Shown here in pieces: positions 1-64,000 of a stretch of DNA of 64,000 nt. The notes beneath the pieces are model-generated. The model saw only the letters and a list, made by a program, of their open reading frames with translations, did not search any database and was not told the DNA's origin. Origin of the DNA: Vicinamibacterales bacterium. GTDB taxonomy: Bacteria; Acidobacteriota; Vicinamibacteria; Vicinamibacterales; CAVVIG01. The stretch spans positions 509,127 through 573,126 of the forward strand of contig CBDDJX010000002.1 of assembly GCA_965229885.1 (NCBI GenBank), read 5' to 3'. A program made the position numbers and the translations under genes. How positions within the stretch are numbered: the first letter of the stretch is position 1; each line of letters starts with the position of its first letter.

Positions 1-237
1 ATCAAACCCTTAGACCACAAGTGCGCATCATCACTGAGTTAGTTGAAAATCACTTTAAAGGGTTCAAAGCCCGCCCCCGTTGATGCAGGAGGACAGGGTG
101 TAGGTCTAGAAAGAAAATCCGACGTCAGCATCGATGGTGACTAGTCGATCTGTTTTCGCCTGTATTTCGTGGACTGTAATGTCCCAGCGACTTACAAACC
201 CGACCCAGAGGGCCGAAAGCGCGATCGGCGTGTAGTC

Positions 238-1452
238 CTATCGCAGCGGATCGCGTCCCTCGTCGAAACGGCTGCCTGAATCACATCGCACGTAGTTGCA
301 GAGCGTCGCGGGATCGGGGCCGCGTCCTTCGGCGAACGCGCGGTCTTCGGCCCGCGCGCCAACAAGCATCCCTGCCAAGCCGTAATTCCCCTCGTGGCAC
401 CGCGGCTCGTAATAGATCCGGTTCAGCTCGTCGTCTTGCTTCATCAGTTCCTGCTTCACGGTCCACGGTTTTGTCCACGTTGTCGGATCCTCCATCGTGG
501 TGACAAGCTCGAGCGTCTTGGGGCTGGTGCGGGTCCAGCGCTCGATCAGATGCAGGTTCTCTCTGGATTCCTGATAGTTCGTCTTGGCGGTAAAATTGGT
601 GACGTCGACGACCAAAGTTGTGCCCTCCCAATGAGCCCGGGAGTCGCCCCACCACTGGCGAACGTGCGGGGGGAGATGCGGAGCCGTGGTTACGGGGATC
701 TCGCGGTGGTATCCCTGCCCCTGGCCATAGTCCACGAACAGCGAGATCTGTCCGGGCGACTGCACGATGCGACGGTAGTTGCCGCCGAACACATTATGGC
801 CGTGTCCGAAATCCGGCAGGCCGCCCATCAAACACCGCTCGCCCGCGCCCCGGTCCTCTGGACCGTCGGATCGATTGTATTGCCCGATGTTGTATGCGGG
901 GGGCGGCTCCGCCCGCCGGGGTGACGGCGGCCCATGTTTCCCGCCCGCGCAGGCAGGCTGATTGTCCTTGCAGGCTGCCGTGGCTTGCAGGAGGGCAAGG
1001 CTAAACTGCCTTTCCTCGTCGATCCGTTGCTGCGCTTCGGCCGTGAGTGGAGGGATCCGTCCGTCTGGCGGGTCGACAATCAGTGACGTGCGACGGCCCG
1101 TGGGATAGTAGTTGTTGAAGACGGAGTTGTAGGCCCCGGTGACGTCCGCTACCGCGCCCTTCTTCGCTCGGGCGTCACTCGGTAGGAGCGCCGCGCGTTC
1201 CTTGTCCAGCCGGGCGATTTCCGCATCGGAGAAGAACTCCTTCCCGGCATACTGGGGAGGTCGCTGTAGCGGGATCTGGAACGCATAGGTCCAGACACCC
1301 TGGAGGTCCGGTTCGCCCCAAGGCGTTTTTGGCACCGGCGCCTTGGCCGTCTGGGCTTGGGCCGCAATAGGGACCGGCGCCAGTCGCATGAGCGCGACCG
1401 CTGCCACGATTACCGCCGCCACGCCGATTGCCTCGAAAAATCGTCCCCTCAT
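238..1452 (-). CDS. Exported hypothetical protein
   Basis: 404-aa ORF. N-terminus MRGRFFEAIGVAAVIVAAVALMRLAPVPIAAQAQ resembles a Sec signal peptide. Overlapping ORFs on both strands look like GC-driven artefacts. Confidence 0.65.
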   Translation of the reverse strand: MRGRFFEAIGVAAVIVAAVALMRLAPVPIAAQAQTAKAPVPKTPWGEPDLQGVWTYAFQIPLQRPPQYAGKEFFSDAEIARLDKERAALLPSDARAKKGAVADVTGAYNSVFNNYYPTGRRTSLIVDPPDGRIPPLTAEAQQRIDEERQFSLALLQATAACKDNQPACAGGKHGPPSPRRAEPPPAYNIGQYNRSDGPEDRGAGERCLMGGLPDFGHGHNVFGGNYRRIVQSPGQISLFVDYGQGQGYHREIPVTTAPHLPPHVRQWWGDSRAHWEGTTLVVDVTNFTAKTNYQESRENLHLIERWTRTSPKTLELVTTMEDPTTWTKPWTVKQELMKQDDELNRIYYEPRCHEGNYGLAGMLVGARAEDRAFAEGRGPDPATLCNYVRCDSGSRFDEGRDPLR

Positions 1453-1552
1453 GTCTAGGCCTCCTCTACACGCTCAATTTCCTAAGGAAGACTATGCGCC
1501 TGTGTACGCCCAGAGCACAACAATGTCAAGGACGACTATGGCGACGTGCCAG

Positions 1553-1666
1553 GCCCTCTTTCCGACACAGCGTGGCGATGCTTTCCTCGCCCCGCAGGCC
1601 CTCGAGCACGATCCGAATCTTCTCTTCGGCCGAAAACCGCCGGCGCGTCTTCCGCCGGATCTCGGC
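1553..1666 (-). pseudogene. IS3-family OrfA N-terminal fragment
   Basis: Translation RRKTRRRFSAEEKIRIVLEGLRGEESIATLCRKEG is a typical IS3 OrfA helix-turn-helix. It has no start or continuation and abuts the IS5 terminal repeat at 1668. Confidence 0.5.
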
Positions 1667-1667
1667 G

Positions 1668-2252
1668 TTGTTGCATGAAGACCCTGCGCGCGGGCCACAC
1701 TGCGGGAATGCAGTCGAAGGTCCATCCCACGTACAAGACGAAATACCGCGTTGCAAACTGGCCGGCCTACAACCAGGGCCTCGTTCGCCGCGGCGATGTG
1801 ACGGTGTGGTTGGCGCCGACGGCGATCGCCGCCTGGACACCCCGCCGGAGCAGCAGGCGGGGTGTCCAGCAGCGGCACTCGGATCTCGCCATCGAGACCG
1901 CCTTGACCCTCCGGCTCCTCTACCATCTCCCGCTCCGCCAGGCCGAAGGGTTCCTGCACTCGCTGTTCGCGATGATGCACGTCGACCTCGCCGCCCCCGA
2001 TTACACGACGCTCTCGCGGCGCGGGCAGTATCTGCCGCGCCGTCTTCGACCGGTCCCGACCGGCGACCGCATCCATCTCGTGCTCGACAGCACGGGTCTT
2101 TCCATCGTCGGGGAAGGCGAGTGGGCCGCCGCGAAACACGGGGGACGTGGCAGGCGTGGCTGGAAGAAACTCCACCTGGGGGTCGATCGGTCGGGCGTTA
2201 TCCTCGGCCACACGCTGACCGAGGCGACGGTGGATGACGCGTCCACGCACAG
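1668..2252 (+). mobile_element. IS5/IS903-like element, 5' half only (transposase truncated after ...TEATVDDAST)
   Basis: Terminal repeat GGCGTTGTTGCATGAAG at 1668. ATG at 1708, then MQSKVHPTYKTKYRVANWPAYNQGLVRRGDVTVWL..., homologous to the full copies at 22412, 46882 and 61159. Homology stops near 2247 and AT-rich unrelated DNA follows. Confidence 0.85.
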
Positions 2253-2402
2253 ACGCTATGTAAATGACTGTAAACAAATATGTAACACGGATATTTTAGT
2301 GTCTATTCCCCTCATTAATACGGCCATTATAATGTGGAATAGCTGGGACGTGAAGTCCTCTACGCGGTTTCCTCTCGGACACCGCACGATCCCGACGCTC
2401 GC

Positions 2403-2625
2403 ATGACGAAGATGAAAAACGGCCGCACCGCCTCGCGCACAAAGCCGAACTCGCGGTCGATCTGGAGACCGGCGCGATCATGGGCGTCACGGTCCAGGGC
2501 CGATCCAAGGCGATACCACGACTCTCGCGGGGACCGTCACGGTGGCGGCTGAGGACCTCGAAGCTATCGCCACAGCGACGGACGACCACACCACGGTGAT
2601 CGAGGAAGTCGTCGCCACGCAACGT
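2403..2625 (+). pseudogene. IS1182-like transposase internal fragment (frameshifted)
   Basis: Pieces KMKNGRT / RLAHKAELAVDLETGAIMGVTVQG / TVTVAAEDLEAIA match the middle of the 550-aa transposase at 27167-28819 (KMKDGRTHLAHKAEHAVDLDTGAIVAVTLQGADQGDTTT) but lie in different frames. Confidence 0.5.
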
Positions 2626-2641
2626 TGCCTCAATCCTACAT

Positions 2642-2675
2642 GCAGCGAGAGAATTGGGAATTCGAGACGCACAGG
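2642..2675. repeat. Solo terminal inverted repeat of the rve-type IS (GCAGCGAGAGAATTGGGAATTCGAGACGCACAGG)
   Basis: The same about 30-nt sequence forms the ends of the elements at 34819-36022 and 51545-51726. It also occurs at 41680-41711 and 48128-48156. Confidence 0.8.
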
Positions 2676-2760
2676 CGTCGTGTAGAAGGCGTGCCCTTCT
2701 GATGCGTGCTTCCAGTAGCTGCACCCGGCCGGCAGCGGGCGATCGATCCCGCCCTAGTAT

Positions 2761-3832
2761 TTAGCTGCGTAAATCGGCGTAACAATGCTTGAGCCCGACG
2801 GAATGCACCACGCGCTTGCGCCACTCGAAGGGCGTGGCGTGCGCATTGTAGGTCTTGACGAAGCGGTCGATGGCCTCGCGCAACTGCGGCACCGAGGTGA
2901 AGCTTGCGCCCTGCAAGGCCCGCCGACTGAGGATACTGAACCAGCACTCGATTTAATTGAGCCAGCTGGCCCGCGTGGGGGTGTAGTGGAGATGCACGCG
3001 GGGATGGCGCGCGAGCCAGCGGTCGTGTTTCGGTTTGTGCGTGTTGAGGTTGTCCAACACGATATGCAACTCCTGGTCAGGGTACCCGGCGACCACGTCG
3101 TTCATGAAGTCCAGGAACTCGCGCCGGCGCCGCCGGGCGTAGTGCCCCGCCGTGAGCTGCCCCGTCGCGATATTCAGTGCCGCGAACAACGTACTGGTGC
3201 CGTGGCGCTTGTACTCATGACTGAAGCCGCGCCGCGCCGTGCCGTTCGGCAGCCGCAGGTAGCCTTGGGCGCGTTCCAGGGCTTGAATGTGCGGTTTCTC
3301 GTCGACCGAGATCACGACCGCGTTGGCGGGCGGCGCGAGATACAAGCCGACGAGGTCGGCGGCCTTGGGCGCAAATTCCGAGTCGGTGCTGATGCACCAG
3401 GATCGGCGCCGCCGCAAGTGAATGCCATGGCGGCGCAGCACGCGCCACACTTCGTCAGGCGAGACCTCACCCACCGCGGTCGTCACCATCGCCCCCGTCC
3501 ACGTCGCATGGCCCTCCGGCGGCGGCGCATCCAACTGCTTCAAAATCCGTCGCTCGCTCGCGGCGTCGTAGCGGCGGCTGGGGCCAGGGCGCGGCGCATC
3601 GGCCAGGCCGGCCACGCCCTGCGTCGCAAACCGGCGCCGCCACTTGCTCACGGTCGCCGGGCGCAGGGCCAACTGCTCAGCGATGCCGTCGGTCGACTGC
3701 CCGTCGGCGGCAGCCAGCACGATGCGCGCGCGCACGACCACGCGCTGCTCGCTGGGGGGCGCGCGCAGACGCTGAGTCTAACGTGGCGCGATCTTCTGGC
3801 GTCAACACAATCGCCGTGGCTGGACGGCCCAT
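2761..3832 (-). pseudogene. IS630-family transposase, with a frameshift near 3750 and an in-frame TAA at 2950-2952
   Basis: N-terminus MGRPATAIVLTPEDRATL (ATG at 3832), then ...VVRARIVLAAADGQSTDGIAEQL...HIVLDNLNTHK...ASWLN-TAA-IECWFSILSRRALQGASF...TPFEWRK. The TAA sits where IS630 transposases have Gln (SWLNQIE). Confidence 0.8.
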
Positions 3833-4233
3833 GCCGCCAGTCTACGTATTAACGTCGAACTGTACAAGTAAGTACTAGTCGCGCAGAACCACGACCTACT
3901 TGCAGAAAACCACAACCTGCAAGCTGAGAACAAAGTGCTAAGAGCGGAGTTGGCGCAGCGGAAAGCCCTTCAGGCCGACCACGACCGGCACGACCACCGC
4001 CCTCTTGTCGGCGGAGAACACGGCTGGATGACCTAGGCGATGAGATCGGCGTAGCGCAGCCGCTCACGGCAGAGGCTGAGGGGGTCCCCCTTGTGGAGAC
4101 ACCGCTGAGACGTTCCCCTCGATTTGCATGATCCCGTCTGTGGTGATCGTAGTCGCGACCGCGCGCATGGATGGGCGGGTAGAGCATGCACGACAAGCAT
4201 CAGAATCGAATCACACAAAACACAGGAGGCCGC

Positions 4234-4407
4234 ATGACTCGGGTCGGTGATACAAAACCCTGCACGTATGAGGGGTGCAAAGGAATAATGACGGTTCTGG
4301 GGCGTGATACCGCAGCTGGTTTTGGACCGGTTGGCCCTCCAGCACCTCAGTGGAAATGCAACAAGAACCCGTCACACGTCAAGCCACTACCCGGAAAATC
4401 AACTTGA
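4234..4407 (+). CDS. Small Cys-containing hypothetical protein (57 aa)
   Basis: MTRVGDTKPCTYEGCKGIMTVLGRD...QWKCNKNPSHV. Lies in a lower-GC island between IS debris. No family recognised. Confidence 0.25.
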   Translation: MTRVGDTKPCTYEGCKGIMTVLGRDTAAGFGPVGPPAPQWKCNKNPSHVKPLPGKST

Positions 4408-4417
4408 GCACTACCCC

Positions 4418-4543
4418 ATGATGGAGAAAGCGGAGGAGATTTTACGAGCGATTTTCAGCGCCTATACAGTCGGGGTTATCGTCCTCTTCGTCGTGATCTA
4501 TATCTGCGTCGTCCTGACCGTTGGGACCGGGGACGATAAATGA
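4418..4543 (+). CDS. 41-aa single-pass hydrophobic peptide
   Basis: MMEKAEEILRAIFSAYTVGVIVLFVVIYICVVLTVGTGDDK: amphipathic N-terminus plus one TM segment. No clear Shine-Dalgarno. Below the ORF-track size cutoff when started at this Met. Confidence 0.25.
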   Translation: MMEKAEEILRAIFSAYTVGVIVLFVVIYICVVLTVGTGDDK

Positions 4544-4565
4544 GAGGCTGCGACGATACAACCTG

Positions 4566-4616
4566 AAAGTCAAGTTGAGACACTACCTAGCTTTTCGTCA
4601 ACTTGACAATACCCTC
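4566..4616. repeat. Back-to-back IS6-type terminal repeats (GTCAAGTTGA...TCAACTTGAC)
   Basis: AAAGTCAAGTTGAGAC faces CTAGCTTTTCGTCAACTTGACAATACCCTC. The latter 30-mer is the exact reverse complement of 6672-6701. Confidence 0.6.
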
Positions 4617-5446
4617 GGGCGCTGTTCTATGTCTGGCGGGCCGCGTTTGAACGCGACGGTGAGGCTGGGCTCGTCAACAAGCGCCCGGTGGCCCGTTCAC
4701 ATCCGCGCACCACGCGCCCGGAGGTCGTGGAGCAAGTGCTGCACGTGCGGCGGACCTATCACCTCGGCCCGCAGCGGATCGTCTGGTACTTGGCGCGCTC
4801 CCAGGGCGTGAGCGTCTCGGACGCCACCATCTACCACATGCTGCGGCGCCACGGGCTGCGTCGTGTGCCCAATCGCGTGGGCCGGCGCGCCGTGCATACC
4901 CATCGCTATGCTAAACAGGTCCCTGGGCATCACGTGCAGGTCGACGTGAAGTTCCTCACGCTCCAAGGGCCAGCCGGGCAGCGAATCCGTCGCGACCAGT
5001 ACACGGCGATCGATGATGCCACTCGGATCCACGCGCTCCGCGTCTACCGGCGACACCCACAGCAGCACGCCATCGCCTTGGCAGACGACGTGATCCGGAC
5101 GTTTCCCTTCCGTATTCACACGGTGCGCACCGACCGCGGCCATGCGTTCCAGGCGCTGTTGCATTGGCACCTCGCGGACCAGGGCATCCAGCACGTCTAC
5201 ATCAAGCCCCGCACCCCACAACTGAATGGGAAAGTCGAGCGTTCCCATCGCACAGATCAGCAGGAGTTCTATCAGCTCCTGAGCGACAAGGGCGATGTCG
5301 ATCTGGAGCAACGGCTGGCCGAGTGGGAGCGCTTCTACAACTTCGGTCGGCCCCACGGAGCATTCGCCGGGCAGACCACGTACGAAGCACTTCGAGAACG
5401 GTTACAGTCATGATGGCGACTGTCCCACGAGATCCGTCACATCACA
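4617..5446 (+). mobile_element. IS481-family element (type A), 5'-truncated; transposase fragment 4617-5413
   Basis: ALFYVWRAAFERDGEAGLVNKRP...HHVQVDVKFL...TDRGHAFQ...PRTPQLNGKVERSHRT... is colinear with the full 312-aa copy at 57145-58083. The right end ...CTGTCCCACGAGATCCGTCACATCACA matches that copy's terminus. Confidence 0.85.
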
Positions 5447-5571
5447 TGCCCGATAGAGCCGCTCGTGGTTCCCGTCCCATTTTTCGGCCGCGTTCACATC
5501 GAACCACCAGCCATCATCGAGTACCTGCTGTCCCTCTACTCATCGCCTCCATCCCTGCCTCCGGCGGGCCG

Positions 5572-5784
5572 TCCAGGCCGCGATCGCTTCCGAGGACAAC
5601 CACACCGTCACATCGCCCCGTCGAACGAGGGCCCGGTTATAGGCCGGCCAGTTCGCAACGCGGTACTTCATCTTATACGTGGGATGGACCTTCGACTGCA
5701 TCTCTGTAGTGTGGCTCCTGCGGAGGATCACGAGAATGCGGGCCACGCCGCCCCACCCGCAGAGGGTCTTCATGCAACAACGCC
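5572..5784 (-). mobile_element. IS5/IS903-like 5'-terminal fragment (first about 50 codons plus terminal repeat)
   Basis: MQSKVHPTYKMKYRVANWPAYNRALVRRGDVTVWLSSEAIAAW, then a break. Terminal repeat ...TTCATGCAACAACGCC ends at 5784. The breakpoint is the same as in the fragment at 31632-31832. Confidence 0.8.
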
Positions 5785-5806
5785 GAGAATCGCCGCCTCG
5801 GTCAAC

Positions 5807-6196
5807 TCACGCGCTTCCGCCGGGTCCGGGTAGCCCGGAGTTCAATTCTCCCACCACCAATTGTTTCAAGACTACCTGCAACATCTGAATGGTCATGGTC
5901 CCACCTACGCTCATGAGCTTCTCCTTTGCCTTTGTCCAACGCGCGTCATTCCGCGCGTGCTCCAGGAAGTCATGACCCTGGTACGTGAGGCAGCGAGGCC
6001 TGTAGCAGTGGACTGAACTACCGTCCCCGGTGAAATCAAGTGCCTCTATCAGCCCCTGTTGGGCGAGTAGCCATGTGTTGTAGTTGATTTCGTCCGACGT
6101 GTACGCGTCGATCTCCATCGTCTTTGGATCAAGCGTGGTGTCCCACTTCTCGACCTCGAACAGAATCCGGCGACACAGATCCATGTCTCGCTTCAT
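5807..6196 (-). CDS. DUF2513-like hypothetical protein
   Basis: MKRDMDLCRRILFEVEKWDTTLDP...YNTWLLAQQGLIEA...: the N-terminal pattern is as I recall it for DUF2513 phage-associated proteins. Start chosen at the internal Met. Confidence 0.55.
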   Translation of the reverse strand: MKRDMDLCRRILFEVEKWDTTLDPKTMEIDAYTSDEINYNTWLLAQQGLIEALDFTGDGSSVHCYRPRCLTYQGHDFLEHARNDARWTKAKEKLMSVGGTMTIQMLQVVLKQLVVGELNSGLPGPGGSA

Positions 6197-6362
6197 CGTC
6201 GATGATTCTCTCATATGCCTCACGAAGCACGGTGCGCCGCATGCGTGAGGGTGTCCTCGCCGGTGATGGTTCGGGGTCGACCGTTAATACACTACGGGGA
6301 ACAAGAAATTCCCCGTACGCGCAATCTTCCCCATAACCACACTCGGCCACATACCACAGTAC

Positions 6363-6671
6363 GGCACTGTCAAGTTGACGTTGAACGGACAGGCTCTGCC
6401 GCTGATGGGGCGATGATGCAGCCCTCCGATTCAGACACACGTCACCTCCCGCCAGGCCCCAAAGGCTCGCGTGCGCAACAGGCGATGGTGGACGGCTCGC
6501 AGGAGGTGACGACCGACACGAAACAGATTCAACACGACGCCGTGCACCGACAGGAACCGTTGCGCCTGCGCAGCAGAGGTGAACCTCCGCATCTGTTGCT
6601 CACGCTGGCGGGTCGGTTGGTGCGACACTTCCGCCCGATTGTTCTCGTATTGCGGCGTGCTGTGCATCACT
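6363..6671 (-). mobile_element. IS6-family 3' fragment (terminal repeat plus transposase C-terminus)
   Basis: Outer repeat GGCACTGTCAAGTTGACG at 6363 (compare the IS26-type GGCACTGTTGCAAA). Translation ...QYENNRAEVSHQPTRQREQQMRRFTSAAQAQRFLSVHGVVLNLFRVGRH... is a typical IS6 transposase C-terminus ending at 6431. Confidence 0.7.
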
Positions 6672-6797
6672 GAGGGTATTGTCAAGTTGACGAAAAGCTA
6701 GTCGATCGACCCCCAAGATACTGGGCTCCAGCCCGTCGCGAACCCGCCATGCTGGGCATCAAAAACGGCCGTCAGCCCCAACTTGACTGTGAGCATG
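6672..6797. repeat. MITE-like unit bounded by IS6-type repeats
   Basis: GAGGGTATTGTCAAGTTGACGAAAAGCTAG at the left. The inverted CCCCAACTTGACTGTGAGC at the right is disrupted by the putative IS110 insertion. No coding capacity. Confidence 0.45.
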
Positions 6798-7044
6798 ATC
6801 CCCCTGCCTGTCGGGGTCGCTCAGTGACACCGGTGGGTGCCGGTGGGCGGTGGCCTGACCCGCAACTTGACTGACCGACGGTCCTCGTCATTGATCTGTC
6901 GGTCACCGCCCACCGGCCAATCGTACGGCAGCCAGCTGACCGGATGGGCCGTGACCCCATAGGGGCCTGCCGCACCCACGGCCCGTCACAGTCCTGTCCG
7001 CCCACTCGGGCCAGTCCGCGCGCCGCACCCGAGGAGGCCAAACG
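6786..7044 (+). ncRNA. Candidate IS110 bridge (loop-guide) RNA region in the left end
   Basis: 14-bp stem CCGGTGGGCGGTGG (6840-6853) pairs with CCACCGCCCACCGG (6904-6917). It encloses an asymmetric loop carrying CAACTTGACTG (6864-6874) and an inner 7-bp hairpin GACCGAC/GTCGGTC. The same 11-mer forms the left junction at 6779-6789. Confidence 0.3.
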
Positions 7045-8133
7045 GTGACTCACACCATGACCACGCAGCCCGAGGTTTGGAAGGTGATTGTCGGGGTCGA
7101 TACCCACAAGCATGTCCACGTCGCGGTGGCGATCGACACCCGGAGGATCCGCCTGGGCGATCACTCGTTCGTCGCTGATTCGAGCGGATATCAGGCCCTG
7201 CTCATGTGGGCCCACACACACGGGCGGATTGAGACGTTCGGCATCGAAGGCACCGGCAGCTATGGTGCCGGCCTGGCGCGGGCCGTCCGCCGCGCGGGGC
7301 ATCGTGTCGTCGAAGTGAATCGGGGGGACCGGCACACGCGCCGCGCCGTCGGCAAGTCCGACACCGTCGATGCCGAGAGCGCCGCCCGGTCCGTGTTGGC
7401 GGGCCAAGCGACCGCGACCCCCAAAACCGGGGACGGTGTCGTCGAGATGATCCGGCAGCTCAAGATCGCGCGGGATACGGCCGGGAAAGCACGCACCGCG
7501 GCGATGGTCACGCTGAAGCAGATCGTCGTGAATGCGCCACCCCACCTGCGAGAAGCCCTCCACGCCCTCACCGATCACCGTCTGCTCACGCGCTGCGCCG
7601 CCCTCCGACCGGGCCCGCTCGACACGCCCACCGCAGCCGCCAAGCACACCCTCCGGGCGCTTGCCCGTCGCTGGCTTGCCCTGGCTGAGGAAATCGCGAT
7701 ACACACGACCAGCACCTCACCCGCCTCACGACCAAGGCGGCGCCCAGGCTCTTGGAGGGCTTCGGCGTCGGCGCCCACACGGCCGCCCAGATGCTGATCA
7801 TCTTCGGCGACAACCCCGACCGGATTCGCTCAGAAGCCGCCTTTGCGAAGCTGTGCGGTGCCTGCCCGATCCCGGCTTCGTCCGGGATGACGACCGGCCG
7901 GCATCGTCATCTATCGGGGCGGGCACCGACAGGCGAACGCCGCCCTCCATCGCACGGTCGTCGTCCGCATGCGGCTCCACCAGCCGACGGTCGACGACGT
8001 CGCCCGCCGGACGGCTGGCGGCCGGACCAGACGCGAGATCATCCGCTGCCTCAAACGCTTCCTCGCCCGTGAAATCTACCAGCGTGTTATGGCAGACTTC
8101 CGCATGCGCAGACACGTCACGCAGGCAGCCTAA
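7045..8133 (+). pseudogene. IS110-family (DEDD) transposase with at least two frameshifts
   Basis: VIVGVDTHKHVHVAVAID...FGIEGTGSYGAGLAR...GKSDTVDAESAARSVLAG in frame 1. ...LEGFGVGAHTAAQMLIIFGDNPDRIRSEAAFAKLCGACPIPASSG in frame 2. ...REIIRCLKRFLAREIYQRVMADF-stop in frame 3. Confidence 0.85.
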
Positions 8134-8177
8134 ACGCTTGTCTTGACATATAGGGGCGTCAATACCGAAATGAGGGC

Positions 8178-8504
8178 TCATAAAGCATCCGTCTTCGCGG
8201 CGAATACGAAATCGCTCTCCGTCAGACCGTCAATCTTGTGGGTCCAGATCGTGACCTTCACCCTGCCCCAGGCAAGGAAGATGTCGGGATGGTGATCCTG
8301 TTCCTCCGCCATTTCACCAACCCGGTTGGTGAAGTCCAGCGCCTGCCGAAAATCGTTGAACCGATACTCCTTCTCGAGATGATGCTCGTCGACGACCGAC
8401 CATCCCCCCTCCAGCTGCGCGAACAACGCGTCGAGCTCGGGGCCCTTCAGGGGTGGAACACCGCCGCGACATGGCACACACTGTTTCTTCGACAGATCGC
8501 TCAT
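8178..8504 (-). CDS. Pterin-4-alpha-carbinolamine dehydratase (4a-hydroxytetrahydrobiopterin dehydratase)
   Basis: 108 aa with family-typical C..C near the N-terminus, FNDFRQALDFTNRVGEMAEEQDHHPD and KVTIWTHKIDGLTESDF. Confidence 0.85.
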   Translation of the reverse strand: MSDLSKKQCVPCRGGVPPLKGPELDALFAQLEGGWSVVDEHHLEKEYRFNDFRQALDFTNRVGEMAEEQDHHPDIFLAWGRVKVTIWTHKIDGLTESDFVFAAKTDAL

Positions 8505-8624
8505 TGTGTCCTTTCACTTTCCACACGACTGACCACCGCGGTGGTCTGAATCCACCCGAGCCGTTGGCAGACTCACGCCAGGCCCGGGTAGACTTTCGGC
8601 TTCGAAACCGTCACCGGAGGATAC

Positions 8625-9065
8625 ATGGCCGAAAAGATACCCCAGACGTTCGCGAACCACGCGAAGCTCGTTCCCCTGTTCCACTACGTCGTGCTCCCGA
8701 TATTGTCGATCAACGTGCTCCTGGCCATCTATCGTATGGCCACGGGGTTCTCGTTTGAGACCGCGTGGGGCGCCGTCGTGGCATGCGCGCTCATCCTGGT
8801 CGGGTTCTTCGCGCGCGTGTTCGCCCTCGGTGCGCAGGACCGCGTCATCCGTCTCGAGGAGCGCCTGCGGATGCACGGTCTCCTCCCGGACGATCTGAAG
8901 CCACGTATCAACGACTTCACGATGGACCAACTGGCGGCGCTTCGGTTCGCGAGTGACGACGAGCTCCCGGCTCTCGCTCGACAGGTCGTCGATGACAGCA
9001 TCGGCGACCGCAAGACGATCAAACAGCTGGTCGTGAGCTGGCGGGCCGACTATCAGAGGCTCTAG
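8625..9065 (+). CDS. Conserved hypothetical membrane protein (2-3 TM)
   Basis: 146 aa. Hydrophobic segments LVPLFHYVVLPILSINVLLAIY and AVVACALILVGFFARVFALG are followed by a soluble tail. Confidence 0.6.
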   Translation: MAEKIPQTFANHAKLVPLFHYVVLPILSINVLLAIYRMATGFSFETAWGAVVACALILVGFFARVFALGAQDRVIRLEERLRMHGLLPDDLKPRINDFTMDQLAALRFASDDELPALARQVVDDSIGDRKTIKQLVVSWRADYQRL

Positions 9066-9066
9066 T

Positions 9067-9570
9067 TCAGACCAGGAACAGGTCGCGGGTGACGAGGCCC
9101 GCCTCGTGCACATTGGGGTCTGGCGAGGAGAGGCTGCGCCCCCCTTCAAATCCCCGGCTGCCCGCGCAGAGATAGTCCGCCCAGTCGTCCATCAGGCGGC
9201 GCCGACGCTCGAAGAGATCACTGCGGGCGTAGGCCACCTCGGTGGGGTTTTGTACCGTATGGGCGAGCGCGGCCTCGACCACCTCGCGGGGTGTGTTCGT
9301 CCGTTCCGCGGCCCAGTCCCGGAAGCTCGACCGGAACCCATGCGGCACGGCGGCGATGCCGAGGTCCTTGGTCAATCTCGGTAGCGTCACGGAGGAGAGT
9401 GGCTTCCCGCGCAGACTGCGGAACACGAGGCCGGTGCCATCGCTCCGTCTCGGTACGTCGTGCAGGATCGCGAGCGCCCGGCTCGAGAGGGGACGCGGTG
9501 ATCCCGCTTCGCCTTCATGCGCGCGGCGGGGATGGCCCAGACGCCCGCGTCCAGGTCCATTTCGTCCCAC
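9067..9570 (-). pseudogene. Tyrosine integrase 3' half (paralog of the 17993-19240 integrase), frameshifted
   Basis: ...GTGLVFRSLRGKPLSSVTLPRLTKDLGIAAVPHGFRSSFRDWAAERTNTPREVVEAALAHTVQNPTEVAYARSDLFERRRRLMDDWADYL. The upstream part WDEMDLDAGVWAIPAARMKAKRDHRVP is in another frame. No N-terminal half. Confidence 0.85.
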
Positions 9571-9699
9571 GTCGCCCGACGGCCCCACCGGCCCGCCCCT
9601 ACTACGCGGTGCCGCGTCGCACGAGGCGGAGGGGCGGCGCGGTGCGTGGAGCGGCGGTGCGGGTCGGGTGGGGCCGCCCACCACGCGGCGTCGCCTGTG

Positions 9700-9995
9700 C
9701 GTGCTGTGCCAGATAGGCGACCAGCTGGTCCCCGGCGTCGAGCAGTCCCTGTTCGTGGATGATGTTGTAGCGGTCGAAGATGGCGCGGCTCTTGTGGCCG
9801 GTCAGGAGCATGGCGACCCGCTCGGGGACGCTGGCGCGGATTCAGGTTGCGGGCGGCGGTGCGGCGGCAATCGTGGAGGAAGCGGGTCGGCACGCCGGCC
9901 GCCTGACAGGCGGTGCGCCACGCCGTGCGCCAGCGGCGGATGTGGATTCCGCCTTGTCCATGTTCAACGACGTCCCATAGCTTCCGATAAGTATT
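9700..9995 (-). pseudogene. C-terminal fragment of a second tyrosine recombinase type, frameshifted
   Basis: ...WRTACQAAGVPTRFLHDCRRTAARNL / ...LLTGHKSRAIFDRYNIIHEQGLLDAGDQLVAYL. Homologous to the remnant at 49853-50170. Confidence 0.7.
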
Positions 9996-10079
9996 GTATA
10001 TTCTGATTGTTATGGCCTTCTAGTCGTCCCAGACGTACTCTTCACTTCCCACACAATCCGGGTTATAGTGTGGGTATAT

Positions 10080-11294
10080 ATGAGGGACCTCCCTAAGCGC
10101 CATCCGCACCAGCGACTCACCACCCGCGCGGTGCAGACGGCTCGACCGAGGACAGGCGCTCGCCGGATGGCCGACGGCGGCGGCTTGTATCTCCGCGTGG
10201 CCCCGAGCGGCGCGAAGAGCTGGATTCTGCGCACGGTCATTCAAGGCCGCCGGTGCGACCTCGGGCTCGGCAGCGTGACCTTGGTCTCGCTCGCGGAGGC
10301 CCGGGAGCAGGCCGTGCACCTTCGGAAGGTGGCCCGGGCCGACGGCGATCCCCTCGCGGAGCGTCGGCGTGCGCATCGGTGGCTCCCGACGTTCGAGGAG
10401 GCGGCCCGACAGGTCCACGCGGCGCACGCGGCTGGGTTCCGGAACGAGAAACACCGTAAGCAATGGCTGGCCTCGCTCGCGGGCATGGTAGCGGCCTTCG
10501 GGGCGAAGCGCGTGGATGCCATCACGAGCGCCGACATTCTGACGGCGCTTGGGCCGCAGTGGCTCGCGCGCCCGGCAACCTCGCGGCGGGTGCTCCAACG
10601 GGTCCGGATGATCTTCGAGTGGTGCACCGCCCAGGGCTACTGCGCGGGCGACAATCCCACCCAGGGTCTCACGAAGGTGCTCCCGAAGCACCGCGGTACG
10701 CCGCGGCACCATGCGGCGTTGCCCTACCCTGCGGTGCCAGCGTTCCTCCGCACGCTCCGGGCGGCGGAGGCGAGCGAGGCGAGCCGGCTCGCGTTTGAGT
10801 TCCTCATCCTCACGGCGGCCCGGACGAGTGAAGTGCTTCTGGCGACGTGGTCTGAAGTCGATCTGGAGACCCGGACGTGGACGATTCCCGGGGCGCGAAT
10901 GAAGAGCGGCCGCGCGCACAGCGTGCCGCTCGCGCCCCGCGTGCTCGAGATCCTCCACCGAGCGAAGGGGCTGTCCGATGGCGGCCCGTACGTGTTCCCC
11001 GGTCGGGCGCCGACGAAACCCCTCTGGAACATGGTCTTGCTGATCCTGTTGCGCCGCCTCCAGCGGGACCACCTCACGGTGCACGGGTTCCGCAGCACGT
11101 TTCGGGATTGGGCGGCCGAATGCACGAATGTGCCGCGCGCGGTTTGCGAAGCTGTCCTGGCCCACACGCTCCGGGACAAGGCCGAAGCGGCCTACAACCG
11201 CACGGATCTCTTTGACCGCCGGCGAGACCTGATGACCTCGTGGTCCAGGTTCGCCACGTCAAAGCCGGCCGATGTCGTGGCGATCCGAGCATGA
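10080..11294 (+). CDS. int: P4-type tyrosine integrase (DUF4102 arm-binding N-terminus plus catalytic domain)
   Basis: GGGLYLRVAPSGAKSWILR..., ...FEFLILTAARTSEVLLATWSEVDL..TWTIPGARMKSGRAHSVPL..., HGFRSTFRDWAAE...AHTLRDKAEAAYNRTDLF. ATG at 10080 preferred over GTG at 10068. Confidence 0.9.
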   Translation: MRDLPKRHPHQRLTTRAVQTARPRTGARRMADGGGLYLRVAPSGAKSWILRTVIQGRRCDLGLGSVTLVSLAEAREQAVHLRKVARADGDPLAERRRAHRWLPTFEEAARQVHAAHAAGFRNEKHRKQWLASLAGMVAAFGAKRVDAITSADILTALGPQWLARPATSRRVLQRVRMIFEWCTAQGYCAGDNPTQGLTKVLPKHRGTPRHHAALPYPAVPAFLRTLRAAEASEASRLAFEFLILTAARTSEVLLATWSEVDLETRTWTIPGARMKSGRAHSVPLAPRVLEILHRAKGLSDGGPYVFPGRAPTKPLWNMVLLILLRRLQRDHLTVHGFRSTFRDWAAECTNVPRAVCEAVLAHTLRDKAEAAYNRTDLFDRRRDLMTSWSRFATSKPADVVAIRA

Positions 11295-12031
11295 GTCCGG
11301 ACACGCTCCGCAAATTGCGTGAGTGGCTCACCCTCAAGGAGGCGGCGAGCGAACTCTCGACCGCGTTATCGGAAGACGTAGACGCTTCGGACGTGCTCCG
11401 CTTGGTACTCGACGAGCGGCTAAAGCTCTCGATCTATCTGCCGGCGAAGACGACCGCCCGCTGCCGAAAACTGGACGACGATGCCCCCAACGCTCCTCGG
11501 ACGCACGGAACGATTAACGGCGTTTGGGATGTGCCGATGGTCGGCAGGGGAAGATCGCAGATTGAAAACGACTACCAATGGCAGCGCGCCGGACTATATG
11601 TACCGAAAGATGCCCCAGTCGGCGCTTTGGTCGAGCAGGACGATCTCGTCTGCCAAGTCCCTCCCGACAGGGGGGAGTCCGGTCTCTCGCCGCGACCTGA
11701 GTCTGAGTTCCCACAAGGGAGCGTCCTTGGTGTTCGCCGGCCGGCGCTTGAGGCGTTCATCCGGCAACACGTACCCGTCCAAGCGCCGACCGCTGATCCT
11801 CTCGATAGACCCCTTGGGCAACGCGAACGAACGACGCTCCTGACCATCATCGCCGCGCTCGCGACGGAGGCAAAGGTAGACGTGTCAAAACCCGTGAAAT
11901 CGGGACAGATCATCTCGGCTCTGATTGCAGCGATAGGCTATGAGGTGGCACCGAATACCGTCGCTGGCCATCTGCGCACCCTTCGCAAGACCCTATTTGG
12001 TGAGACACGCAAGACGCCCAAAGGGGAATGA
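11291..12031 (+). CDS. Hypothetical protein of the integrative element
   Basis: ATG overlaps the integrase stop (ATGA). 246 aa beginning MSPDTLRKLREWLTLKEAASELS. The tail ...RERTTLLTIIAALATEAKVDVSKP... recalls island-borne regulators. Confidence 0.6.
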   Translation: MSPDTLRKLREWLTLKEAASELSTALSEDVDASDVLRLVLDERLKLSIYLPAKTTARCRKLDDDAPNAPRTHGTINGVWDVPMVGRGRSQIENDYQWQRAGLYVPKDAPVGALVEQDDLVCQVPPDRGESGLSPRPESEFPQGSVLGVRRPALEAFIRQHVPVQAPTADPLDRPLGQRERTTLLTIIAALATEAKVDVSKPVKSGQIISALIAAIGYEVAPNTVAGHLRTLRKTLFGETRKTPKGE

Positions 12032-12222
12032 ACAGCAGAAGCGCGTTCGGCTGGTTATCGAGCGGAACCCGCAGCATACCCAAGGAGCGCACCACATCTG
12101 AGGGCGACTGAAAAGATCAATTGATCCTCTCGTTCCGGCAATTGACGCCTCTGCCGAAGGCGTCCTGCTGGAATGGCCATGTCGTTCCCGGATGGGCCGG
12201 GTACGCACAGAGGAGGCGAACC

Positions 12223-12492
12223 ATGGCGCAGGACGACCGAGCCGCACTGACGATCTGGAGACGCCCACGCGTCCAGACTGAAACCGGCTATTCGCGTTCC
12301 ACTCTCTATCTCCGCATCGCCCAGGGGCTGTGGCCGAAGCCGGTGCGCCTGGGGGTGCGCGCCGTGGGCTGGCCCGCTGGTGAAGTGGCGGCGCTGAACG
12401 CCGCACGGATCGCTGGCCAGCCCGACGGGGAACTACGCGCCCTGGTGGCACGTCTCGAAGTCCGCCGCCGGACGGCATCCAGTGGTCAGTAG
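12223..12492 (+). CDS. AlpA-family phage/island regulatory protein (excisionase-like HTH)
   Basis: MAQDDRAALTIWRRPRVQTETGYSRSTLYLRIAQGLWPKPVRLGVRAVGWPAGEVAALN: the canonical AlpA motif pattern. Confidence 0.8.
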   Translation: MAQDDRAALTIWRRPRVQTETGYSRSTLYLRIAQGLWPKPVRLGVRAVGWPAGEVAALNAARIAGQPDGELRALVARLEVRRRTASSGQ

Positions 12493-13068
12493 TGCGCGCA
12501 TGGCTGTGCCATGCCCCGGGCTTCTACGGCACCCGATGCATCGACTCGCCACGATGCCCCGCCGCGACGCGGTGCCCGCGGTCGCATGCCCTGTACGGGG
12601 GGCGGCGCCACACGGGGCCGTGCGCGGAGACTGGCCGGGGCGACGAGGCGCGCGGCAGGCGGGACCCATTCGCGAGCCATGCCGGACGACGAGCGGTGGC
12701 GCGAGGCTCGACGGACACGGGCGATGGCCGGTGGCGACCGACAGGGCGCAGCCGCCCCGTCCCGCTCTGGCAGACGGTGTGACCGACGACCTCCCCCAGT
12801 GGCGCCTGCGGCTCTGCACGACGAGGACTGGGTTGCGCGGACCCTGGGCTTGGCGCCCTCCCTCCAGGGCACGACAGATGGCCGACGCCGTCTCGGGTAT
12901 CGTCCGCCGATTGGACGCACAGGATCACCAGCTAGGCGCCAGCACGGTTCGAAGGTGACCCGTGACCGCTGAGATGATGGCTCATGCCTTAGGTGGGCGA
13001 CGCGCGGGGACGGCCTGGATGGCCCACAACTTCGACCGCGCGCAATCCGTGCTTGAGGTGGTGACCCG

Positions 13069-15078
13069 GTGACTCGCGATGGTCGCAACACCTTGATCGA
13101 GTCCCTCGCCCATCAGGAGGATGTTCGCAGTCGGGATCCGGCCACCACGCGGGCGGTGGCAGGGTCTGGGACCGGCGATTCACCTAAGGGCGACACAGAT
13201 GAGGGAGCCGCGGCGCAGGCGGCGGGGCGATCCATCGTGGCTGATACGGCTCACGCGCCACAAAACATCTACGAAATTTGCGCCTATGACGGCACCCCCG
13301 TGGCCCTGCATGTTCGGATACAGTCTCCGGGCCAAAAAAAACGATTCGTGTGGCAGCAGCCGGATGGTTCGAGCGGCCTCAACGGCCGGTCTGTCTCCGA
13401 GCTACCGCTGTATGGTACGGAGCAACTCCCCGGTCTCAAGTCCGGACGCTTGGTGGTCGTCACCGAAGGTGAGAAGGCCGCCGGCGCGCTCCGGGTGCGC
13501 GATATCCCCGCGGTCGGCACCGTCACGGGCGCTGCGGGCTGCCCCTCAGCCGATGTGCTCGCTACGCTCGACAGTTTCGACGTCGCGGTGTGGCCAGATG
13601 CTGACCCGCAGGGCCACAAGCACGCCGCGAAGCTGCTTGATGGCCTCCTGCGCACCCGCAAGGGGAAGGCCGAGGGCCTCTTCGAGGTCGATCTTGCGGC
13701 CCTTGGGCTCACAGCGACGGGCGCTGACGCCGACGACTGGTGCCCAGAGGACCCGATCGACGAGCTCCTTGTCGCGCTCAAGCCGTATGCGCCCCCGCCA
13801 GTACTCGAGCCGGCCGCGCCCACGACTACCACGCAGCGGATCGTGATCAAGGGTGGAAAAACGCGGGCCGGCCTGCTCGCCGCCCTGGGCCACTTAGCTA
13901 TTGACCTCCGCTACGACGAACGATCCGTGAGGGTGCAATTCCTCGACGCGACGGCCGACTTTTCCAAGTGGACCAACAGCGACGACATGTACCGGGCGGA
14001 ACTCCGGGAGCGAATCGCCGACAAGTTCCTGTATGTCACGAAGGACGGCCAGGCCCCTCTGGCCTTCAGCAAAGATCGATTCTCCGATGTCATCGACGCT
14101 CTACTCAACAGCCGGCGCATCGACCCCTTCAAGGAGTGGCTCGACGCCCTGCCGGAGTGGGACGGGGAGAAGCGGTTGGACTTCTGGCTCACTCGCTGCT
14201 TTCAGATCGGCGACATCAGCCCAGGATTGCTCAGGTGGGCGTCGTTCTCCGTGCTGATGGGCGCGGTGGCGCGGACCTACACTCCGGGTGAAAAACACGA
14301 TGAGATGGTGATTCTCGTCGGCCCGCAGAGCCTTGGGAAGTCAACGGTCTGGGCGTGGCTGCTGCCGCCGGCAGACCGTCGCTCCTGGTTCTCGGATGCG
14401 CTCAAGTTCCATTCAGACCTCAAAGCCCAGGTCGAGGCGCTCCAAGGCCGGGTCCTGGTCGAGGCAGCCGAGATGAGCGGGTCGACGCGCGCCGAGGTCG
14501 AGTCGATTAAGGGTTTTCTCGCCAGACAAGACGACGGCGCCGTCAGGCTTACCTACCGCCGCGACCCGATCGACCTTCCCCGCCGCTGCATCATCGTCGG
14601 CTCGACCAACGACCCCCGCTGTCTCCCGAACGACCCCTCTGGGAACCGCCGCTTCGTGCCGGTCCCCGTGACGGCCGGGGACCCTCGCAAGATCCGGAGT
14701 TTCGTCAACGAATATCGGAAGCAACTGTGGGCCGAGGCACGGTATCGATCACTCGTGCTCAAAGAGCCGGCGTGGCTGCCCGACGAGCTCAAGTCACAAC
14801 AGGCGGCTCTGACGGAACGCTACCGGGCGACAGACGAGATCGCCGAGGATGCCGTGCAGGAATACCTGGCCGGCCACTCGGGCAACGTCACGACCCGGCA
14901 GGTGGTCGAGGGGATCAAGTGGGACAGCGGTGGCCGGAGCGCCCACCGTATCACGACCGTTCTGAAGCAGCTCGGCTACACCCCCGGTCGGCGGCGGGTC
15001 GCTGGCGCGCTAGGGCGGTATTGGACCCCGCCAGGCACGAGTCTGATCGACGACCCCGACCCAGGAGAGAACACATGA
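13069..15078 (+). CDS. Bifunctional primase / P-loop replication protein (Toprim plus VirE/D5-like NTPase)
   Basis: Toprim-like VVVTEGEKAAGAL...VWPDADPQGHKHA. Walker A in VILVGPQSLGKSTVWAWL. C-terminal region typical of VirE-family island primases. Confidence 0.8.
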   Translation: MTRDGRNTLIESLAHQEDVRSRDPATTRAVAGSGTGDSPKGDTDEGAAAQAAGRSIVADTAHAPQNIYEICAYDGTPVALHVRIQSPGQKKRFVWQQPDGSSGLNGRSVSELPLYGTEQLPGLKSGRLVVVTEGEKAAGALRVRDIPAVGTVTGAAGCPSADVLATLDSFDVAVWPDADPQGHKHAAKLLDGLLRTRKGKAEGLFEVDLAALGLTATGADADDWCPEDPIDELLVALKPYAPPPVLEPAAPTTTTQRIVIKGGKTRAGLLAALGHLAIDLRYDERSVRVQFLDATADFSKWTNSDDMYRAELRERIADKFLYVTKDGQAPLAFSKDRFSDVIDALLNSRRIDPFKEWLDALPEWDGEKRLDFWLTRCFQIGDISPGLLRWASFSVLMGAVARTYTPGEKHDEMVILVGPQSLGKSTVWAWLLPPADRRSWFSDALKFHSDLKAQVEALQGRVLVEAAEMSGSTRAEVESIKGFLARQDDGAVRLTYRRDPIDLPRRCIIVGSTNDPRCLPNDPSGNRRFVPVPVTAGDPRKIRSFVNEYRKQLWAEARYRSLVLKEPAWLPDELKSQQAALTERYRATDEIAEDAVQEYLAGHSGNVTTRQVVEGIKWDSGGRSAHRITTVLKQLGYTPGRRRVAGALGRYWTPPGTSLIDDPDPGENT

Positions 15079-15320
15079 ACCATAAGCGAGAGACCGACCG
15101 CAAGCGTCGCGTGGTGCGGGCCGTGATTGAGGTTAGCAAGACGCATCAGAATCTACTTTTTGATATTGCTCAGGCGGCGGTCAGCGCCCGGCACATCGAG
15201 GCCGCCGAAGTGTGGGAAGCGATGCTGCAGGTTCACAACGACAACCTGAAGCGCGATGAGCAAATCATCGCCGGAATCCTACAAACATCGGGCCGTGTCG
15301 GGTCGACTACTGTGAATTGA
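15075..15320 (+). CDS. Small hypothetical protein coupled to the primase
   Basis: ATG overlaps the primase stop (ATGA). 81 aa starting MNHKRETDRKRRVVRAVIEVSK... Confidence 0.45.
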   Translation: MNHKRETDRKRRVVRAVIEVSKTHQNLLFDIAQAAVSARHIEAAEVWEAMLQVHNDNLKRDEQIIAGILQTSGRVGSTTVN

Positions 15321-15746
15321 AACGCGCCAGAGGACCCCACCCAACATGCTGAGGGTGATGCAAACCCGACCAGGGACGCCGCGCGGCGACTGCCGGGCGG
15401 CGTGTTACGCGTCCATCTTCGAGCTCGCCCTCGACGACTTCCCAGATACACGCTGGCCCGAGGCAATCCCGTGGCAGGGGGCCAGGACGCGACCCTCACC
15501 GCCCGTGGAGATGCCGCACGGGCTTTTCCACATTGAACGTCCCGCCGCTCGCCAGAGGGCCCTCGAAAAATCGAGGGAGTAATAGTCCTCCCCACAGCCC
15601 CCCGCTCGCGTGCGTCAATTTGCAATATTCCTTAATGCCCGCCCCGTCCGCGCACGCGCGTTTCAGAGGGTGGTAAGCCGCTCCGCAGGGTCGCCAATTT
15701 TCGACCCTTCCAGGAACGGGCTTTCGTCCCCCCTCGCTGTGCCGGA

Positions 15747-15983
15747 GTGTGACGGGTGTGACGGGCTTTTCTAATGTATTCCTTTTATCCCCTGTCCTGT
15801 CCACTATATCCATGTTAACCCCCTCAAAAAGTGGATACATTAGAAAAAGTCCGTCACACCCCGGCACATAAAAATAAACTTAATAACCACAATGACTTGC
15901 AGGTGTGACGGGGTCGAAAGCCAACCCTGCCGTACTCGGAAAACTTCAATATGTTATCCAAATGCCGTCACACCCTGTCACAC
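15747..15983. repeat. Iteron field: 9-mer GTGTGACGG in direct and inverted copies (candidate replication origin)
   Basis: Perfect copies at 15747-15755 and 15756-15764 (tandem) and 15903-15911. Inverted copies at 15851-15859 and 15965-15973, and a one-mismatch copy at 15975-15983. Embedded in an AT-rich stretch that also holds an inverted repeat CTAATGTAT...ATACATTAG (15771/15836). Confidence 0.6.
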
Positions 15984-17043
15984 CTCAAAAAACCACACAC
16001 TTTCCCTCCCCATGAAATCGCCCAATTTTTTCTCCCCGAACAGGCGCGAACTCTTATTTGAATTCGCGCCGGCCGATCGGTTACGGGCATTTTTCGCTTT
16101 CGCCGCGCATTCAGCCGACTTTTGTCCGATCGTCGCCCAATAGTCGAGCGAATCTGCAGCGTGCGCCGGTCGGCTGGACGTTCTGGGGTGCGAAGTCTCA
16201 TGGGGTCGTTGAGTGTGGGAAGCGGGCTGAAGGGTAGCGAAGAAAAGACGAGAATAGTATTTGGTGGAGGTATGATCCGCCGTTATTCTCATAATTACTA
16301 AGCGTTTTTGCTTATACCTGCTTACATATACAATTATATACACAATTACTAGGTCGGATCGCCACCGAACCTCGGCCTGGGTGGTCTGGACGTTCGTGGT
16401 GAGCGGGCTCCATGGGGTCGTCGGGCTTGGTGAGTCGGGCAGCGGTCAAGCCCGCGGCCGTTCCTCACGTGCGCGAGGGCTCGGCTCTTCCGCTCACGAT
16501 GACTCCCCGTGGGGGTCTGGACCGGGGCAGGATGGGGGCGGGCGGCCGAAGGCGCGCCCGTTCCGGCTGGACCCGTCGGATGTGCGCGGAGTCCAGGACA
16601 GGGCCCGGTCTGCGTCGAGGGTGCACTCGACATCGCCGAGGCCAGGGTCACAGGCGTCCGCACGGAGCCACGAGGCGCCGGCACCTGCACTGATGCGATG
16701 GCCCGATGCCGGAGCCCTGACGTCGTCGACGAGCACGAGGCGATGTAACTCATTTGATAATAATAGCTTAAAGCTTAAGCTGTCATCGCTTCCCCTCATC
16801 GTATCCCTCTTGCGCAATCGGATGTCCGCGGGCTTTGAAGACCGTGTGTGGACGTCGCAAGATCGCGGACCACAGAGACTACCAAGCGCTGATCAGCGGC
16901 TGCGGGGCACCATCGTCGCCACCGCCGTTGTGCCCAAACGACGATTGCGCGACGGCCAGCGACGCGCACGCGTGGCCGGCGGACAGAGGCAAAATAGAGC
17001 CACGCCGCGACCACGACACCGTTCTCCATGCAGAGGTAACGCA

Positions 17044-17733
17044 ATGTTCTTCGACCCGATGTATTTCCTCTTCATCCTGCCCGGGTTGGGACTCTCGCTC
17101 TGGGCGAGCGCGCGGGTCAAGCGCACCTTCAACAGGTATTCGAAGGTCTGGAGTCGGCGCGGGTTCACGGGCGCACAGGCCGCGGTGGCCCTCCTGCGCG
17201 GGGCGGGCATCACCGACGTGCAGATTGTCCGCGCCCACGGCGTGCTGTCCGACCACTACAACCCGGTAACGAAGAAGCTGGTGCTCTCCGAGCCGGTCCA
17301 TGCCTCGGATTCCATTGCTGCCGTCGGCATGGCCACGCACGAGGCGGGGCATGCTATCCAGCACGCGCGGCACTACGCGCCGCTCTGGCTGCGCTCGGCG
17401 CTGGTGCCAACGGCTTCCATCGGCTCGAGCCTCAGCTATGGCGCCATGGCCATCGGCTTGTTCTTGGCCTCGACGAACCTGGTACGGGTCGGCGCGGTGT
17501 TGTTCTCCGCCGTGTTGCTGTTCCAGGTCGTGACGCTGCCTGTGGAGTTCAACGCCTCGAACCGCGCGAAGGCGTTGACCGTGGAGCACGGGATTATCAC
17601 GGCGCAGGAGCGGGAGGGAGTGGACCGGGTGCTGAACGCCGCCGCACTGACCTACGTGGCAGCCGCGGTGAGTACGCTGCTGACGCTCCTGTACTTCCTC
17701 TGGCGGGCGGGTCTGCTCGGCGGACGGCGCTGA
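17044..17733 (+). CDS. Membrane zinc metallopeptidase (Zn_peptidase_2 / YpfJ-unrelated neutral peptidase family)
   Basis: MFFDPMYFLFILPGLGLSLWASARVKRTFNRYS...HEAGHAIQH...: family-typical N-terminus and HExxH. The ORF-track start at 16381 is an implausible extension. Confidence 0.85.
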   Translation: MFFDPMYFLFILPGLGLSLWASARVKRTFNRYSKVWSRRGFTGAQAAVALLRGAGITDVQIVRAHGVLSDHYNPVTKKLVLSEPVHASDSIAAVGMATHEAGHAIQHARHYAPLWLRSALVPTASIGSSLSYGAMAIGLFLASTNLVRVGAVLFSAVLLFQVVTLPVEFNASNRAKALTVEHGIITAQEREGVDRVLNAAALTYVAAAVSTLLTLLYFLWRAGLLGGRR

Positions 17734-17992
17734 GCCGCACGCTACCTTGAACGATGCTGGTACAGCGAAAACACTCCTCATACACAGTGGCACAGTGGAA
17801 GTGGTGGAGGCGGCGTCCACCATCTATAATGGTCATACGTGTTCCCATGGTGTCCAACCAAGTTCATGTAAAATACGTTAGTTAAACTTGTTAATAACTT
17901 GATGGCGTCTTGACGTGGTGCCACGATGTCCGGTATATTCATAAATTATTGTGTATAGTTCACTGTATAGCGACAAGCGCGAGAATCGATCG

Positions 17993-19240
17993 ATGCCGGC
18001 AACGCCGCCGCGCCGCCTCGCGCACCGCTTGAGCGCCGCCGTTGTGCGGACCGCCGAGCCCGGGTTCTATTGCGATGGCCACGGGCTGAACTTGCGCGTG
18101 GATCCGTCCGGGGCGCGGCAGTGGGTGCAACGGCTGGTCATTCGGGGCCGGCCCCGGATGCTCGGGCTCGGCGGCTACCCGCTGGTGTCACTGGCCGAGG
18201 CGCGCAACGCGGCGTTCGCCAACCGCCAGCGGGCGCGGGCGGGCGGAGACCCGCGGGCCGAGGAGCGCCACGGCCAGGGCGCGCCCACGGTCGAGGAGGC
18301 CGCCGCCGCGGTGTTGGAGCAGCAGCGCCCCGGCTGGCGCAATGCCAAGCACGCGCGGGACTGGCCACGCAGTCTGCGCGCCTATGCGTTCCCGCGCATC
18401 GGGGCGATGCCCGTGTCCGAGGTGACCACGGCCGACGTGCTGGCCATCCTCACCCCGATCTGGCACGACAAGCCCGAGACCGCACGGCGGGTGCGGCAGC
18501 GGATCGGGGCCGTGATGAAGTGGGCGGTCGCCATGGGACACCGGCCGGACAACCCGGCGGGCGATGCCCTCGGGCAGGCGCTCGGGCGGCAGCAGGCCAT
18601 CGTCCAGCACATGCGGGCGCTGCCCCACGGCGCGGTGGCAGACGCCCTCGCGACCGTGCGAGCCTCCCAGGCCTCGGTCACCACCAAGGATGCGTTCGAG
18701 TTCCTGGTGCTGACGGCGGCGCGCTCCGGCGAAATGCGCCTGGCGACGTGGGACGAAATGGACCTGGACGCGGGCGTGTGGACCATCCCCGGCGCGCGCA
18801 TGAAGGCGAAGCGGGATCACCGCGTCCCGCTTTCGGGGCGGGCGCACGCGATCCTGCACGACGCACGGAGACGCAGTGACGGCACGGGCCTCGTATTCCG
18901 CAGTCTGCGCGGGAAGCCACTCTCCAACACGACGCTATCGAAATTAATCAAGGAACTCGGCCTCGCCGCCGTGCCGCATGGGTTCCGGTCGAGCTTCCGG
19001 GACTGGGCCGCGGAACGGACGAACACACCCCGCGAAGTGGTCGAGGCCGCACTCGCCCATACGGTACAAAACCCCACCGAGGCAGCCTACGCGCGCAGTG
19101 ATCTCTTCGAGCGCCGGCGCCGCCTGATGGACGAGTGGGCGGCCTATCTCAGGGAGGCCGGCGGGCACGTGGTGGCTGACGCCGGCAACCATCCGTCGCC
19201 GAGTGGGCTTGATCAGACCGGATCGACCTCGTGCCCATGA
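17993..19240 (+). CDS. int: P4-type tyrosine integrase
   Basis: LSAAVVRTAEPGFYCDGHGLNLRVDPSGARQWVQR (DUF4102). ...FLVLTAARSGEMRLATWDEMDLDAGVWTIPGARMKAKRDHRVPL...HGFRSSFRDWAAE...AHTVQNPTEAAYARSDLF. An AT-rich promoter-like region lies upstream. Confidence 0.9.
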   Translation: MPATPPRRLAHRLSAAVVRTAEPGFYCDGHGLNLRVDPSGARQWVQRLVIRGRPRMLGLGGYPLVSLAEARNAAFANRQRARAGGDPRAEERHGQGAPTVEEAAAAVLEQQRPGWRNAKHARDWPRSLRAYAFPRIGAMPVSEVTTADVLAILTPIWHDKPETARRVRQRIGAVMKWAVAMGHRPDNPAGDALGQALGRQQAIVQHMRALPHGAVADALATVRASQASVTTKDAFEFLVLTAARSGEMRLATWDEMDLDAGVWTIPGARMKAKRDHRVPLSGRAHAILHDARRRSDGTGLVFRSLRGKPLSNTTLSKLIKELGLAAVPHGFRSSFRDWAAERTNTPREVVEAALAHTVQNPTEAAYARSDLFERRRRLMDEWAAYLREAGGHVVADAGNHPSPSGLDQTGSTSCP

Positions 19241-19405
19241 AACCAGCACATCAACCGGACCACGGCACACGCAGGACAGCCGCGGCAGGTGAACCACGAC
19301 GATCCACGAAACCAGAACCACATCGATCCTCGGAACATATGTGCGTCGCGTCATTGTCCTTGCGCCCGCCGTAGGCGTGATGGTCGGGACGGCCGACCTT
19401 GATGC

Positions 19406-19963
19406 CTAATGCACAGTGGTCCACGCGCCCCGCGTCGGCTGCAGCGGTGTGTTCGCCAGCCACTTCGCCCGCAGAACCTCCGGTGCCTTCTTTTCCGGAA
19501 ATATCACGCAGTCCCAGGAGAGCGCTGCGTGGCACGGAGTCGCGGCAAGGCGCTCTTCCACGATCCGCAGGGTGGTTTCCCCCCACTGCCCAGGCTCAAG
19601 GTGGTAGGGAACAGCCTTCGCGAAGTCGACCATGATGCCGAGCACGGACCGATCGACCGTCGGACCGACCGCCACCGAGGCCATTGCCAGAGTCTCGGCG
19701 GCGATCGTCCGATCGTCGAGCCCGCAACGTCTCAATCTTGCCTCGACGAGCGCAGCGAGTCGGGCTGGGAGGCCCCGCACATTCTGTGCCGGAATCAGCA
19801 TCGGCAGCAGCGAAGTAGAACTCACCAAGAGGAGAAGCGGCTGCCGATCCACCACAACTCGATTGACGTACCAATCGCCGAGCGCCGTATCGGAGCTGGT
19901 CGGGATGACCTCCGTTGCCGGCAGCAACGAGTTCAGCTTTCGTGTCGGCCGAAGTATGACCAT
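19406..19963 (-). CDS. Conserved hypothetical protein
   Basis: 185-aa ORF MVILRPTRKLNSLLP...LGDWYVNRVVVDRQPLLLLVSSTSLLPMLIPA... resembles a widespread uncharacterised family. No catalytic motif recognised. Confidence 0.55.
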   Translation of the reverse strand: MVILRPTRKLNSLLPATEVIPTSSDTALGDWYVNRVVVDRQPLLLLVSSTSLLPMLIPAQNVRGLPARLAALVEARLRRCGLDDRTIAAETLAMASVAVGPTVDRSVLGIMVDFAKAVPYHLEPGQWGETTLRIVEERLAATPCHAALSWDCVIFPEKKAPEVLRAKWLANTPLQPTRGAWTTVH

Positions 19964-20162
19964 GTCTCAGTCTAGCTGTGGTACCTCCGACGTTGCCTCC
20001 ATGGTCATCTTGAAGCATTGCAACCGCAATCAGTGGAAACACGATTGTGAAGCCACGTGACCCGAATTGCGGCGGGCGGCACTGCACCGCCGACGTTTTT
20101 GCGGACACCTCGCCCGTCTTATACCCTCTCTTCGCCCAAGTCTTCACCAGCAGCTCCCGTCG

Positions 20163-20429
20163 TCAGCCGGTCGGCACCGGCAAGGCCCAGATCCGCTGGA
20201 GCATCGACCCGAACAGGCGGCGGGTCAGGTGGCTTTCGGCCAGCAGGAGCCAGTAGTAGCAGGCATGTTTCACTAGCCGCTCACCCGTCTTGACGAGGCG
20301 CTGCTGGAGGCTGGTCAGCGACCACGTGTCGATCCGCGTCGGGAGCACCAGTCGTCGCCAGAGGTTGCCTAAGGTGTACGCGAGCACGCTCAGCTGCAAG
20401 CGGACCTCGTTCGCCGGAACCGGTGGCAC
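20163..20429 (-). pseudogene. IS1380-family transposase C-terminal fragment
   Basis: ...ANEVRLQLSVLAYTLGNLWRRLVLPTRIDTWSLTSLQQRLVKTGERLVKHACYYWLLLAESHL matches the characteristic IS1380 C-terminus. Nothing lies upstream. Confidence 0.7.
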
Positions 20430-20589
20430 GACGTTCGTGAACCGTGGAGAAATAGTGGAGACGGCGGGAACCTGTTCCCGATCCGCCTGGCGGCGGGTGC
20501 AGGTCCCGCCTCCTCCACAGGACCATGACGGTCACTCCCGCTCGCATAAGACAAGCGAATCGGCCTGACCTTGCACACGACGCCTCCGG

Positions 20590-20982
20590 ATGCGACGCAC
20601 AGGAGCGTGCGGACGATGGCCAAGGCCGAGGCCCTCAGTCCAACCATGTGTCGGGTCGTCTCGCAGGGACCTCAAGAGATTTCCGCAGCCGGTGCGCCGC
20701 GATTTCGGCCCGACGGTCTATGCAGCGCAGCGGGACGAGACCGATCCGGCGGCGAAGCCCCTGAGAGGCTTCGGTGGGACACGCGTCATGGAGATAGTCG
20801 ATCAGCACGACACCAACACGTACCGCGCGGTGTACACGGCTCAGTTCGACGAGGCGATCTACGTGCTCCATGTCTTCGAGAAGAAGTCCACGGGCGGCAT
20901 CACGACCCCGAAGACCGAGATCGACCTGATTCGCCGCCGGCTGACCGAGGCCGCGCGGCTTCATCGAGAAAGGCAACGCTGA
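20590..20982 (+). CDS. RelE/HigB-like toxin (Gp49-like/DUF891 type)
   Basis: ...VGSSRRDLKRFPQPVRRDFG...AKPLRGFGGTRVMEIV...TYRAVYTAQFDEAIYVLHVFEKKSTGGITTPKTEIDLIRRRL. Start uncertain (the only in-frame ATG is at 20590). Confidence 0.75.
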   Translation: MRRTGACGRWPRPRPSVQPCVGSSRRDLKRFPQPVRRDFGPTVYAAQRDETDPAAKPLRGFGGTRVMEIVDQHDTNTYRAVYTAQFDEAIYVLHVFEKKSTGGITTPKTEIDLIRRRLTEAARLHRERQR

Positions 20983-21014
20983 TATACCGGGACTTAGCGA
21001 CAGTCGAAGACGGT

Positions 21015-21091
21015 GTGCCCGTAGCTCAGTTGGATAGAGCATCGGCCTTCTAAGCTGGGGGTCGCAGGTTCGAATCCTGCCGGGCGCGCCA
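21015..21091 (+). tRNA. tRNA-Arg (anticodon TCT/UCU), CCA encoded
   Basis: Cloverleaf folded by hand: acceptor GTGCCCG/CGGGCGC, D-arm GCTC-AGTTGGATA-GAGC, anticodon loop CTTCTAA, variable loop GGGTC, T-arm GCAGG-TTCGAAT-CCTGC, then G-CCA. Very similar to E. coli argU. Confidence 0.92.
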
Positions 21092-21123
21092 TTTCTCGCC
21101 AGATTCTGCAGATTGTGCGGAGT

Positions 21124-21145
21124 AATGACCACCGCTGTGGTCATT
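21124..21145 (+). terminator. Hairpin downstream of the tRNA (possible terminator)
   Basis: AATGACCAC-cgct-GTGGTCATT (9-bp stem) followed by CCTTTCAGTT. The T-tract is weak. Confidence 0.3.
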
Positions 21146-21180
21146 CCTTTCAGTTCCGACCGGTCACATCAGGTCGACGA

Positions 21181-21378
21181 TTAGCGTGCTGAAGTACGGA
21201 GGCGCTCAAGGTTCTGCTTCACTTCTGGTCCCTCCGACGGCATGGTGTGGACGTCATGGTTGACGATCTGGTGCCACCACCCACTCTCGAAGAAAGGCTC
21301 CAGTCTGCGCGAACCCGTTTCGCACTCTTTGCTGAAGTACTTGATCTCCACGCGCTCGGCATCGAACACATGGACCAT
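21181..21378 (-). CDS. Small hypothetical protein
   Basis: 65 aa from the internal Met (MVHVFDAERVEIKYFSKECETGSRRLEPFFESGWWHQIV...). Divergent from the HTH gene. No family recognised. Confidence 0.3.
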   Translation of the reverse strand: MVHVFDAERVEIKYFSKECETGSRRLEPFFESGWWHQIVNHDVHTMPSEGPEVKQNLERLRTSAR

Positions 21379-21521
21379 GCCCTGGGGCCGGACGCCGCCC
21401 GTGCGCTGGCCGAGACGTGTCGACAGGCCGCCGGGGATCTCCAAGGACTCCTCGCCTCTCTCCCGGTCGAGCGACTGAACTGGTCGAATGCGAACAGAAC
21501 AATGAAACGGAGACGGCAACG

Positions 21522-22097
21522 ATGAGCCTGATGCGAACATACCGCGCGGCTCTCACATTGTCGCAGTTAGCGTTCGCGGCGCGACTGAATGTGCCGCTTG
21601 AAACCTATCGCACATGGGATTCCGGCAGGCGAGAGCCATCGAAGGAGTTTTTGAGCAGAGCCAGGACGCTGGCGGCGCACCCGGACGACACCGTGTTGTT
21701 GTCGTTGCGGGTCCTCGCCTTGATGATCGGTGTGCATGTTCGGACGCTGCAGACCGCTGCACGCTCCGGTCGGTTGGCTGTTGTCTATGATACTCGGACA
21801 ACGTTCCGCCGCTTGCGACCGCGGGCCACCCTCAGGGAGGCACTGGTCTTCAAACGCAACTATTACGGCACTCAACGGCGCCCGCCCAGTAAACCGACGT
21901 CGCTCGCTTGGGAAGCGGTTCCAACGAACTACGACCTCCGCATCAAGACGCTACGCCGTCGCCTTGGCCTGAGTCAGTCGCGGCTGGCTCATCGGATCGG
22001 CGCGGCAGGGAAGGCGGTCGTGTACCAATGGGAGTCGCGGCGCCGAGTGCCGTCACCCGTCTTCTGGCGAAGAGTTGAGGAGTTTGAATCTAGGTAG
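21522..22097 (+). CDS. XRE-family DNA-binding protein with two helix-turn-helix modules
   Basis: N-terminal LTLSQLAFAARLNVPLETYRTWDSGRREP and C-terminal LGLSQSRLAHRIGAAGKAVVYQWESRRRVP. Confidence 0.7.
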   Translation: MSLMRTYRAALTLSQLAFAARLNVPLETYRTWDSGRREPSKEFLSRARTLAAHPDDTVLLSLRVLALMIGVHVRTLQTAARSGRLAVVYDTRTTFRRLRPRATLREALVFKRNYYGTQRRPPSKPTSLAWEAVPTNYDLRIKTLRRRLGLSQSRLAHRIGAAGKAVVYQWESRRRVPSPVFWRRVEEFESR

Positions 22098-22353
22098 CCC
22101 GAGGTCACTGCCTTAAGCAGCCGTTGGGTTGCTTCGTCTCTGTTCTGGGCAGGGAGCGTGAAGATCAGTAAGCGCCGATCGGTAGCGATACATGTATGGA
22201 TTTCGTTGACTACAGGTTCCGTAGTCATCAATGGGAGGCGCGCAAACGTACGCCGTCGCCCCTGTTCTGGCAACGCCTCACCACGTTCTTCACGACAGCG
22301 GCCAGCCCGTGACAACAGGATCGGCGTCAGCCAAGCACAGCGTGCAGCCCTGA

Positions 22354-23446
22354 TTGGGGCTTTGTTGCATGAATCGAACGTAGCCCGCAACGATCCCGAC
22401 CCAGTTGTTGGTCACCGCCTGATCGCGTACGACGCAGGCCTGCCCAAGTCCCTCATCCGATTCAGCACGTTACACGCGAGGACCGCCTCAGTCCCCTGCC
22501 CTGCTGAACTCCGCGCGCGAAAGCCCTCTCCGATGATGGACTTGTACCGGAAGAAGACGTTCTCCACGCGCGCCTGCCGATGGTAGCCCGTCTCCTTCTT
22601 CCATCGCCGCCGCCCGATCTCCTGCACCCGCTTGACGGTACGATCGCGAGCGAGGGATCGCGGCCGTCGGCGAGACACGGCGGCGGTCCTCTTCGGGGGA
22701 ACGACGACCTGCGCACCACGCGCGCCCGCCGCCTCGTAGACCGCGATCGTGTCGTAGGCGACATCCGCGGTGACGCTCGAGATATCGCCATCGACGACGG
22801 GGATCAGATCGACCGCAGTCGTGGCGTCGTCGACATGCGCATCGGTGAGGGCCTGCGCCACGATCACACCCGACCGGTCGACACCGAGATGGAGCTTCTT
22901 CCACCGACGCTCGCCGTGTCCCCCGTGTTTCGCGGCGGCCCACGCGCCTTGGCCCACGATCGACAGGCCGGTGCTATCGACGATGAGATGGATGGGGTCC
23001 GTGGCCGGGATGCGACGGAGCATCACAGCGAGCTGCTGACTCCGCCGCGAGAGTGTGGTGTGGTCCGGCGCGTCCAAATCGGCGCCCATCAAGGCCAGGA
23101 CCGACCGCACGAACCCCTCCGTCTGGCGCAAGGGCAAACCGAAGACGAGCCGGAGGATCAACGCGGTCTCGATCGCCACATCCGAGAACCGCTTCTGCCC
23201 ACCGGGGCGACCGGAGGGCGACGGTCGCCACGCGTCCGTGGCAGCGGCCGAGAGCCACAGGGTCACGTCACCTCGTTGGACGAGCGCTCGCTCGTACTCC
23301 CGCCAGTTCCCGACGCGATACGTTGTCTTGTATTTCGGATGCACCTTCGACTTCGTAAGCAGGATCGTGCGCTGGCCGCGGCCACAGGACCAGCCGGTTG
23401 ACGATGCCCGCCGAAGTAAGGGTCAGGAGCCATGCACCAAAGCCCG
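22354..23446 (-). mobile_element. IS5/IS903-like element, copy A (complete)
   Basis: Terminal repeats GGCTTTGTTGCATGAATCG (22354) and, inverted, CCATGCACCAAAGCCC (about 23430-23446) flank an intact transposase ORF. Confidence 0.8.
22412..23344 (-). CDS. IS5-family (IS903 group) DDE transposase
   Basis: 310 aa, MHPKYKTTYRVGNWREYERALVQRGDVTLWL...IVDSTGLSIVG...WKKLHLGVD...VTADVAYDT...ARVENVFFRYKSIIG... Confidence 0.9.
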   Translation of the reverse strand: MHPKYKTTYRVGNWREYERALVQRGDVTLWLSAAATDAWRPSPSGRPGGQKRFSDVAIETALILRLVFGLPLRQTEGFVRSVLALMGADLDAPDHTTLSRRSQQLAVMLRRIPATDPIHLIVDSTGLSIVGQGAWAAAKHGGHGERRWKKLHLGVDRSGVIVAQALTDAHVDDATTAVDLIPVVDGDISSVTADVAYDTIAVYEAAGARGAQVVVPPKRTAAVSRRRPRSLARDRTVKRVQEIGRRRWKKETGYHRQARVENVFFRYKSIIGEGFRARSSAGQGTEAVLACNVLNRMRDLGRPASYAIRR

Positions 23447-23896
23447 TCGTTGATGCAATGCGCGCGGTAATGCGTCGGTGGCAGCTCGTCCCTCGCCCAT
23501 GGACAGATGGCGTGTTCGAGGCGTCCAGGACGACCATAGAATGCCGCACGCCCCGAATCTGGGACCTTGCCCCCTAAATCCGATCCAGTCCGAGCGTTAG
23601 GATTGGGGCGAGAGGTGACCGGAACAGCTTTGGAGGTTATCGGGACGTCGGCTGCAGGGTTGGCAAGACTCCTGACCGTGACGCCCGGTGTGCAAATTCC
23701 GGTCACAGCTGAGGCCGCGCTCGTTCAGGGGCGCGCCCCGCTGATCAGCACCGGCGGTGTCTCTGCCACACGCCTGGCCAGTAACTACGACAGCGGGAAC
23801 GACCTGACGAAGCGGCTGGAAGACGCCGGCTGCGCCGTCGACAGATCGGGATTGAACTAGGCAACGACCGGCGACGTCAAGCCCTCGGAAAGCCCG

Positions 23897-24238
23897 TCAT
23901 TCGCCGATTAGTTCGACACTTTCGATGTCCGCCAGGGGCAGCTCGAACCCTCGGAAGCCCTGGTAGCCGCCCGCGTTCCTGTGGTGTGCGTTCGAGGAAA
24001 GCCAAAGGCCCGTCTCGTCGTGGCAGATCCACGCGTCGGCATTCTCGTCGTCCTCGGCGAATCTCACCTGTATGCCCCGCGGCGGTGCAGTGATCTCACC
24101 GTCCGAATAGGCGATCCTTGAGACCAGCTTGCACGACGTCAGCCTGTCGAAGACCTCGATCAACATGACCGATATGATCGCACAGGGCTTAAGTTCCGAG
24201 GAGCCCCACCCGATACGCTTGGAATGACAGAGGACCAA
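23897..24238 (-). CDS. Hypothetical protein
   Basis: 113-aa ORF divergent from the ATP-grasp cassette. No motif recognised. Confidence 0.4.
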   Translation of the reverse strand: MVLCHSKRIGWGSSELKPCAIISVMLIEVFDRLTSCKLVSRIAYSDGEITAPPRGIQVRFAEDDENADAWICHDETGLWLSSNAHHRNAGGYQGFRGFELPLADIESVELIGE

Positions 24239-24326
24239 GGCGCGGATCTTGGCCCTCAGGGCCGACGGCCTCAGCTACCCGGCGATCTGGGCCGGGCGGG
24301 ACCTTGGCCTATTATAGGAACCGTAA

Positions 24327-24506
24327 ATGCAGCCCCTCCTGTCCGTCTCCAAGATAGCTTCGGCCGTCGTGCCCAACCATGACCCGCGTGACGAGATCAC
24401 CGAAGAGGACGTTATCTTTGACTCGACGCTGGTCGCTCCCACCGCGGACTGCCAGCGCAGCACCACAATCACCCAGGTCCCCAGGGAGACTTCGGATGAA
24501 AACTGA
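24327..24506 (+). CDS. Candidate RiPP precursor peptide 1 (59 aa)
   Basis: AGGAA 7 nt upstream of the ATG. MQPLLSVSKIASAVVPNHDPRDEITEEDVIFDSTLVAPTADCQRSTTITQVPRETSDEN. Its C-terminal core and N-proximal PLL..SV..I are shared with the next ORF. The stop overlaps the next start by 11 nt. One residue below the 60-aa ORF-track cutoff. Confidence 0.5.
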   Translation: MQPLLSVSKIASAVVPNHDPRDEITEEDVIFDSTLVAPTADCQRSTTITQVPRETSDEN

Positions 24507-24642
24507 TCGGCTGCGAGTCGAACCATTACTCGCGCAATTGAGCGTCCAGATTCCGCCTGAGAAACCGCAGGACGGAGAGCAACGTCCCCCACGCGACACA
24601 TTGCACACCCGGGTTGCGCGCGAAACCACGGATGACGACTGA
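24496..24642 (+). CDS. Candidate RiPP precursor peptide 2 (48 aa)
   Basis: GGGAGA upstream. MKTDRLRVEPLLAQLSVQIPPEKPQDGEQRPPRDTLHTRVARETTDDD. The stop overlaps the ATP-grasp ATG by 11 nt, the same GGATGAnnACTGA arrangement as the ORF1/ORF2 junction. Confidence 0.5.
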   Translation: MKTDRLRVEPLLAQLSVQIPPEKPQDGEQRPPRDTLHTRVARETTDDD

Positions 24643-25618
24643 GGATGTCGATGTCCTCTTGGTCACCACCAGGCTTGACTCAGCTTCAGACGCCGTTGCC
24701 GACGCCCTAAAAAGAGCCGGAGTCAAGTTCTACCGATTGAACACTGAAGACCTACCGCTCGGCGCGAAGTCTTCGTATGAACTCCGAACCGGCGCACGCC
24801 GACTCCGCTGGCATTCGGAAGACTGCGCCGTTTCGCTTGACGGCGTCAAGCGCGTCTGGTTCCGTCGGCATCGCTTGCCCGCTTTGCCGCCGGATACGAT
24901 CCGCGCCCACGCCGAGTACTGCTTGAGGGAGTCCCAGTGGTTTCTGCGCGGCATGCTTTGGAATCTCGCCGAGCAGGTGCCAGCGGCTAACTGGATGAGC
25001 CTTCCCGTCGACATCCAGCGTGCGGAGTCCAAAATGCTCCAATTGCAGGTTGCCGAGACCGTGGGATTCACCTGTCCTGAGACGCTAATCTCCAACAACC
25101 CGGACGAAATCCGGGCATTCTTTGACCGACAGGAAGGCAGGGTTGTCGCGAAGCCCCTCCGGCTCGGCTATTTTGACTACGGTGACGTCCAGACCGCTGC
25201 CTACACTACCGCTGTGAGCACGGCTGACCTCGCCAGCGACGAGGCGCTGAAAGTCGCGCCTGTGATCTACCAGCGCCATTTGGAGAAGCGTTGGGACATC
25301 CGCGTCACGATCGTCGACAATTCAATTTACGCTGCGGCCATTCACTCCCAGGAAGCCGACTCGGCCAAAGTGGACTGGCGCCGAGCAGATGAGGAACTTG
25401 AGCACAAAGTGCATGCCTTACCAGAGGAGATAGACACGGCTTGCCAGCGCCTAATGAAGGCACTGAACCTACGCTTTGGCGCCGTCGATCTCGTGCTCGC
25501 ACCGAACGGTCAGTACTATTTCCTGGAGATCAACCCGAATGGGCAATGGCTGTGGCTTGAGGACAAACTCGGATTCCCGATTACGAACAAGATCATGGAA
25601 TGGCTCCGCAACATCTAG
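24632..25618 (+). CDS. ATP-grasp ligase, microviridin MdnB/MdnC (MvdC/D)-like
   Basis: MTTEDVDVLLVTTRLDSASDAVADALKRAGVKFYRLNTEDLP...VWFRR...AESKMLQLQVAETVGFTCPETLISN...VVAKPL...WDIRVTIVDNSIYAAAIHSQ...VDWRR...FGAVDLVLAPNGQYYFLEINPNGQWLWLE. ATG at 24632 preferred over TTG at 24614. Confidence 0.8.
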   Translation: MTTEDVDVLLVTTRLDSASDAVADALKRAGVKFYRLNTEDLPLGAKSSYELRTGARRLRWHSEDCAVSLDGVKRVWFRRHRLPALPPDTIRAHAEYCLRESQWFLRGMLWNLAEQVPAANWMSLPVDIQRAESKMLQLQVAETVGFTCPETLISNNPDEIRAFFDRQEGRVVAKPLRLGYFDYGDVQTAAYTTAVSTADLASDEALKVAPVIYQRHLEKRWDIRVTIVDNSIYAAAIHSQEADSAKVDWRRADEELEHKVHALPEEIDTACQRLMKALNLRFGAVDLVLAPNGQYYFLEINPNGQWLWLEDKLGFPITNKIMEWLRNI

Positions 25619-26325
25619 CCGCAGCACGTGACTCTTGCGTGAAGTGGGTCGGACGGTGGCTGTGGGACGGAGTCTGGCCTACTCTTGATCCGCCATCGAC
25701 GAACTTGACTGACGACGTCGAACAGCCAAAACCGGAAATCGACGCGGATGCAGACGAAGATGTTGTGCGCACGGTGTACGAGCGGCTATGCGCCGAACTG
25801 GAGACAGAAGCCGAAAGGAGGCGCGCGGTAGAAAACAAGCTCATTGCGGCTGGTTCGGTTGCTCCGATCGCCGTAACAATCATGGTCGCCGTAGCCACGT
25901 TCCTGTCTCGCGGCCGACTACAGGAATCCGTGTCAGAAAGCGCCGTAATAACATTTGTGGCGTTTTACGCGGCGCTGCAGTTCCTGCGCGCCACGTTGGC
26001 CGCGATCAACGGGCTGTCCAGGAAGAGCTACAATGTGCCGACCGTATCAGAGATCCTGCCGGCAAGCACAGAAGCACTGGTCGGGTATCTCCGCAATGCC
26101 TGCAATGACCACGTGCGCAGGCTTGAGCAGCATCGCGAAACGACGAACGAAAACGTGAGCCAGCTTGCGCTCGCTCACAAGTCGATTAAAAATGCAGTGA
26201 CTGCGATCGTCATCGCGCTCTTAATCCTCGTCGGGCTTATCGCATGGGAATACGTAGGCTTGGCGCGAGAAGGCCTAGCAGCCTGTATATGGACTCCTCC
26301 CGGTGATCAAGCGAGTGGGTCGTGA
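25600..26325 (+). CDS. Predicted membrane protein (acidic N-terminal region, about 3 TM helices)
   Basis: Start overlaps the ATP-grasp stop by 19 nt. TM candidates GSVAPIAVTIMVAVATFL, AVITFVAFYAALQFLRATLAAI and AVTAIVIALLILVGLIAW. No family recognised. Confidence 0.6.
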   Translation: MAPQHLAAARDSCVKWVGRWLWDGVWPTLDPPSTNLTDDVEQPKPEIDADADEDVVRTVYERLCAELETEAERRRAVENKLIAAGSVAPIAVTIMVAVATFLSRGRLQESVSESAVITFVAFYAALQFLRATLAAINGLSRKSYNVPTVSEILPASTEALVGYLRNACNDHVRRLEQHRETTNENVSQLALAHKSIKNAVTAIVIALLILVGLIAWEYVGLAREGLAACIWTPPGDQASGS

Positions 26326-26445
26326 CGGTCGGTCCTTCGCGTCGGTTGCGGTCGTATATCGGCGTTGGTGCGCTGATTCAGCGTGGTGGGCGAGCAGTGG
26401 CCGGCATGTTGACTATCGCGACCGCAGGCGGGTCATGATCTCGAT

Positions 26446-27390
26446 GTGAAGTCGAGAGTGCATCCGAAGGACAAGACACAGTATCGCGTCGGGAACTGGG
26501 CCGAGTACGACCGAGCCCTCGTGCGGCGAGGCGACGTCACCCTCTGGCTCACGCCCGACGCGATCGCCACGTGGGCAGCGGCTGGCGTCGGCAGGCGGAG
26601 CGGGCAACTCCAGTATTCCGATCTCGCCATCGAAACCGCCCTGACGCTCAGTCTCAGCTTCCACTGACCGTTGCGTCGGACCGAGGGCGTCTTGACATCG
26701 ATCTTCGGGATGCTGGGCGTTGATCTCACGGCATCCGATCACACTACGCTCTCGCGACGCGGTCAGCATCTCGCCCTCGCGCTTCGGCGCGCCCGCCCGG
26801 GCACCAGCCTGCCCCTCATCGTTGACAGCGCCGGACTGTCCATCGTCGGCGAAGGTGAGTGGGCCGCGGCGACACATGGGGGCCGAGGGCGACGCGGCTG
26901 GAGGAAGCTCCATCTCGGCGTGGACGGGTCCCGTGTGATCGTGGCCTGCGCGCTGACTGAGCCGACGGCCGATGACGCGATGACGGGGGTCAGTCTGGTC
27001 GACGAGGTGGATGGACACCTCACCAGAGTGACGGCGGATCCGGCCGACGACACGCTCGCGTTCTATGGTGCGGCCGGTGCGCGAGGGGCGAGGGTCGTGG
27101 TGCCGCCGACCAAGACCGCGTCGTTGTCTCGACGGGGCGCCCGATCAGGTGCCCGCGATCGGACGATCAGGAGGGTGAAGGCGCTCGGACGGCGACGGTG
27201 GACGAAGGCGTCTGGTTACCCTCAGCACGCGCGCGTGGAGAATGCGTTCTTCCGGTACACGTCGATCGTCGGCGACTGTCTTCGGGCACGCAGTTCATCG
27301 GGGCAACAGCGTGAGGCCGTGCTCGCGTGTAACGTTCTGAACCGGATGACCGAGCTTGGCAGACCCGTCTCGTACCGCATCGGTAGGTGA
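26446..27390 (+). pseudogene. IS5/IS903-like transposase, copy B, with an in-frame TGA at 26665-26667
   Basis: MKSRVHPKDKTQYRVGNWAEYDRALVRRGDVTLWL...LSFH-TGA-PLRRTEG... continues in the same frame to ...LGRPVSYRIGR. The stop replaces the Leu of the conserved H-L-P-L-R. Right terminal repeat near 27430-27445. Confidence 0.85.
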
Positions 27391-28819
27391 CGGGCTCGAC
27401 GGTTTGAAGCGCGTAGGCCTGCCCGCATCCGCGCACCAACGCCGTTGCTGACGAGTTGACGACGAACGTGATCTGTGGCGTGCGTCGACCACCAATGGCC
27501 GCGAAGAGTCGATGCGATGCCGTGATCATCGCAAATCGTCGTCGGGCAGCGCTCATGAACATCAACAACGTGGCGAGAACGGCCGCCAGACGGCCCTGCA
27601 GCCCACGCGGCGTGCCGGCGCCGATCAGCTGACGCATGACGAGTCCGAGATTGAAGCCACCAGCATGAATCAGCACGCGCTTCAGGATGTTCGTGTGGCC
27701 GCGCAGATGCGTACGGCGCATGCCCCCCGTGTCATAGAGGTGCGCGAACGAGCGTTCGATCGTCTCACCGCGTCGCCGCATCAGGCGCCGTCCGCGTCGT
27801 CCATGCATCCGGCGGCGATTGCCATAGACCGGCGCCTGCGCGTCCGGCGCCTCCGACCAGTCGCGGCGGCCTCGGTCCGGCTCGGCGATGTACGACCGGA
27901 TACCGACCGCGTCGAGGTCCACCATCGTCTGGTTGCTGTGATACCCCTTGTCGCCGACCAGTTCGTCCAGTGCCTGTGGCGCCTCGCCGTCCCGCTGCGC
28001 GTCTTCGACTTGCTCGGCCGCGGCCGTCACCGTTTCGACGATCGTCGTCGTGTCGCCTTGGTCGGCGCCCTGCAGCGTGACGGCGACAATGGCGCCGGTG
28101 TCCAGGTCGACCGCATGCTCGGCTTTGTGGGCCAGATGCGTCCGGCCGTCTTTCATCTTCGTGACCTTCGCATCGGGGTCGTGCGGGTTGGTCCACTCCG
28201 TGTTCGACGTCTTCTTCTTGCGCTTCTTGTCCACCCGTGCCAGGTCCTCGCGCGTCGGGGTCTCGATCCCCGAGGCCGTGGCGAGCCCGGTCAGAAACGC
28301 CTGATAGCTCTCGCCGGTGTCGCGCCGCACGATGCTGCGCATCGCGGCGTTCGCCTCGAGCGTGGTGGCATCGATCGCCACGGTCTTCCCCTTGAGCAAT
28401 CCCACCTCGACGAGTCGTTGTTGCACCCACGTGAAGATGGCGCGGTGCGTCTCGACATCGATCAGGCGCCGCGTCCGCGAGATCGTCGAATGATCGGGCG
28501 GGGCGTCCTCCAGGCCGAGCCGCAGAAAACTGCGCACCGCCAACGAGTCGGTCGCGCGCCACGCGATCCCTCGTTCCGAATCGATGCCCTCGAAGTAGCC
28601 CACCAGTAGCAGCCGAAAATACCGGCCAGGCGCCAAGCTCGGTCGGCCCATGACCTGCGCGTAGAACCCGCGGCACAGGCCTTCGACAAACGGATCGAAG
28701 TCGTGCGCGTCGAGCAGCGCATTCAGCCGCATGTAGAACGGATGGCCGGGCGACTTCGGCAGTTCCGCGGCCGCGACCCACAACAACGATTGCTCGCTCT
28801 CTCGAATACCCATCGCCAT
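27167..28819 (-). CDS. IS1182-like (IS4/IS5 superfamily) transposase; the C-terminal tail probably runs into the neighbouring IS5 end
   Basis: MAMGIRESEQSLLWVAAAELPKSPGHPFYMRLNALL...RYFRLLLVGYFEGIDSERGIAW...AIDATTLEANAA...GDKGYHSN...ERSFAHL...HAGGFNLGLVMRQLIGAGTPRGLQGR. The last about 90 codons (27167-27445) overlap IS5 copy B on the other strand and are likely not native. Confidence 0.8.
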   Translation of the reverse strand: MAMGIRESEQSLLWVAAAELPKSPGHPFYMRLNALLDAHDFDPFVEGLCRGFYAQVMGRPSLAPGRYFRLLLVGYFEGIDSERGIAWRATDSLAVRSFLRLGLEDAPPDHSTISRTRRLIDVETHRAIFTWVQQRLVEVGLLKGKTVAIDATTLEANAAMRSIVRRDTGESYQAFLTGLATASGIETPTREDLARVDKKRKKKTSNTEWTNPHDPDAKVTKMKDGRTHLAHKAEHAVDLDTGAIVAVTLQGADQGDTTTIVETVTAAAEQVEDAQRDGEAPQALDELVGDKGYHSNQTMVDLDAVGIRSYIAEPDRGRRDWSEAPDAQAPVYGNRRRMHGRRGRRLMRRRGETIERSFAHLYDTGGMRRTHLRGHTNILKRVLIHAGGFNLGLVMRQLIGAGTPRGLQGRLAAVLATLLMFMSAARRRFAMITASHRLFAAIGGRRTPQITFVVNSSATALVRGCGQAYALQTVEPVTYRCGTRRVCQARSSGSERYTRARPHAVAPMNCVPEDSRRRSTCTGRTHSPRARAEGNQTPSSTVAVRAPSPS

Positions 28820-29009
28820 GCGCGACAGTGTAGTACACGGAATCGACCTTGTCGATCCCCTCGACCTTCATCAACTTGTGATGGATCGACTTTCACCACG
28901 GGCTGCTAGGCCGTAGGGCGCCCCACACACCCGGCATCGCTTCGTCGGAACCGCCATGCACTCGACGCAAAGTGCAGGGCGGTCATCGCGCAGGTGATCC
29001 CGTTCGTAG

Positions 29010-29843
29010 GGTTGTGTTGCAACTGTGGCCGACGGCGGCTGGTAACCTGAAGAGATCATGAAGCAGGCAATCCGACCGGCGATCTTCAAGTGGCGACAAA
29101 CCGAGCCCGAGCTGATTGTGTGCGCCGTGCGCTGGTACCTTCGGTACTCGCTCTCGTTCCGCGATGTCGAAGAACTGCTCAGCGAGCGCGGTCTGGAAGC
29201 GGACCACACGACCATCTGGCGCTGGGTCCAGCGCTACGGTCCCGAACTGGAAGAGCGGCTGCGCCGTCATCTCAAACCAACCAACAGGTCCTGACGTGTC
29301 GATGAAACCTACGTTCGTGTCAAGGGCCGTTGGTGCTACCTCTACCGAGCCATCGATTCCACCGGCGCCACGATCAACTTCGTGCTCTCGGGCTTGCGCG
29401 ATGCCGCTACGGCCAAACGCCTGTTTCGCAAGGCGCTCACTGATCCGTCGCATCCGCAGCCCCGTGTCATCAACACGGACCAGGCCCGCCTTTACGGCTC
29501 GGCGATTGCAGGGGTGAAAAAGGAAGGACTCCTGCGACGCCGTTGCCGCCACCGGCCGGTCCAATACTTGAACAACATCGTGGAGCAGGATCATCGAGCG
29601 ATCAAACGACGCGTGAAGGCCAAGCAGGGCTTTCGTGCATTCCACGCGGCGCGGCGAACGATCCAAGGCTACGAGGCCATGCACATGATCCGGAAGGGGC
29701 AAGCGAGGTGGGTGAGCGGTTCGGATGTTAAGCGACAGATTCAGTTCATTAACAACTTGTTCGAGGTGGCGGCATGAGACGGAGCCCGGCCAACTCGACC
29801 AATCGCTCTCTTGCCGCTTTTGGAAAGTTGCAACACATTCGCT
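29010..29843 (+). mobile_element. IS6-family element
   Basis: Terminal repeats GGTTGTGTTGCAACTGTGG (about 29010) and, inverted, GAATGTGTTGCAACTTTCC (about 29822-29843). Size about 0.83 kb with a single transposase gene. Confidence 0.75.
29058..29777 (+). pseudogene. IS6-family transposase with an in-frame TGA at 29292-29294
   Basis: MKQAIRPAIFKWRQTEPELIVCAVRWYLRYSLSFRDVEELL...KPTNRS-TGA-RVDETYVRVKGRWCYLYRAID...VINTDQARLYG...NNIVEQDHRAIKRR... The stop sits where the family has Trp (S-W-RVDETY), so TGG to TGA. Confidence 0.85.
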
Positions 29844-29849
29844 ATTAAG

Positions 29850-30080
29850 CTATTCCCGGTTCGTCTCTCGGATAGTCGATTCGGCAAGATCGATAGATCG
29901 CCGGGTGCCGAGTTGCAGTAGATCGGCAACCTTCGAGGGAATATTTGACACAGGAGAGAAAAGGTAGCCGTCGATTTCCGGCACCTTACGCAACGCCAAT
30001 GCGGTAAGTGCCGCATCGATGTCCTCGCAACTGTTGCCACTGGAATGCTTTTCCCGAATCTTCGCTGAGAGTGTCTCCAT
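29850..30080 (-). CDS. Small hypothetical protein
   Basis: 76-aa ORF in a lower-GC gap between the IS6 and IS3 ends. No family recognised; may be a fragment. Confidence 0.3.
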   Translation of the reverse strand: METLSAKIREKHSSGNSCEDIDAALTALALRKVPEIDGYLFSPVSNIPSKVADLLQLGTRRSIDLAESTIRETNRE

Positions 30081-30162
30081 GCAGCGAGTATAGGGCGCCG
30101 CTACACACTAGAAGTGGACCCCGAAACCTGGACAGCGGCTTAAGTGAAATCTCCATCGTGTT

Positions 30163-31008
30163 TCAGGCCGCCGTGCCGAAGCTGGTTGCGTCGAAGTACA
30201 CCACATCCGGCGTCCGCCGACCAAGTGCACTATGACGCCGTCGCCCGTTGTAGAACTGAAAGTAGCAGGGCAGCCCTGCCCGGAGCGAGGCGGGGGTCTC
30301 GTATGCATGGAGATACACATCCTCGTATTTGACGCTGCGCCAGAGACGCTCGACGAACACGTTGTCGATCCAGCGTCCCTTGCCGTCCATGCTGATGGCC
30401 ACCGCATGGGCTTTGAGCACCGCCGTAAACGCCTGGGACGTAAACTGAGCGCCTTGGTCCGTATTGAAGATCGCCGGCGGTCCGTAGTGGGTGAGCGCGT
30501 CCTCGAGGGCCTCGACACAGAAGTCGCTGTCGACGGTGTTTGACACACGCCAGGCCAGGACCCGGCGCGAGTACCAATCCAGGATGGCCACCAGATACAT
30601 GCACCCCTGCGCCATTGGGATGTAGCAGATATCGCTCGCCCACACCTGATTCGGCCGCTCGATGGACAGGCCCTTCAGCAGGTACGGATACACCTTGTGT
30701 CCGGCCCCGGGCTGGCTCGTGCGCGGCTTCGGATACAGGGCACTCAGGCCCATCTGGCGCATCAGGCGCTGGACCCGCTTGCGATTCACCGGGTGCCCCT
30801 GGGTTTCGAGCTCGTCTCGAAGGCGGCGACTGCCGTAGAACGGACGCTCTAAGTGGATCTCGTCCAGGAGGCGCATCAGGGCCAGATCCTCCGATGGGAT
30901 CCCGGTGGGGTGGTAATACACCGTCGACCGCGCCACATCGAGCAGCTCGCAGCGTCGTGTGACGGTCAACGGGGGGTCAGCTTGAATCATCGCTCGGCGC
31001 TCGCTCAC
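30163..31008 (-). CDS. IS3-family transposase OrfB (rve integrase core)
   Basis: ...RPNQVWASDICYIPMAQGCMYLVAILDWYSRRVLAW...IFNTDQGAQFTS...ISMDGKGRWIDNVFVERLWRSVKYE... Confidence 0.9.
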   Translation of the reverse strand: MSERRAMIQADPPLTVTRRCELLDVARSTVYYHPTGIPSEDLALMRLLDEIHLERPFYGSRRLRDELETQGHPVNRKRVQRLMRQMGLSALYPKPRTSQPGAGHKVYPYLLKGLSIERPNQVWASDICYIPMAQGCMYLVAILDWYSRRVLAWRVSNTVDSDFCVEALEDALTHYGPPAIFNTDQGAQFTSQAFTAVLKAHAVAISMDGKGRWIDNVFVERLWRSVKYEDVYLHAYETPASLRAGLPCYFQFYNGRRRHSALGRRTPDVVYFDATSFGTAA

Positions 31009-31295
31009 CGGTCTCGACCGAGCGCCTTGGACAAAAAATCCTTCTCCCTCGTCAGCTGACCAATCTTGGCGTGGAGTTGCTGGGTCTCCTGCTCGGAATG
31101 CTCAGCCTCGACCGCACCGGCGCCGAACACATGCTCGGCATCCGCCACTAGCTTCTTCTTCCAGTCCTGGATCTGATTCGGGTGCACCTCGAACTGCTCG
31201 GCGAGATCGGCCAAGGTACGCTCTCCTCGTACTGCGGCCAACGCGACCTTGGCTTTAAACACTGGTGAATGATTTCGTCGTTTCCTCTTCGTCAT
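31005..31295 (-). CDS. IS3-family transposase OrfA (HTH)
   Basis: MTKRKRRNHSPVFKAKVALAAVRGERTLADLAEQFEVHPNQIQDWKKKL...; ends in a leucine-zipper-like region. Confidence 0.85.
   Translation of the reverse strand: MTKRKRRNHSPVFKAKVALAAVRGERTLADLAEQFEVHPNQIQDWKKKLVADAEHVFGAGAVEAEHSEQETQQLHAKIGQLTREKDFLSKALGRDR
31032..31038 (-). promoter_or_regulatory. Probable -1 programmed frameshift heptamer (T TTT TTG) joining OrfA to OrfB
   Basis: The minus strand reads GAT TTT TTG TCC. A -1 slip gives ...KDFFVQGARSRPVSERRAMIQADPPL, continuous with OrfB. Confidence 0.6.
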
Positions 31296-31631
31296 CTTCT
31301 GCCCCCTCTCATCTTGACGGGAATGTGACGCAGAAGATTCCACTTACCGATGTCGATCAGCTGTCCAGCCGATAGGGTCCACCTCTACTCGCCCAAACCT
31401 GTGCCTATGCTTTCAACTAAAGCATGGAACAGCTCAAGCCCACTCTAGACACAGATTCCCGAGGTTGTAAGCCATTACGCTCAGCCGGGAGAAGTCGATA
31501 TACCGCGCACCGTAGCTGCCAGTCATGAGGATTGGGCCTGATCCGTTTCGGCGTGGCCGCCGGCCCTTCGTCGTGTCTGTCGCCATCGTATTCGCCTTTC
31601 GGAATGTGTCCACGAAACCGGATCAAGCCCA

Positions 31632-31832
31632 TCCAGGCCGCGATCGCTTCCGAGGACAACCACACCGTCACATCGCCGCGTCGAACGAGGGTCTGGTTAT
31701 AGGCCGGCCAGTTCGCAACGCGGTACTTCGTCTTATACGTGGGATGGACCTTCGACTTCATTCCTGTAGTGTGGCTCCTGCCAAAGGTCACGAGAAGTGC
31801 GCCCCCCCGCAGGGTCTTCATGCAACAATGCC
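31632..31832 (-). mobile_element. IS5/IS903-like 5'-terminal fragment
   Basis: MKSKVHPTYKTKYRVANWPAYNQTLVRRGDVTVWLSSEAIAAW, then a break. Terminal repeat ...TTCATGCAACAATGCC ends at 31832. Same breakpoint as 5572. Confidence 0.8.
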
Positions 31833-31878
31833 CTCGTGCAACCGCGCGTCACTCGCGTCACCGGTTGCGGGCAATCAC

Positions 31879-34767
31879 ATGAAAGGACACAGTTACAGAG
31901 ACCGCCCACCGGCGGTCGTCGCGGCCGCGTTGACCACCGTGCTCGCGGTCTCGATCGCGGCCCAGCCCGCCTCGGCGCAACCAACCGGGGTCGACCGCGT
32001 CGCCATCACTCCCTTTACCAGCATCTCGGGGACGCCGGGGGACGAGTGGATCGGCGCCGGCATCGCCGCCACCCTCGCGGCCGAGCTGGAGCAGGGTGGC
32101 GATCTGTCGGTGGTCGTGGACCAGACGTCCGCGCTCGCCGACGGCAGCTCGCCGGACGCGATCGTCGAACCGAACGACATCGGGACCGGACGAGCCCTCG
32201 GGGTGCGTTGGATCGTCAGCGGTGGTTACCAGCGGCTCGGGGAACAGATGCGGATCACCGCCCGCGTGGTCGAGGTGCCGACCGGCGCGGTGACACACAC
32301 GGCGATTGTCGACGGCACCGTGGCGGAGCTTTTCGATCTGCAGGACCGGCTCGCTGCCGACCTCAGACGTGCGCTGACGGCCGGGGGGAGTGCAGCGCCC
32401 GCGCCGGCGCTCACCGCGAGCGAGCCCCGCGTCGAGCCTGCACCCGCCGCCGCAGCGCGACCGGCGGCGCCGCGCGCCGAGCCTGTCGCCGAGGCCGGCC
32501 GCAGCGGTTTCGCGGTGGTCCCGACCATCATCATCGATGGGCCCCCGCCACCGGACGCGCCCGAGACGATCGCGCGCGATGCGGCGGGACGCGTCACGGT
32601 GCGTGCGGTCCGGCTTGCCGAACCGCTGCGTCCGGACGGGACGCTTGACGAGGGCGTCTATGAAACGGTGCCGTCGTTCGGTGGGTTCATCCAGCAAACC
32701 CCCGACGAGGGGGCGCCATCGACGGAGCGCACCGAAGCGTGGGTCTTCTACGACGAGCAGAACGTCTTTGTTGCGGCGCGCCTCTGGAGCTCGGCGCCGG
32801 AGTCCGAGTGGGTGGCCAACGAGATGCAGCGTGATTCGTTCCAGCTGATCAGCAACGACTATTTCAGCGTGACGTTCGACACGTTCTACGACCGGCGCAA
32901 CGCCGTCTTCTTCCTGGTCAACCCCATCGGCGGTTTCTACGACGGCCAGGTCACCGACGAGAGATTCTCCGGCATCGACTGGAACCCGATCTGGGAGGTC
33001 CGCACGGGACGCTTCGACGGTGGATGGACCGTCGAGATGCGGATTCCCTTCAAGTCAATCCGCTTCAGGCCCGGCACCTCGCAGGTGTGGGGGCTCCAGC
33101 TCGGGCGAAATATTTTCTGGAAGAACGAGGCGACTTATCTGACCCCGGTCCCCATCTCCGGTGGTCCGGGGGAGTCCCGCATATCGGCCGCCGCCACGCT
33201 CACCGGCATCGAGGTCCCGCGCGGCAACCGGACGCTGGAGATCAAGCCGTACGCGATTGGCTCGCTCGCCACCGACGTCAACGCGGTTCCGCTCGTCTCG
33301 AACGACGGCGACGGTGACTTCGGCTTCGACGTCAAGGTGGGCGTGACCCAGAACCTGACGGCGGATTTCACGTACAACACGGATTTTGCGCAGGTCGAGG
33401 TCGACGAGCAACAGGTGAACCTGACGCGGTTCAGCCTCTTCTTCCCCGAGAAACGCGAGTTCTTCCTCGAGGGACAAGGGATCTTCGACTTCGGTCGCGG
33501 CGCGGCCTTTGGCGGCGGCGGGGGTGGTCCGGGCGGCGGGACCCGCCGACAGGCAGGAGGCGGCGGTTTCTTTGGCGGCGGCGATGTCCCGACGCTCTTC
33601 TTCAGCCGGCGGATCGGCCTCGAGGGTGGGCAGACGGTGCCGATTCTGGGTGGCGGCCGACTCACCGGCAAGACGGGCAAGTTCACGGTCGGGGCGCTGA
33701 GCATCCAGACCGATGACGCATTGAGCGCCGAGGCGGTGTCGACCAATTTCACGGTGCTGCGGGTCAAGCGAGACATCCTGCGCCGAAGCAGCATCGGCGG
33801 CATCTTCACCGGCCGGTCGGTCTCGACGACCGGTCCCGGCTCGAATGAGGCGTACGGCGTCGACGCAACGTTCTCGTTCTACGACAACGTGAACTTCAAC
33901 GGCTTCTACGCTCGCACGCGCACGCCCGGTCTCGTGGGCGACGACGCAAGCTACCAGGGGGTCTTTACCTACAACGGCGACCTCTACGCCTTCCAGTTCG
34001 ACCACCTGCTCGTCGGCGACAATTTCAATCCGGAAATCGGCTTCCTGCGACGCGACGACTTCCGGCGCACGTTCACCACCGGCAAGTACAGCCCGCGCCC
34101 GCGCTCGATTGGGGCGGTGCGGCAGTTCACCGTTAGCGGCAGCCTGGACTATATCGAGACCGGCGCCGGGCAAGTCGAGACGCGGATCGTGCAGGCGCGC
34201 TTCGAGACCGAGTTCGAGAACAGTGACCGGATCGGGTTCGACTTCCAGGACAACTACGAGTTGCTCGTCAGACCGTTCCCGATTGCGTCGGATGTCACCA
34301 TCCCGGTGGGCGCGTACGGCTTCCAGGACTTCTTCGCGTCCTACTCCATGGGGGGACAGCGCCGGTTCTCGGGTACCTTCACCCTACAGCGCGGCGGGTT
34401 CTTCAACGGCAACATCACGGCCTACGGCTACCGGCGCGGCCGGATCGAGATCACACCGCAGTTCTCGTTCGAGCCGGGCATCTCGCTCAACCGGATCGAC
34501 CTCCCGGAGGGGACGTTCACCGCGACGCTGATGCAGAGCCGCGTGACCTATACCCTGACGCCGCGCATGTTCTTCGGCGGCCTGCTGCAATACAACAACG
34601 GCACCAACTCGCTCAGTACCAACCTCCGGCTTCGCTGGGAGTATCAGCCGGGGAGCGAGCTGTTCGTCGTCTATAACGACCAGCGTGACACGGCAACGCT
34701 GCGTGGCACGCCGATGCTCCAGAACCGCGCCTTCATCGTGAAGTTCACCCGCCTGTTTCGTTTTTAG
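31879..34767 (+). CDS. DUF5916/CBM9-like large exported protein with an extra N-terminal domain and Ala/Pro-rich linker
   Basis: ATG at 31879 with signal-like VVAAALTTVLAVSIAAQPASAQ. Middle region ...TEAWVFYDEQNVFVAARLW...RDSFQLISNDYFSVTFDTFYDRRNAVFFLVNPIGG... is paralogous to 44103-46448. The ORF-track start at 31525 lies inside IS debris. Confidence 0.75.
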   Translation: MKGHSYRDRPPAVVAAALTTVLAVSIAAQPASAQPTGVDRVAITPFTSISGTPGDEWIGAGIAATLAAELEQGGDLSVVVDQTSALADGSSPDAIVEPNDIGTGRALGVRWIVSGGYQRLGEQMRITARVVEVPTGAVTHTAIVDGTVAELFDLQDRLAADLRRALTAGGSAAPAPALTASEPRVEPAPAAAARPAAPRAEPVAEAGRSGFAVVPTIIIDGPPPPDAPETIARDAAGRVTVRAVRLAEPLRPDGTLDEGVYETVPSFGGFIQQTPDEGAPSTERTEAWVFYDEQNVFVAARLWSSAPESEWVANEMQRDSFQLISNDYFSVTFDTFYDRRNAVFFLVNPIGGFYDGQVTDERFSGIDWNPIWEVRTGRFDGGWTVEMRIPFKSIRFRPGTSQVWGLQLGRNIFWKNEATYLTPVPISGGPGESRISAAATLTGIEVPRGNRTLEIKPYAIGSLATDVNAVPLVSNDGDGDFGFDVKVGVTQNLTADFTYNTDFAQVEVDEQQVNLTRFSLFFPEKREFFLEGQGIFDFGRGAAFGGGGGGPGGGTRRQAGGGGFFGGGDVPTLFFSRRIGLEGGQTVPILGGGRLTGKTGKFTVGALSIQTDDALSAEAVSTNFTVLRVKRDILRRSSIGGIFTGRSVSTTGPGSNEAYGVDATFSFYDNVNFNGFYARTRTPGLVGDDASYQGVFTYNGDLYAFQFDHLLVGDNFNPEIGFLRRDDFRRTFTTGKYSPRPRSIGAVRQFTVSGSLDYIETGAGQVETRIVQARFETEFENSDRIGFDFQDNYELLVRPFPIASDVTIPVGAYGFQDFFASYSMGGQRRFSGTFTLQRGGFFNGNITAYGYRRGRIEITPQFSFEPGISLNRIDLPEGTFTATLMQSRVTYTLTPRMFFGGLLQYNNGTNSLSTNLRLRWEYQPGSELFVVYNDQRDTATLRGTPMLQNRAFIVKFTRLFRF

Positions 34768-34818
34768 ATGGGGCTTCGCCCCATGCCCCACGCGGCCGCT
34801 CCGTGGGGACCCCGAGAA

Positions 34819-36022
34819 CCTGTCCGTCTCGAATTCCCAATTCTCTCGCTGAATGCAGGGCGAAGGCAACGTTGCGTGCCGCCGATCGTGTGCCTACGCT
34901 GTCGCGTGTATGGAAGCCGTCGTGCTCACCCTGCTCCACCTGGCCGTCACGGCCGCAAAGCTCTGTCGGCCCGGCGGCGTGCGAGCCGTGATCGCGGAGA
35001 ATCTCTTACTGAAGCAGCAACTGATCGTCCTGCGTCGACCGCGGCAGCGGGCACCGAACTTGACCACGGTCGACCGCCTTCTCTGCGGATTCGGGTCCAT
35101 CTTTCTCGGGCCGGGGAGGCTCCGAAAGGTCGCCATTGGCGTCCGCCCCTCGACACTGCTGGCGTTTCATCTGGCGCTGGTGCATCGGAAGTACCGGCGC
35201 TTGTTCTCGTCGAGCCATCGCCCGAGGACGCCCGGACCGAAGGGGCCGAGCGACGCGCTCATCCGGGCGATCGTTGAGCTCAAATCGCGAAATCCCCGGT
35301 TCGGCTGTCCACGCATTGCACGCATCATCTCGCGGACGTTCGGCGTCGACATCGACAAGAACGTCGTCGCTCGCGTGCTGGCGAAACACTATCGACCCGC
35401 CCCGGGCGGCTCCGGGCCGTCCTGGTTGTCGTTCATCGGTCACGCGACGGACAGTCTCTGGAGCGTCGACCTGTTTCGCTGCGAGTCCATCGTGCTCCAG
35501 AGCTACTGGGTGCTCGTGGTCATGGACCAGTGCACGCGGCGCCTGGTCGGCTTCGGTGTACACCGCGGGTCGGTCGACGCGCCCGGCCTCTGCCGCATGT
35601 TCAACGCCGCCACTCACGGGCAGGGGGCACCGCGACATCTCAGTACGGATCATGACCCGTTGTTCGAAGCCCATCGCTGGCAGGCGAATCTTCGGCTTCT
35701 GGAGATTGATGAGATCAAGACGGTGCCGCACGTGCCTCTCTCACACCCCTTTGTAGAGCGCCTGATCGGCACGATACGGCGAGAATTTCTGGACCTGGTG
35801 TTCTTCTGGAATGGGCGGGATCTGGAGCGGAAACTCGCCGACTTCCAGGCCTACTACAACGCGGCACGGAGCCACGCGTCCTTGGACGGCCACACGCCGT
35901 TCGCCGTGGCGAGCGGACACCCGGTAGCCCGTGCGGACCTCAACAACATACGGTGGGCATCTCACTGCCGGGACCTGGTTCAGTTGCCAGCGGCGGCCTG
36001 ATAAGGAATTCGAGACCCACAG
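34819..36022 (+). mobile_element. rve/DDE-type IS, copy 1
   Basis: Left end CCTGTCCGTCTCGAATTCCCAATTCTCTCGCTG. Right end ...GGAATTCGAGACCCACAG. Single transposase gene. Confidence 0.75.
34910..36001 (+). CDS. Integrase-core (rve) DDE transposase
   Basis: MEAVVLTLLHLAVTAAKLCRPGGVRAVIAENLLLKQQLIVLRRPRQRAPNL...SLWSVDLFRCES...VVMDQCTRRLVGFGV...LSTDHDPLF...PFVERLIGTIRRE... Confidence 0.85.
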   Translation: MEAVVLTLLHLAVTAAKLCRPGGVRAVIAENLLLKQQLIVLRRPRQRAPNLTTVDRLLCGFGSIFLGPGRLRKVAIGVRPSTLLAFHLALVHRKYRRLFSSSHRPRTPGPKGPSDALIRAIVELKSRNPRFGCPRIARIISRTFGVDIDKNVVARVLAKHYRPAPGGSGPSWLSFIGHATDSLWSVDLFRCESIVLQSYWVLVVMDQCTRRLVGFGVHRGSVDAPGLCRMFNAATHGQGAPRHLSTDHDPLFEAHRWQANLRLLEIDEIKTVPHVPLSHPFVERLIGTIRREFLDLVFFWNGRDLERKLADFQAYYNAARSHASLDGHTPFAVASGHPVARADLNNIRWASHCRDLVQLPAAA

Positions 36023-36174
36023 CGTGCCCCGCTCGGCAGCACCAGCACGTACAGCCCCTGCCCGTCGCAGTACCGCCCAGGCCGTGTCACGGTGCGGACA
36101 AAGGCCGCGCTCAACGCCTTCTCCGGGTGCTTCCCGTGCTTGCGCCCAGGGTTGCTTCGCGTCGCATCCAGCAT
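36023..36174 (-). pseudogene. Integrase N-terminal (DUF4102) fragment, truncated by the rve-type IS
   Basis: MLDATRSNPGRKHGKHPEKALSAAFVRTVTRPGRYCDGQGLYVLVLPSGARC..., then the IS end. Parallels the N-terminus of the 17993 integrase. Confidence 0.7.
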
Positions 36175-36327
36175 GTCTATTCACCTCTTTACTCACACCA
36201 TTATAAATGGGAATGCGGCGGATGCAATCGGAATGTACGGGACAGGAGAATGCTATGTAACTACTGTAAATACAAATATTTATGGATGTCATCGGCTGTC
36301 AGTGGACAGTGTCTGAATATGATGGGT

Positions 36328-36821
36328 GGTGGATGATGCGACCACCGCCCTCGATCTGCTCACCGCAGTCGAGGGCCCTCTCGTGCGCGTCACCGCTGAC
36401 GTCGCCTATGACACGGTCGCCGTCTACGAGACCGCAAAGGCGCGGGGTGCGACAGTCGTCATCCCACCGGCCAGGACGGCGAACGTCTCTGGCCACGGCC
36501 CGCGGTCGCCCGCGCGGGATCGGACGATCACGTTGGTGAGGCAGCTCGGCCTGCGCCGTTGGAAGAAGGTGTCAGGGTACCAGTCCGGGGACGTCAGCCA
36601 CACTCGGCCCGGGTGGAGAATGCGTTCTTCCGATACAAGTCCATCATCGGCGATGGCCTTCGCGCCCGGAGCCCAGCTGGGCAGGGGCGCGAGGCCGTCC
36701 TCGGCTGTGAGATCCTCAATCGAATGACCGCCCTCGGCCGACCAGTGTCATACCGCATCGGCAGGTGAGGACCCTGTCGATTGGCATCGTGCGGGCTAGT
36801 CACGATTCGTGCAACAACGCC
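36328..36821 (+). pseudogene. IS5/IS903-like 3' half (from ...VDDATTA), carrying a scar of the IS481 type-B left end
   Basis: VDDATTALDLLTAVEGPLVRVTADVAYDTVAVYETAKARGATVVIPP...RRWKKVSGY, then GTCCGGGGAC...CAGCCACACTCG (IS481-B left-end pieces), then RVENAFFRYKSIIGDGLRARS...RPVSYRIGR. Terminal repeat ends at 36821. Confidence 0.75.
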
Positions 36822-36926
36822 ACGTGCAACCAGCACCGTTGAGACAGATATTGTCCCCGACGATCTGGGCAGAAGTGTTTGTCAATGTCGGTGGCGTCGT
36901 GCCGCGCGTCACAATTCGGGCCGCTA
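36609..36926 (+). repeat. 318-bp direct repeat, copy 1 (IS5 3' end plus 105 bp of flank)
   Basis: By eye, base-for-base the same as 37062-37379. Confidence 0.85.
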
Positions 36927-37050
36927 CCGGCCGGGACGACTACGGAGCCCGCCAAGAACGCGCGCTCCTCCGCTCTCACACGGCGTGGTAACACCCACCA
37001 AGTGTTACCCATGTCCCCGGACTGATCTGTCACTCATGTCCCCGGCCGCT
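36927..37050 (+). mobile_element. Solo right end of the IS481 type-B element (124 bp)
   Basis: Matches 43648-43771 (CCGGCCGGGACGACTACGG...GTGTTACCCATGTCCCCGG...CCCCGGCCGCT). Confidence 0.85.
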
Positions 37051-37061
37051 CATCGTCAGGG

Positions 37062-37379
37062 CCGGGTGGAGAATGCGTTCTTCCGATACAAGTCCATCAT
37101 CGGCGATGGCCTTCGCGCCCGGAGCCCAGCTGGGCAGGGGCGCGAGGCCGTCCTCGGCTGTGAGATCCTCAATCGAATGACCGCCCTCGGCCGACCAGTG
37201 TCATACCGCATCGGCAGGTGAGGACCCTGTCGATTGGCATCGTGCGGGCTAGTCACGATTCGTGCAACAACGCCACGTGCAACCAGCACCGTTGAGACAG
37301 ATATTGTCCCCGACGATCTGGGCAGAAGTGTTTGTCAATGTCGGTGGCGTCGTGCCGCGCGTCACAATTCGGGCCGCTA
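37062..37379 (+). repeat. 318-bp direct repeat, copy 2
   Basis: Same sequence as 36609-36926, offset 453 bp. Confidence 0.85.
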
Positions 37380-37528
37380 GGTGGGTTATTCGATGCGAGA
37401 TCCATGCGGGAAGGAATCCTGCCCCGCGCCCGTGATGGCTGGTGTAGGATGCGACCGATCAACGGGCGTCAAATCGGAAATGCCGAGCTAGAGAGTCCAC
37501 AGGCAGATCCCATGCGGAATCCGGGCGA

Positions 37529-40500
37529 ATGAGCGAGGAACTGACGATACCGGCCGCTCATCGGCCGCGTGGGGGCGCCACCCAAGGGGTTGCAGATCCG
37601 CGGTCTACCGGCCCGATCGATCGCTTCTTGAAGAAGCCGCTCGACGAGCTGCTCGGATCGTTCAGGCCGGACCCCGGGTCGCCCTACACGGAGCTGGCGC
37701 AGAAAGCCGCCTTCCTGGCGCGGCGTCTTCAGGAAATTGCGGCGACGCTGCAAACCCCCGTAGAAGAAAAGCAGCAGGCCGAGCTGGAGCGGATGGTGCA
37801 AAGTCCGCACGACAAGGCGACCCTTACCCAACTCACGGACCAGGCCTTCCGCTCTCGCAACCCGCACCGCGCCGCCGACCAGATTCTGCACATTTTGGAC
37901 GTACAGGGGATCCCGCACTTCTTCAGCGGCCTGGACCGCACGCTGCTCAAGGGATTTCACTCCTTCGGCGGCTACCTCCCGGGCGTGGCGGTGCCGCTGG
38001 TCAGGGAGCGGATGCGGGAAGAGACCGCCAACGTCATTCTCCCCGCCGAGGAGAACCTGCTGGTCCCGCACCTGGAGGGGCGCCGCCAGCACGGGTTGCG
38101 GATGAACGTCAACGTCCTGGGAGAGGCCCTGCTGGGAGAGGCCGAGGCCCAGAGACGTCTCGAATCGTATCTGCGCACGCTCCAGATCCCGGAGATCGAG
38201 GTCATCTCGGTCAAGATCTCCACCATCTACTCGCAGATCTCGTCGCTGGCGTTCGAGCACACCGTCTCCGTGCTCTGCGACCGGCTGGAGCTGCTGTATC
38301 GGGCGGCCGCCAGGGGACGCTTTCGCCGCAGGGACGGCAGCGAGGTGCCCAAGTTCGTCTACCTCGACATGGAGGAGTACCGCGACCTGGCGGTGACCAC
38401 CGAGGTTTTTCTGCGGACGCTGGCCCGCAAGGGGCTCGAACAGGTCGGTGCGGGGATCGCGCTCCAGGCCTACCTCCCCGACTCCTACTTGGCGCAGAAG
38501 CGGATCAACGCCTGGGCCAGGGAACGGGTGCGCAACGGAGGAGGGCCGGTGACAATCCGGCTGGTGAAAGGCGCCAACCTCGAGATGGAGAGGGTGGAGG
38601 CGTCGCTGCGGGACTGGCCGCAGGCGCCGTTCACCTCGAAGCCGGTGACCGACGCCAACTACAAGCGCATGCTGCACGATGCCCTGGCGCCGGAGAATAT
38701 CGCGGCCGTGCGCCTGGGGGTGGCGTCGCACAACCTCTTCGACATCTCGTACGCCCTGCTGCTGGCCGCGGAGGCCGGCGCCCTGGACCGGGTGCAGTTC
38801 GAGATGCTCGAAGGGATGGCCAACGCACAGCGCCGGGCTCTTTCCGAGCTGACGCGCAACCTCCTCCTCTATGCCCCGGCGACGCGGAAGGAAGACTTCA
38901 TCAACGCCATCGGATACCTCTTTCGCCGTCTCGACGAGAACACGGGATCCGACAACTTCCTCAGGTACGCCTTCAAGCTGGTCCCGGACAGCCCAGAGTG
39001 GAAACGGCTGGAAGCAGGATTCCTCGAATCCTCCCGCCGCCTCGACGAGGTGCCGGAAACGCCGCGCCGCGTCCAGAACCGCCTGTCCGAGACCGGCGAG
39101 TCGCCTCCGGCGGGCTCGTGGGACCGATTCGCCAACGAACCGGACACCGACTTCTCGCTGCCCGCCAACCGTGAGTGGGTCCGCGGGATCATCGAGCGCT
39201 GGCAGCCCAGGCACGGCGCCAACAAGGTCGAGGTTCCCCTGGTAGTGGACGGCGAGGAGATCTTCAAAGATCGGGAGTTGCGCGACTGCCGCGACCCGTC
39301 CCGGCCAGGGCTTGTCGTCGGCCGCTATCGACAAGCCGGCCGGGAGGACATCGGGCGGGCGGTGGCCTGCGCCCGCAACGATGCGGACGGCTGGCGGCGG
39401 ATGCCGGCGGCGGAGCGCTCCCGCGTGCTGGCGGCGGTGGCGCGCGAGCTGCGCCGGAGCCGGGGAGACCTCATGGGCGCCGCCCTGGCGGACGGCGGCA
39501 AGACCCTGGCCGAATCGGACCCGGAGGTGAGCGAGGTCGTGGATTTCGTCGGCTTCTACGACCTGGCAGCGCGCTACTTTAAGAATCTTCCGGGCCTACA
39601 GGTCGAGCCGAAGGGTATCGTGGTCGTCGTCTCTCCCTGGAACTTCCCCATCGCCATTCCGGGAGGCGGCATCGCGGCCGCGCTGGCGGCGGGAAACACC
39701 GTCATCCTCAAGCCCGCCCCGGACACCGTGCTGGTGGCCCACGAGCTGTGCCGCTGTTTCTGGAGAGCCGGTGTTTCCAGCCGGACGCTGCAGATGGTCA
39801 CCTGCACCGACGAGCTTGCCGGATCCTGCCTGGTCACCCACCCGAAGGTGGACGCGGTCATCCTCACCGGCGGTACGGAGACCGCCCTGCACCTGCTGCG
39901 CGCCAAGCCGGACATGAATCTCCTGGCGGAAACGGGCGGCAAGAACGCGACCACCCTGACCGCGCTGGGGGATCGGGAGCTGGCGGTCAGCCACGTCGTT
40001 CACTCGGCCTTCAGTCACAGCGGACAGAAGTGTTCCGCCACCTCCCTGCTCCTCGTCGAGGAAGAGGTCTACCGGGACCCGAAGTTCAAGGCAACGCTGT
40101 GTGACGCGGTGAGCAGCTTGGAAGTCGGCTCGGCCTGGGACCTCCGTAATCGCATGGGTGCGCTGATTCGCCCCCCCTCTGGCGCCCTGGAAACCGGCAT
40201 CAAGGAGCTGGAACCCGGCGAGTCGTGGGCCGTCATGCCCCGGCCGCTGGAGGGCAATCCGTGTCTCTATTCCCCAGGGGTCAAGTGGGACGTCCGGCCG
40301 GGCAGCTTCAGCCATTTGACCGAGCTGTTCGGTCCGGTGCTGGGCGTCATGCCGGTGAAGAATCTGGATCAGGCCCTGGAACTCATCCGTCAGACCGGGT
40401 ATGGCCTCACAGCCGGCCTGGAGAGCCTGGACGATCGCGAGCAAACGTACTGGTGCGAACGGGTCGCGGCCGGAAACCTCTACGTCAACCGGGGCACCAC

Positions 40501-41299
40501 GGGGGCCATCGTGCTCCGCCAACCGTTCGGCGGCATGGGCAAGTCCGCCTTCGGCCCGGGCATCAAGGCCGGCGGACCCAACTACGTGGCGCAGCTCATG
40601 GACTTCAAGGATGGCGAGCCGTGCGCCAGGCCCGTCGAGATCGGCGATGCCGATCTCGCCGCATTCCGCGCGCGCCTGCGACGGCCGGGTCCGCCCGGCG
40701 TGTCCGCATCCCGCAGCGACATCCCGCGGGTGGTGGCCGCCCTGGAGAGCTATTGGTCGAACTTCCAGGAGGAATTCGGCCGTACCCGTGACCACTTCCG
40801 CCTGGTGGGCCAGGACAACCTGCGGCGCTACCTGCCGGTCCGCCGGCTCCACATCCGCGTGGATCCCGCCGACTCGCTGTTCGACATCTTCGCGCGCGTC
40901 TGCGCGGCCAGATCAGTCGGCTGCCGGGCGACGGCCAGTCTCCCACGGGGCTGGTCGTCGGCGGCCACCGACTGGCTGCAGGAGCTGACCGGCTCGTGGA
41001 CTGCCGCCGTCGAATTCGTCCAGGAGACCGACGAGGAGCTGGCGGACCAAGTCCGCACAGCCGAGACCGAACGCGTCCGCTTCGCGGCGCCGGAGCGGGT
41101 GCCGGAGATTGTGTTTCGGGCGTCGGCCGCGTCCGGAGTCTACGTGGCGCGCGCCCCGGTGCTGATGCAGGGCCGGGTGGAGCTGCTGTGGTATCTGCGG
41201 GAACAGAGCATCAGCATCGACTACCACCGCTACGGCAACCTGAGCGCCCGGGAGGCGGAGCAACGGTTGGAGGGGTCGCCCGGTCACCACGCCGGATGA
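37529..41299 (+). CDS. putA: Bifunctional proline dehydrogenase / L-glutamate-gamma-semialdehyde (P5C) dehydrogenase
   Basis: 1256 aa. The N-terminal half has a proline-dehydrogenase barrel pattern (...YLDMEEYRDL...ALQAYLPDS...IRLVKGAN...). The C-terminal half is an aldehyde dehydrogenase (VSPWNFPIAIPGGGIAAALAAGNTVILKPAP, ETGGKNA, GQKCSA). Confidence 0.9.
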   Translation: MSEELTIPAAHRPRGGATQGVADPRSTGPIDRFLKKPLDELLGSFRPDPGSPYTELAQKAAFLARRLQEIAATLQTPVEEKQQAELERMVQSPHDKATLTQLTDQAFRSRNPHRAADQILHILDVQGIPHFFSGLDRTLLKGFHSFGGYLPGVAVPLVRERMREETANVILPAEENLLVPHLEGRRQHGLRMNVNVLGEALLGEAEAQRRLESYLRTLQIPEIEVISVKISTIYSQISSLAFEHTVSVLCDRLELLYRAAARGRFRRRDGSEVPKFVYLDMEEYRDLAVTTEVFLRTLARKGLEQVGAGIALQAYLPDSYLAQKRINAWARERVRNGGGPVTIRLVKGANLEMERVEASLRDWPQAPFTSKPVTDANYKRMLHDALAPENIAAVRLGVASHNLFDISYALLLAAEAGALDRVQFEMLEGMANAQRRALSELTRNLLLYAPATRKEDFINAIGYLFRRLDENTGSDNFLRYAFKLVPDSPEWKRLEAGFLESSRRLDEVPETPRRVQNRLSETGESPPAGSWDRFANEPDTDFSLPANREWVRGIIERWQPRHGANKVEVPLVVDGEEIFKDRELRDCRDPSRPGLVVGRYRQAGREDIGRAVACARNDADGWRRMPAAERSRVLAAVARELRRSRGDLMGAALADGGKTLAESDPEVSEVVDFVGFYDLAARYFKNLPGLQVEPKGIVVVVSPWNFPIAIPGGGIAAALAAGNTVILKPAPDTVLVAHELCRCFWRAGVSSRTLQMVTCTDELAGSCLVTHPKVDAVILTGGTETALHLLRAKPDMNLLAETGGKNATTLTALGDRELAVSHVVHSAFSHSGQKCSATSLLLVEEEVYRDPKFKATLCDAVSSLEVGSAWDLRNRMGALIRPPSGALETGIKELEPGESWAVMPRPLEGNPCLYSPGVKWDVRPGSFSHLTELFGPVLGVMPVKNLDQALELIRQTGYGLTAGLESLDDREQTYWCERVAAGNLYVNRGTTGAIVLRQPFGGMGKSAFGPGIKAGGPNYVAQLMDFKDGEPCARPVEIGDADLAAFRARLRRPGPPGVSASRSDIPRVVAALESYWSNFQEEFGRTRDHFRLVGQDNLRRYLPVRRLHIRVDPADSLFDIFARVCAARSVGCRATASLPRGWSSAATDWLQELTGSWTAAVEFVQETDEELADQVRTAETERVRFAAPERVPEIVFRASAASGVYVARAPVLMQGRVELLWYLREQSISIDYHRYGNLSAREAEQRLEGSPGHHAG

Positions 41300-41317
41300 A
41301 ACGCGGTAACGTGGAGA

Positions 41318-41559
41318 GGCGTTGTTGCATGAATACCCTGTGGGGGTGGGGTCGCGTGTCGTGGGCCGGCTGTGGCCCTGACGTGAGGCGGGGCGGGCAC
41401 CCGGAGATCGACGCTAATCATGGGATATTCGGCCGATAAGAGCCCGCTAATCGGCCATTTAGCGGGCCCCATCCGGCGGCTGAAGCCACTGGGAGCACAG
41501 CGTCAGGAGAAGTGCGGGCCAAACCACCTCACCCGCGAGGGGCTTCATGCAACAACGCC
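41318..41559. mobile_element. IS5-derived MITE (242 bp)
   Basis: GGCGTTGTTGCATGAATACCC at the left and GGGGCTTCATGCAACAACGCC at the right are the IS5 terminal repeats in inverted orientation. No ORF. Internal 9-bp hairpin GCCCGCTAA-n8-TTAGCGGGC at 41442-41467. Begins 19 bp after the putA stop. Confidence 0.75.
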
Positions 41560-41711
41560 TGAATCCAGGCTTGAGGCAACGTTGTGTGGCGCCTGACGCC
41601 TGACCTACGCTGTCTCGCGCATGAAGGACCTCCTGCTCACCCTGCTTCACCTGACCGTCATGACCGCGACCCTGGATGCAGCGAGAGAATTGGGAATTCG
41701 AGATGCACAGG
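41560..41711 (+). mobile_element. rve-type IS miniature derivative lacking its left repeat
   Basis: Matches 51575-51726 (TGAATCCAGGCTTGAGGCAACG...MKDLLLTLLHLTVMTATL...GAGAATTGGGAATTCGAGATGCACAGG). Confidence 0.8.
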
Positions 41712-41924
41712 CCCGCGTCGAGAACGCGTTCTTCCGGTACAAGTCGATTCTCGGCGATCGACTTCGAAGTCGGACTCGCGCAGCGCAAGCTGTCGAATCG
41801 GTGCGTGCGTGCCACGTGCTCAATCGAATGACCGAGCTTGGTCGACCAGAGTCGTTCGCGATCGATCGGTGACGAACCTACGCGTGGGAGGCTCGGGGCC
41901 AGTTTCGATTTACGCAACAACGCC
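41712..41924 (+). pseudogene. IS5/IS903-like 3' fragment
   Basis: ARVENAFFRYKSILGDRLRSRTRAAQAVESVRACHVLNRMTELGRPESFAIDR plus a terminal repeat ending ...CGCAACAACGCC. Near-identical (inverted) to the 3' end of copy E at 62453-62650. Confidence 0.8.
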
Positions 41925-42385
41925 CCGAATCGTCTTGGTGGGAAAAAGTCTGCTGACTAATTGGTGTAATTCGTCTTCCCGTACCCATCGGCTAATCGAC
42001 AACCGACGCATCGCCTCCGCCCTGGCCGTTCGGAGATCGATATCCGTACTGCGGACAAGCAAATCGACATAAGGTTCATAATGCTTCTGGACTTGAGCTC
42101 CATACCATTCAATGGGTGCGTCCTGTCCGTGCCGCTCAGAAACGCAGAAACGACAGAGGCCGTCAGCGTAGACCGCGTGCTCAAGCAAACCGATCACACG
42201 ATGAGGCCATGAATCTGGGACGAAACTATGAGCCAGGGCCTTAGCGTCCGAGAGCATTGCGGCGTGTGCATTAGAGTGGCAATGGCAGAACTTACGTTCG
42301 CCAGTCACAACATGATCAAATGCAACGGTTCGAAACCCTTCGATTCTGTCGTCTGTATAGTGCTCACATCCGACTGTTAGGTTCG
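41925..42385 (-). pseudogene. Cys/His-rich hypothetical gene remnant, cut by IS481-B upstream and IS5 downstream
   Basis: ...ERKFCHCHSNAHAAM...GLCRFCVSERHG...RWVREDELHQLVSRLFP.... The frame hits a stop just beyond the IS481-B insertion point and has no obvious start. Confidence 0.4.
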
Positions 42386-42395
42386 CAATATAAGG

Positions 42396-43771
42396 TGCGG
42401 TCCGGGGAGAAGGGTAACAGAAGAGTCCGGGGACATGGGTAACACATTCAGCCACACTCGAGCCGAGGTGCTCGATGCCATGGCAGGAGACGTTACTCAT
42501 GGACCAACGCGTGCAGTTCATCGCCGACTACCAGCGCGATGTGTTCGACGTCGCGGAGCTGGCGCGACGCTACGGCATCAGTCGGAAGACCGCCTATAAA
42601 TGGATCGAGCGCTATGAGGTTGGGGGACCGGCCGGGCTGGTCGATCGGTCACGGCGGCCGGCGCATTGTCCGCACCGGACGCCCCCGCCGATCATCGCGG
42701 CCCTGCTGGACGTGCGCCGCCACCATCCGACCTGGGGCGCCAAGAAACTCCTGAAGATCGTGGCCACGCGGCACCCGACGTGGACACTCCCGGCCCGGAG
42801 TACGGTCTGTGATCTGCTGGATCGCGCCGGTCTCATCACGGGGTCGCGGCGGCGGCCGGTGCCCGCACACCCGGGTCGGCCGCTGATCCCGATGACGGCC
42901 CCCAACGGGACCTGGACCGCGGACTTCAAAGGGCAGTTCAAAACCCGCGACGGGGTGTATTGCTATCCGTTGACGATCGTCGATGGCTTCAGTCGGTACT
43001 TGCTGACCTGTCACGGCCTGCTCTCGACCGCGATCGTTACGGCTCGCCCGCTCTTCCTCCGCCTCTTCCAAGAGTACGGCTTGCCGGGGATCATCCGGAC
43101 CGACAATGGCGTGCCCTTCGCCACTACCGCGCTCGGGCGCCTGTCCACGTTGTCCGTCTGGTGGATTCGGCTCGGGATCCTCCCGGAACTGATCGCCCCC
43201 GCGTCCCCGCAGCAGAACGGGCGCCATGAGCGGATGCATCGGACGCTGAAAGCCGAGGCCACGCGTCCCCCGAGCGCCAATCTGCGCGCCCAACAGATCC
43301 GGTTCAATCGGTTTCGTCACGAGTACAACGACGAACGCCCGCACGAAGCATTGGACCAAGAAACGCCTGGCTCCGTCTACCAGCCGTCACCGCGGACGCT
43401 GCCGCGCACGCTCGCGCCCGTGGAATACCCCGGCCACTTCGAAGTCCGCCTCGTCAGTCGCAACAGCGGCATCCGGTGGAAGAAGCGCTGGGTCTGCGTG
43501 ACGCACACGCTGGCGGGCGAGTACGTCGGACTGGAAGAAGTCGACGATGGGCTCTGGGACGTATACTTCGGGCCAGTGAAGCTCGGACGGATGAACGAAC
43601 GCATTCTCCGCATTGAAGATCACAAAGGCCGCACCGTCAGGAGAGGACCGGCCGGGACGACTACGGAGCCCGCCAAGAACGCGCGCTCCTCCGCTCTCAC
43701 ACGGCGTGGTAACACCCACCAAGTGTTACCCATGTCCCCGGACTGATCTGTCACTCATGTCCCCGGCCGCT
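42396..43771 (+). mobile_element. IS481-family element type B (complete) with a 10-bp target duplication
   Basis: About 48-bp imperfect terminal repeats (GCGGTCCGGGGAGAAGGGTAACAGAAGAGTCCGGGGACATGGGTAACAC / inverted at the right). Flanked by CAATATAAGG at 42386-42395 and 43772-43781. Confidence 0.85.
42475..43746 (+). CDS. IS481-family DDE transposase
   Basis: MPWQETLLMDQRVQFIADYQRDVFDVAELARRYGISRKTAYKWIERY...WTADFKGQF...PLTIVDGFSRYLL...IRTDNGVPF...PQQNGRHERMHRTLK... Confidence 0.9.
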   Translation: MPWQETLLMDQRVQFIADYQRDVFDVAELARRYGISRKTAYKWIERYEVGGPAGLVDRSRRPAHCPHRTPPPIIAALLDVRRHHPTWGAKKLLKIVATRHPTWTLPARSTVCDLLDRAGLITGSRRRPVPAHPGRPLIPMTAPNGTWTADFKGQFKTRDGVYCYPLTIVDGFSRYLLTCHGLLSTAIVTARPLFLRLFQEYGLPGIIRTDNGVPFATTALGRLSTLSVWWIRLGILPELIAPASPQQNGRHERMHRTLKAEATRPPSANLRAQQIRFNRFRHEYNDERPHEALDQETPGSVYQPSPRTLPRTLAPVEYPGHFEVRLVSRNSGIRWKKRWVCVTHTLAGEYVGLEEVDDGLWDVYFGPVKLGRMNERILRIEDHKGRTVRRGPAGTTTEPAKNARSSALTRRGNTHQVLPMSPD

Positions 43772-44102
43772 CAATATAAGGCTGATCTATTCAATTGAAC
43801 TTGTTTACGTCACAAATCGTCTGTTCAAACACATCGGAAGGAATTGTCACCTTGTTTAGGCGAATGATGTGATTTGCCTGTGTTTGTAATTCCTTCCGTC
43901 GGTACAAGTATGGCCGTTCGATTCCGCCACCATTCCTTATACGCTTAATGTGCGAGCCGCGGCTTCAAGCTGAGGCCCTCTCGGAGGCGTGCGGCGTGCC
44001 GACGTTGCGCCTCGATCACGCCGCGCGTTTCGGTCAGCCGCTGCCTCAACTTGATAATACCCGGAGAACATTGAACGGAATCGTCCTGAGCCGCAAGGCA
44101 GC

Positions 44103-46448
44103 TCAAAACCTGTAGGTATAGACGAACTTCGCCGCGCCACGTCGATCCTGCGTGACAAAGCGGTCCATCAGCGCATCGTCGCGCCAGTTCTGCGTATAGA
44201 CGACGAAGAGGTCGTTGCCGGGCTCGAGGATCCACCGCAGCCGGAACTGCCAGCCGAGGACATCGCTGACTGAGTCGAACTGGATGTTGTTGACGAGAGA
44301 GATCCAGGGGCCGAACTGCGTGTCGGCGATCACGCGAAACAGACGCGTCTCGAAGCGCCCCTCGGGCAGATCGACGCGGTTCCATTCGTTCTCGAGGTTC
44401 ACCCGCACGCCGGGACGCGGCCGGACCGCGAGGTTGACAACCACTTCCTGCCGATCACCGGAAAAAAAGCTGCCCAGCTCGACGCTCGACGTCGTGGCGA
44501 GCACGCGCCGGTTCGCCGTGCGCACCTGGAACCGGTAGCGGGTGAAGGTGTACTCCTCTCCGGCCGGTAATATCACGCCAGAGCTGATCCTGAAGTCGCG
44601 CTCGAGCCGCTCATAGCTCGGGATGACGTGCACCTCGACGTCGTCCTGGGACTGCATCTCGACCTGGAAGACGGTGAAGTCCAGACTTCGGCTCAGCAGG
44701 CGGTCTTCCAGATCGGTCCAAATGTCGGCGCTGCTGCCGAACCTCAGCTGGCGGATCCAGGGATGGCGGTCCGGCCGAGGGCCAAAGTGCAGGATCGAGA
44801 GGTATTGACGGAACCCGCGCCGCGGCACGAACCCAATGGCCGGATCGTGGTTCGGCTGCACCTCCATGAACAGGAAGCGGCCGTTCCAGCGGTCGTTTGG
44901 ATAAGCGAGTTGCGCCGTGTAGGCCAGGTTGTCGCCGGTGTTGAGCGGGTTCGTGGCCCAGAAGATGTAGCCGGAGAACTCGAGGGTCTTCGATTCGCGA
45001 AACGTGGAGGTTTCCAGATGGAAATCGAACCCCGCGGTCTGGAGATCGTCTGGCATGAGGGGGCCGCGAGCCTGGCGACGGCTGTAAAACGTTCCGACGT
45101 AGGACTGCGTGAGCAGCCGCCGCTTGAGGCGAAACACGGTGAAGTCTTCGCCCACCGCGTCCCTCTCCTCGCCGGTCCGGACCTGCAGGAACCCGACGTC
45201 GTGGGCCCCTACCTGACCCGTCAGTTTCGCCCCGACGTCGATCTGCTGCGGCACGCCGTTCTCGTCGAGCCCGATCCGTCGACTGAAGAACGGCCGCACG
45301 GCCCCGGTCGACTGCTCGGGGACGAAGAACGTCGACCCATCAAGAAAGAAGTCGCGCTTCTCGGGGAAGAAGAGCGGAAAACGGGTCAGATTGACCAAGC
45401 GCTGGTCGACCTCGATTTGCGCGAAGTCGGTGTTCAGCGTGAGGTTGGCGCGCAGGTCCGGCGTCAGGTTGTAGAAGAGATCGACGCCCACGTCCGCGCT
45501 CGTCTCGAGCGACGTCGGCACCGCCCCGCCGGGGGCATCGAATGTCGTGGAGGCGACGTACGGTTTGATGTCTAACCCGTGCCCCTGGCTGACGTCGCTG
45601 ATGCCGACGAGCAGGCCCGCGTTCGACATTCGCTGGAGCCCCTGATTGCGCCCGTACCCTGTCCAGAGGTTCTCCTCGTTCTTCCGCCTGATCGTCCGTT
45701 GAAAATTGATCCCCCAGGCGGGGGCATTAGGGTCGAAGTTCAGTGTGCGGAACGGGATCTCGATCTCGATCGTCCAGCCGATCTCGCTGCGCCGCACGTG
45801 CGCGTCCCAGATCCCGTCCCAGGCCCTGTTGTCGGGGATACCGAAGCCCATGAGCGAGTCGGCCATGAGCCCCGACGGGTTCATCTCGAAGAGATAGCCG
45901 GACTGCTGGTCCAGGAACGTATCGATCGTCCACATGAACCGGTCGTCGGACAAGAGGTCCTCGTCGCGCTTCATCGTATTGCCGAGCAGGCGGTCCGGTT
46001 CCGAATCGAAGCAGAGCACGCCCATGTAGAGCCGTTCGCGGTCGAAGAGGATCCGCACCTCGGTCCGTTCGGTCGGCGTCCCGCCATTGTCCGGGTCCTG
46101 CTGGATGAAGTCGGTGGCCGGAACCGCGCGATCCCAGGCCTGCTCGTCGAGAATGCCATCGAGCGCGATCCGTTCGCCTTCCTGCAGCCGCTCGGCCGTC
46201 ATCGCCCGGCGGTTGGGAGGTAGACCGTCCGCCTGCTCCTGCGCCACCGCGAGGCCGGCGCCCAGCACCACGACAAAACCAACGAGACGGGCGACACACC
46301 GGGCGCAACACGGGACGAAACGGGATTTGTCCGATCGATTGCCCAATCGAGAATGCCGAACGGAAACCCTCCTGGTGCAAGACCTAAGTGTGCTCTTGGG
46401 AAAGAGCCTCACCGGAACATGTACTGAAGATAACTTAGTGTGGTTCAA
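44103..46448 (-). CDS. DUF5916/CBM9-like exported protein (paralog of 31879-34767)
   Basis: ...DGILDEQAWDRAVPATDFIQQDPDNGGTPTERTEVRILFDRERLYMGVLCFD...DDRFMWTIDTFLDQQSGYLFEMNPSG.... The true start is probably an internal TTG or GTG just before the signal-like ARLVGFVVVLGAGLAVAQ; the 5' coordinate is uncertain. Confidence 0.75.
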   Translation of the reverse strand: MNHTKLSSVHVPVRLFPKSTLRSCTRRVSVRHSRLGNRSDKSRFVPCCARCVARLVGFVVVLGAGLAVAQEQADGLPPNRRAMTAERLQEGERIALDGILDEQAWDRAVPATDFIQQDPDNGGTPTERTEVRILFDRERLYMGVLCFDSEPDRLLGNTMKRDEDLLSDDRFMWTIDTFLDQQSGYLFEMNPSGLMADSLMGFGIPDNRAWDGIWDAHVRRSEIGWTIEIEIPFRTLNFDPNAPAWGINFQRTIRRKNEENLWTGYGRNQGLQRMSNAGLLVGISDVSQGHGLDIKPYVASTTFDAPGGAVPTSLETSADVGVDLFYNLTPDLRANLTLNTDFAQIEVDQRLVNLTRFPLFFPEKRDFFLDGSTFFVPEQSTGAVRPFFSRRIGLDENGVPQQIDVGAKLTGQVGAHDVGFLQVRTGEERDAVGEDFTVFRLKRRLLTQSYVGTFYSRRQARGPLMPDDLQTAGFDFHLETSTFRESKTLEFSGYIFWATNPLNTGDNLAYTAQLAYPNDRWNGRFLFMEVQPNHDPAIGFVPRRGFRQYLSILHFGPRPDRHPWIRQLRFGSSADIWTDLEDRLLSRSLDFTVFQVEMQSQDDVEVHVIPSYERLERDFRISSGVILPAGEEYTFTRYRFQVRTANRRVLATTSSVELGSFFSGDRQEVVVNLAVRPRPGVRVNLENEWNRVDLPEGRFETRLFRVIADTQFGPWISLVNNIQFDSVSDVLGWQFRLRWILEPGNDLFVVYTQNWRDDALMDRFVTQDRRGAAKFVYTYRF

Positions 46449-46828
46449 CGGAACCTCTTTCTCAGCATCGCCGCAGCGCCGATCGGTCTCACCCCTCGCT
46501 GTGGAGTCGCGTCACACGGCGCCTAGCCGCAACGTCAGCGCGTCCATCCACGATCATTGTTGTCATCATGAAAACAATGAACACTACTATGATGCCTAAG
46601 GGGACCGCAATAAGCAGCCACAGTACAGTCCGCAACGCAGGAACGAAGACAGCACCCGGTGAAGGGCTACGGACAGAAAGAATCCAGCCCTTGGGTCCGG
46701 GATTTCCGATTTGCTTGCCCTAGATGGCACCTTTATACACCTATACACCCGAGAGCCGCCGAGCGCGCGAAATTCTGTTCGGCGCACAATCGTCCAGCTC
46801 CAGAGGCCGTCACCTCAGCCCACGCTGA

Positions 46829-47915
46829 GGCGTTGTTGCACGAATCGTCACCGGCCCGCACGATACCCACCGACAGGATCCTCACCGGCCGATGCGATAC
46901 GACACTGGTCGGCCGAGGGCGGTCATCCGATTCAGGATCTCGCAGCCGAGGACGGCCTCACTCCCCTGCCCAGCTAGACTCCGGGCGCGAAGGCGATCCC
47001 CGATGATCGACTTGTACCGGAAGACGGCGTTCTCCACGCGGGCCTGCCGATAATACCCAGCCTCCGCCTTCCACCGACGGCGCCCGATCTGCTTCATCTT
47101 CCGGATCGTGCGATCCCGAGCGCTCGACCGTGGTCTCCGTCGCGACACCCGTGCCGCCTTGTTCGGAGGGACCACGACGATTGCGTCCCGGGCCGTGGCC
47201 GCCGCGTAGAACGCGATCGTGTCGTAGGCCGCGTCGGCCGTGACGCGTGCGAGGTCGGCGTGGAGCGCCTCGATCAAACCGACACCGGTCGTCGCGTCGT
47301 CGACCGTCGCCTCGGTCAACGTGTGGGCCACGATCACACCCGCCCCGTCGACGCCGAGATGGAGCTTCTTCCAGCCGCGCTGGCCGCGACCGCCGTGCTT
47401 GGCCGTGGCCCACTCACCTTCGCCGGCGATCGAGAGGCCCGTGCTATCGACGATGAGATGAATCGGCCCCTTGGCCGGGACGCGGTGCAGCCCGACGGCC
47501 AGGTACCGACTCCGGCGAGAAAGCGTGGTGTGATCGGGCGCCTCGAGATCGACGTCCATCGAGGCGAGGACTGACCGCACAAAGCCCTCCGCTTGGCGCA
47601 AGGGCAGACGGAAGACAAGTCGGAGTGTCAACGTGGTGCTGATCGCGAGATCCGAGAACCGCTGCTGCCCGCCCGGTTGACCAGACGGCGACGGTCGCCA
47701 CGCGTCCCGCGCGTCGGCAGACAGCCACAGCGTCACGTCGCCTCGCTGGACCAGCGCTCGGTCGTATGCCGGCCAATTCCCGACGTGGTATTTCGTCTTG
47801 TACTTCGGTTGAACCCTCGACTCCATAGCGAGATCGTGCGCCACGGGCCCTCAACACGGCCAGGACCTCGACGCTCGCCCACGGGCGCCAAGCTGAGGAG
47901 CCGTGCACCAACGCC
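46829..47915 (-). mobile_element. IS5/IS903-like element, copy C (complete)
   Basis: Terminal repeats GGCGTTGTTGCACGAATCG (46829) and, inverted, GTGCACCAACGCC (47903-47915). Confidence 0.8.
46882..47826 (-). CDS. IS5-family (IS903 group) DDE transposase
   Basis: MESRVQPKYKTKYHVGNWPAYDRALVQRGDVTLWL... full length to ...LGRPVSYRIGR. Confidence 0.9.
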   Translation of the reverse strand: MESRVQPKYKTKYHVGNWPAYDRALVQRGDVTLWLSADARDAWRPSPSGQPGGQQRFSDLAISTTLTLRLVFRLPLRQAEGFVRSVLASMDVDLEAPDHTTLSRRSRYLAVGLHRVPAKGPIHLIVDSTGLSIAGEGEWATAKHGGRGQRGWKKLHLGVDGAGVIVAHTLTEATVDDATTGVGLIEALHADLARVTADAAYDTIAFYAAATARDAIVVVPPNKAARVSRRRPRSSARDRTIRKMKQIGRRRWKAEAGYYRQARVENAVFRYKSIIGDRLRARSLAGQGSEAVLGCEILNRMTALGRPVSYRIGR

Positions 47916-48096
47916 GCGGCGGCGGGTGGCCACGCGTCGCCTCCGGCCGCAGCTCCCGACCGCGAGGAATCACGTGTGGGCCTATGACTTCGTCTTCGAT
48001 ACGTGCACGGATGGCCGATCGCTGAAGTGCTTGACGATCGTCGATGAGTTCACGCGTGAGTGCCTGGCGATCGATGTGGCGGGAAGCATCCCGTAA
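47916..48096 (+). pseudogene. IS3-family OrfB internal fragment
   Basis: ...NHVWAYDFVFDTCTDGRSLKCLTIVDEFTRECLAIDVAGSI, the start of an rve domain. Bounded by the IS5 copy C end and the rve-IS repeat. Confidence 0.65.
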
Positions 48097-48127
48097 GGTA
48101 CAGATAATCAGCCGCCACAGAGAATTT

Positions 48128-48156
48128 GGAATTCGAGACGCACAGGGCCGCGCTCG
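48128..48156. repeat. Solo terminal repeat of the rve-type IS
   Basis: CAGAGAATTTGGAATTCGAGACGCACAGG. Confidence 0.7.
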
Positions 48157-48341
48157 TCTCGCAGAGCCCCTACATCGTCGTCTCGGACGTCGACGCGCAC
48201 CACGCTCGCGCCGCAGCCGAAGGCGCCGAGATCGTGCTGGCGCCAAAGGATCAGGATCACGGCGGGCGGCTCTACTCCTGTCGCGACCCGGAAGGCAACC
48301 TCTGGAACTTCGGCAGCTATGATCCCTGGGAAACGGAGTGA
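48157..48341 (+). pseudogene. VOC/glyoxalase-family C-terminal fragment
   Basis: ...SPYIVVSDVDAHHARAAAEGAEIVLAPKDQDHGGRLYSCRDPEGNLWNFGSYDPW; begins directly at the IS repeat. Confidence 0.6.
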
Positions 48342-48503
48342 CGCGTTGAACCTGGGATGTCGCGAGGCTCGACGTCCGTCGCGGACCGCGACGAGGCATG
48401 CGGATGACCCCGGTCTGTGCCTGTTCGACTGCGCACATTGTGCTCGATGACTGGTGGGCACAGAGCTGCAGGCTTGAGGCGATCCGGACTCTCGTGAAGG
48501 ATT

Positions 48504-49394
48504 TTGATGAGCAAGTCCAATAAGAGGAAGAAAGTGGCTCGGCAGAGGACACGCCAGCACAAGCGTCGCAACCCGGCAGCGGAGGCCAGAACATCGACGC
48601 TGAGCGACTTGATGCTCTACAGGCCAGTCTCACAGATGCTGAATCTCTTCGTCCTGCCTGAGGTCGACAGACGTGTCGCATCTGGTCAACTCGTAGAGGA
48701 CGATCTACCGCTGCACGTGCACACGTTGAGAGTAATCCAGCCAGGCGCCGATCATGTCGTGGAGATCAACGAGCAGGTTCAGCTCACGATCGACGTCGTG
48801 GCGACGAGGCCCATCGAGGCAGAAGGACTTGTACGCCTCGCCGACATCGATGCAGAGAAGTGCGTGCTGCATCCACCTCTTGTTGACGGTAAGGCAAGGT
48901 CATACTTCCTGGTCCAGACGAGCTTCTTGAATCTTCAGACGATGTTCGACTTTACGCAGAACTCGCCGTCTGGTCTCGATATGACTCCCGCGCCTCCGAT
49001 GCGCTACCCGATCGCCGAGTTTGTTAGGGCCCGCGAATTTCTGCAGGTGATTCGCCCTGTCGACAAGTTCCGCCAGTTGGCCGGTGCTGACTGGCCCCCT
49101 GCCCCGGGCTATTACCCGAACGTCGTGGCCCTTCTGCATAAGAACCCTGAGTCGTTGCAGGGCGCTACGCTCGCGGACGCCGTAGCGGGCGCATACGGGA
49201 GAGCTCTGTGGACGAGTAGGCTCGAGGTCTGGGCGGAGGCCAAGTTTTTTCCCGAACGGCTCGAGTATGTTCGGAAGGCCATCGACGAGTATCTCGAGGG
49301 CGACTGGGTGAGTTCCACATACGTCATCGTACCGCAGTTCGAGGGCATCATTAAGGACTATTTGGAGGCGAGTTCGGCTTGCCGGGTTCAATGA
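48504..49394 (+). CDS. Hypothetical protein with a very basic N-terminus (possibly the 5' part of one disrupted HEPN-type gene)
   Basis: 296 aa, MMSKSNKRKKVARQRTRQHKRRNP.... C-terminal ...STYVIVPQFEGIIKDYLEA looks like the first helix of a helical domain continued in the next ORF. Confidence 0.5.
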   Translation: MMSKSNKRKKVARQRTRQHKRRNPAAEARTSTLSDLMLYRPVSQMLNLFVLPEVDRRVASGQLVEDDLPLHVHTLRVIQPGADHVVEINEQVQLTIDVVATRPIEAEGLVRLADIDAEKCVLHPPLVDGKARSYFLVQTSFLNLQTMFDFTQNSPSGLDMTPAPPMRYPIAEFVRAREFLQVIRPVDKFRQLAGADWPPAPGYYPNVVALLHKNPESLQGATLADAVAGAYGRALWTSRLEVWAEAKFFPERLEYVRKAIDEYLEGDWVSSTYVIVPQFEGIIKDYLEASSACRVQ

Positions 49395-49404
49395 GACGTA
49401 GGGA

Positions 49405-49710
49405 ATGGTGCCGAGGGAGTCGTTCAGAGAACAGATGGGGCAACTTAGGAAGTTGATCTTCTCGCGAAAGGTGCTGATGTTCCCGCGCGAGGTACTCGAG
49501 CTAATTCTCGAATCCCTGGAAACCGGAACATTCTGGCGGAAGACCCCGAGGATCAACGACCCAAGGCAGGAAGTTAACAGGCACGGGATCGCTCACGGTA
49601 AGTTCACGGGCTTCGAGTCACGTGACATGGCGCTCAAGTATCTTGTGCTCCTGGACGGGCTAGCACTGCTCCTTCTGCACGACAAGATGTTGACCGATCA
49701 ACTGAAGTAA
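49405..49710 (+). CDS. HEPN-like (Rx4H motif) protein or C-terminal part of the preceding gene
   Basis: 101 aa containing ...EVNRHGIAHGKFTG... followed by ALKYLVLLDGLALLLL. Different frame from 48504-49394, with an 11-nt gap and a TAG just upstream in its own frame. Confidence 0.45.
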   Translation: MVPRESFREQMGQLRKLIFSRKVLMFPREVLELILESLETGTFWRKTPRINDPRQEVNRHGIAHGKFTGFESRDMALKYLVLLDGLALLLLHDKMLTDQLK

Positions 49711-49852
49711 ACCCGACGTCCCCCGTAGTGTGCGAAAACTCCGCCGAGCAGGCGTTGCGCGAGGCGACCCCGGCCGCCAGACCCGCTGACGCCCGATGCG
49801 CGAGACTCAGGCGCGCCCCGCGCCAGCCCTCCGCCTCCGAATCGGTCGCCGA

Positions 49853-50387
49853 CTAAGTGTTGAAGTCAAAGGCGTCGAGCAGTTCCCGCTCGTGGATGAT
49901 GTTGTCGCCGTCGAACATGGCGCGGGTCTTGTGGCCGGTCAGGCGCATGGCGACCCGCTCGGGAACGCTGGCGCGGATCAAGTTGCGGGCGGCGGTGCGG
50001 CGGCAATCGTGGAGGAAGCGGGTCGGCACGCCGGCCGCCTGACAGGCGGTGCGCCAGGTGCGAGGCCAAGTCGAAGAAGCCCTGGCGGGGGGGGATTCTC
50101 GCGCAGGCGGTCGGGGGAAGCCGGGCACAGTGTCGAGCCAGCCCCAGTGGACGGCGAGGGTACACATGCGGTGGAGGGCCGAGGTCTCGCTATTGATGGT
50201 GCCGGTGGCCGCGTCGGGCGAGTTAGTACTGGCGGATCTGATAGGTGGTCAGCGTGGCGGCCTGCGCCTCGCGGCCGAAGAAGGCGACGAGATGGGCGAT
50301 CCGGTCGCGGGCGGTGCTCTGGAACCGGAACTGCCGGACCTGGTAGTCCTGGAGGTAGGCGTCGCTGAGCTCGCCCAGAGTCGGCCC
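49853..50387 (-). pseudogene. Tyrosine recombinase remnant (frameshifted, 5' end cut by IS481 type C)
   Basis: N-terminal SAM-like piece ...LGELSDAYLQDYQVRQFRFQSTARDRIAHLVAFFGREAQAATLTTYQIRQY and C-terminal ...GVPTRFLHDCRRTAARNLIRASVPERVAMRLTGHKTRAMFD.., in different frames. Confidence 0.75.
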
Positions 50388-51435
50388 CCAGGTGTCTTTG
50401 CTAAACACGTTGTTCATCCGGAGTGCTCTGAAAAGAATGGAGTTTCCACACACCCGTTCTGATCAGAGGAGACCCCGAATGAAGCTTCATCGTAATGCGA
50501 AGAGTACCCCGTCCTCGCGGCTGGCCCTGGTGTGCCGCGTCCTGTTCGAGGGCCACAGCTATGCCGAAGCGGCTGCAGGCTTTGCGGTGAGTACCCGGAC
50601 CGTCGCCAAGTGGGTCCGGCGCTTCAAAGACGGCGGCGTGGCGGCGCTGGAGGACGGCTCGTCGCGCCCGGGGGCACCACCTCATCAGACCCCGCCGGCG
50701 GTCGTGGCCCTGATCCGGCTCCTGCGCGTGGAGCACGGCCTGCCGGCGTGGGCGATCGGTCGGGCGCTTCGCGTGCCCCGCTCCACCGTGAGTGCGTGGC
50801 TGCGGCGGTTGGGCGTGCAGCGGTTGCCCGCGCCCCCGCGGGTCCCTGTCCAGCGGTACGAATGGCCGCGGCCCGGCGATCTCTTGCACGTCGATATCAA
50901 GCCGCTGGGGCGCATTGGCTGTGTCGGCCATCGGATCCGTGGCGACCGGCGGCGCGCGACGCGGGGGATTGGGTGGGAATACGTCCACGTGGGCATCGAT
51001 GATCACACTCGCCTTGCGTACGTCGAAGTTCTGGCGGACCAGCTCGGCCCCACCTGTGCCGCCTTTCTGCAGCGAGCGGTCGCCTGGTTCCGGGCGCGCG
51101 GCATCACCACGCGGCGCGTGATGAGCGGCAACGGGAGCGGCTATGTCTCGCGGGCATGGCGTACCACGTGCGAGGCGCTTCGGCTCCGGCATCTGCGCAC
51201 CAGGGCCTACACCCCGCGGACCAACGGCAAGGCGGAGCGCTTCATTCAGACCCTGCTTCGGGAGTGGGCTTACGCCAGGCCCTACGCGTCCTCGCAGGAG
51301 CGCCGCGTCCAGCTCCGCCCCTATGTGCGGTTCTATAATCGCCAGCGACCACACGCGAGCCTCGACTACCAGGCTCCCTGGTCCCGGCTTACGAGCGCTG
51401 CGTGATGAACAACGTGCTTGAACTCAACACCTAGG
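50388..51435 (+). mobile_element. IS481-family element type C
   Basis: About 30-bp imperfect terminal repeats CCAGGTGTCTTTGCTAAACACGTTGTTCAT / inverted ATGAACAACGTGCTTGAACTCAACACCTAGG. Confidence 0.75.
50479..51405 (+). CDS. IS481-family DDE transposase
   Basis: MKLHRNAKSTPSSRLALVCRVLFEGHSYAEAAAGFAVSTRTVAKWVRRF...LLHVDIKPLG...WEYVHVGIDDHTRLAY...SGNGSGY...TPRTNGKAERFIQTL... Confidence 0.9.
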   Translation: MKLHRNAKSTPSSRLALVCRVLFEGHSYAEAAAGFAVSTRTVAKWVRRFKDGGVAALEDGSSRPGAPPHQTPPAVVALIRLLRVEHGLPAWAIGRALRVPRSTVSAWLRRLGVQRLPAPPRVPVQRYEWPRPGDLLHVDIKPLGRIGCVGHRIRGDRRRATRGIGWEYVHVGIDDHTRLAYVEVLADQLGPTCAAFLQRAVAWFRARGITTRRVMSGNGSGYVSRAWRTTCEALRLRHLRTRAYTPRTNGKAERFIQTLLREWAYARPYASSQERRVQLRPYVRFYNRQRPHASLDYQAPWSRLTSAA

Positions 51436-51544
51436 GGCCGAACGTGCGCGCGGGCGGTGCCGTCGCGCGGGGTGTACCGGGCGTGCCGGTCTCGTGCGGG
51501 GTCATGGAATAGGTCCCTCCTTCGCCGTGGCCGCAGGCGGGCGG

Positions 51545-51726
51545 CTGTGCGTCTCGAATTCCCAATTCTCTGGCTGAATCCAGGCTTGAGGCAACGTTGT
51601 GTGGCGCCTGACGCCTGACCTACGCTGTCTCGCGCATGAAGGACCTCCTGCTCACCCTGCTTCACCTGACCGTCATGACCGCGACCCTGGATGCAGCGAG
51701 AGAATTGGGAATTCGAGATGCACAGG
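51545..51726 (+). mobile_element. 182-bp MITE derived from the rve-type IS
   Basis: CTGTGCGTCTCGAATTCCCAATTCTCTGGCTG at the left and GCAGCGAGAGAATTGGGAATTCGAGATGCACAGG at the right. The interior equals the first about 100 bp of the IS, including the first 20 codons of the transposase. It interrupts the ATPase gene. Confidence 0.8.
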
Positions 51727-53424
51727 TCGCCATGGAGGCGCTTCATCAGCGCCAGGTACAGGCAGACTCCCATGCCATCCTGGTGGCCCTCGCTGTGGTA
51801 GGCGCCGGGTGGGTACATTCCCTTGTCGTAGAACGCAACCTCCAGATCGAGCTTACCCTCGGTCGGTTCAAACTTCGCCTTGAACGCCTCTTCGTCCTCC
51901 CCGTTGATCTCGCGGTAGAAGTCACTAAAATCACCTTCGACCGCGTCATACAGGGCGCTCAGACGCTCCTCCGCAACGTTACAGTAGGTGTCGTAGACGC
52001 TCTTGCCGACCTGCGCTGCCTTCTGCGCCCGCTTTTCGGCCCGGCGCGCCTGGCGGGAGGTTTCGAGGCGGTCGTGGGCGAGCGTTAGGAAACTGTGTGC
52101 CGCCACGGAAGCGCTCTGGTCCGGCTTTGCTTTGACGGCCGCCGCGAAGGTTTCGAGCTTCGCTGCCAAAGAAGGCGGCGCTGCGATCCAACTCTGCTCA
52201 AAACGAGCCTTATAGCCAAGCACCTCTTCCACGGTTCCCAGGGATTTGGCGAACGCTGTAAGCTGTTCCACCCACGCGGACAAACCCTTTGAGAATCCAG
52301 CTGGGCCATCTGCGGCGGCATACCGGTAGCACTGCCCCGACCAGGGCGGCAATGTGCCGGGCGTGAGAGGCAATCGCGCCCGCATTCTCCAGGACGCGTT
52401 TCTGCAGGGCTTCCGCTTGCGCCGTCTTCGCGAGCTTGGTCTTCAAATGGTTCTTGAGGTGTTCTTCGTCCTCCCACTCCATATCGCAAAGCGGGCAGCG
52501 CGGTCCCTCGACCAGGGCGAGGCCACGTTGGAAGAACGACCGTTGCTTGACCGCGTCCAAGAGCGCTAGGTCTTCTTCAAGCTTCGCCAGATCGGCAAGG
52601 ATGGCCTTGGTTGCGGTCCCGCCGAGGGCCGCGAATCCAGCCTGGCTCTCTCTGACAGCTTCCAGATCTTTCATCGCCGTTGCCTTGTTGAACGCTGGCT
52701 GCGGTCCTCCTTCGGCCAAGCCTGCGTTCAGCACGGTGTCGGCCGTGAGCTCCATGATCACGGGGAGGGCTAGCACCTTCCGTCGTTGACTGACAGCAGC
52801 GAGCACGTCTTCGGGCGAGAGAGTCTTCACATCAAGATGGCGGCGCAGCGCATCGTCCGCATTCGTCGTATCCTTGTGCCCAGCTGTATAAGCGCTGGCC
52901 ACCTTGTTCTTTGCCGTCGCGAGAACACTACGGATGTTGCCGATCGCTTCGAGCTTAAGGAGCGCCTGAATCTCTTTCGACCGCTCGCCGGCCTCGACGA
53001 GGATGTACTTGATAATCTCCCGGCGGGACAGAGTCAGCTCCGGGTGCTGGGCTGCTTCTTCGAGCAGCGCCCGCACACCAGCATTCTCAGGCTCCAGCGT
53101 GAATGTCTTGGCCGTCTTGACATTGCGTGTTAGGACCGCCGTCTTGCCAAGGTCCGGGAAGTGCAGAGTCAGCGACACCTCGGCCGCCGCCGGATCGTCC
53201 CGGCGGTCGACATGCGGACCGTGCTTTTGGACGCTCAACCCCCCGGTGCCCTTCCCCGACAGGCGCGAGATCTCCCCGGTAAGTCCGAACTGGATCGCAT
53301 CGACGACGCCGCTCTTACCGGAGCCATTGGGTCCCGAAATCACGAAGCTTTCTCGCTGGGGCGTCAACTGCAACTCGCGGATGCCTCGCAGCTCCATGAT
53401 CTTGACGGCCTCAACCTGAATCAC
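51727..53424 (-). pseudogene. Rad50/SbcC-like ABC ATPase with CxxC hook; one frameshift near 52335 and 3'-truncated by the MITE
   Basis: GTG start. MIQVEAVKIMELRGIRELQLTPQRESFVISGPNGSGKSGVVDAIQFGLTG (Walker A). Long helical middle with GPRCPLCDMEW. After a frame change in a G-run: ...DFSDFYREINGEDEEAFKAKFEPTEGKLDLEVAFYDKGMYPPGAYHSEGHQDGMGVCLYLALMKRLHGD (signature-like). Walker B and D-loop are missing. Confidence 0.7.
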
Positions 53425-53600
53425 AGCGCGCCTTCTTCCTTCTTCCGGGCGGAGAAGATGGCGACCAGATCCCCAGCCTTCATCGTGTCACCGGACTTGA
53501 ACAGGGCACGGAGCGCCTTAACCTGTTGTGCGTCGAGGTCTTCGGCATTACCAAGCCTGGTGAAGAAGCCCTCAAGAATCTCGCTCTGGACGGTCGCCAT
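53421..53600 (-). CDS. 59-aa helical protein translationally coupled to the ATPase
   Basis: MATVQSEILEGFFTRLGNAEDLDAQQVKALRALFKSGDTMKAGDLVAIFSARKKEEGAL. AAAGG 8 nt upstream of the ATG. Its TGA overlaps the ATPase GTG (GTGA). Below the ORF-track cutoff. Confidence 0.5.
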   Translation of the reverse strand: MATVQSEILEGFFTRLGNAEDLDAQQVKALRALFKSGDTMKAGDLVAIFSARKKEEGAL

Positions 53601-53763
53601 GTTTTACCTTTCTGGAAGCGCCAAAGTGACCTGCCGGCTTTCTTCGGACCAGTGATTACTGGAGAACAGCGCCGGTTAGCGTTCGTCGTGCGTGTCCGTG
53701 TTCTTCCTGGACAGCGCGAGCCGGCATCGCCGGCGAGCGCCCTCCGTCATCCGGGCCAGCACC

Positions 53764-53880
53764 GAGCTGCGCTTTGAACTCGGTGGGCGTCAGATAGCCC
53801 AGGCTCGAGTGTGGCCGTACCTCGTTGTAGAGCTGCCGCCACTGTTCGATCCCGACCTTCGCGTCCATGCGGTTCCGAAA
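53764..53880 (-). pseudogene. IS3-family OrfB C-terminal fragment
   Basis: ...IEQWRQLYNEVRPHSSLGYLTPTEFKAQL; cut by the left end of rve-type IS copy 2. Confidence 0.65.
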
Positions 53881-55242
53881 CCTGTGGGTGGCGAATTGCT
53901 AATCAGCCCCACAATCCGTTGAGATTATCAAGTCTTGTGATCCTGGGCGTGGTCGCTAGGATGTCCCAATGCGCGACCCGATCATCCTACTGGTTCACCT
54001 GATCGCCACCCAGGCGCGGCTCATGGGCCCCGGCGGTCTACGGTCTGTCGTCGCCGAATCGCTTTTGGTCAAGCATCAACTGCTGATTCTCAATCGCTCG
54101 CGACACCGGGCGCCGAATCTCCGCGTGTCGGATCGGATCCTCGCCGGTGTCTGTGCGCTGTTCATGCGCCCGGCTCGTGTGTTCCGCTCGGCGATCGTGC
54201 TCAGACCGTCGACGATCCTGAACTTCCATCGAACGTTGCGCCAACGTAAATACCGACTGCTGTTTTCACCGAAGCGCCGCCGCACAGGACCCAAGGGTCC
54301 GCCCAAAGACCTAGTCGACGCCATCGTCGACATGAAGCGGCGCAACCCCAGGTGGGGCTGTCCGCGGATCGCACAACAGATCGCGCTCGCCTTTGCGGTC
54401 GACATCGACAAGGACGTGGTGCGCCGAGTGCTCGCCACGCACTATCGACCGGCACCCCGCTCGGGTGGTCCGTCCTGGCTGACATTCCTGGGGCATGCGA
54501 AAGATAGCCTGTGGAGCATCGACCTGTTCCGGTGCGAGTCGGCGACCCTGCGAAGCCATTGGGTGCTGGTGGTGATGGACCAATACACGCGGCGGATCGT
54601 CGGCTTTGGCATCCATGCTGAAACCGTGGATGGCCGCGCCCTGTGCCGCATGTTCAACCATGCGATTCGAGGGCTCTCGCGTCCGAAGCGCCTCAGCTCC
54701 GACAACGACCCGCTGTATCGGTTTCACCAATGGTGCGCCAACCTGCGGGTGCTGCAGGTGACCGAGGCGAAGAGTGTGCCGTATGTGCCGCTGTCGCATC
54801 CGTTTGTCGAACGGTTGATCGGCACGCTGCGACGAGAATGCGTGGATCAACTGCTGTTCTGGTCTGCGTCAGACCTGGAAGACAAACTGGTGGCCTTCCA
54901 GGACTTCTACAATGCGCATCGGGCCCATGCGTCGTTGGACGGGCGGACGCCCGTCCCGATACGAAAGGATGTCGCACGGCTCGACCGCTACCGCTGGGAC
55001 GAGCATTGCCGCGGACTCTATCAGACGCCGATCGCGGCGTGAATCTGAACAGCGAAGACGGTGGCGAGCGTGGCGACGCGCCCGCCTGCAGAGTCTGCCG
55101 CGTTCCCGCCATCGCGCAGCAGGGCAGTACTTCAGCAACACATCTCAAGCACGCCATCGCGAGAACTTCGCGGATGGTTCCGGCTCCCGCGACATGAAGA
55201 TCGAGCGATAGATCGAATTCTTGCGAATTCGCCACCCACAGG
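53881..55242 (+). mobile_element. rve/DDE-type IS, copy 2 (divergent)
   Basis: Terminal repeats CCTGTGGGTGGCGAATTGC (53881) and GCGAATTCGCCACCCACAGG (ending 55242). Confidence 0.75.
53969..55042 (+). CDS. Integrase-core (rve) DDE transposase
   Basis: MRDPIILLVHLIATQARLMGPGGLRSVVAESLLVKHQLLILNRSRHRAPNL...; colinear with 34910-36001. Confidence 0.85.
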   Translation: MRDPIILLVHLIATQARLMGPGGLRSVVAESLLVKHQLLILNRSRHRAPNLRVSDRILAGVCALFMRPARVFRSAIVLRPSTILNFHRTLRQRKYRLLFSPKRRRTGPKGPPKDLVDAIVDMKRRNPRWGCPRIAQQIALAFAVDIDKDVVRRVLATHYRPAPRSGGPSWLTFLGHAKDSLWSIDLFRCESATLRSHWVLVVMDQYTRRIVGFGIHAETVDGRALCRMFNHAIRGLSRPKRLSSDNDPLYRFHQWCANLRVLQVTEAKSVPYVPLSHPFVERLIGTLRRECVDQLLFWSASDLEDKLVAFQDFYNAHRAHASLDGRTPVPIRKDVARLDRYRWDEHCRGLYQTPIAA

Positions 55243-55941
55243 TTGCCGCCAGGTGGGCGTAGCAAGATAGGAGCGATTATTCGGCAGTGCGGTCTTCTCG
55301 TCAGAAGCAGCCGGTTGGAGGAAGCAGAGACGCTAATGAGCAACGCACTTAGAGATCGCCCAGGTGACTCCGATTTGTACGGATTTAGCGGATGGATCTA
55401 CAAGTCCTGGCAGCCGCCCAGGCTTGCAGATGCGCGACAGCAGTTTAACCGAGCTGCTGAGTTGAGAAGCGTCAAGGAAGACATGTACGAGCACTGGGCG
55501 CGGATGGAGATGAGCCAGCGAGAATGGACAAAGGCGGCAGCGGCTGCGGAGAAAGGGTTAGAGTTGATGCCTGACTCTGCGGTTTTAAGTTACCTTGCCG
55601 GAATGGCGCGAAGCCAAACGAGTAGAGAGCTTCTTGGTGGGCTGCACCACGATCGGGCCACGAAAGAGAATGAGCTTGCCCACGCCCATCTCGATCATGC
55701 GTTTGCCGTATTTGAAGAAGGTGACAGAGTCAGCAAGGAGGATATTTGCCGAGCCCTGGTTCTGCTTTGTGAAACAGTGAAGGACCCGCGCGGGATCCGT
55801 CGCTTTCTTAGGTTGTGGAAGCGGGAAGCACCGGGTGACTATCGCCTCGATACTGAGACGCAAAGGTTGCAGCACAAGTTCAAGACAACTTTCGATCTGG
55901 ACAAAGACCGTTCGTCGATGGATTCCTTCATACGCTATTAG
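55243..55941 (+). CDS. TPR-like helical-repeat protein, probably 5'-truncated by the IS
   Basis: The ORF begins exactly at the IS end. Repeats such as ...ARQQFNRAAELRSVKEDMYEHWARMEMSQREWTKAAAAAEKGLELMPDSAVLSYLAG.... The first internal Met is at 55336. Confidence 0.5.
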   Translation: MPPGGRSKIGAIIRQCGLLVRSSRLEEAETLMSNALRDRPGDSDLYGFSGWIYKSWQPPRLADARQQFNRAAELRSVKEDMYEHWARMEMSQREWTKAAAAAEKGLELMPDSAVLSYLAGMARSQTSRELLGGLHHDRATKENELAHAHLDHAFAVFEEGDRVSKEDICRALVLLCETVKDPRGIRRFLRLWKREAPGDYRLDTETQRLQHKFKTTFDLDKDRSSMDSFIRY

Positions 55942-56295
55942 CCTCAATGTGACAAAAACTGCTGCAGTCGTAATCGATTCTGGCCCGCAAAACACCGTCC
56001 GGTTTGGGGCTGGCCCGCTCCGGTTCAGGTCACAGGTCGTGGCGCGGCGGATCGACGTTTTCGAGCCGTTCCGTGCGGTGATGGCCGGTCGAATCGGCAC
56101 ATGGGTCGCGCGGGATTGTCACATTAGGGTTAGTTAAGGACAAGCGTAGGGAGGTCGGGGGTGTAGGAAATTCCGACCTCGCTGGACACATTGTGTAACC
56201 GTAGGTGTCCAGAATCTGGAGGTCGGGTCCGACGTCCCCCCGTCTTCAGTAGCACTTCGGTTGAGAGTCCGATCATCCGGAAAGGGAGATCGGAC

Positions 56296-56367
56296 GTGAA
56301 GAAGCGATTTACGGAAGCGCAGATCATCGGGTTCCTGCGGGAGGCCGAGGCAGGCCTCCCGAGCTAA
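56296..56367 (+). pseudogene. IS3-family (IS407-like) OrfA N-terminal fragment
   Basis: VKKRFTEAQIIGFLREAEAGLPS-stop. Confidence 0.6.
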
Positions 56368-56416
56368 TTGTTCGTCACCTTGACAGGGCTCGGTGTCCAG
56401 GTTAGCTTCGGACGAA

Positions 56417-57007
56417 ATGTCAGCCCACAACCCACGAGAACGGCGCCTTTTCAGAGACTTGCAGGAGAAAAACGTTCTGACCCAACAGATTCAGCGTTTG
56501 GCTAGCTCCATGCGGCGTCTGCAGGCCCGCGCCGCCAAGAGACGAAGCCATCACTGGAGGGCCCGATACACCAATTCCATCTGGCGAGCCGCGACGAAGG
56601 TGGAGGAGCTCGAGGAACAAGTATTGTCCCGGGCACAGGAGCTTAGGTTGCGTGTGCAGGAGGAACTTGAAATCTCGGTTGAAGAGGTTCAGGCCTTCGA
56701 GGAGCAACACAAGAAAGAGGTCATGGAGCTGAAGGAGGCTCACCAGGCGCTACGCACGGCCGAGCAAGCGCTGAGTGGCGCTGAGCTCGCGTCCGAAGCG
56801 AAGGACAAGGCAGACCGCCTTGCCGAGCTTCGGCACAAGCATCGGCGCGCCGAACGCCAGGCTCGCAAGGAAGCGAAGGACGTCGAAACAGTGGAGCAGG
56901 AGTTGGCGTCCGAGGCGCGCGACCGAGAGATTCTTACGGTTGAACTCCACAAGCTTCTCGAAGAGATCGAGTTACTTCGTCCCGAGGTCGCTGAGAGCAA
57001 CACGTAG
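56417..57007 (+). CDS. Coiled-coil hypothetical protein
   Basis: About 196 aa, rich in E/K/R/L/A heptad-like sequence (…EELEEQVLSRAQELRLRVQEELEISVEEVQAFEEQHKKEVMELKEAHQAL…). Start uncertain (GTG at 56393 is possible). Confidence 0.5.
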   Translation: MSAHNPRERRLFRDLQEKNVLTQQIQRLASSMRRLQARAAKRRSHHWRARYTNSIWRAATKVEELEEQVLSRAQELRLRVQEELEISVEEVQAFEEQHKKEVMELKEAHQALRTAEQALSGAELASEAKDKADRLAELRHKHRRAERQARKEAKDVETVEQELASEARDREILTVELHKLLEEIELLRPEVAESNT

Positions 57008-57036
57008 ACTGGCCTTGTCAAGTGAGGGATTCGCCC

Positions 57037-57108
57037 ATGAACGCCCCCGGCGTTCGGCTTGGTCCGTATGAGATCGTCTCCGCCCTCGGGGCTGGCGGCA
57101 TGGGCGAG
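57037..57108 (+). pseudogene. Ser/Thr protein kinase N-terminal fragment (24 codons)
   Basis: MNAPGVRLGPYEIVSALGAGGMGE: a kinase glycine loop cut exactly at the TGT terminus of IS481 type A. Confidence 0.6.
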
Positions 57109-58100
57109 TGTAATGTAGCGGACCTTGTAGGACAGTCGCCACCGCTACGACTGTAACCGTTCCCGTAATGCCTCGTACGGGGTCCCGCCCGCAAACGCCC
57201 CGTGCGGGCGATGGTAGTTGTAGAAGTGCTCCCACTCGGTCAGCCGCTGCTCAAGATCGACGTCGCCTTTGTAGCTGAGCAGCTGATAGAACTCCTGCTG
57301 GTCGGTGCGATGCGAGCGCTCGACTTTCCCGTTGAGCTGCGGTGTGCGCGGTTTGATATAGACATGGCGGATCCCCTGGTCGGCCAGATGCCAGTGAAAC
57401 AAGGCCTGGAACTCATGCCCGCGATCCGTGCGGATGGTGTGAATCCGGAACGGAAACTTCCCCACGACGTGATCGATGAACGCGATGGCGTTCTGCTGCG
57501 TGTGTCGGCGGTAGACGCGCAGCGCGCGGATCCGCGTGGCGTCATCGATGGCCGTGTACTGGTAGCGTCGGATGTGGCGCCCCGCCGGCCCTTGCAGCGT
57601 CAGAAACTTCACGTCCACCTGCACGTGATGGCCGGGGACCTGCTTCTCGTAGCGATGGGTATGGACGGCCCGGCGGCCCACGCGGGTCGGCAGGCGGTGT
57701 AGCCCGTGGCGGCGCAAGGTGCGGTAGACGGTGGCATCACAGACGGCGATCCCGTGGTAGCGCTCGAGGTACCAGACGATACGGATCGGCCCCAGATGGT
57801 ACGTGCGTCGGAGATGAAGGATCAGTTCGACCACCGCAGGCGGGGTCGCATTGGGGTGAGACCGAGCGCACGGGCGCTTGTTGACGAGCCCGGCGTCTCC
57901 CTCACGCGTATGCGCGCCCCGCCAGAGGTAAAACAGGGAGCGGGGGATGCCGAAGTGACGGCAGGTCTTCCGGACGTTGCCGTGCTGAGCGGCGTAGTCG
58001 AGTACCTGCCTCTTCCGCCGGATATCGTGCTGGGCCTTGGACACCATCTCCCTCCTTCGTGGGCGACATAGGGTGTCCAACAAGGTCTGTAATGTCTACA
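57109..58100 (-). mobile_element. IS481-family element type A (complete copy)
   Basis: TGTAATGTAGCGGACCTTGTAGGACAG ... GTGTCCAACAAGGTCTGTAATGTCTACA (TGT...ACA termini). No matching target duplication in the flanks. Confidence 0.8.
57145..58047 (-). CDS. IS481-family DDE transposase
   Basis: MVSKAQHDIRRKRQVLDYAAQHGNVRKTCRHFGIPRSLFYLWR...HHVQVDVKFL...TDRGHEFQ...PRTPQLNGKVERSHRT.... Start at the internal Met preferred over 58083. Confidence 0.9.
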   Translation of the reverse strand: MVSKAQHDIRRKRQVLDYAAQHGNVRKTCRHFGIPRSLFYLWRGAHTREGDAGLVNKRPCARSHPNATPPAVVELILHLRRTYHLGPIRIVWYLERYHGIAVCDATVYRTLRRHGLHRLPTRVGRRAVHTHRYEKQVPGHHVQVDVKFLTLQGPAGRHIRRYQYTAIDDATRIRALRVYRRHTQQNAIAFIDHVVGKFPFRIHTIRTDRGHEFQALFHWHLADQGIRHVYIKPRTPQLNGKVERSHRTDQQEFYQLLSYKGDVDLEQRLTEWEHFYNYHRPHGAFAGGTPYEALRERLQS

Positions 58101-58442
58101 GGATTTGAGTCGTTCGTCCTGCTGTGGCCGCTGACCTACCTCGGTGCGGTGGTGATGTGGTTTTACGTGTATGGCAAAGCCCGTGCCTGGTGGTACTGCT
58201 ACCACACTCTGCTGCTGGCTGTGTGCGGCGCCCACCTGGCGATCGTGCTGACGAGCGCCCGTGAGTTGTGGCCGCTCTTGGTGGTCCAAAGCTGGCAGCT
58301 TGGTGGCTTTGCCATCTACGCGCTCGGGATTCTGCCCTTTACCGTATTGATTGTGGCAGCACCGCTCTTGCGAGACCGAGTCCAGCAGAAGCGAAGTGCT
58401 GTAGAAAGCATCCTGCCTGGGGACGCCCGGTTGCCGGCGTGA
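58092..58442 (+). CDS. Small integral membrane protein (4 TM); the start codon lies inside the IS481-A terminus
   Basis: MSTGFESFVLLWPLTYLGAVVMWFYVY...LLLAVCGAHLAIVL...GGFAIYALGILPFTVLIVAAPLL. The native N-terminus may be lost. Confidence 0.4.
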   Translation: MSTGFESFVLLWPLTYLGAVVMWFYVYGKARAWWYCYHTLLLAVCGAHLAIVLTSARELWPLLVVQSWQLGGFAIYALGILPFTVLIVAAPLLRDRVQQKRSAVESILPGDARLPA

Positions 58443-58736
58443 GCATCGCGATCACGCAAATTTCAGCGACTGCCGCCGGCCAGCGACCCATCCGTGTGCG
58501 TGTCTGTTTCAGCTCTTCCTGAGTGATGTCGGTAGCGCAGGGCTTTACGCGGGTTATGCACGAACTGCTCGCCGCCCCGTGCGGCTCGCTCCGCAAACCG
58601 CCAGCGTGTTTGACCCTCCGCTGATCATCGCGCCGCCTCCAGGGTTTGGGTGCGGCGGATGAAAAGACGAGTTATCGTGATATCTTCGAGCAGATTCACC
58701 GGAATGGCAGGAGAGCGTCTTGAGGCGTTGCGGAGG

Positions 58737-60869
58737 ATGAGAAGACAGCCTACAACGGCAGCGGGGCCACCATGGTCGGTGCCGCGTGGCGCGGTGTGTC
58801 TGGTCGCGCTGTTGACGATGGCCTGTCAGGCGGCGACGGACGTCGAGGAACGAGCTGGGGAGTCGGTGCCGGCGGTCATTGACCAAGGCGATCTCCCGAG
58901 CATCAGAGCGCGAGGCACGCTCCGCGTGCTGGTGGGCGCAAGCGGCGAAGAGGAGTTTCTTCCGAGGCAGGGGATGCCAGCATCCCTGGACAAGACCCTG
59001 GCGGAAGAGCTCGCCGGGCGCCTAGGCGTCGACATGGAGTTCGTCCTCGTCGACCGCCGCGACGAGCTCATCCCGATGCTGGTGGAGGGGAAGGGCGATC
59101 TCGTGGCCGCTCAGCTCACGGTCACCGACAAGCGAGAGCAACAGGTTGCGTTCGCGCGACCAACAGCAACTGTTGAGGAATGGGTCGTTGGACAAAGGGG
59201 CGCCGAGAACCTTCCTCGATCTCCGGTAGCGCTCGCGGGACGTGAGGTCCACGTCCGGCCGAGCTCGTCGTTCGCGGAGACCTTGGAAGCGCTGCAGGGC
59301 TCGGACATCGCCACGTTCAAGGTGGTCTTCGTAGAAGAGCATCTGGACACCGAGTCGATCGTCTATGAAGTGACACAGGGCAAGCGACCGCTCACCGTCG
59401 TCGATAGCCACACCCTCGATGCTATCCAGGCGTATACCGACGCCGTTGAGCCTTTGTTCAAGATCGCCGAGGGACGCCAGATCGCCTGGGCCGTCCGCCG
59501 GCAGAACCCAGAGCTGCTGGCAGCCACCAACACCTTCCTCGTCGAGAAGTCCTTGACCGGACATACCAATGAACGCTTCCTTGGCGATCTCGAGGGCATC
59601 CGGGAACGGGGCGTGCTGCGGGTGCTCACCCGCAACAATCCAGTGACCTATTATCTTTACCGAGGTCGGCCGATGGGCTTCGACTTCGAGTTGGCGAAGC
59701 TCATCGCCGAGGATCTCGACGTGCGTCTGGCGATGGTTGTGCCACCTTCCCGTGACCAGCTGATCCCGTGGCTCGTGGAAGGCCGTGGCGACATCATTGC
59801 AGCCTCGTTCACGATCACCGAGGAGCGCGGCGCACACGTGGCATTCAGTCAGCCATATCTCTTCGTCGATGAGATGGTCGTGAGCCGGGCGGGGGATCCC
59901 CCGATGACCACCCTGGCTGACTTGAAGGGCACGACGCTCCACGTGCGCAGGTCGTCGAGTTACTACGACACGCTCGAGCGCCTGCAGGGCGACTACGGCC
60001 CGTTCACGATCGTCGAGGCCCCCGAAGATCTCGAAACCGAGCAGCTCATCGGCATGGTCGCTCGTGGCGAGATACCGCTCACTGTGAGCGACAGTCACAT
60101 TCTCAACGTCGAGCTGACGTATCGTGACGAGATCGTTGGCGCGCTGACGCTCTCTCGCGGCGGAGACGACGAGAAGGCGATCGCCTTTGCCGTACGCCAG
60201 CAGAATACCGAGTTCGCAGCGTACCTCGATGGTTTCGTGAAGAAGACCTATCGCGGCCTGGAATACAACCTGGCGAGGAAAGCCTATTTCGAGGACAAGC
60301 ACCGGATCGCGGTTGCGACAACGCGTCGGACCGGCGTGAGCGGCGAGCTGTCACCCTACGACGGCGTCATCAAGAAGTACTCCGAAAGCTACGGGCTCGA
60401 CTGGCGGCTGATGGCAGCCCAGGCGTTTCACGAGAGCGGCTTCGATCCGAACGCGAAGAGCTGGGTCGGCGCGTTAGGGCTCTTCCAGGTCATGCCCGCG
60501 ACCGGACAGGAAATGGGCATCACGGAGCTGGTCGATCCGCCAGAGGGCGGGGTGCGTGCCGGGATTATGTACCTGGATCGGCAGATCAAGCGCATGGATC
60601 CCACGATCCCCTTCAGGCAGCGGGTGCGCTTCGCCCTAGCCGCCTACAACGTTGGGTACGGTCACCTCGTCGATGCACGGCGCCTCGCGGCTGAGATCGG
60701 GCTGGATCCCGATCGCTGGTTTGGCAACGTCGAGAACGCCATCGCTCTGCTGGAGGATCCCCAGTATCACACGAAGGCACGCTACGGCTATTGCCGGGGC
60801 ACGGAGCCGGCCCTGTACGTCTCTCGTATCCAGAACACGTACGACAACTACGTCAAGATCGTGCAGTAG
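58737..60869 (+). CDS. MltF-like membrane-bound lytic murein transglycosylase (two solute-binding-type domains plus SLT domain)
   Basis: Lipoprotein-like ...AVCLVALLTMAC. Two SBP_bac_3-like repeats (LRVLV...DLVAAQLTVTDKREQQVAFARP; LRVLTRNNPVTYY...DIIAASFTITEERGAHVAFSQP). SLT motif AQAFHESGFDPNAKSWVGALGLFQVMPATG. Start chosen at the Met before the signal; the ORF opens at 58650. Confidence 0.8.
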   Translation: MRRQPTTAAGPPWSVPRGAVCLVALLTMACQAATDVEERAGESVPAVIDQGDLPSIRARGTLRVLVGASGEEEFLPRQGMPASLDKTLAEELAGRLGVDMEFVLVDRRDELIPMLVEGKGDLVAAQLTVTDKREQQVAFARPTATVEEWVVGQRGAENLPRSPVALAGREVHVRPSSSFAETLEALQGSDIATFKVVFVEEHLDTESIVYEVTQGKRPLTVVDSHTLDAIQAYTDAVEPLFKIAEGRQIAWAVRRQNPELLAATNTFLVEKSLTGHTNERFLGDLEGIRERGVLRVLTRNNPVTYYLYRGRPMGFDFELAKLIAEDLDVRLAMVVPPSRDQLIPWLVEGRGDIIAASFTITEERGAHVAFSQPYLFVDEMVVSRAGDPPMTTLADLKGTTLHVRRSSSYYDTLERLQGDYGPFTIVEAPEDLETEQLIGMVARGEIPLTVSDSHILNVELTYRDEIVGALTLSRGGDDEKAIAFAVRQQNTEFAAYLDGFVKKTYRGLEYNLARKAYFEDKHRIAVATTRRTGVSGELSPYDGVIKKYSESYGLDWRLMAAQAFHESGFDPNAKSWVGALGLFQVMPATGQEMGITELVDPPEGGVRAGIMYLDRQIKRMDPTIPFRQRVRFALAAYNVGYGHLVDARRLAAEIGLDPDRWFGNVENAIALLEDPQYHTKARYGYCRGTEPALYVSRIQNTYDNYVKIVQ

Positions 60870-61105
60870 CGCACGTGGGAGCACTGGGTCAGCCAGATCT
60901 CCAGGGTGCTTCCGGCAGGAGTATCCGATCTTCGACGTCCCGATGGACCATACGATCTTTCGAAGCCTGCTCCAGGTGGATGACATCCCTCGGATCCCCT
61001 CCATATCAGTACGGAGGCAGAGCGGCGGCGGCACGTCGGACCAAGGCTACTCGAGCGAAGCCAGCGTTTTTGAGGCATCGCCGACGAGCACGGCCGGCTC
61101 ATGGT

Positions 61106-62159
61106 GGCGTTGGTGCACGAATCGAAACTGGCACGCCACGGTCCCAACCACCGGTGCTTCATCGACCGACGGCGTAGGAAGCTGGGCGGCCCATATCGGT
61201 CATCGCATTCAGCATATTGCACGCGAGCTGCGCTTCGACCGTTCTCCCACCGGGTGTCCTGGCTCGAAGACCATCGCCGCTGATCGACGTATACCTGAAG
61301 CAGGCGTTCTCGACTCGCGCGTGCTGATGGTCGCGTGACGTCTTCTTCCACCGTCGCCGTCCGATGCTCTTCACCGTGTTGATTGTGTGATCACGAGCGC
61401 TCGACCGCGGCCTCCGTCGGGACACCCGGGCCGTCTTGGTCGGCGGGACCACGCCGGTCGCGCTCCGTGCACCGGCCGCATCGTAGCAGCCAACCGGATC
61501 GTAGGCTGCGTCCGCGGTGACGCTCGCGCTGTCGTCGTTGACGACCTCGATCAGCTCGACGCCCGTCGTCGCGTCATCGCCCGTCGCGTCCGCGAGCGCG
61601 TGCGCGACGATCACACCGGTGTGATCAACACCCACATGGAGTGTCTTCCACCCGCGCGTGCCACGGCCTCCATGTTGCGCCGTGGCCCATTCACCCGCGC
61701 CGGCCATCGACAGGCCAGTGCTGTCGATGATGCGATGAAGGCCTGCGCGCCGGGGAACGCCCCGAAGCCTGAGGTCGAGGTGTGGGTCACGACGAGACAG
61801 CGTCGTGTGATCAGGCGACCGACGGTCGAGTCCCAGCAGCACGAAGAGCGACGTGAGAAAGCCCGCTGTCTGACGGAGCGGGAGATGGAAGAGAAAACGC
61901 AGCGTCAAGGCGGACTCGATCGCGAGGTCCGAGTACTTCCGCTGTGCGCCTCGCGTGCCCGCTCCGTCAGGTTCCCAGGCGGCGATGGCCGCCGGGGACG
62001 ACCAGATGGTGATGTCGCCTCGACAGACCAGAGCGCGATCAGAGGCGGCCCAGTTCTGGACGTGGTACTGTGTCTTGTACGTGGGATGGACGCTCGACTT
62101 CATCCATCCAGTCTGGTCTGCCCCCTCGCAACCTCACTCCGGATTCGTGCACCAACGCC
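61106..62159 (-). mobile_element. IS5/IS903-like element, copy D (complete)
   Basis: GGCGTTGGTGCACGAATCG (61106) and, inverted, TTCGTGCACCAACGCC (ending 62159). Confidence 0.8.
61159..62103 (-). CDS. IS5-family (IS903 group) DDE transposase
   Basis: MKSSVHPTYKTQYHVQNWAASDRALVCRGDITIW... full length to ...GRPASYAVGR. Confidence 0.9.
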   Translation of the reverse strand: MKSSVHPTYKTQYHVQNWAASDRALVCRGDITIWSSPAAIAAWEPDGAGTRGAQRKYSDLAIESALTLRFLFHLPLRQTAGFLTSLFVLLGLDRRSPDHTTLSRRDPHLDLRLRGVPRRAGLHRIIDSTGLSMAGAGEWATAQHGGRGTRGWKTLHVGVDHTGVIVAHALADATGDDATTGVELIEVVNDDSASVTADAAYDPVGCYDAAGARSATGVVPPTKTARVSRRRPRSSARDHTINTVKSIGRRRWKKTSRDHQHARVENACFRYTSISGDGLRARTPGGRTVEAQLACNMLNAMTDMGRPASYAVGR

Positions 62160-62195
62160 CAGGCACGGACCGAGGGGATTCGGAGACATGATTCC

Positions 62196-62390
62196 TCAGG
62201 TGCTAGCGCGTGGGTAGCTGTGCCTGACTCCATTGGGCCGGAGGATGGCATACGCCGTTTTCGGCTGGGGATACGTGGTCCAAAAGTGGCGGCCGCATTC
62301 CAGGCAGGTCCAGAACTGATCGGGCTTCCAGGCTTCTCCGGGACCAGGATCCGTGAGGTCCATCACCGCTCCGCAACGTTGGCAGCGCAT
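62196..62390 (-). CDS. Small zinc-ribbon protein
   Basis: MRCQRCGAVMDLTDPGPGEAWKPDQFWTCLECGRHFWTTYPQPK...: two CxxC pairs. Occupies the 293-bp gap between IS5 copies D and E. Confidence 0.4.
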   Translation of the reverse strand: MRCQRCGAVMDLTDPGPGEAWKPDQFWTCLECGRHFWTTYPQPKTAYAILRPNGVRHSYPRAST

Positions 62391-62452
62391 CTGAAGATCG
62401 ACGTCACCCACTCGCCCGATTCTAGCACCGAGCCCTCATGGTGCCCCGCCGG

Positions 62453-63506
62453 GGCGTTGTTGCGTAAATCGAAACTGGCACCGAGCGCTCCCCCGCGTAG
62501 GTTCGTCACCGATCGATCGCGAACGACTCTGGTCGACCAAGCTCGGTCATTCGATTGAGCACGTGGCACGCACGCACCGATTCGACAGCTTGCGCTGCGC
62601 GAGTCCGACTTCGAAGTCGATCGCCGAGAATCGACTTGTACCGGAAGAACGCGTTCTCGACGCGGGCCTGTCGATGATAGCCGACCTCCTTCTTCCATCG
62701 ACGCGCCCAATCTTGCTGATCCTTCTGATCGTCCCATCGCGAGCGCTCGACCGCGGGTTGCGTCGGGACAGCTTGGCTGTCTTCGCCGGCGGCACGACGA
62801 CGGTCGTGCCTCGGGTGTTGGCTGTCTCGTAGCAGGCGAGCGTGTCGTAGGCCGCGTCCGCCGTGACCGTCCGCGCGCTGCTGGCAATGGTCGCGATCAG
62901 ATCGATGCCCGTACTCGCGTCATCCACCGCGGAATCGGTCAACGCCTGAGCGACGATCACTCCCGCGTGGTCGACTCCCAGATGAAGCGTCTTCCACCCC
63001 CGCCGCCCGCGTCGTCCGTGTTTCGCCGCCGCCCATTCACCCTCGCCGACCATCGACAGGCCAGTGCTGTCGATGAAGAGGTGCAGGGCGGCGCGCCTGG
63101 GAACGCGTCGGAGTGTGAGGTTGAGATGCTGCCCGCGCCGGGACAGCGTCGTGTGGTCGGGCGACCGCAGGTCAAGGCCCATCAGATGGAAGAGTGAAGT
63201 GAGAAAGCCTTCCGCCTGACGGAGCGGCAGATGGAAGAGGAGACGCAGCGTCAGGGCGGTTTCGATCGCGAGGTCCGAGTACTCCGGTGGCGCGCCCCGC
63301 GTGCGCGTTCCCTCAGGTTTCTAGGCTGCGATGGCCGCCCTGGACAACCAGATGGTGATGTTGCCCCGACCGATCAGGGCTCGCTCGTAGGACGCCCAGT
63401 TTCGGACGCGGTATTTCGTCTTGTATTTCGGATGGACTCTCGACTTCATCCCTCCAGTCTCGTCTGGGTCCCTCTCAACCTCACACTTGATTTGTGCAAC
63501 AACGCC
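62453..63506 (-). pseudogene. IS5/IS903-like element, copy E, transposase broken by several frameshifts
   Basis: Terminal repeats GGCGTTGTTGCGTAAATCG (62453) and TTTGTGCAACAACGCC (ending 63506). MKSRVHPKYKTKYRVRNWASYERALIGRGNITIWL (from 63449), ...DHTTLSRRGQHLNLTLRR...FIDSTGLSMVGEGEW... and ...LNRMTELGRPESFAIDR lie in different frames. Confidence 0.8.
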
Positions 63507-64000
63507 GCGCACCGCGGCGAGATGCGGATCGGGGGGGCTGACTGTGAGCCAGGATACGTCCGTCGCTGCGTGTGCGCTAGATTTGTTGGATGAATTGTCC
63601 GGCGTAGGCAACCGCATGTACTAGGCAGGCAGCTGGTGCGATTGGATGACCTCGGGTACACACCGATGACCCCACCATGTTGACCGCCGCACGAGAATCA
63701 CGAACACCATCAGGGTTACCGCTGAAGAGCGGCAGGCGCGCCGCGGCATCCGTGTCGGCAAGGATCTGGAGGGTTTGTCCGTGAGGGCGGCGAGGCCGCT
63801 GCCGTCGAATGTGCAACATGGTCAATGGGACGATCGTGTCTGATTGTTCATCGAGATACACACCTTCATCGCCACCAACCCCTCTTTGCGTATCCGCTTC
63901 TACAACGTCCTTGCCCGACTGGGTGAGTTCGCAGTCACCCGACCGCGCGTCGTTCGTGCCACACGCGAGCGTTGACAAGCCACGCGCCTACATCTGAGGG

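Follow-up and report, generated by a model that had tools for sequence, protein, structure and literature searches.

Positions 6788-8160 of the window (the whole 64,000-nucleotide stretch of Vicinamibacterales DNA that was analysed) are an IS110-group insertion sequence of 1373 bp. Judging from sequence comparisons, this element very probably moves by bridge-RNA-guided recombination aimed at the terminal repeat shared by IS6 elements and IS6-derived MITEs. The case is built on the observed ends, target, family domains, covariation of guides with insertion sites and covariation of RNA stems (features in Table 1). A sequence-only reading of the window had proposed an IS110-family element, inserted in an IS6-type terminal repeat and preceded by a candidate bridge RNA. 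The first proposal was borne out by the DEDD transposase gene (7045-8133, PF01548), the second by the junctions, the left flank of the related copy L003 and empty-site contigs, and the third is supported by guide-site and stem covariation.

Table 1. Coordinates of the element, its putative RNA modules and guides, and the host repeats (a caret marks the crossover).
Feature	Position	Strand	Evidence or remarks
IS110-group insertion sequence	6788-8160	+	homology limits in own-genome and related copies; empty-site contigs
Left end/leader, candidate bridge RNA	6788-7044	+	conserved in 42 distinct leaders; structure covariation
Putative target-binding loop module	6839-6917	+	stem covariation
Closing stem of target module	6839-6852 with 6904-6917		perfect 14 bp
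Target-module helix	6852-6859 with 6898-6904		
Target loop	5' side 6860-6872; 3' side 6884-6897		top hairpin 6873-6876/6880-6883
Left target guide CAACUUGAC	6863-6871	+	equals left half-site, same sense; 11-mer = guide + UG
Right target guide CAUUG	6889-6893	+	complement of C^AATG; handshake AU 6894-6895
Putative donor-binding loop module	6940-7009	+	outer stem 6940-6948/7001-7009 plus 6951-6955/6996-6999
Left donor guide AUAGGGGC	6959-6966	+	equals right end 8150-8157
Right donor guide UCACAG	6986-6991	+	complementary to left-end C^TGTGA; handshake UC 6992-6993
IS110 DEDD transposase gene	7045-8133	+	three frames; +2 near 7701, +1 near 7907
Right end	8134-8160	+	TTGACA (-35-like) 8143-8148; ATAGGGGC 8150-8157, then GTC
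Truncated IS6-family element	6363-6674	-	outer repeat GGCACTGTCAAGTTGACG 6363-6380; C-terminal part of transposase
IS6-derived MITE, first 113 of 119 bp	6675-6787	+	left repeat GGTATTGTCAAGTTGACG; right repeat broken after ...CAACTTGAC
Final 6 bp (AATACC) of broken MITE repeat	8161-8166	+	unrelated flank beyond

The ends of the element were placed by comparing copies. The junction comparison in three related genomes covered 5 left and 12 right junctions. Left junctions (three in the window's genome, two in genome G010) consist of a variable flank, CAACTTGAC and then TGTGAGC, and the 12 right junctions, in four genomes, read ...ATAGGGGC(G/T)TC followed by ARTRCC and unrelated flank; in the window's own genome they read ...CTTGACATATAGGGGCGTC, then ARTRCC, then unrelated DNA. 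Homology among copies starts with TGTGAGC (6788) and ends with GGGGCGTC (8160), the boundary being ambiguous by one C that is common to 6787 and 8160. The left end is non-coding and 257 nt long, close to the 260 nt given earlier for the leader before the gene, and the right end consists of the 27 nt that follow the stop codon; inspection by eye showed no inverted repeat between the two ends. An identical end pattern was recovered in 80 loci fetched from public genomes, mostly Vicinamibacterales MAGs, with the right end matched in 66 of the 80 copies (up to four substitutions allowed). When these 80 copies were tabulated, insertion was found to be site- and orientation-specific and without target duplication, the empty site being the left flank plus the right flank with at most one base in common.

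These limits differ from those of the sequence-only reading, which had drawn the element from CT at 6782-6783 to CT at 8142-8143, about 1.36 kb long with a shared CT core, and had taken as its target a special IS6-like repeat with TATAGGGGCGTCAATACC. CTTGAC is present at both places, which allows a CT-TGAC overlap to be drawn, and CT is the core of IS621 (PMC11208160). However, the 24 nt after 8143 are conserved in 12/12 right junctions and in 66 right ends, whatever flank lies beyond. This supposed right flank, which includes TATAGGGGCGTC, is part of the element's right end and holds the left-donor sequence. The 20-mer CTTGACATATAGGGGCGTCA, assigned to that flank, occurs four times in the genome, all exact and all at IS110 right ends, and the genome search never found it as an empty site. 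Empty MITEs read ...CAACTTGAC followed by AATACC, and in lineages inserted in IS3 genes the right end is alike while the flanks form one continuous IS3 protein motif. The CT-bounded element is refuted, with next to no chance of being correct, and its joined target with TATAGGGG is replaced by an ordinary MITE/IS6 repeat.

Joining 6675-6787 to 8161-8166 restores a MITE of 119 bp, interrupted 6 nt from the outer end of its inverted repeat, and the window copy has inserted into the right repeat of this MITE. Its target reads CAACTTGAC^AATACC and the general form is CAACTTGAC^ARTRCC, in which the letters of the right flank vary as IS6 repeat variants do. Contigs from three public RNA-library runs join 6787 straight to AATACC and thus represent the uninterrupted MITE; some other contig joints in the public runs were single low-depth contigs and were left out. 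In the window's genome, unoccupied 121-bp MITEs similar to the host MITE end in ...GCAACTTGACAATGCC. The truncated element upstream of the MITE encodes a transposase fragment matching PF13610 (DDE_Tnp_IS240, E 1.3e-7), and its sequence runs on as a full IS6 end beside copy L003, whose left flank, identical to window positions 6363-6410, is a true IS6 end. Because the copies share their ends and the L003 flank is a true IS6 end, the element sits within an IS6-type repeat, before its last six bases. The element that provides this target fits the IS6 family in its DDE_Tnp_IS240 transposase, its length of about 0.8 kb and its short terminal repeats starting with GG.

Repeats of this kind are abundant in the genome, where 57 unoccupied and three occupied repeats match GGYAYTGTCAAGTTG with at most one mismatch. 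Among the unoccupied ones the spacing is about 800 bp for IS6 and about 120 bp for MITEs, with IS6 repeat pairs 791-808 bp apart, and a partner repeat at 119 bp was found at eight other insertion sites. The sequence-only reading had suggested tabulating the insertion sites of relatives, and 50 of the 74 fetched loci with a left junction proved to have an IS6-type half-site. An IS6 transposase match ends within 330 nt at 23 of these 50 sites, while seven more have a MITE partner repeat and one a distant match; at the other 19, neither an IS6 gene nor a partner repeat was detected within the 1.2 kb examined. The neighbour of locus L039 matches PF13610 with E 6.2e-37. Loci of other site classes gave no IS6 match (0/24). 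For annotation, IS110 copies of this kind explain split IS6 repeats and possibly also apparent IS6-IS110 fusion ORFs such as P0061.

The 11-mer CAACTTGACTG links the insertion site to the leader. It occurs exactly twice in the window, at 6779-6789, as first described, and at 6863-6873, one base before the position given earlier (6864-6874). Five matches were obtained with at most one mismatch against 0.75 expected (five were reached in 0/100 shuffles), and its core GTCAAGTTG occurs six times against 0.27 expected. The first copy straddles the left junction, with 9 nt from the end of the MITE repeat and 2 nt from the start of the element; the second is not itself a MITE repeat and lies inside a conserved RNA loop in every copy of the element, with any flank.

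The leader is predicted to fold into two internal loops, the architecture of a bridge RNA, which makes it a candidate bridge RNA. Across 42 distinct leaders, pairing is kept in 96.1% of 1552 cells, compared with 21-47% when the partners are slid. Double changes were counted in 74 cells against 26.7 +/- 3.9 in shuffles (0/500), although the leaders are related to each other, so that shuffle counts overstate significance and the slid controls are the fairer comparison. In the stem that closes the target loop (helix 1), compensatory changes were seen in 7 of 10 pairs, and 6898-6904 remains paired with 6852-6859 in 98.6% of cells across the 42 distinct relatives. The loop singled out by the sequence-only reading corresponds to the target-binding loop. 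The perfect 14-bp stem described there exists, but its 5' arm is 6839-6852 and not 6840-6853 (the 3' arm, 6904-6917, stands). The 7-bp hairpin 6873-6879/6898-6904 can form in the window copy, but among the 42 relatives only 40% of cells preserve its last three pairs.

A single-sequence fold of 6780-7050 (z = -2.28) recovered the long stem with mixed loops and was replaced by the alignment-based structure. RNAalifold also paired GGGGCCUG with CAGUCCU in the donor loop; this pairing was dropped because its columns are all invariant and therefore uninformative. A model search for bridge RNAs, which had been suggested together with the original proposal, returned nothing for the leader: no bridge-RNA family was matched in Rfam over 6300-8400 at E up to 10. 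The sole Rfam matches were mir-6096 (21.4 bits vs a gathering threshold of 100) and mir-943 (20.3 vs 95), miRNA hairpin matches at E 0.28 and 2.4 that are attributed to chance.

Under a different explanation, both 11-mers would be fragments of nested IS6/MITE repeats, the leader would be an ordinary 5' UTR and the protein would choose the target. This is half right with respect to the first 11-mer, where the MITE repeat makes up 9 of the 11 nt, and the reverse complement of the second 11-mer does resemble the IS6 repeat core. But the second 11-mer occupies identical alignment columns in all 42 distinct leaders, within a covarying RNA loop and between conserved stems, and its flanks have no MITE homology. 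Furthermore, changes in it accompany changes in the insertion site, also in lineages that sit outside IS6 repeats. We regard the nested-repeat explanation as very improbable. The repetition of the 11-mer instead reflects identity between RNA and target, as had been suspected from the window itself.

Comparison of the folded leader with target and donor sequences, likewise proposed at the outset, showed loop guides that match the target and the joined ends of the element. For the left 9-nt target guide, the guide and the copy's own left flank are identical in 47 of the 80 copies, agree at 8/9 positions in 15 and at 7/9 in 13, and agree at five or fewer in the remaining 5. The 80 copies collapse to 55 distinct guide-site combinations with 22 guide types. 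In this reduced set a guide matches 5.65 of the 7 variable bases of its own site (those upstream of GAC) vs 2.33 of 7 in the sites of other guide types, a value reached in 0/10,000 permutations. Single-base switches in guide and site agree, as in CTTGAC/CCTGAC, CAACTTG/CAAGTTG and CACCGCAGAC/CGCCGCAGAC. A further version of the target-loop letters, CAAGTTGAC, was also noted.

Covariation of the right target guide was weak in the first set (3.56 vs 2.95 of 5 positions; reached in 220/10,000 permutations). A switch between GCAUUG and GCGUUG in the right target guide goes with C^AATGC and C^AACGC in the site. The right ends of long-form relatives were found after this first test, and their right guides are complementary to their own right flanks at 7/7 positions in L113, 6/7 in L099 and 5/7 in L081, L083 and L084, with 7/7 in L082 if shifted by one base. 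In the window copy the right guide predicts CAATG and the site reads CAATA.

The donor side is nearly constant. The left donor guide ATAGGGGC is present in 79/80 leaders and in 64/66 right ends, UC follows the right donor guide in 80/80 leaders, and GAC ends 77/80 targets. The constant UC handshake explains why GAC is kept at sites that otherwise vary. At the crossover, donor and target have one base (C) in common, the target reading GAC^A and the donor GTC^T, so that the shared C is preceded by A in targets and by T in donors. The left target guide reads AC, the right guides are the complement of the other partner's version, and pairing of the left donor guide is set back by 3 nt from the crossover. 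Each right guide is followed by two letters that fit the other DNA: AU after the right target guide fits donor GT, and UC after the right donor guide fits target GA. We infer the guide register at the crossover from these matches, and right guides that match the other partner's version would be an extension of the handshake principle.

Taken together, these matches suggest the following route. Transcription of the 257-nt left end would yield an RNA containing two internal loops. The first of them would read the target, CAACTTGAC^AATG/ARTRCC, that is, the IS6/MITE terminal inverted repeat at 6 nt from its outer end, and the second would read the element's own joined ends through AUAGGGGC (right) and UCACAG (left), each by pairing of RNA with DNA. 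The AU and UC after the right guides would then pair with the non-cognate DNA, as in the IS621 handshake. The putative intermediate is a circle; on its joined ends, TTGACA at 8143-8148 would lie 18 nt from CATGAT (6794-6799), a possible -10 element, and the two may form a promoter. A promoter/terminator scan of 6600-8300 in the integrated copy gave no site and nothing resembling a sigma-70 site. Contig coverage in public RNA libraries is higher over the MITE and leader than over the gene, but summed contig depth reflects repeat copy number rather than expression, and the libraries may also contain DNA. Contig ends near 6950 were considered as RNA ends and rejected, since a polymorphism at 6958 falls at the same place.

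The window's genome (3.0 Mb in 3 contigs) contains several relatives of the window copy. L002 is an intact copy with 83% DNA identity, L003 is an orphan leader that retains codons 1-31, and L004 and L005 are two right-end remnants. L002 and L003 are about 100 kb from the window copy on the same contig. When the genome was searched with a profile of the leader alignment, the three known leaders were the only matches.

The transposase gene had been read as carrying at least two frameshifts, and alignment to the intact 361-aa gene of L002 identified exactly two frame-breaking insertions. PF01548 (the N-terminal RuvC-like DEDD domain) is matched with E 1.9e-16 in the first frame piece of the window copy and with E 4.1e-19 in L002. 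PF02371 (the C-terminal Tnp domain with the catalytic serine) is matched with E 1.3e-16 in L002 and is present, out of frame, in the window. Alignment to the IS621 transposase (8wt6; phmmer E 9.6e-9, two stretches) places DTxK, IEGTG, SDxxDA and SG (D, E, DxxD and SG) in register with the motifs of that enzyme. With its two frameshifts as assembled, the window copy is probably non-autonomous, with its RNA part intact. The frameshifts may be private to this genome or may be assembly errors. In the latter case the copy could be undecayed and the element active, and in each of four public runs the sole contig covering both 7700 and 7909 indeed lacks the +2 and the +1 insertion, the former of which is located in an ACAC repeat. 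However, those contigs also carry 4-8 substitutions relative to the window and could derive from sister copies or strains, and the fragmentary copies L003, L004 and L005 suggest that decay is common in this genome. An undecayed window copy is a reading we consider unlikely but by no means negligible, and we retain that of a probably non-autonomous copy.

Sister lineages carry elements of the same kind at other sites. A lineage with about 64% protein identity is inserted in IS3-family transposase genes (HTH_21 and rve), and its flanks translate as ...G(D/N)x(Y/W/F)D^NA(L/V/M)xES..., one continuous IS3 protein motif. The IS3-site tag applies to 12 of 68 rows, with L109 similar but carrying K instead of N, and the guides of the IS3-lineage copies read the matching codons of the IS3 transposase genes. 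Copies of another lineage, whose guide is CAAGUUGAC, are inserted in relatives of IS6 that have GTCAACTTG in their repeat. A 45%-identical family is represented by nine copies in one genome with an unchanged layout; reading of the flanks by eye showed that several of its sites can be read as HSD^RG codons. Three further site types are occupied by longer forms (2.0-2.5 kb), in which additional DNA separates the gene from the right end. For the extra 0.6-1.2 kb in L081 and L099, ORF lists gave high-GC noise and no clear passenger gene. At L062 and L114 the right end abuts left-end-like sequence (TGTGA...).

These lineages may together form a clade of bridge-RNA elements living on other transposons, whose guides were re-aimed between IS6 repeat versions (GTCAAGTTG/GTCAACTTG) and the IS3 codons before the catalytic glutamate (YD^NA). 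The site would keep GAC^A throughout, as demanded by a constant donor loop. Such a clade may also use a one-base core, with its right guides permanently set to the post-exchange partner. We put this forward tentatively, as a possibility that at present is rather more likely to be wrong than right. If true, right guides set in this way would bias the reaction toward insertion.

The element has the tested features of the IS110 group, bar an identical core dinucleotide, in place of which one C is common to donor and target. It shares with IS621 the same two protein domains and the aligned catalytic motifs, although the proteins are only distantly related. IS621 likewise has a long left end, a short right end and an RNA upstream of the transposase gene (PMC11208160, PMC11208158). 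Its left target guide is 9 nt long and of the same sense as the left half-site, with a donor loop built alike (PMC11208160), and the two letters 3' of each right guide are handshake guides, which pair with the other DNA after strand exchange (PMC11208158). Further shared traits are the pair of internal loops, in each of which a same-sense left guide of 9 nt is combined with a short antisense right guide, the two letters behind each right guide, which fit the non-cognate DNA, and TTGACA in the right end. IS621 differs in targeting a REP sequence, whereas the window element targets the end repeat of another transposon. IS621 also shares CT between donor and target, whereas the window element shares one C, preceded by A in the target and T in the donor. 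Unlike in IS621, the right guides of the window element match the non-cognate version, and its left donor guide pairs at an offset of 3 nt from the crossover.

A fixed position and orientation within the terminal repeat of another transposon is also described for IS4321 and IS5075, which like the window element are of the DEDD family. These two elements are assigned to the IS1111 group, whose members have 7-17 bp subterminal inverted repeats and encode their guide RNA downstream of the transposase gene. The window element has neither, with only 27 nt after its stop codon and its structured RNA upstream, and in Acidobacteriota it is aimed at IS6-family repeats and MITEs. ISPpu9, ISPpu10 and ISPa11, IS110-family elements that insert into REP sequences, similarly use a multicopy, selectively neutral repeat as landing pad. 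In contrast to those elements, the repeat here belongs to another mobile element, whose end, or in sister lineages whose transposase gene, is split. Full-text literature searches returned no paper on IS110-group elements that target IS6 repeats or the transposase genes of IS3 elements, although such elements may already be listed in ISfinder or in the supplementary tables to PMC11208160 and PMC11187229.

The window element is a fresh instance of a known RNA-guided mechanism and belongs to a natural reprogramming series. With it, insertion at the end of another transposon, a habit known from the IS1111 group, extends to the IS110 group, with IS6 repeats, MITEs and IS3 transposase genes as targets. 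The fixed GAC^A and the A/T asymmetry at the crossover offer hints on how the handshake may constrain natural target choice, and they leave the accepted mechanism unchanged. As a few letters in the loop differ between lineages and the landing sites differ at the same letters, the series provides a clean natural example of bridge-RNA reprogramming, drawn from soil Acidobacteriota rather than from model bacteria.

At least four distinct mobile elements are piled up at 4.4-8.2 kb of the window. In the 46-bp mini-element at 4566-4617, the second repeat core is without its outer six bases and reads ...CTCAACTTGAC followed by TTTCAGG (minus strand). This mini-element is no IS110 junction.

Coordinates of mobile-element features in the window, its genome (G000, contigs C2 and C3) and related IS110 loci (L numbers)
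Feature	Coordinates	Strand
46-bp mini-element: IS6-type repeat, 16-nt spacer, second repeat core	window 4566-4617	
rve_3/HTH_32 transposase ORF	window 4688-5413	
Another transposase-like ORF, N-terminal part	window 5540-5790	minus
L003, orphan candidate bridge-RNA leader with transposase codons 1-31	G000:C2:615928-616285	minus
L004, right-end remnant of related IS110 element, about 190 nt	G000:C3:875704-875894	
L005, right-end remnant of related IS110 element, 124 nt	G000:C3:1971604-1971727	
L062, right end directly adjoining left-end-like sequence (TGTGAGC.../TGTGAA... type)	L062:2593-2630	
L114, right end directly adjoining left-end-like sequence (same type)	L114:2590-2630	

Fragmentary copies were also found elsewhere in this genome. 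The orphan leader L003 was inserted in a full IS6 end, and its gene is truncated by another element, the end of which is similar to window ~5650-5790. Both right-end remnants keep the terminus ...GGGGCGTC, bounded directly by AGTGCC or AGTACC, and no recognisable sequence was present upstream of either right end. What survives of L004 and L005 is the right ends and six repeat bases only.

Among the related loci, the arrangement at L062 and L114 looks like either a right-end/left-end junction or an element that landed in a left end already decayed. Long forms of 1983-2532 bp (L081-L084, L099 and L113) keep the same ends and loops and carry 0.6-1.2 kb of additional DNA from the transposase stop codon to the right end. 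No clear passenger gene emerged among the ORFs listed for this extra DNA in L081 and L099. Enlarged IS110 elements are reported in a 2026 preprint.

Genome G010 holds four copies of the IS3-targeting lineage (L019, L021, L023 and L025) with identical transposase matches, and at L023 the element splits an HTH_21/rve gene. In genome G050, nine copies (L017-L033) of an IS110 family, 45% identical, have the ends YAGTGAGTATATGG...TTGACATTTATGAGAGCTTC, and from the flanks several of their insertion sites can be read as transposase-gene codons, with HSD before the boundary and RG after it. The first base of the element is T in four copies and C in five, where the target has C, a hint that one position of the core may be mismatched in this family.

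Follow-up and report, generated by a model that had tools for sequence, protein, structure and literature searches.

Graspetides (omega-ester RiPPs) form a rapidly expanding class of RiPPs that attracts interest both for protease inhibition and because their enzymes give access to constrained macrocycles. In the microviridins (group 1; MdnA/MdnB/MdnC) a single C-terminal core, TxKxPSDx(D/E)(D/E), is often encoded by several precursor genes, the leader carries the motif PFFARFL and a Lys-Glu lactam is formed by a second ligase; the clusters (cf. Nostoc mvd) also contain a GNAT acetyltransferase and an ABC transporter. Plesiocin (group 2; PsnA/PsnB) has four repeats of the core TTxxxxEE, with its ring-forming residues in a hairpin-like arrangement. 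Thuringinin (group 3; TgnA/TgnB of Bacillus thuringiensis) is made by one ATP-grasp ligase that forms ester links only, its core TTxxTxTxENxDPDE occurs in three repeats, and the genes are ordered ligase, membrane protein, precursor. The protein annotated as 'PH domain' in the B. thuringiensis locus is actually the ligase. For the membrane protein of the thuringinin locus, which has three transmembrane segments (3-TM), a transport role was suggested by Makarova et al. Group 5 (Lee et al. 2020; OEP5-1, Vibrio sp. JCM 18905), which Makarova et al. merged with thuringinin in precursor cluster 13, combines one precursor gene harboring 3-6 tandem cores and linkers with a ligase and a 3-TM protein of about 220-290 aa, and is found in Proteobacteria, Bacteroidota and Firmicutes.

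We analyzed a stretch of 64,000 nt from a Vicinamibacterales bacterium (GCA_965229885.1, contig CBDDJX010000002.1, positions 509,127 to 573,126; referred to as the window), in which a preliminary description had proposed a candidate graspetide cassette. The in silico checks of ligase family and of recurring upstream ORFs all agreed with that proposal, and the cassette is very probably a graspetide biosynthetic operon; it would represent an uncharacterised subfamily with single cores, the sister of group 5 of Lee et al. This subfamily is not described in the literature searched.

Cassette layout and precursor genes

ORF1, ORF2, the ligase gene and the gene of a 3-TM protein form one overlapping four-gene unit on the plus strand (24327-26325); coordinates, translations and sequence details given for the four genes in the preliminary description were reproduced exactly. 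The stop/start overlaps ORF1/ORF2 and ORF2/ligase are 11 nt each (CGGATGAAAACTGA and CGGATGACGACTGA), and the end of the ligase gene overlaps the start of the 3-TM protein gene by 19 nt. Shine-Dalgarno sequences are located 6 nt upstream of the ATG of ORF1 (AGGAA) and of ORF2 (GGGAGA). No such sequence was found upstream of the ligase ATG, which is consistent with translational coupling. Promoter or terminator signals were not detected at the cassette, as the scan counts remained at the level of shuffled sequence, and neither a linked leader protease nor a linked ABC/PCAT exporter was found.

The cassette lies in an integrase/tRNA-Arg/IS island. Its left flank encodes an IS5-family transposase (22412-23344, minus strand; PF13737 and PF01609) and its right flank holds a diverged, frame-broken IS5-like copy (26446-27390, plus strand) with two ORFs, 26446-26667 and 26671-27390, that are similar to the transposase on the left. 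Between the left transposase gene and positions 26815-27391 an inverted repeat of 577 nt with 73% complementarity was detected. A composite transposon was ruled out, since the two flanking copies match at only 73% and the reading frame of one is broken.

ORF1 (24327-24506, plus strand) encodes precursor peptide 1 of 59 aa with a leader of the ligase-distal class, and ORF2 (24496-24642, plus strand) encodes precursor peptide 2 of 48 aa with a shortened ligase-proximal leader. ORF1 is called as a gene on the source contig and has orthologs at the same position in four related loci (L001-L004). Relative to L001, a locus 82% identical to that of the window, dN/dS (Nei-Gojobori) was 0.14 for ORF1, whose other frames gave 1.15 and 1.42, and 0.29 for ORF2, whose other frames gave 1.45 and 0.88. 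Relative to L002 the ratio for ORF2 was 0.18, and in the L001 and L002 comparisons together its other frames gave 0.8-1.6. By these ratios, ORF1 and ORF2 are conserved coding genes with purifying selection in the proposed frames only. Common residues are encoded by different codons, from which the preliminary description had suggested selection on the peptide rather than a recent DNA duplicate: PLL is encoded by CCC CTC CTG in ORF1 and by CCA TTA CTC in ORF2, and the core residues ETS-D of ORF1 by GAG ACT TCG GAT, compared with GAA ACC ACG GAT for ETT-D in ORF2. The frame of ORF2 is open further upstream to an ATG at 24379 (87 aa); as this extension is not conserved in L001, the start at 24496 is favored. 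In an exhaustive phmmer search about 8 representatives related to ORF2 were obtained, and in databases the precursor family comprises 83 clusters, every one annotated only as "hypothetical protein".

Ligase, core motif and membrane protein of the type-A clade

The third gene (24632-25618, plus strand) encodes a protein of 328 aa with a pre-ATP-grasp domain (residues 8-114; PF21068, 8.3e-14) and an ATP-grasp domain (residues 132-325); PF08443 was matched with 1.8e-5. Full-length NCBIfam matches were obtained to TIGR04187 (1e-75), TIGR04185 MvdC (7e-72) and TIGR04184 MvdD (4e-65), and all curated cutoffs were missed: TIGR04187 (SAV_5884) scored 254.8 against 350, MvdC 242.2 against 425, MvdD 220.1 against 475 and TIGR04192 grasp-with-spasm 110.9 against 230. 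Among solved structures MdnB (5IG8, 7.5e-53) and MdnC (5IG9, 1.2e-44) were matched together with AMdnB and CdnC (range 1e-39 to 1e-53), and the ligase is collinear with these four over about 318 residues. PsnB was matched in the ATP-grasp domain only (E 2.3e-11). The RimK-family model TIGR00768 reached 1.9e-13, its 50 bits falling short of the cutoff of 143, and weaker values were found for S6-Glu ligase (5e-4), GshB (1e-3) and RimK in the PDB (1e-4). The ligase had been expected to belong among the graspetide maturases, apart from RimK and GshB, and both profile and PDB matches agree. Its N-terminal region, previously termed Rossmann-like, is present as a domain but is properly an MvdD-type pre-ATP-grasp domain (PF21068). 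As judged from these matches, the protein is an MvdC/MvdD/TgmB-superfamily ATP-grasp maturase with a leader-binding pre-ATP-grasp domain, and it stands outside the curated subfamilies TIGR04187, TIGR04185, TIGR04184 and TIGR04192. Its dN/dS relative to L001 was 0.18.

A database search returned 1,422 ligase homologs, and 90 related loci were compared. In a neighbor-joining tree the ligase of the window falls into a clade that we call type-A (bootstrap 98/100; subclade of the window 100/100), the named sources of which are mainly Acidobacteriota. Upstream small genes ending in T-x-x-T-x-V-x-x-E-T-T-D-D-x-stop are present in 29 of 31 type-A loci, with 1-4 genes each and with two or more terminal-core precursors in 23 loci, and a 3-TM homolog adjoins the ligase in all 26 type-A loci with enough downstream DNA. 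As anticipated in the preliminary description, small ORFs with a T/D/E core recur upstream of homologous ligases, down to about 36% identity. Across the loci compared, precursor core, ligase clade and downstream 3-TM protein are inherited together, in about 30 loci.

The core of ORF1, STTITQVPRETSDEN (24459-24503, plus strand), contains the putative donors T(-8) and T(-5) and the putative acceptors E(0), D(+3) and E(+4), and deviates from the consensus at +2 (S) and +4 (E). The core of ORF2, DTLHTRVARETTDDD (24595-24639, plus strand), fits the family consensus TxxTxVxxETTDDx-stop. In 60 non-redundant type-A precursors conservation was 93% for T(-8), 98% for T(-5), 93% for V(-3), 90% for T(+1), 81% for T(+2) and 88% for D(+4), and the stop lies exactly one residue past +4 in 59 of them. 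The motif [TS]xxTxxxxExxD[DEN]x-stop was found at 66 of 1,255 ORF ends within 1.5 kb upstream of related ligases and, as a control, at 0 of 10,018 ORF ends in the remainder of that DNA. Within 187 supplementary files of Makarova et al., one of them truncated, the string ETTDD had no match.

A P-h-h leader motif is present in 47 of the 60 precursors; Makarova et al. described 'Phhx(1,2)h' in about 50% of graspetide precursors. In ORF1 the corresponding P-L-L (24333-24341, plus strand) is a candidate ligase-recognition element, and that of ORF2 (24523-24531, plus strand) aligns with the invariant Pro column of precursor alignment A3. Long-form type-A leaders read PFLxRFAxPxP..LRYD..RQ..GQWID, whereas both peptides of the window have reduced leaders in which only PLL is kept and the RYD...RQ...GQWID block is missing.

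The fourth gene (25600-26325, plus strand) encodes a conserved protein of 241 aa with transmembrane segments at about 81-99, 115-133 and 198-216, proposed to act as exporter or ligase partner. It had no match in Pfam, NCBIfam or PADLOC, but is homologous to proteins downstream of group-5-type ligases (Croceicoccus, E 4e-7; Sinorhizobium, 8e-5; 95.6% in hhalign for the Nitrospirae protein). We infer that the membrane proteins beside group-5-type ligases correspond to 'cluster 18' of Makarova et al. The AF2 model is all-helical (pLDDT 69, pTM 0.40), and Foldseek against the PDB returned no fold match beyond generic helical bundles (best E 0.33). Most of the soluble mass is contributed by the N-terminal region (about 80 residues) and one loop (about 65 residues), which are both predicted to be cytoplasmic from the positive charges that flank them. 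Since the cassette lies between IS copies and the C-terminal tail of its 3-TM protein differs from those of the relatives, the copy in the window could be impaired.

Relation to described groups and proposed maturation

The closest ligases outside type-A are of the group-5 type (36-37% identity, E 8e-65), which form a proteobacterial sister clade with a split supported by 98/100. Group 5 and the window share the order precursor, ligase and homologous 3-TM protein as well as a core of two upstream Thr and a downstream E-x-DD-style block. Leaders of cluster 13 and long-form type-A leaders look alike by eye (P-h-h-x-x-[YF]/A, then YD, then a hydrophobic stretch), and HTRVARETTDDD of ORF2 is close to TETRVARESDDDE of Clostridium bolteae. 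In contrast to the single multi-core precursor gene of group 5, loci of the window's type have 1-4 genes with a single core each, and tandem TKTxxxxE[SR]DD cores in one precursor were not found in the window. The spacing is T-x-T and E-x-D-D in group 5 but T-x-x-T and E-T-T-D-D in type-A; as it differs on both sides, ring sizes should differ as well. Besides the group-5-style residues, type-A also conserves V(-3), T(+1) and T(+2), and its mainly acidobacterial sources differ from those of group 5. The core had been called unfamiliar and unlike thuringinin-type repeats. Its spacing and its single C-terminal position are indeed different, but the claim was overstated, since the sister clade is of the group-5 type with TKTxxxxE[SR]DD cores. 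By this motif comparison, what is new is the variant: one core per gene, at the extreme C-terminus, with TxxT...ExxDD instead of TxT...ExDD spacing.

Thuringinin resembles the cassette in its single ligase and in the TM spacing of its 3-TM protein. However, the TgnB-like ligase is only 29% identical, the core repeats are unlike the core of the window, and the membrane protein of B. thuringiensis gave nothing in BLASTP and a probability of 0.07 in hhalign. With ligase, core and membrane protein all different, the cassette lies outside thuringinin proper (group 3). Microviridin ligases gave the best solved-structure matches, and the single C-terminal core and multiple precursor genes are reminiscent of group 1, whereas the microviridin core, the Lys-Glu lactam and its second ligase, and the GNAT and ABC transporter genes are absent from the cassette, as is PFFARFL from ORF1 and ORF2; with its single ligase the cassette is not a microviridin locus. 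The plesiocin repeats are unlike the single core of the window, while a hairpin-like arrangement of ring-forming residues is also predicted here. Group 4 has a similar mobile-element neighbourhood but its characterised member comes from Sphingobacteriales.

The enzymology of graspetides is taken from microviridin MdnB/MdnC and plesiocin PsnB. By analogy, the N-terminal leader would dock on the ligase via its P-L-L motif, and the ligase with ATP would phosphorylate E(0), D(+3) and D/E(+4) at their side-chain carboxylates. Attack by the T(-5) and T(-8) hydroxyls would then give two, at most three, macrolactones; as a best guess, these form a hairpin of nested rings, T(-5)-E(0) on the inside and T(-8)-D(+3 or +4) on the outside. 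A single ligase would serve both precursors despite two leader classes, and the overlapping stop and start codons may couple the translation of all four genes. More speculatively, the 3-TM protein might export the product or be a membrane-anchored partner of the ligase, and the leader might be removed by an unlinked protease. Characterised graspetides are all protease inhibitors, and the product is probably one too, with the invariant Val(-3) in the loop as a candidate P1 residue, although these last assignments are likewise more speculative.

Alternative readings and significance

It is extremely improbable that the enzyme is instead a carboxylate-amine ligase of the RimK/GshB type, adding residues to the acidic C-terminus as in poly-Glu tailing, and not a side-chain macrocyclase. 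The acidic run is exactly C-terminal, with the stop one residue after D(+4) in nearly all precursors, superficially like the RimK substrate S6, and RimK-family models (PF08443, TIGR00768) are weakly matched. Maturase matches, however, are 40-60 orders of magnitude stronger and cover the whole protein including the pre-ATP-grasp domain, which RimK lacks, and two Thr donors at fixed spacing to the acidic residues, 93-98% conserved, are not needed for tailing. Also considered was a conflict module carried by a mobile element (anti-phage, addiction or toxin-immunity), whose cross-linked peptides would have an intracellular role, such as the inhibition of a protease of phage or host, with the 3-TM protein as effector or immunity component. 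Its setting suits such a role: the window's copy lies in the island described above, type-A loci are repeatedly located in mobile or defence islands (Tn7-like TnsB/TniB/TniQ plus Thoeris ThsB/SIR2, a Type ISP restriction enzyme, integrase and rve genes, a PDDEXK nuclease), exporter and leader protease are not linked, the 3-TM protein resembles no transporter, and a PNAS 2024 paper speculates on protection against proteases or bacteriophages as a natural role of graspetides. We nevertheless regard it as quite unlikely, because PADLOC matches no component of the cassette, accessory biosynthetic clusters are often found on mobile DNA, which makes the context weak evidence, and ligase and TM protein are paired in this way also in group-5-type loci that lie on large plasmids and have no obvious defence neighbours.

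Two further readings were considered. By analogy with MirB/MirC, the 3-TM protein may be an obligatory partner or scaffold for stability or activity of the ligase and not an exporter. This is rather unlikely: strict co-occurrence in 26 of 26 loci, gene overlaps of 4-19 nt, which imply coupled translation, and the predicted cytoplasmic location of most of the soluble mass argue for it, as does the precedent of a partner-protein-dependent graspetide synthetase, but MirC is a soluble SurA-like chaperone unrelated to the 3-TM protein, the fuscimiditide preprint, with characterised examples of groups 4-6, is silent on membrane-protein co-expression, and the confidence of the 3-TM model is only moderate. 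Tentatively, and with a somewhat better chance than this, type-A could be a distinct group in its own right, with an undescribed ring topology (e.g. three esters via T(+1)/T(+2), or near-terminal carboxylates), one ligase for two unrelated leader classes, maturation or release that needs the 3-TM protein, and a self-contained module on a mobile island.

To our knowledge, each new core spacing has so far led to a new ring topology. As sisters of the group-5-type loci, the type-A loci form a coherent uncharacterised sub-branch (about 30 loci, 83 protein clusters), most of it from soil phyla that have received little study, such as Acidobacteriota. Its single cores of about 15 residues provide a minimal substrate, its natural pairs of divergent leaders with one shared enzyme are useful for leader engineering, and the tightly linked membrane protein bears on the question of its role in plesiocin-, thuringinin- and group-5-type clusters. 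How the class is understood does not change, and the finding is solid but incremental, providing a well-defined target for heterologous expression; if dependence on the 3-TM protein proved true, this would be the first function for the membrane protein of these clusters.

The four-gene cassette

The cassette comprises four genes on the + strand of the window: two small ORFs encoding the precursor peptides, ORF1 (24327-24506, 59 aa, C-terminal end ...TTITQVPRETSDEN) and ORF2 (24496-24642, 48 aa, C-terminal end ...TLHTRVARETTDDD), an ATP-grasp ligase (24632-25618, 328 aa) and a protein with three transmembrane segments (3-TM protein; 25600-26325, 241 aa). At the ORF1/ORF2 and ORF2/ligase junctions the stop overlaps with the next ATG in 11 nt (CGGATGAAAACTGA and CGGATGACGACTGA, respectively), and the ligase and 3-TM genes overlap by 19 nt. 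AGGAA and GGGAGA are located 6 nt 5' of the starts of ORF1 and ORF2, and both peptides share PLL and E-T-[ST]-D, encoded by different codons. In all these points the preliminary description, which had proposed a graspetide cassette with an unfamiliar core, agrees with the sequence. No Shine-Dalgarno-like sequence was found ahead of the ligase ATG. The ORF2 frame is open 5' to an ATG at 24379; this extension is not kept in the closest genome.

Substitution rates were determined by the Nei-Gojobori method relative to L001, a Vicinamibacterales MAG locus whose ligase is 82% identical to that of the window. In the proposed frames dN/dS was 0.14 for ORF1 and 0.29 for ORF2, it was 0.9-1.45 in their two alternative frames, and the ligase gave 0.18. 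The same set of genes (59 aa, 48 aa, 328 aa and ~220 aa) is present again in L001 and two further loci, L002 and L003. Judged from these sequence comparisons, both small ORFs are real genes. The public gene call of the 611-kb metagenome source contig (L094 2696-3001) includes ORF1 and misses ORF2, a 48-aa gene overlapping both neighbours, and thereby exemplifies how such precursors escape annotation.

Two Pfam domains were detected in the ligase, PF21068 (the pre-ATP-grasp domain of MvdD; residues 8-114) and an ATP-grasp domain of the RimK-like kind. Over its full length it was matched by the NCBIfam models TIGR04187 (1e-75), MvdC (7e-72) and MvdD (4e-65), all with scores under the curated cutoffs, whereas the RimK and GshB models reached 1e-13 or worse. 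Among solved structures, MdnB (7.5e-53), AMdnB, MdnC and CdnC were collinear with the ligase over ~318 residues, and weaker matches were obtained for PsnB (2e-11) and RimK (1e-4). The earlier assignment as an MdnB/MdnC-like maturase, rather than a RimK/GshB-type enzyme, is thus upheld; by these matches the ligase is a graspetide maturase fitting no curated subfamily.

The hydrophobic segments of the 3-TM protein lie at residues ~81-99, 115-133 and 198-216, with a charged helix (E..E.ERRR..E.K) ahead of TM1 and a ~65-residue loop between TM2 and TM3, a layout common to homologs from both precursor types described below. Searches of the protein against Pfam, NCBIfam and PADLOC gave no matches. 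An AlphaFold model was all-helical with moderate confidence (pLDDT 69, pTM 0.40) and had no significant match to PDB folds. Candidate roles are that of an exporter, a ligase partner (compare MirC) or an immunity protein. Relatives have 220 aa and end in ...WESLT; the C-terminal tail of the window's protein (~26255-26325) is ~21 aa longer and unrelated to theirs. As this divergence starts just ahead of an IS5-like copy, the insertion may have altered the end of the gene.

Related loci and their relation to group 5

For comparison, 90 loci were collected whose ligases share 29-93% identity with that of the window, and two precursor architectures were found among them. Type A, the window's kind, consists of one to four small genes in tandem that each encode a single core at the very C-terminal end, while type B is one gene with 3-6 repeats of TKTxxxxE[SRG]DD. 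Numbered from its conserved glutamate, E(0), the type-A core of 60 non-redundant precursors contains T(-8) in 93%, T(-5) in 98%, V(-3) in 93%, T(+1) in 90%, T(+2) in 81% and D(+4) in 88%, with D(+3) also part of the profile, and 59 of the 60 stop after one further residue. In a neighbor-joining tree of 94 ligases (100 bootstrap replicates) every type-A locus fell in a single clade (98/100), within which the window's subclade was recovered in 100/100 replicates. The sister of the type-A clade is a proteobacterial type-B clade, and increasingly distant are a TgnB-like ligase, MvdC/MvdD of Nostoc and actinobacterial TgmB.

The recurrence of small ORFs with Thr/Asp/Glu-rich cores upstream of the ligase, expected from the preliminary description, was borne out: among the 31 type-A-clade loci with enough upstream DNA, 29 have a terminal-core ORF there and 23 have two or more. 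The terminal motif was found at 66 of 1,255 ORF ends in upstream zones and at none of 10,018 outside them. Downstream, a homolog of the 3-TM protein abuts the ligase in all 26 type-A-clade loci with enough DNA on that side. The precursor(s) are conserved and co-inherited with the ligase of graspetide type and the membrane protein. Moreover, the ligase ATG lies inside GAT-GAx codons that encode the acidic tail of the last precursor, with an 11- or 14-nt overlap; this arrangement is kept in loci down to 37% identity, so the coupling of precursor and ligase is old.

Two leader classes occur side by side in type-A loci (e.g. L062 1579-2502, L045 191-843 and L050 340-745), a ligase-proximal one with the pattern PFLxRFAxPxP..LRYD..RQ..GQWIDxPDA and a ligase-distal one with an acidic [DE][DE]xLPAxV motif. 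The leaders of ORF2 and ORF1 look like reduced forms of the proximal and the distal class, respectively. One precursor core in the type-A-clade locus L013 (~2230-2480) is without both Thr donors (HADNAQVRRETTDDG) and may be either a decayed substrate or the substrate of a different cross-link pattern.

It was described that thuringinin and groups 3, 4, 5 and 6 of Lee et al. constitute one precursor superfamily, cluster 13, whose members have a common leader and repeated cores, and whose loci encode a specific, uncharacterised membrane protein suggested to be a transporter (Makarova et al., 2022). TKTxxxxE[SR]DD precursors are labelled group 5 in Figure S2B of that study, such precursors from Vibrio lie within cluster 13, and the characterised group-5 member OEP5-1 is from Vibrio. 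The type-B locus L063 encodes the Alicycliphilus precursor AEB85047.1, a listed cluster 13 member, and the type-B loci belong to this family. The window's ligase shares 37% identity with a group-5-type ligase of Croceicoccus (E 8e-65) and 29% with a TgnB-like ligase. The 3-TM protein is homologous to the ligase-downstream proteins of Croceicoccus (E 4e-7), Sinorhizobium (E 8e-5) and a Nitrospirae locus (hhalign probability 95.6%), whereas no relationship to the B. thuringiensis membrane protein was detectable. The cassette layout is the same as in group 5, and long-form type-A leaders of the PFLxRFA pattern resemble cluster-13 leaders by eye. From the likenesses in ligase, 3-TM protein and leader we infer that the core previously called unfamiliar is related to that of group 5 and differs from it in spacing (TxxT....ExxDD instead of TxT....ExDD).

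The Nitrospirae MAG locus (L007 3577-5820), of group-5 type, encodes a 137-aa precursor with four cores and, downstream, a TM-protein homolog with an additional Lys-/Glu-rich, coiled-coil-like C-terminal tail of ~80 aa. In the thuringinin-type locus of B. thuringiensis pHS18-2 (L008 1735-4393), which adjoins an IS6 transposase and a Cry8Ea1-family toxin gene, the annotation of the ligase reads 'PH domain-containing protein' and that of the precursor 'hypothetical protein'.

Mobile genetic context

The island that holds the cassette also encodes a VapE-like primase and a tyrosine integrase and contains tRNA-Arg(tct) as well as several IS elements. The upstream region 13069-21091 bears integrative-island hallmarks: the primase (13069-15078), a Zn-metallopeptidase (16381-17733), the integrase (17951-19240) and the tRNA gene (21015-21091), which is likely the attachment site. 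An inverted pair of IS5-family copies (22411-22987 and 26815-27391; 577 nt, 73% complementary) flanks the cassette, the right-hand copy being split into two frames; the copies are too diverged for a recent composite transposon, which is ruled out. Downstream (27167-31008) more IS elements are densely packed: a DUF772/DDE transposase (27167-28819) and an IS3-type rve integrase (30163-31008), both on the - strand, and between them an IS6-like gene interrupted by an internal stop (29058-29777).

The neighbours of other type-A loci include Tn7-like genes together with Thoeris, genes for restriction enzymes, and integrases. A single-precursor cassette in L005 (1-8421) lies directly 3' of Tn7-like TnsB/TniB/TniQ-TnsD genes and adjoins a Thoeris-like ThsB-TIR/SIR2 pair; it has the appearance of cargo carried by a Tn7-like element in a defence island. 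The island of the window and the mobile neighbours of other type-A loci support horizontal mobility of the cassette; given these mobile and defence neighbours it may also, with low probability, be a conflict system.

Proposed maturation and place among graspetides

By analogy with microviridin and plesiocin enzymology, the ligase would bind the leader and activate E(0), D(+3) and D(+4) in an ATP-dependent manner, upon which T(-5) and T(-8) would esterify these residues to two or three macrolactones; the simplest ring topology would be a nested hairpin. More speculatively, the 3-TM protein might export the product or assist, an unlinked protease might remove the leader, and the product might inhibit a protease with V(-3) as P1 residue, in which case elastase-like enzymes would be the predicted targets.

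The string 'ETTDD' had no matches in the 187 supplementary files of Makarova et al. (2022), one of them covered in part, or in the examined part of a 2026 RODEO dataset, and a full-text literature search returned nothing relevant. A type-A precursor profile retrieved 83 clusters among 5.8 billion proteins, all annotated 'hypothetical protein' and without a Pfam domain; named sources were Terriglobales, Acidobacteria, Ca. Binatus and an uncultured Albidiferax. For the short-leader form of ORF2, only ~8 representatives were found. Taken together, this is a real graspetide cassette; by its sequence relationships it represents a new variant with a single core, next to group 5 and inside the known class.
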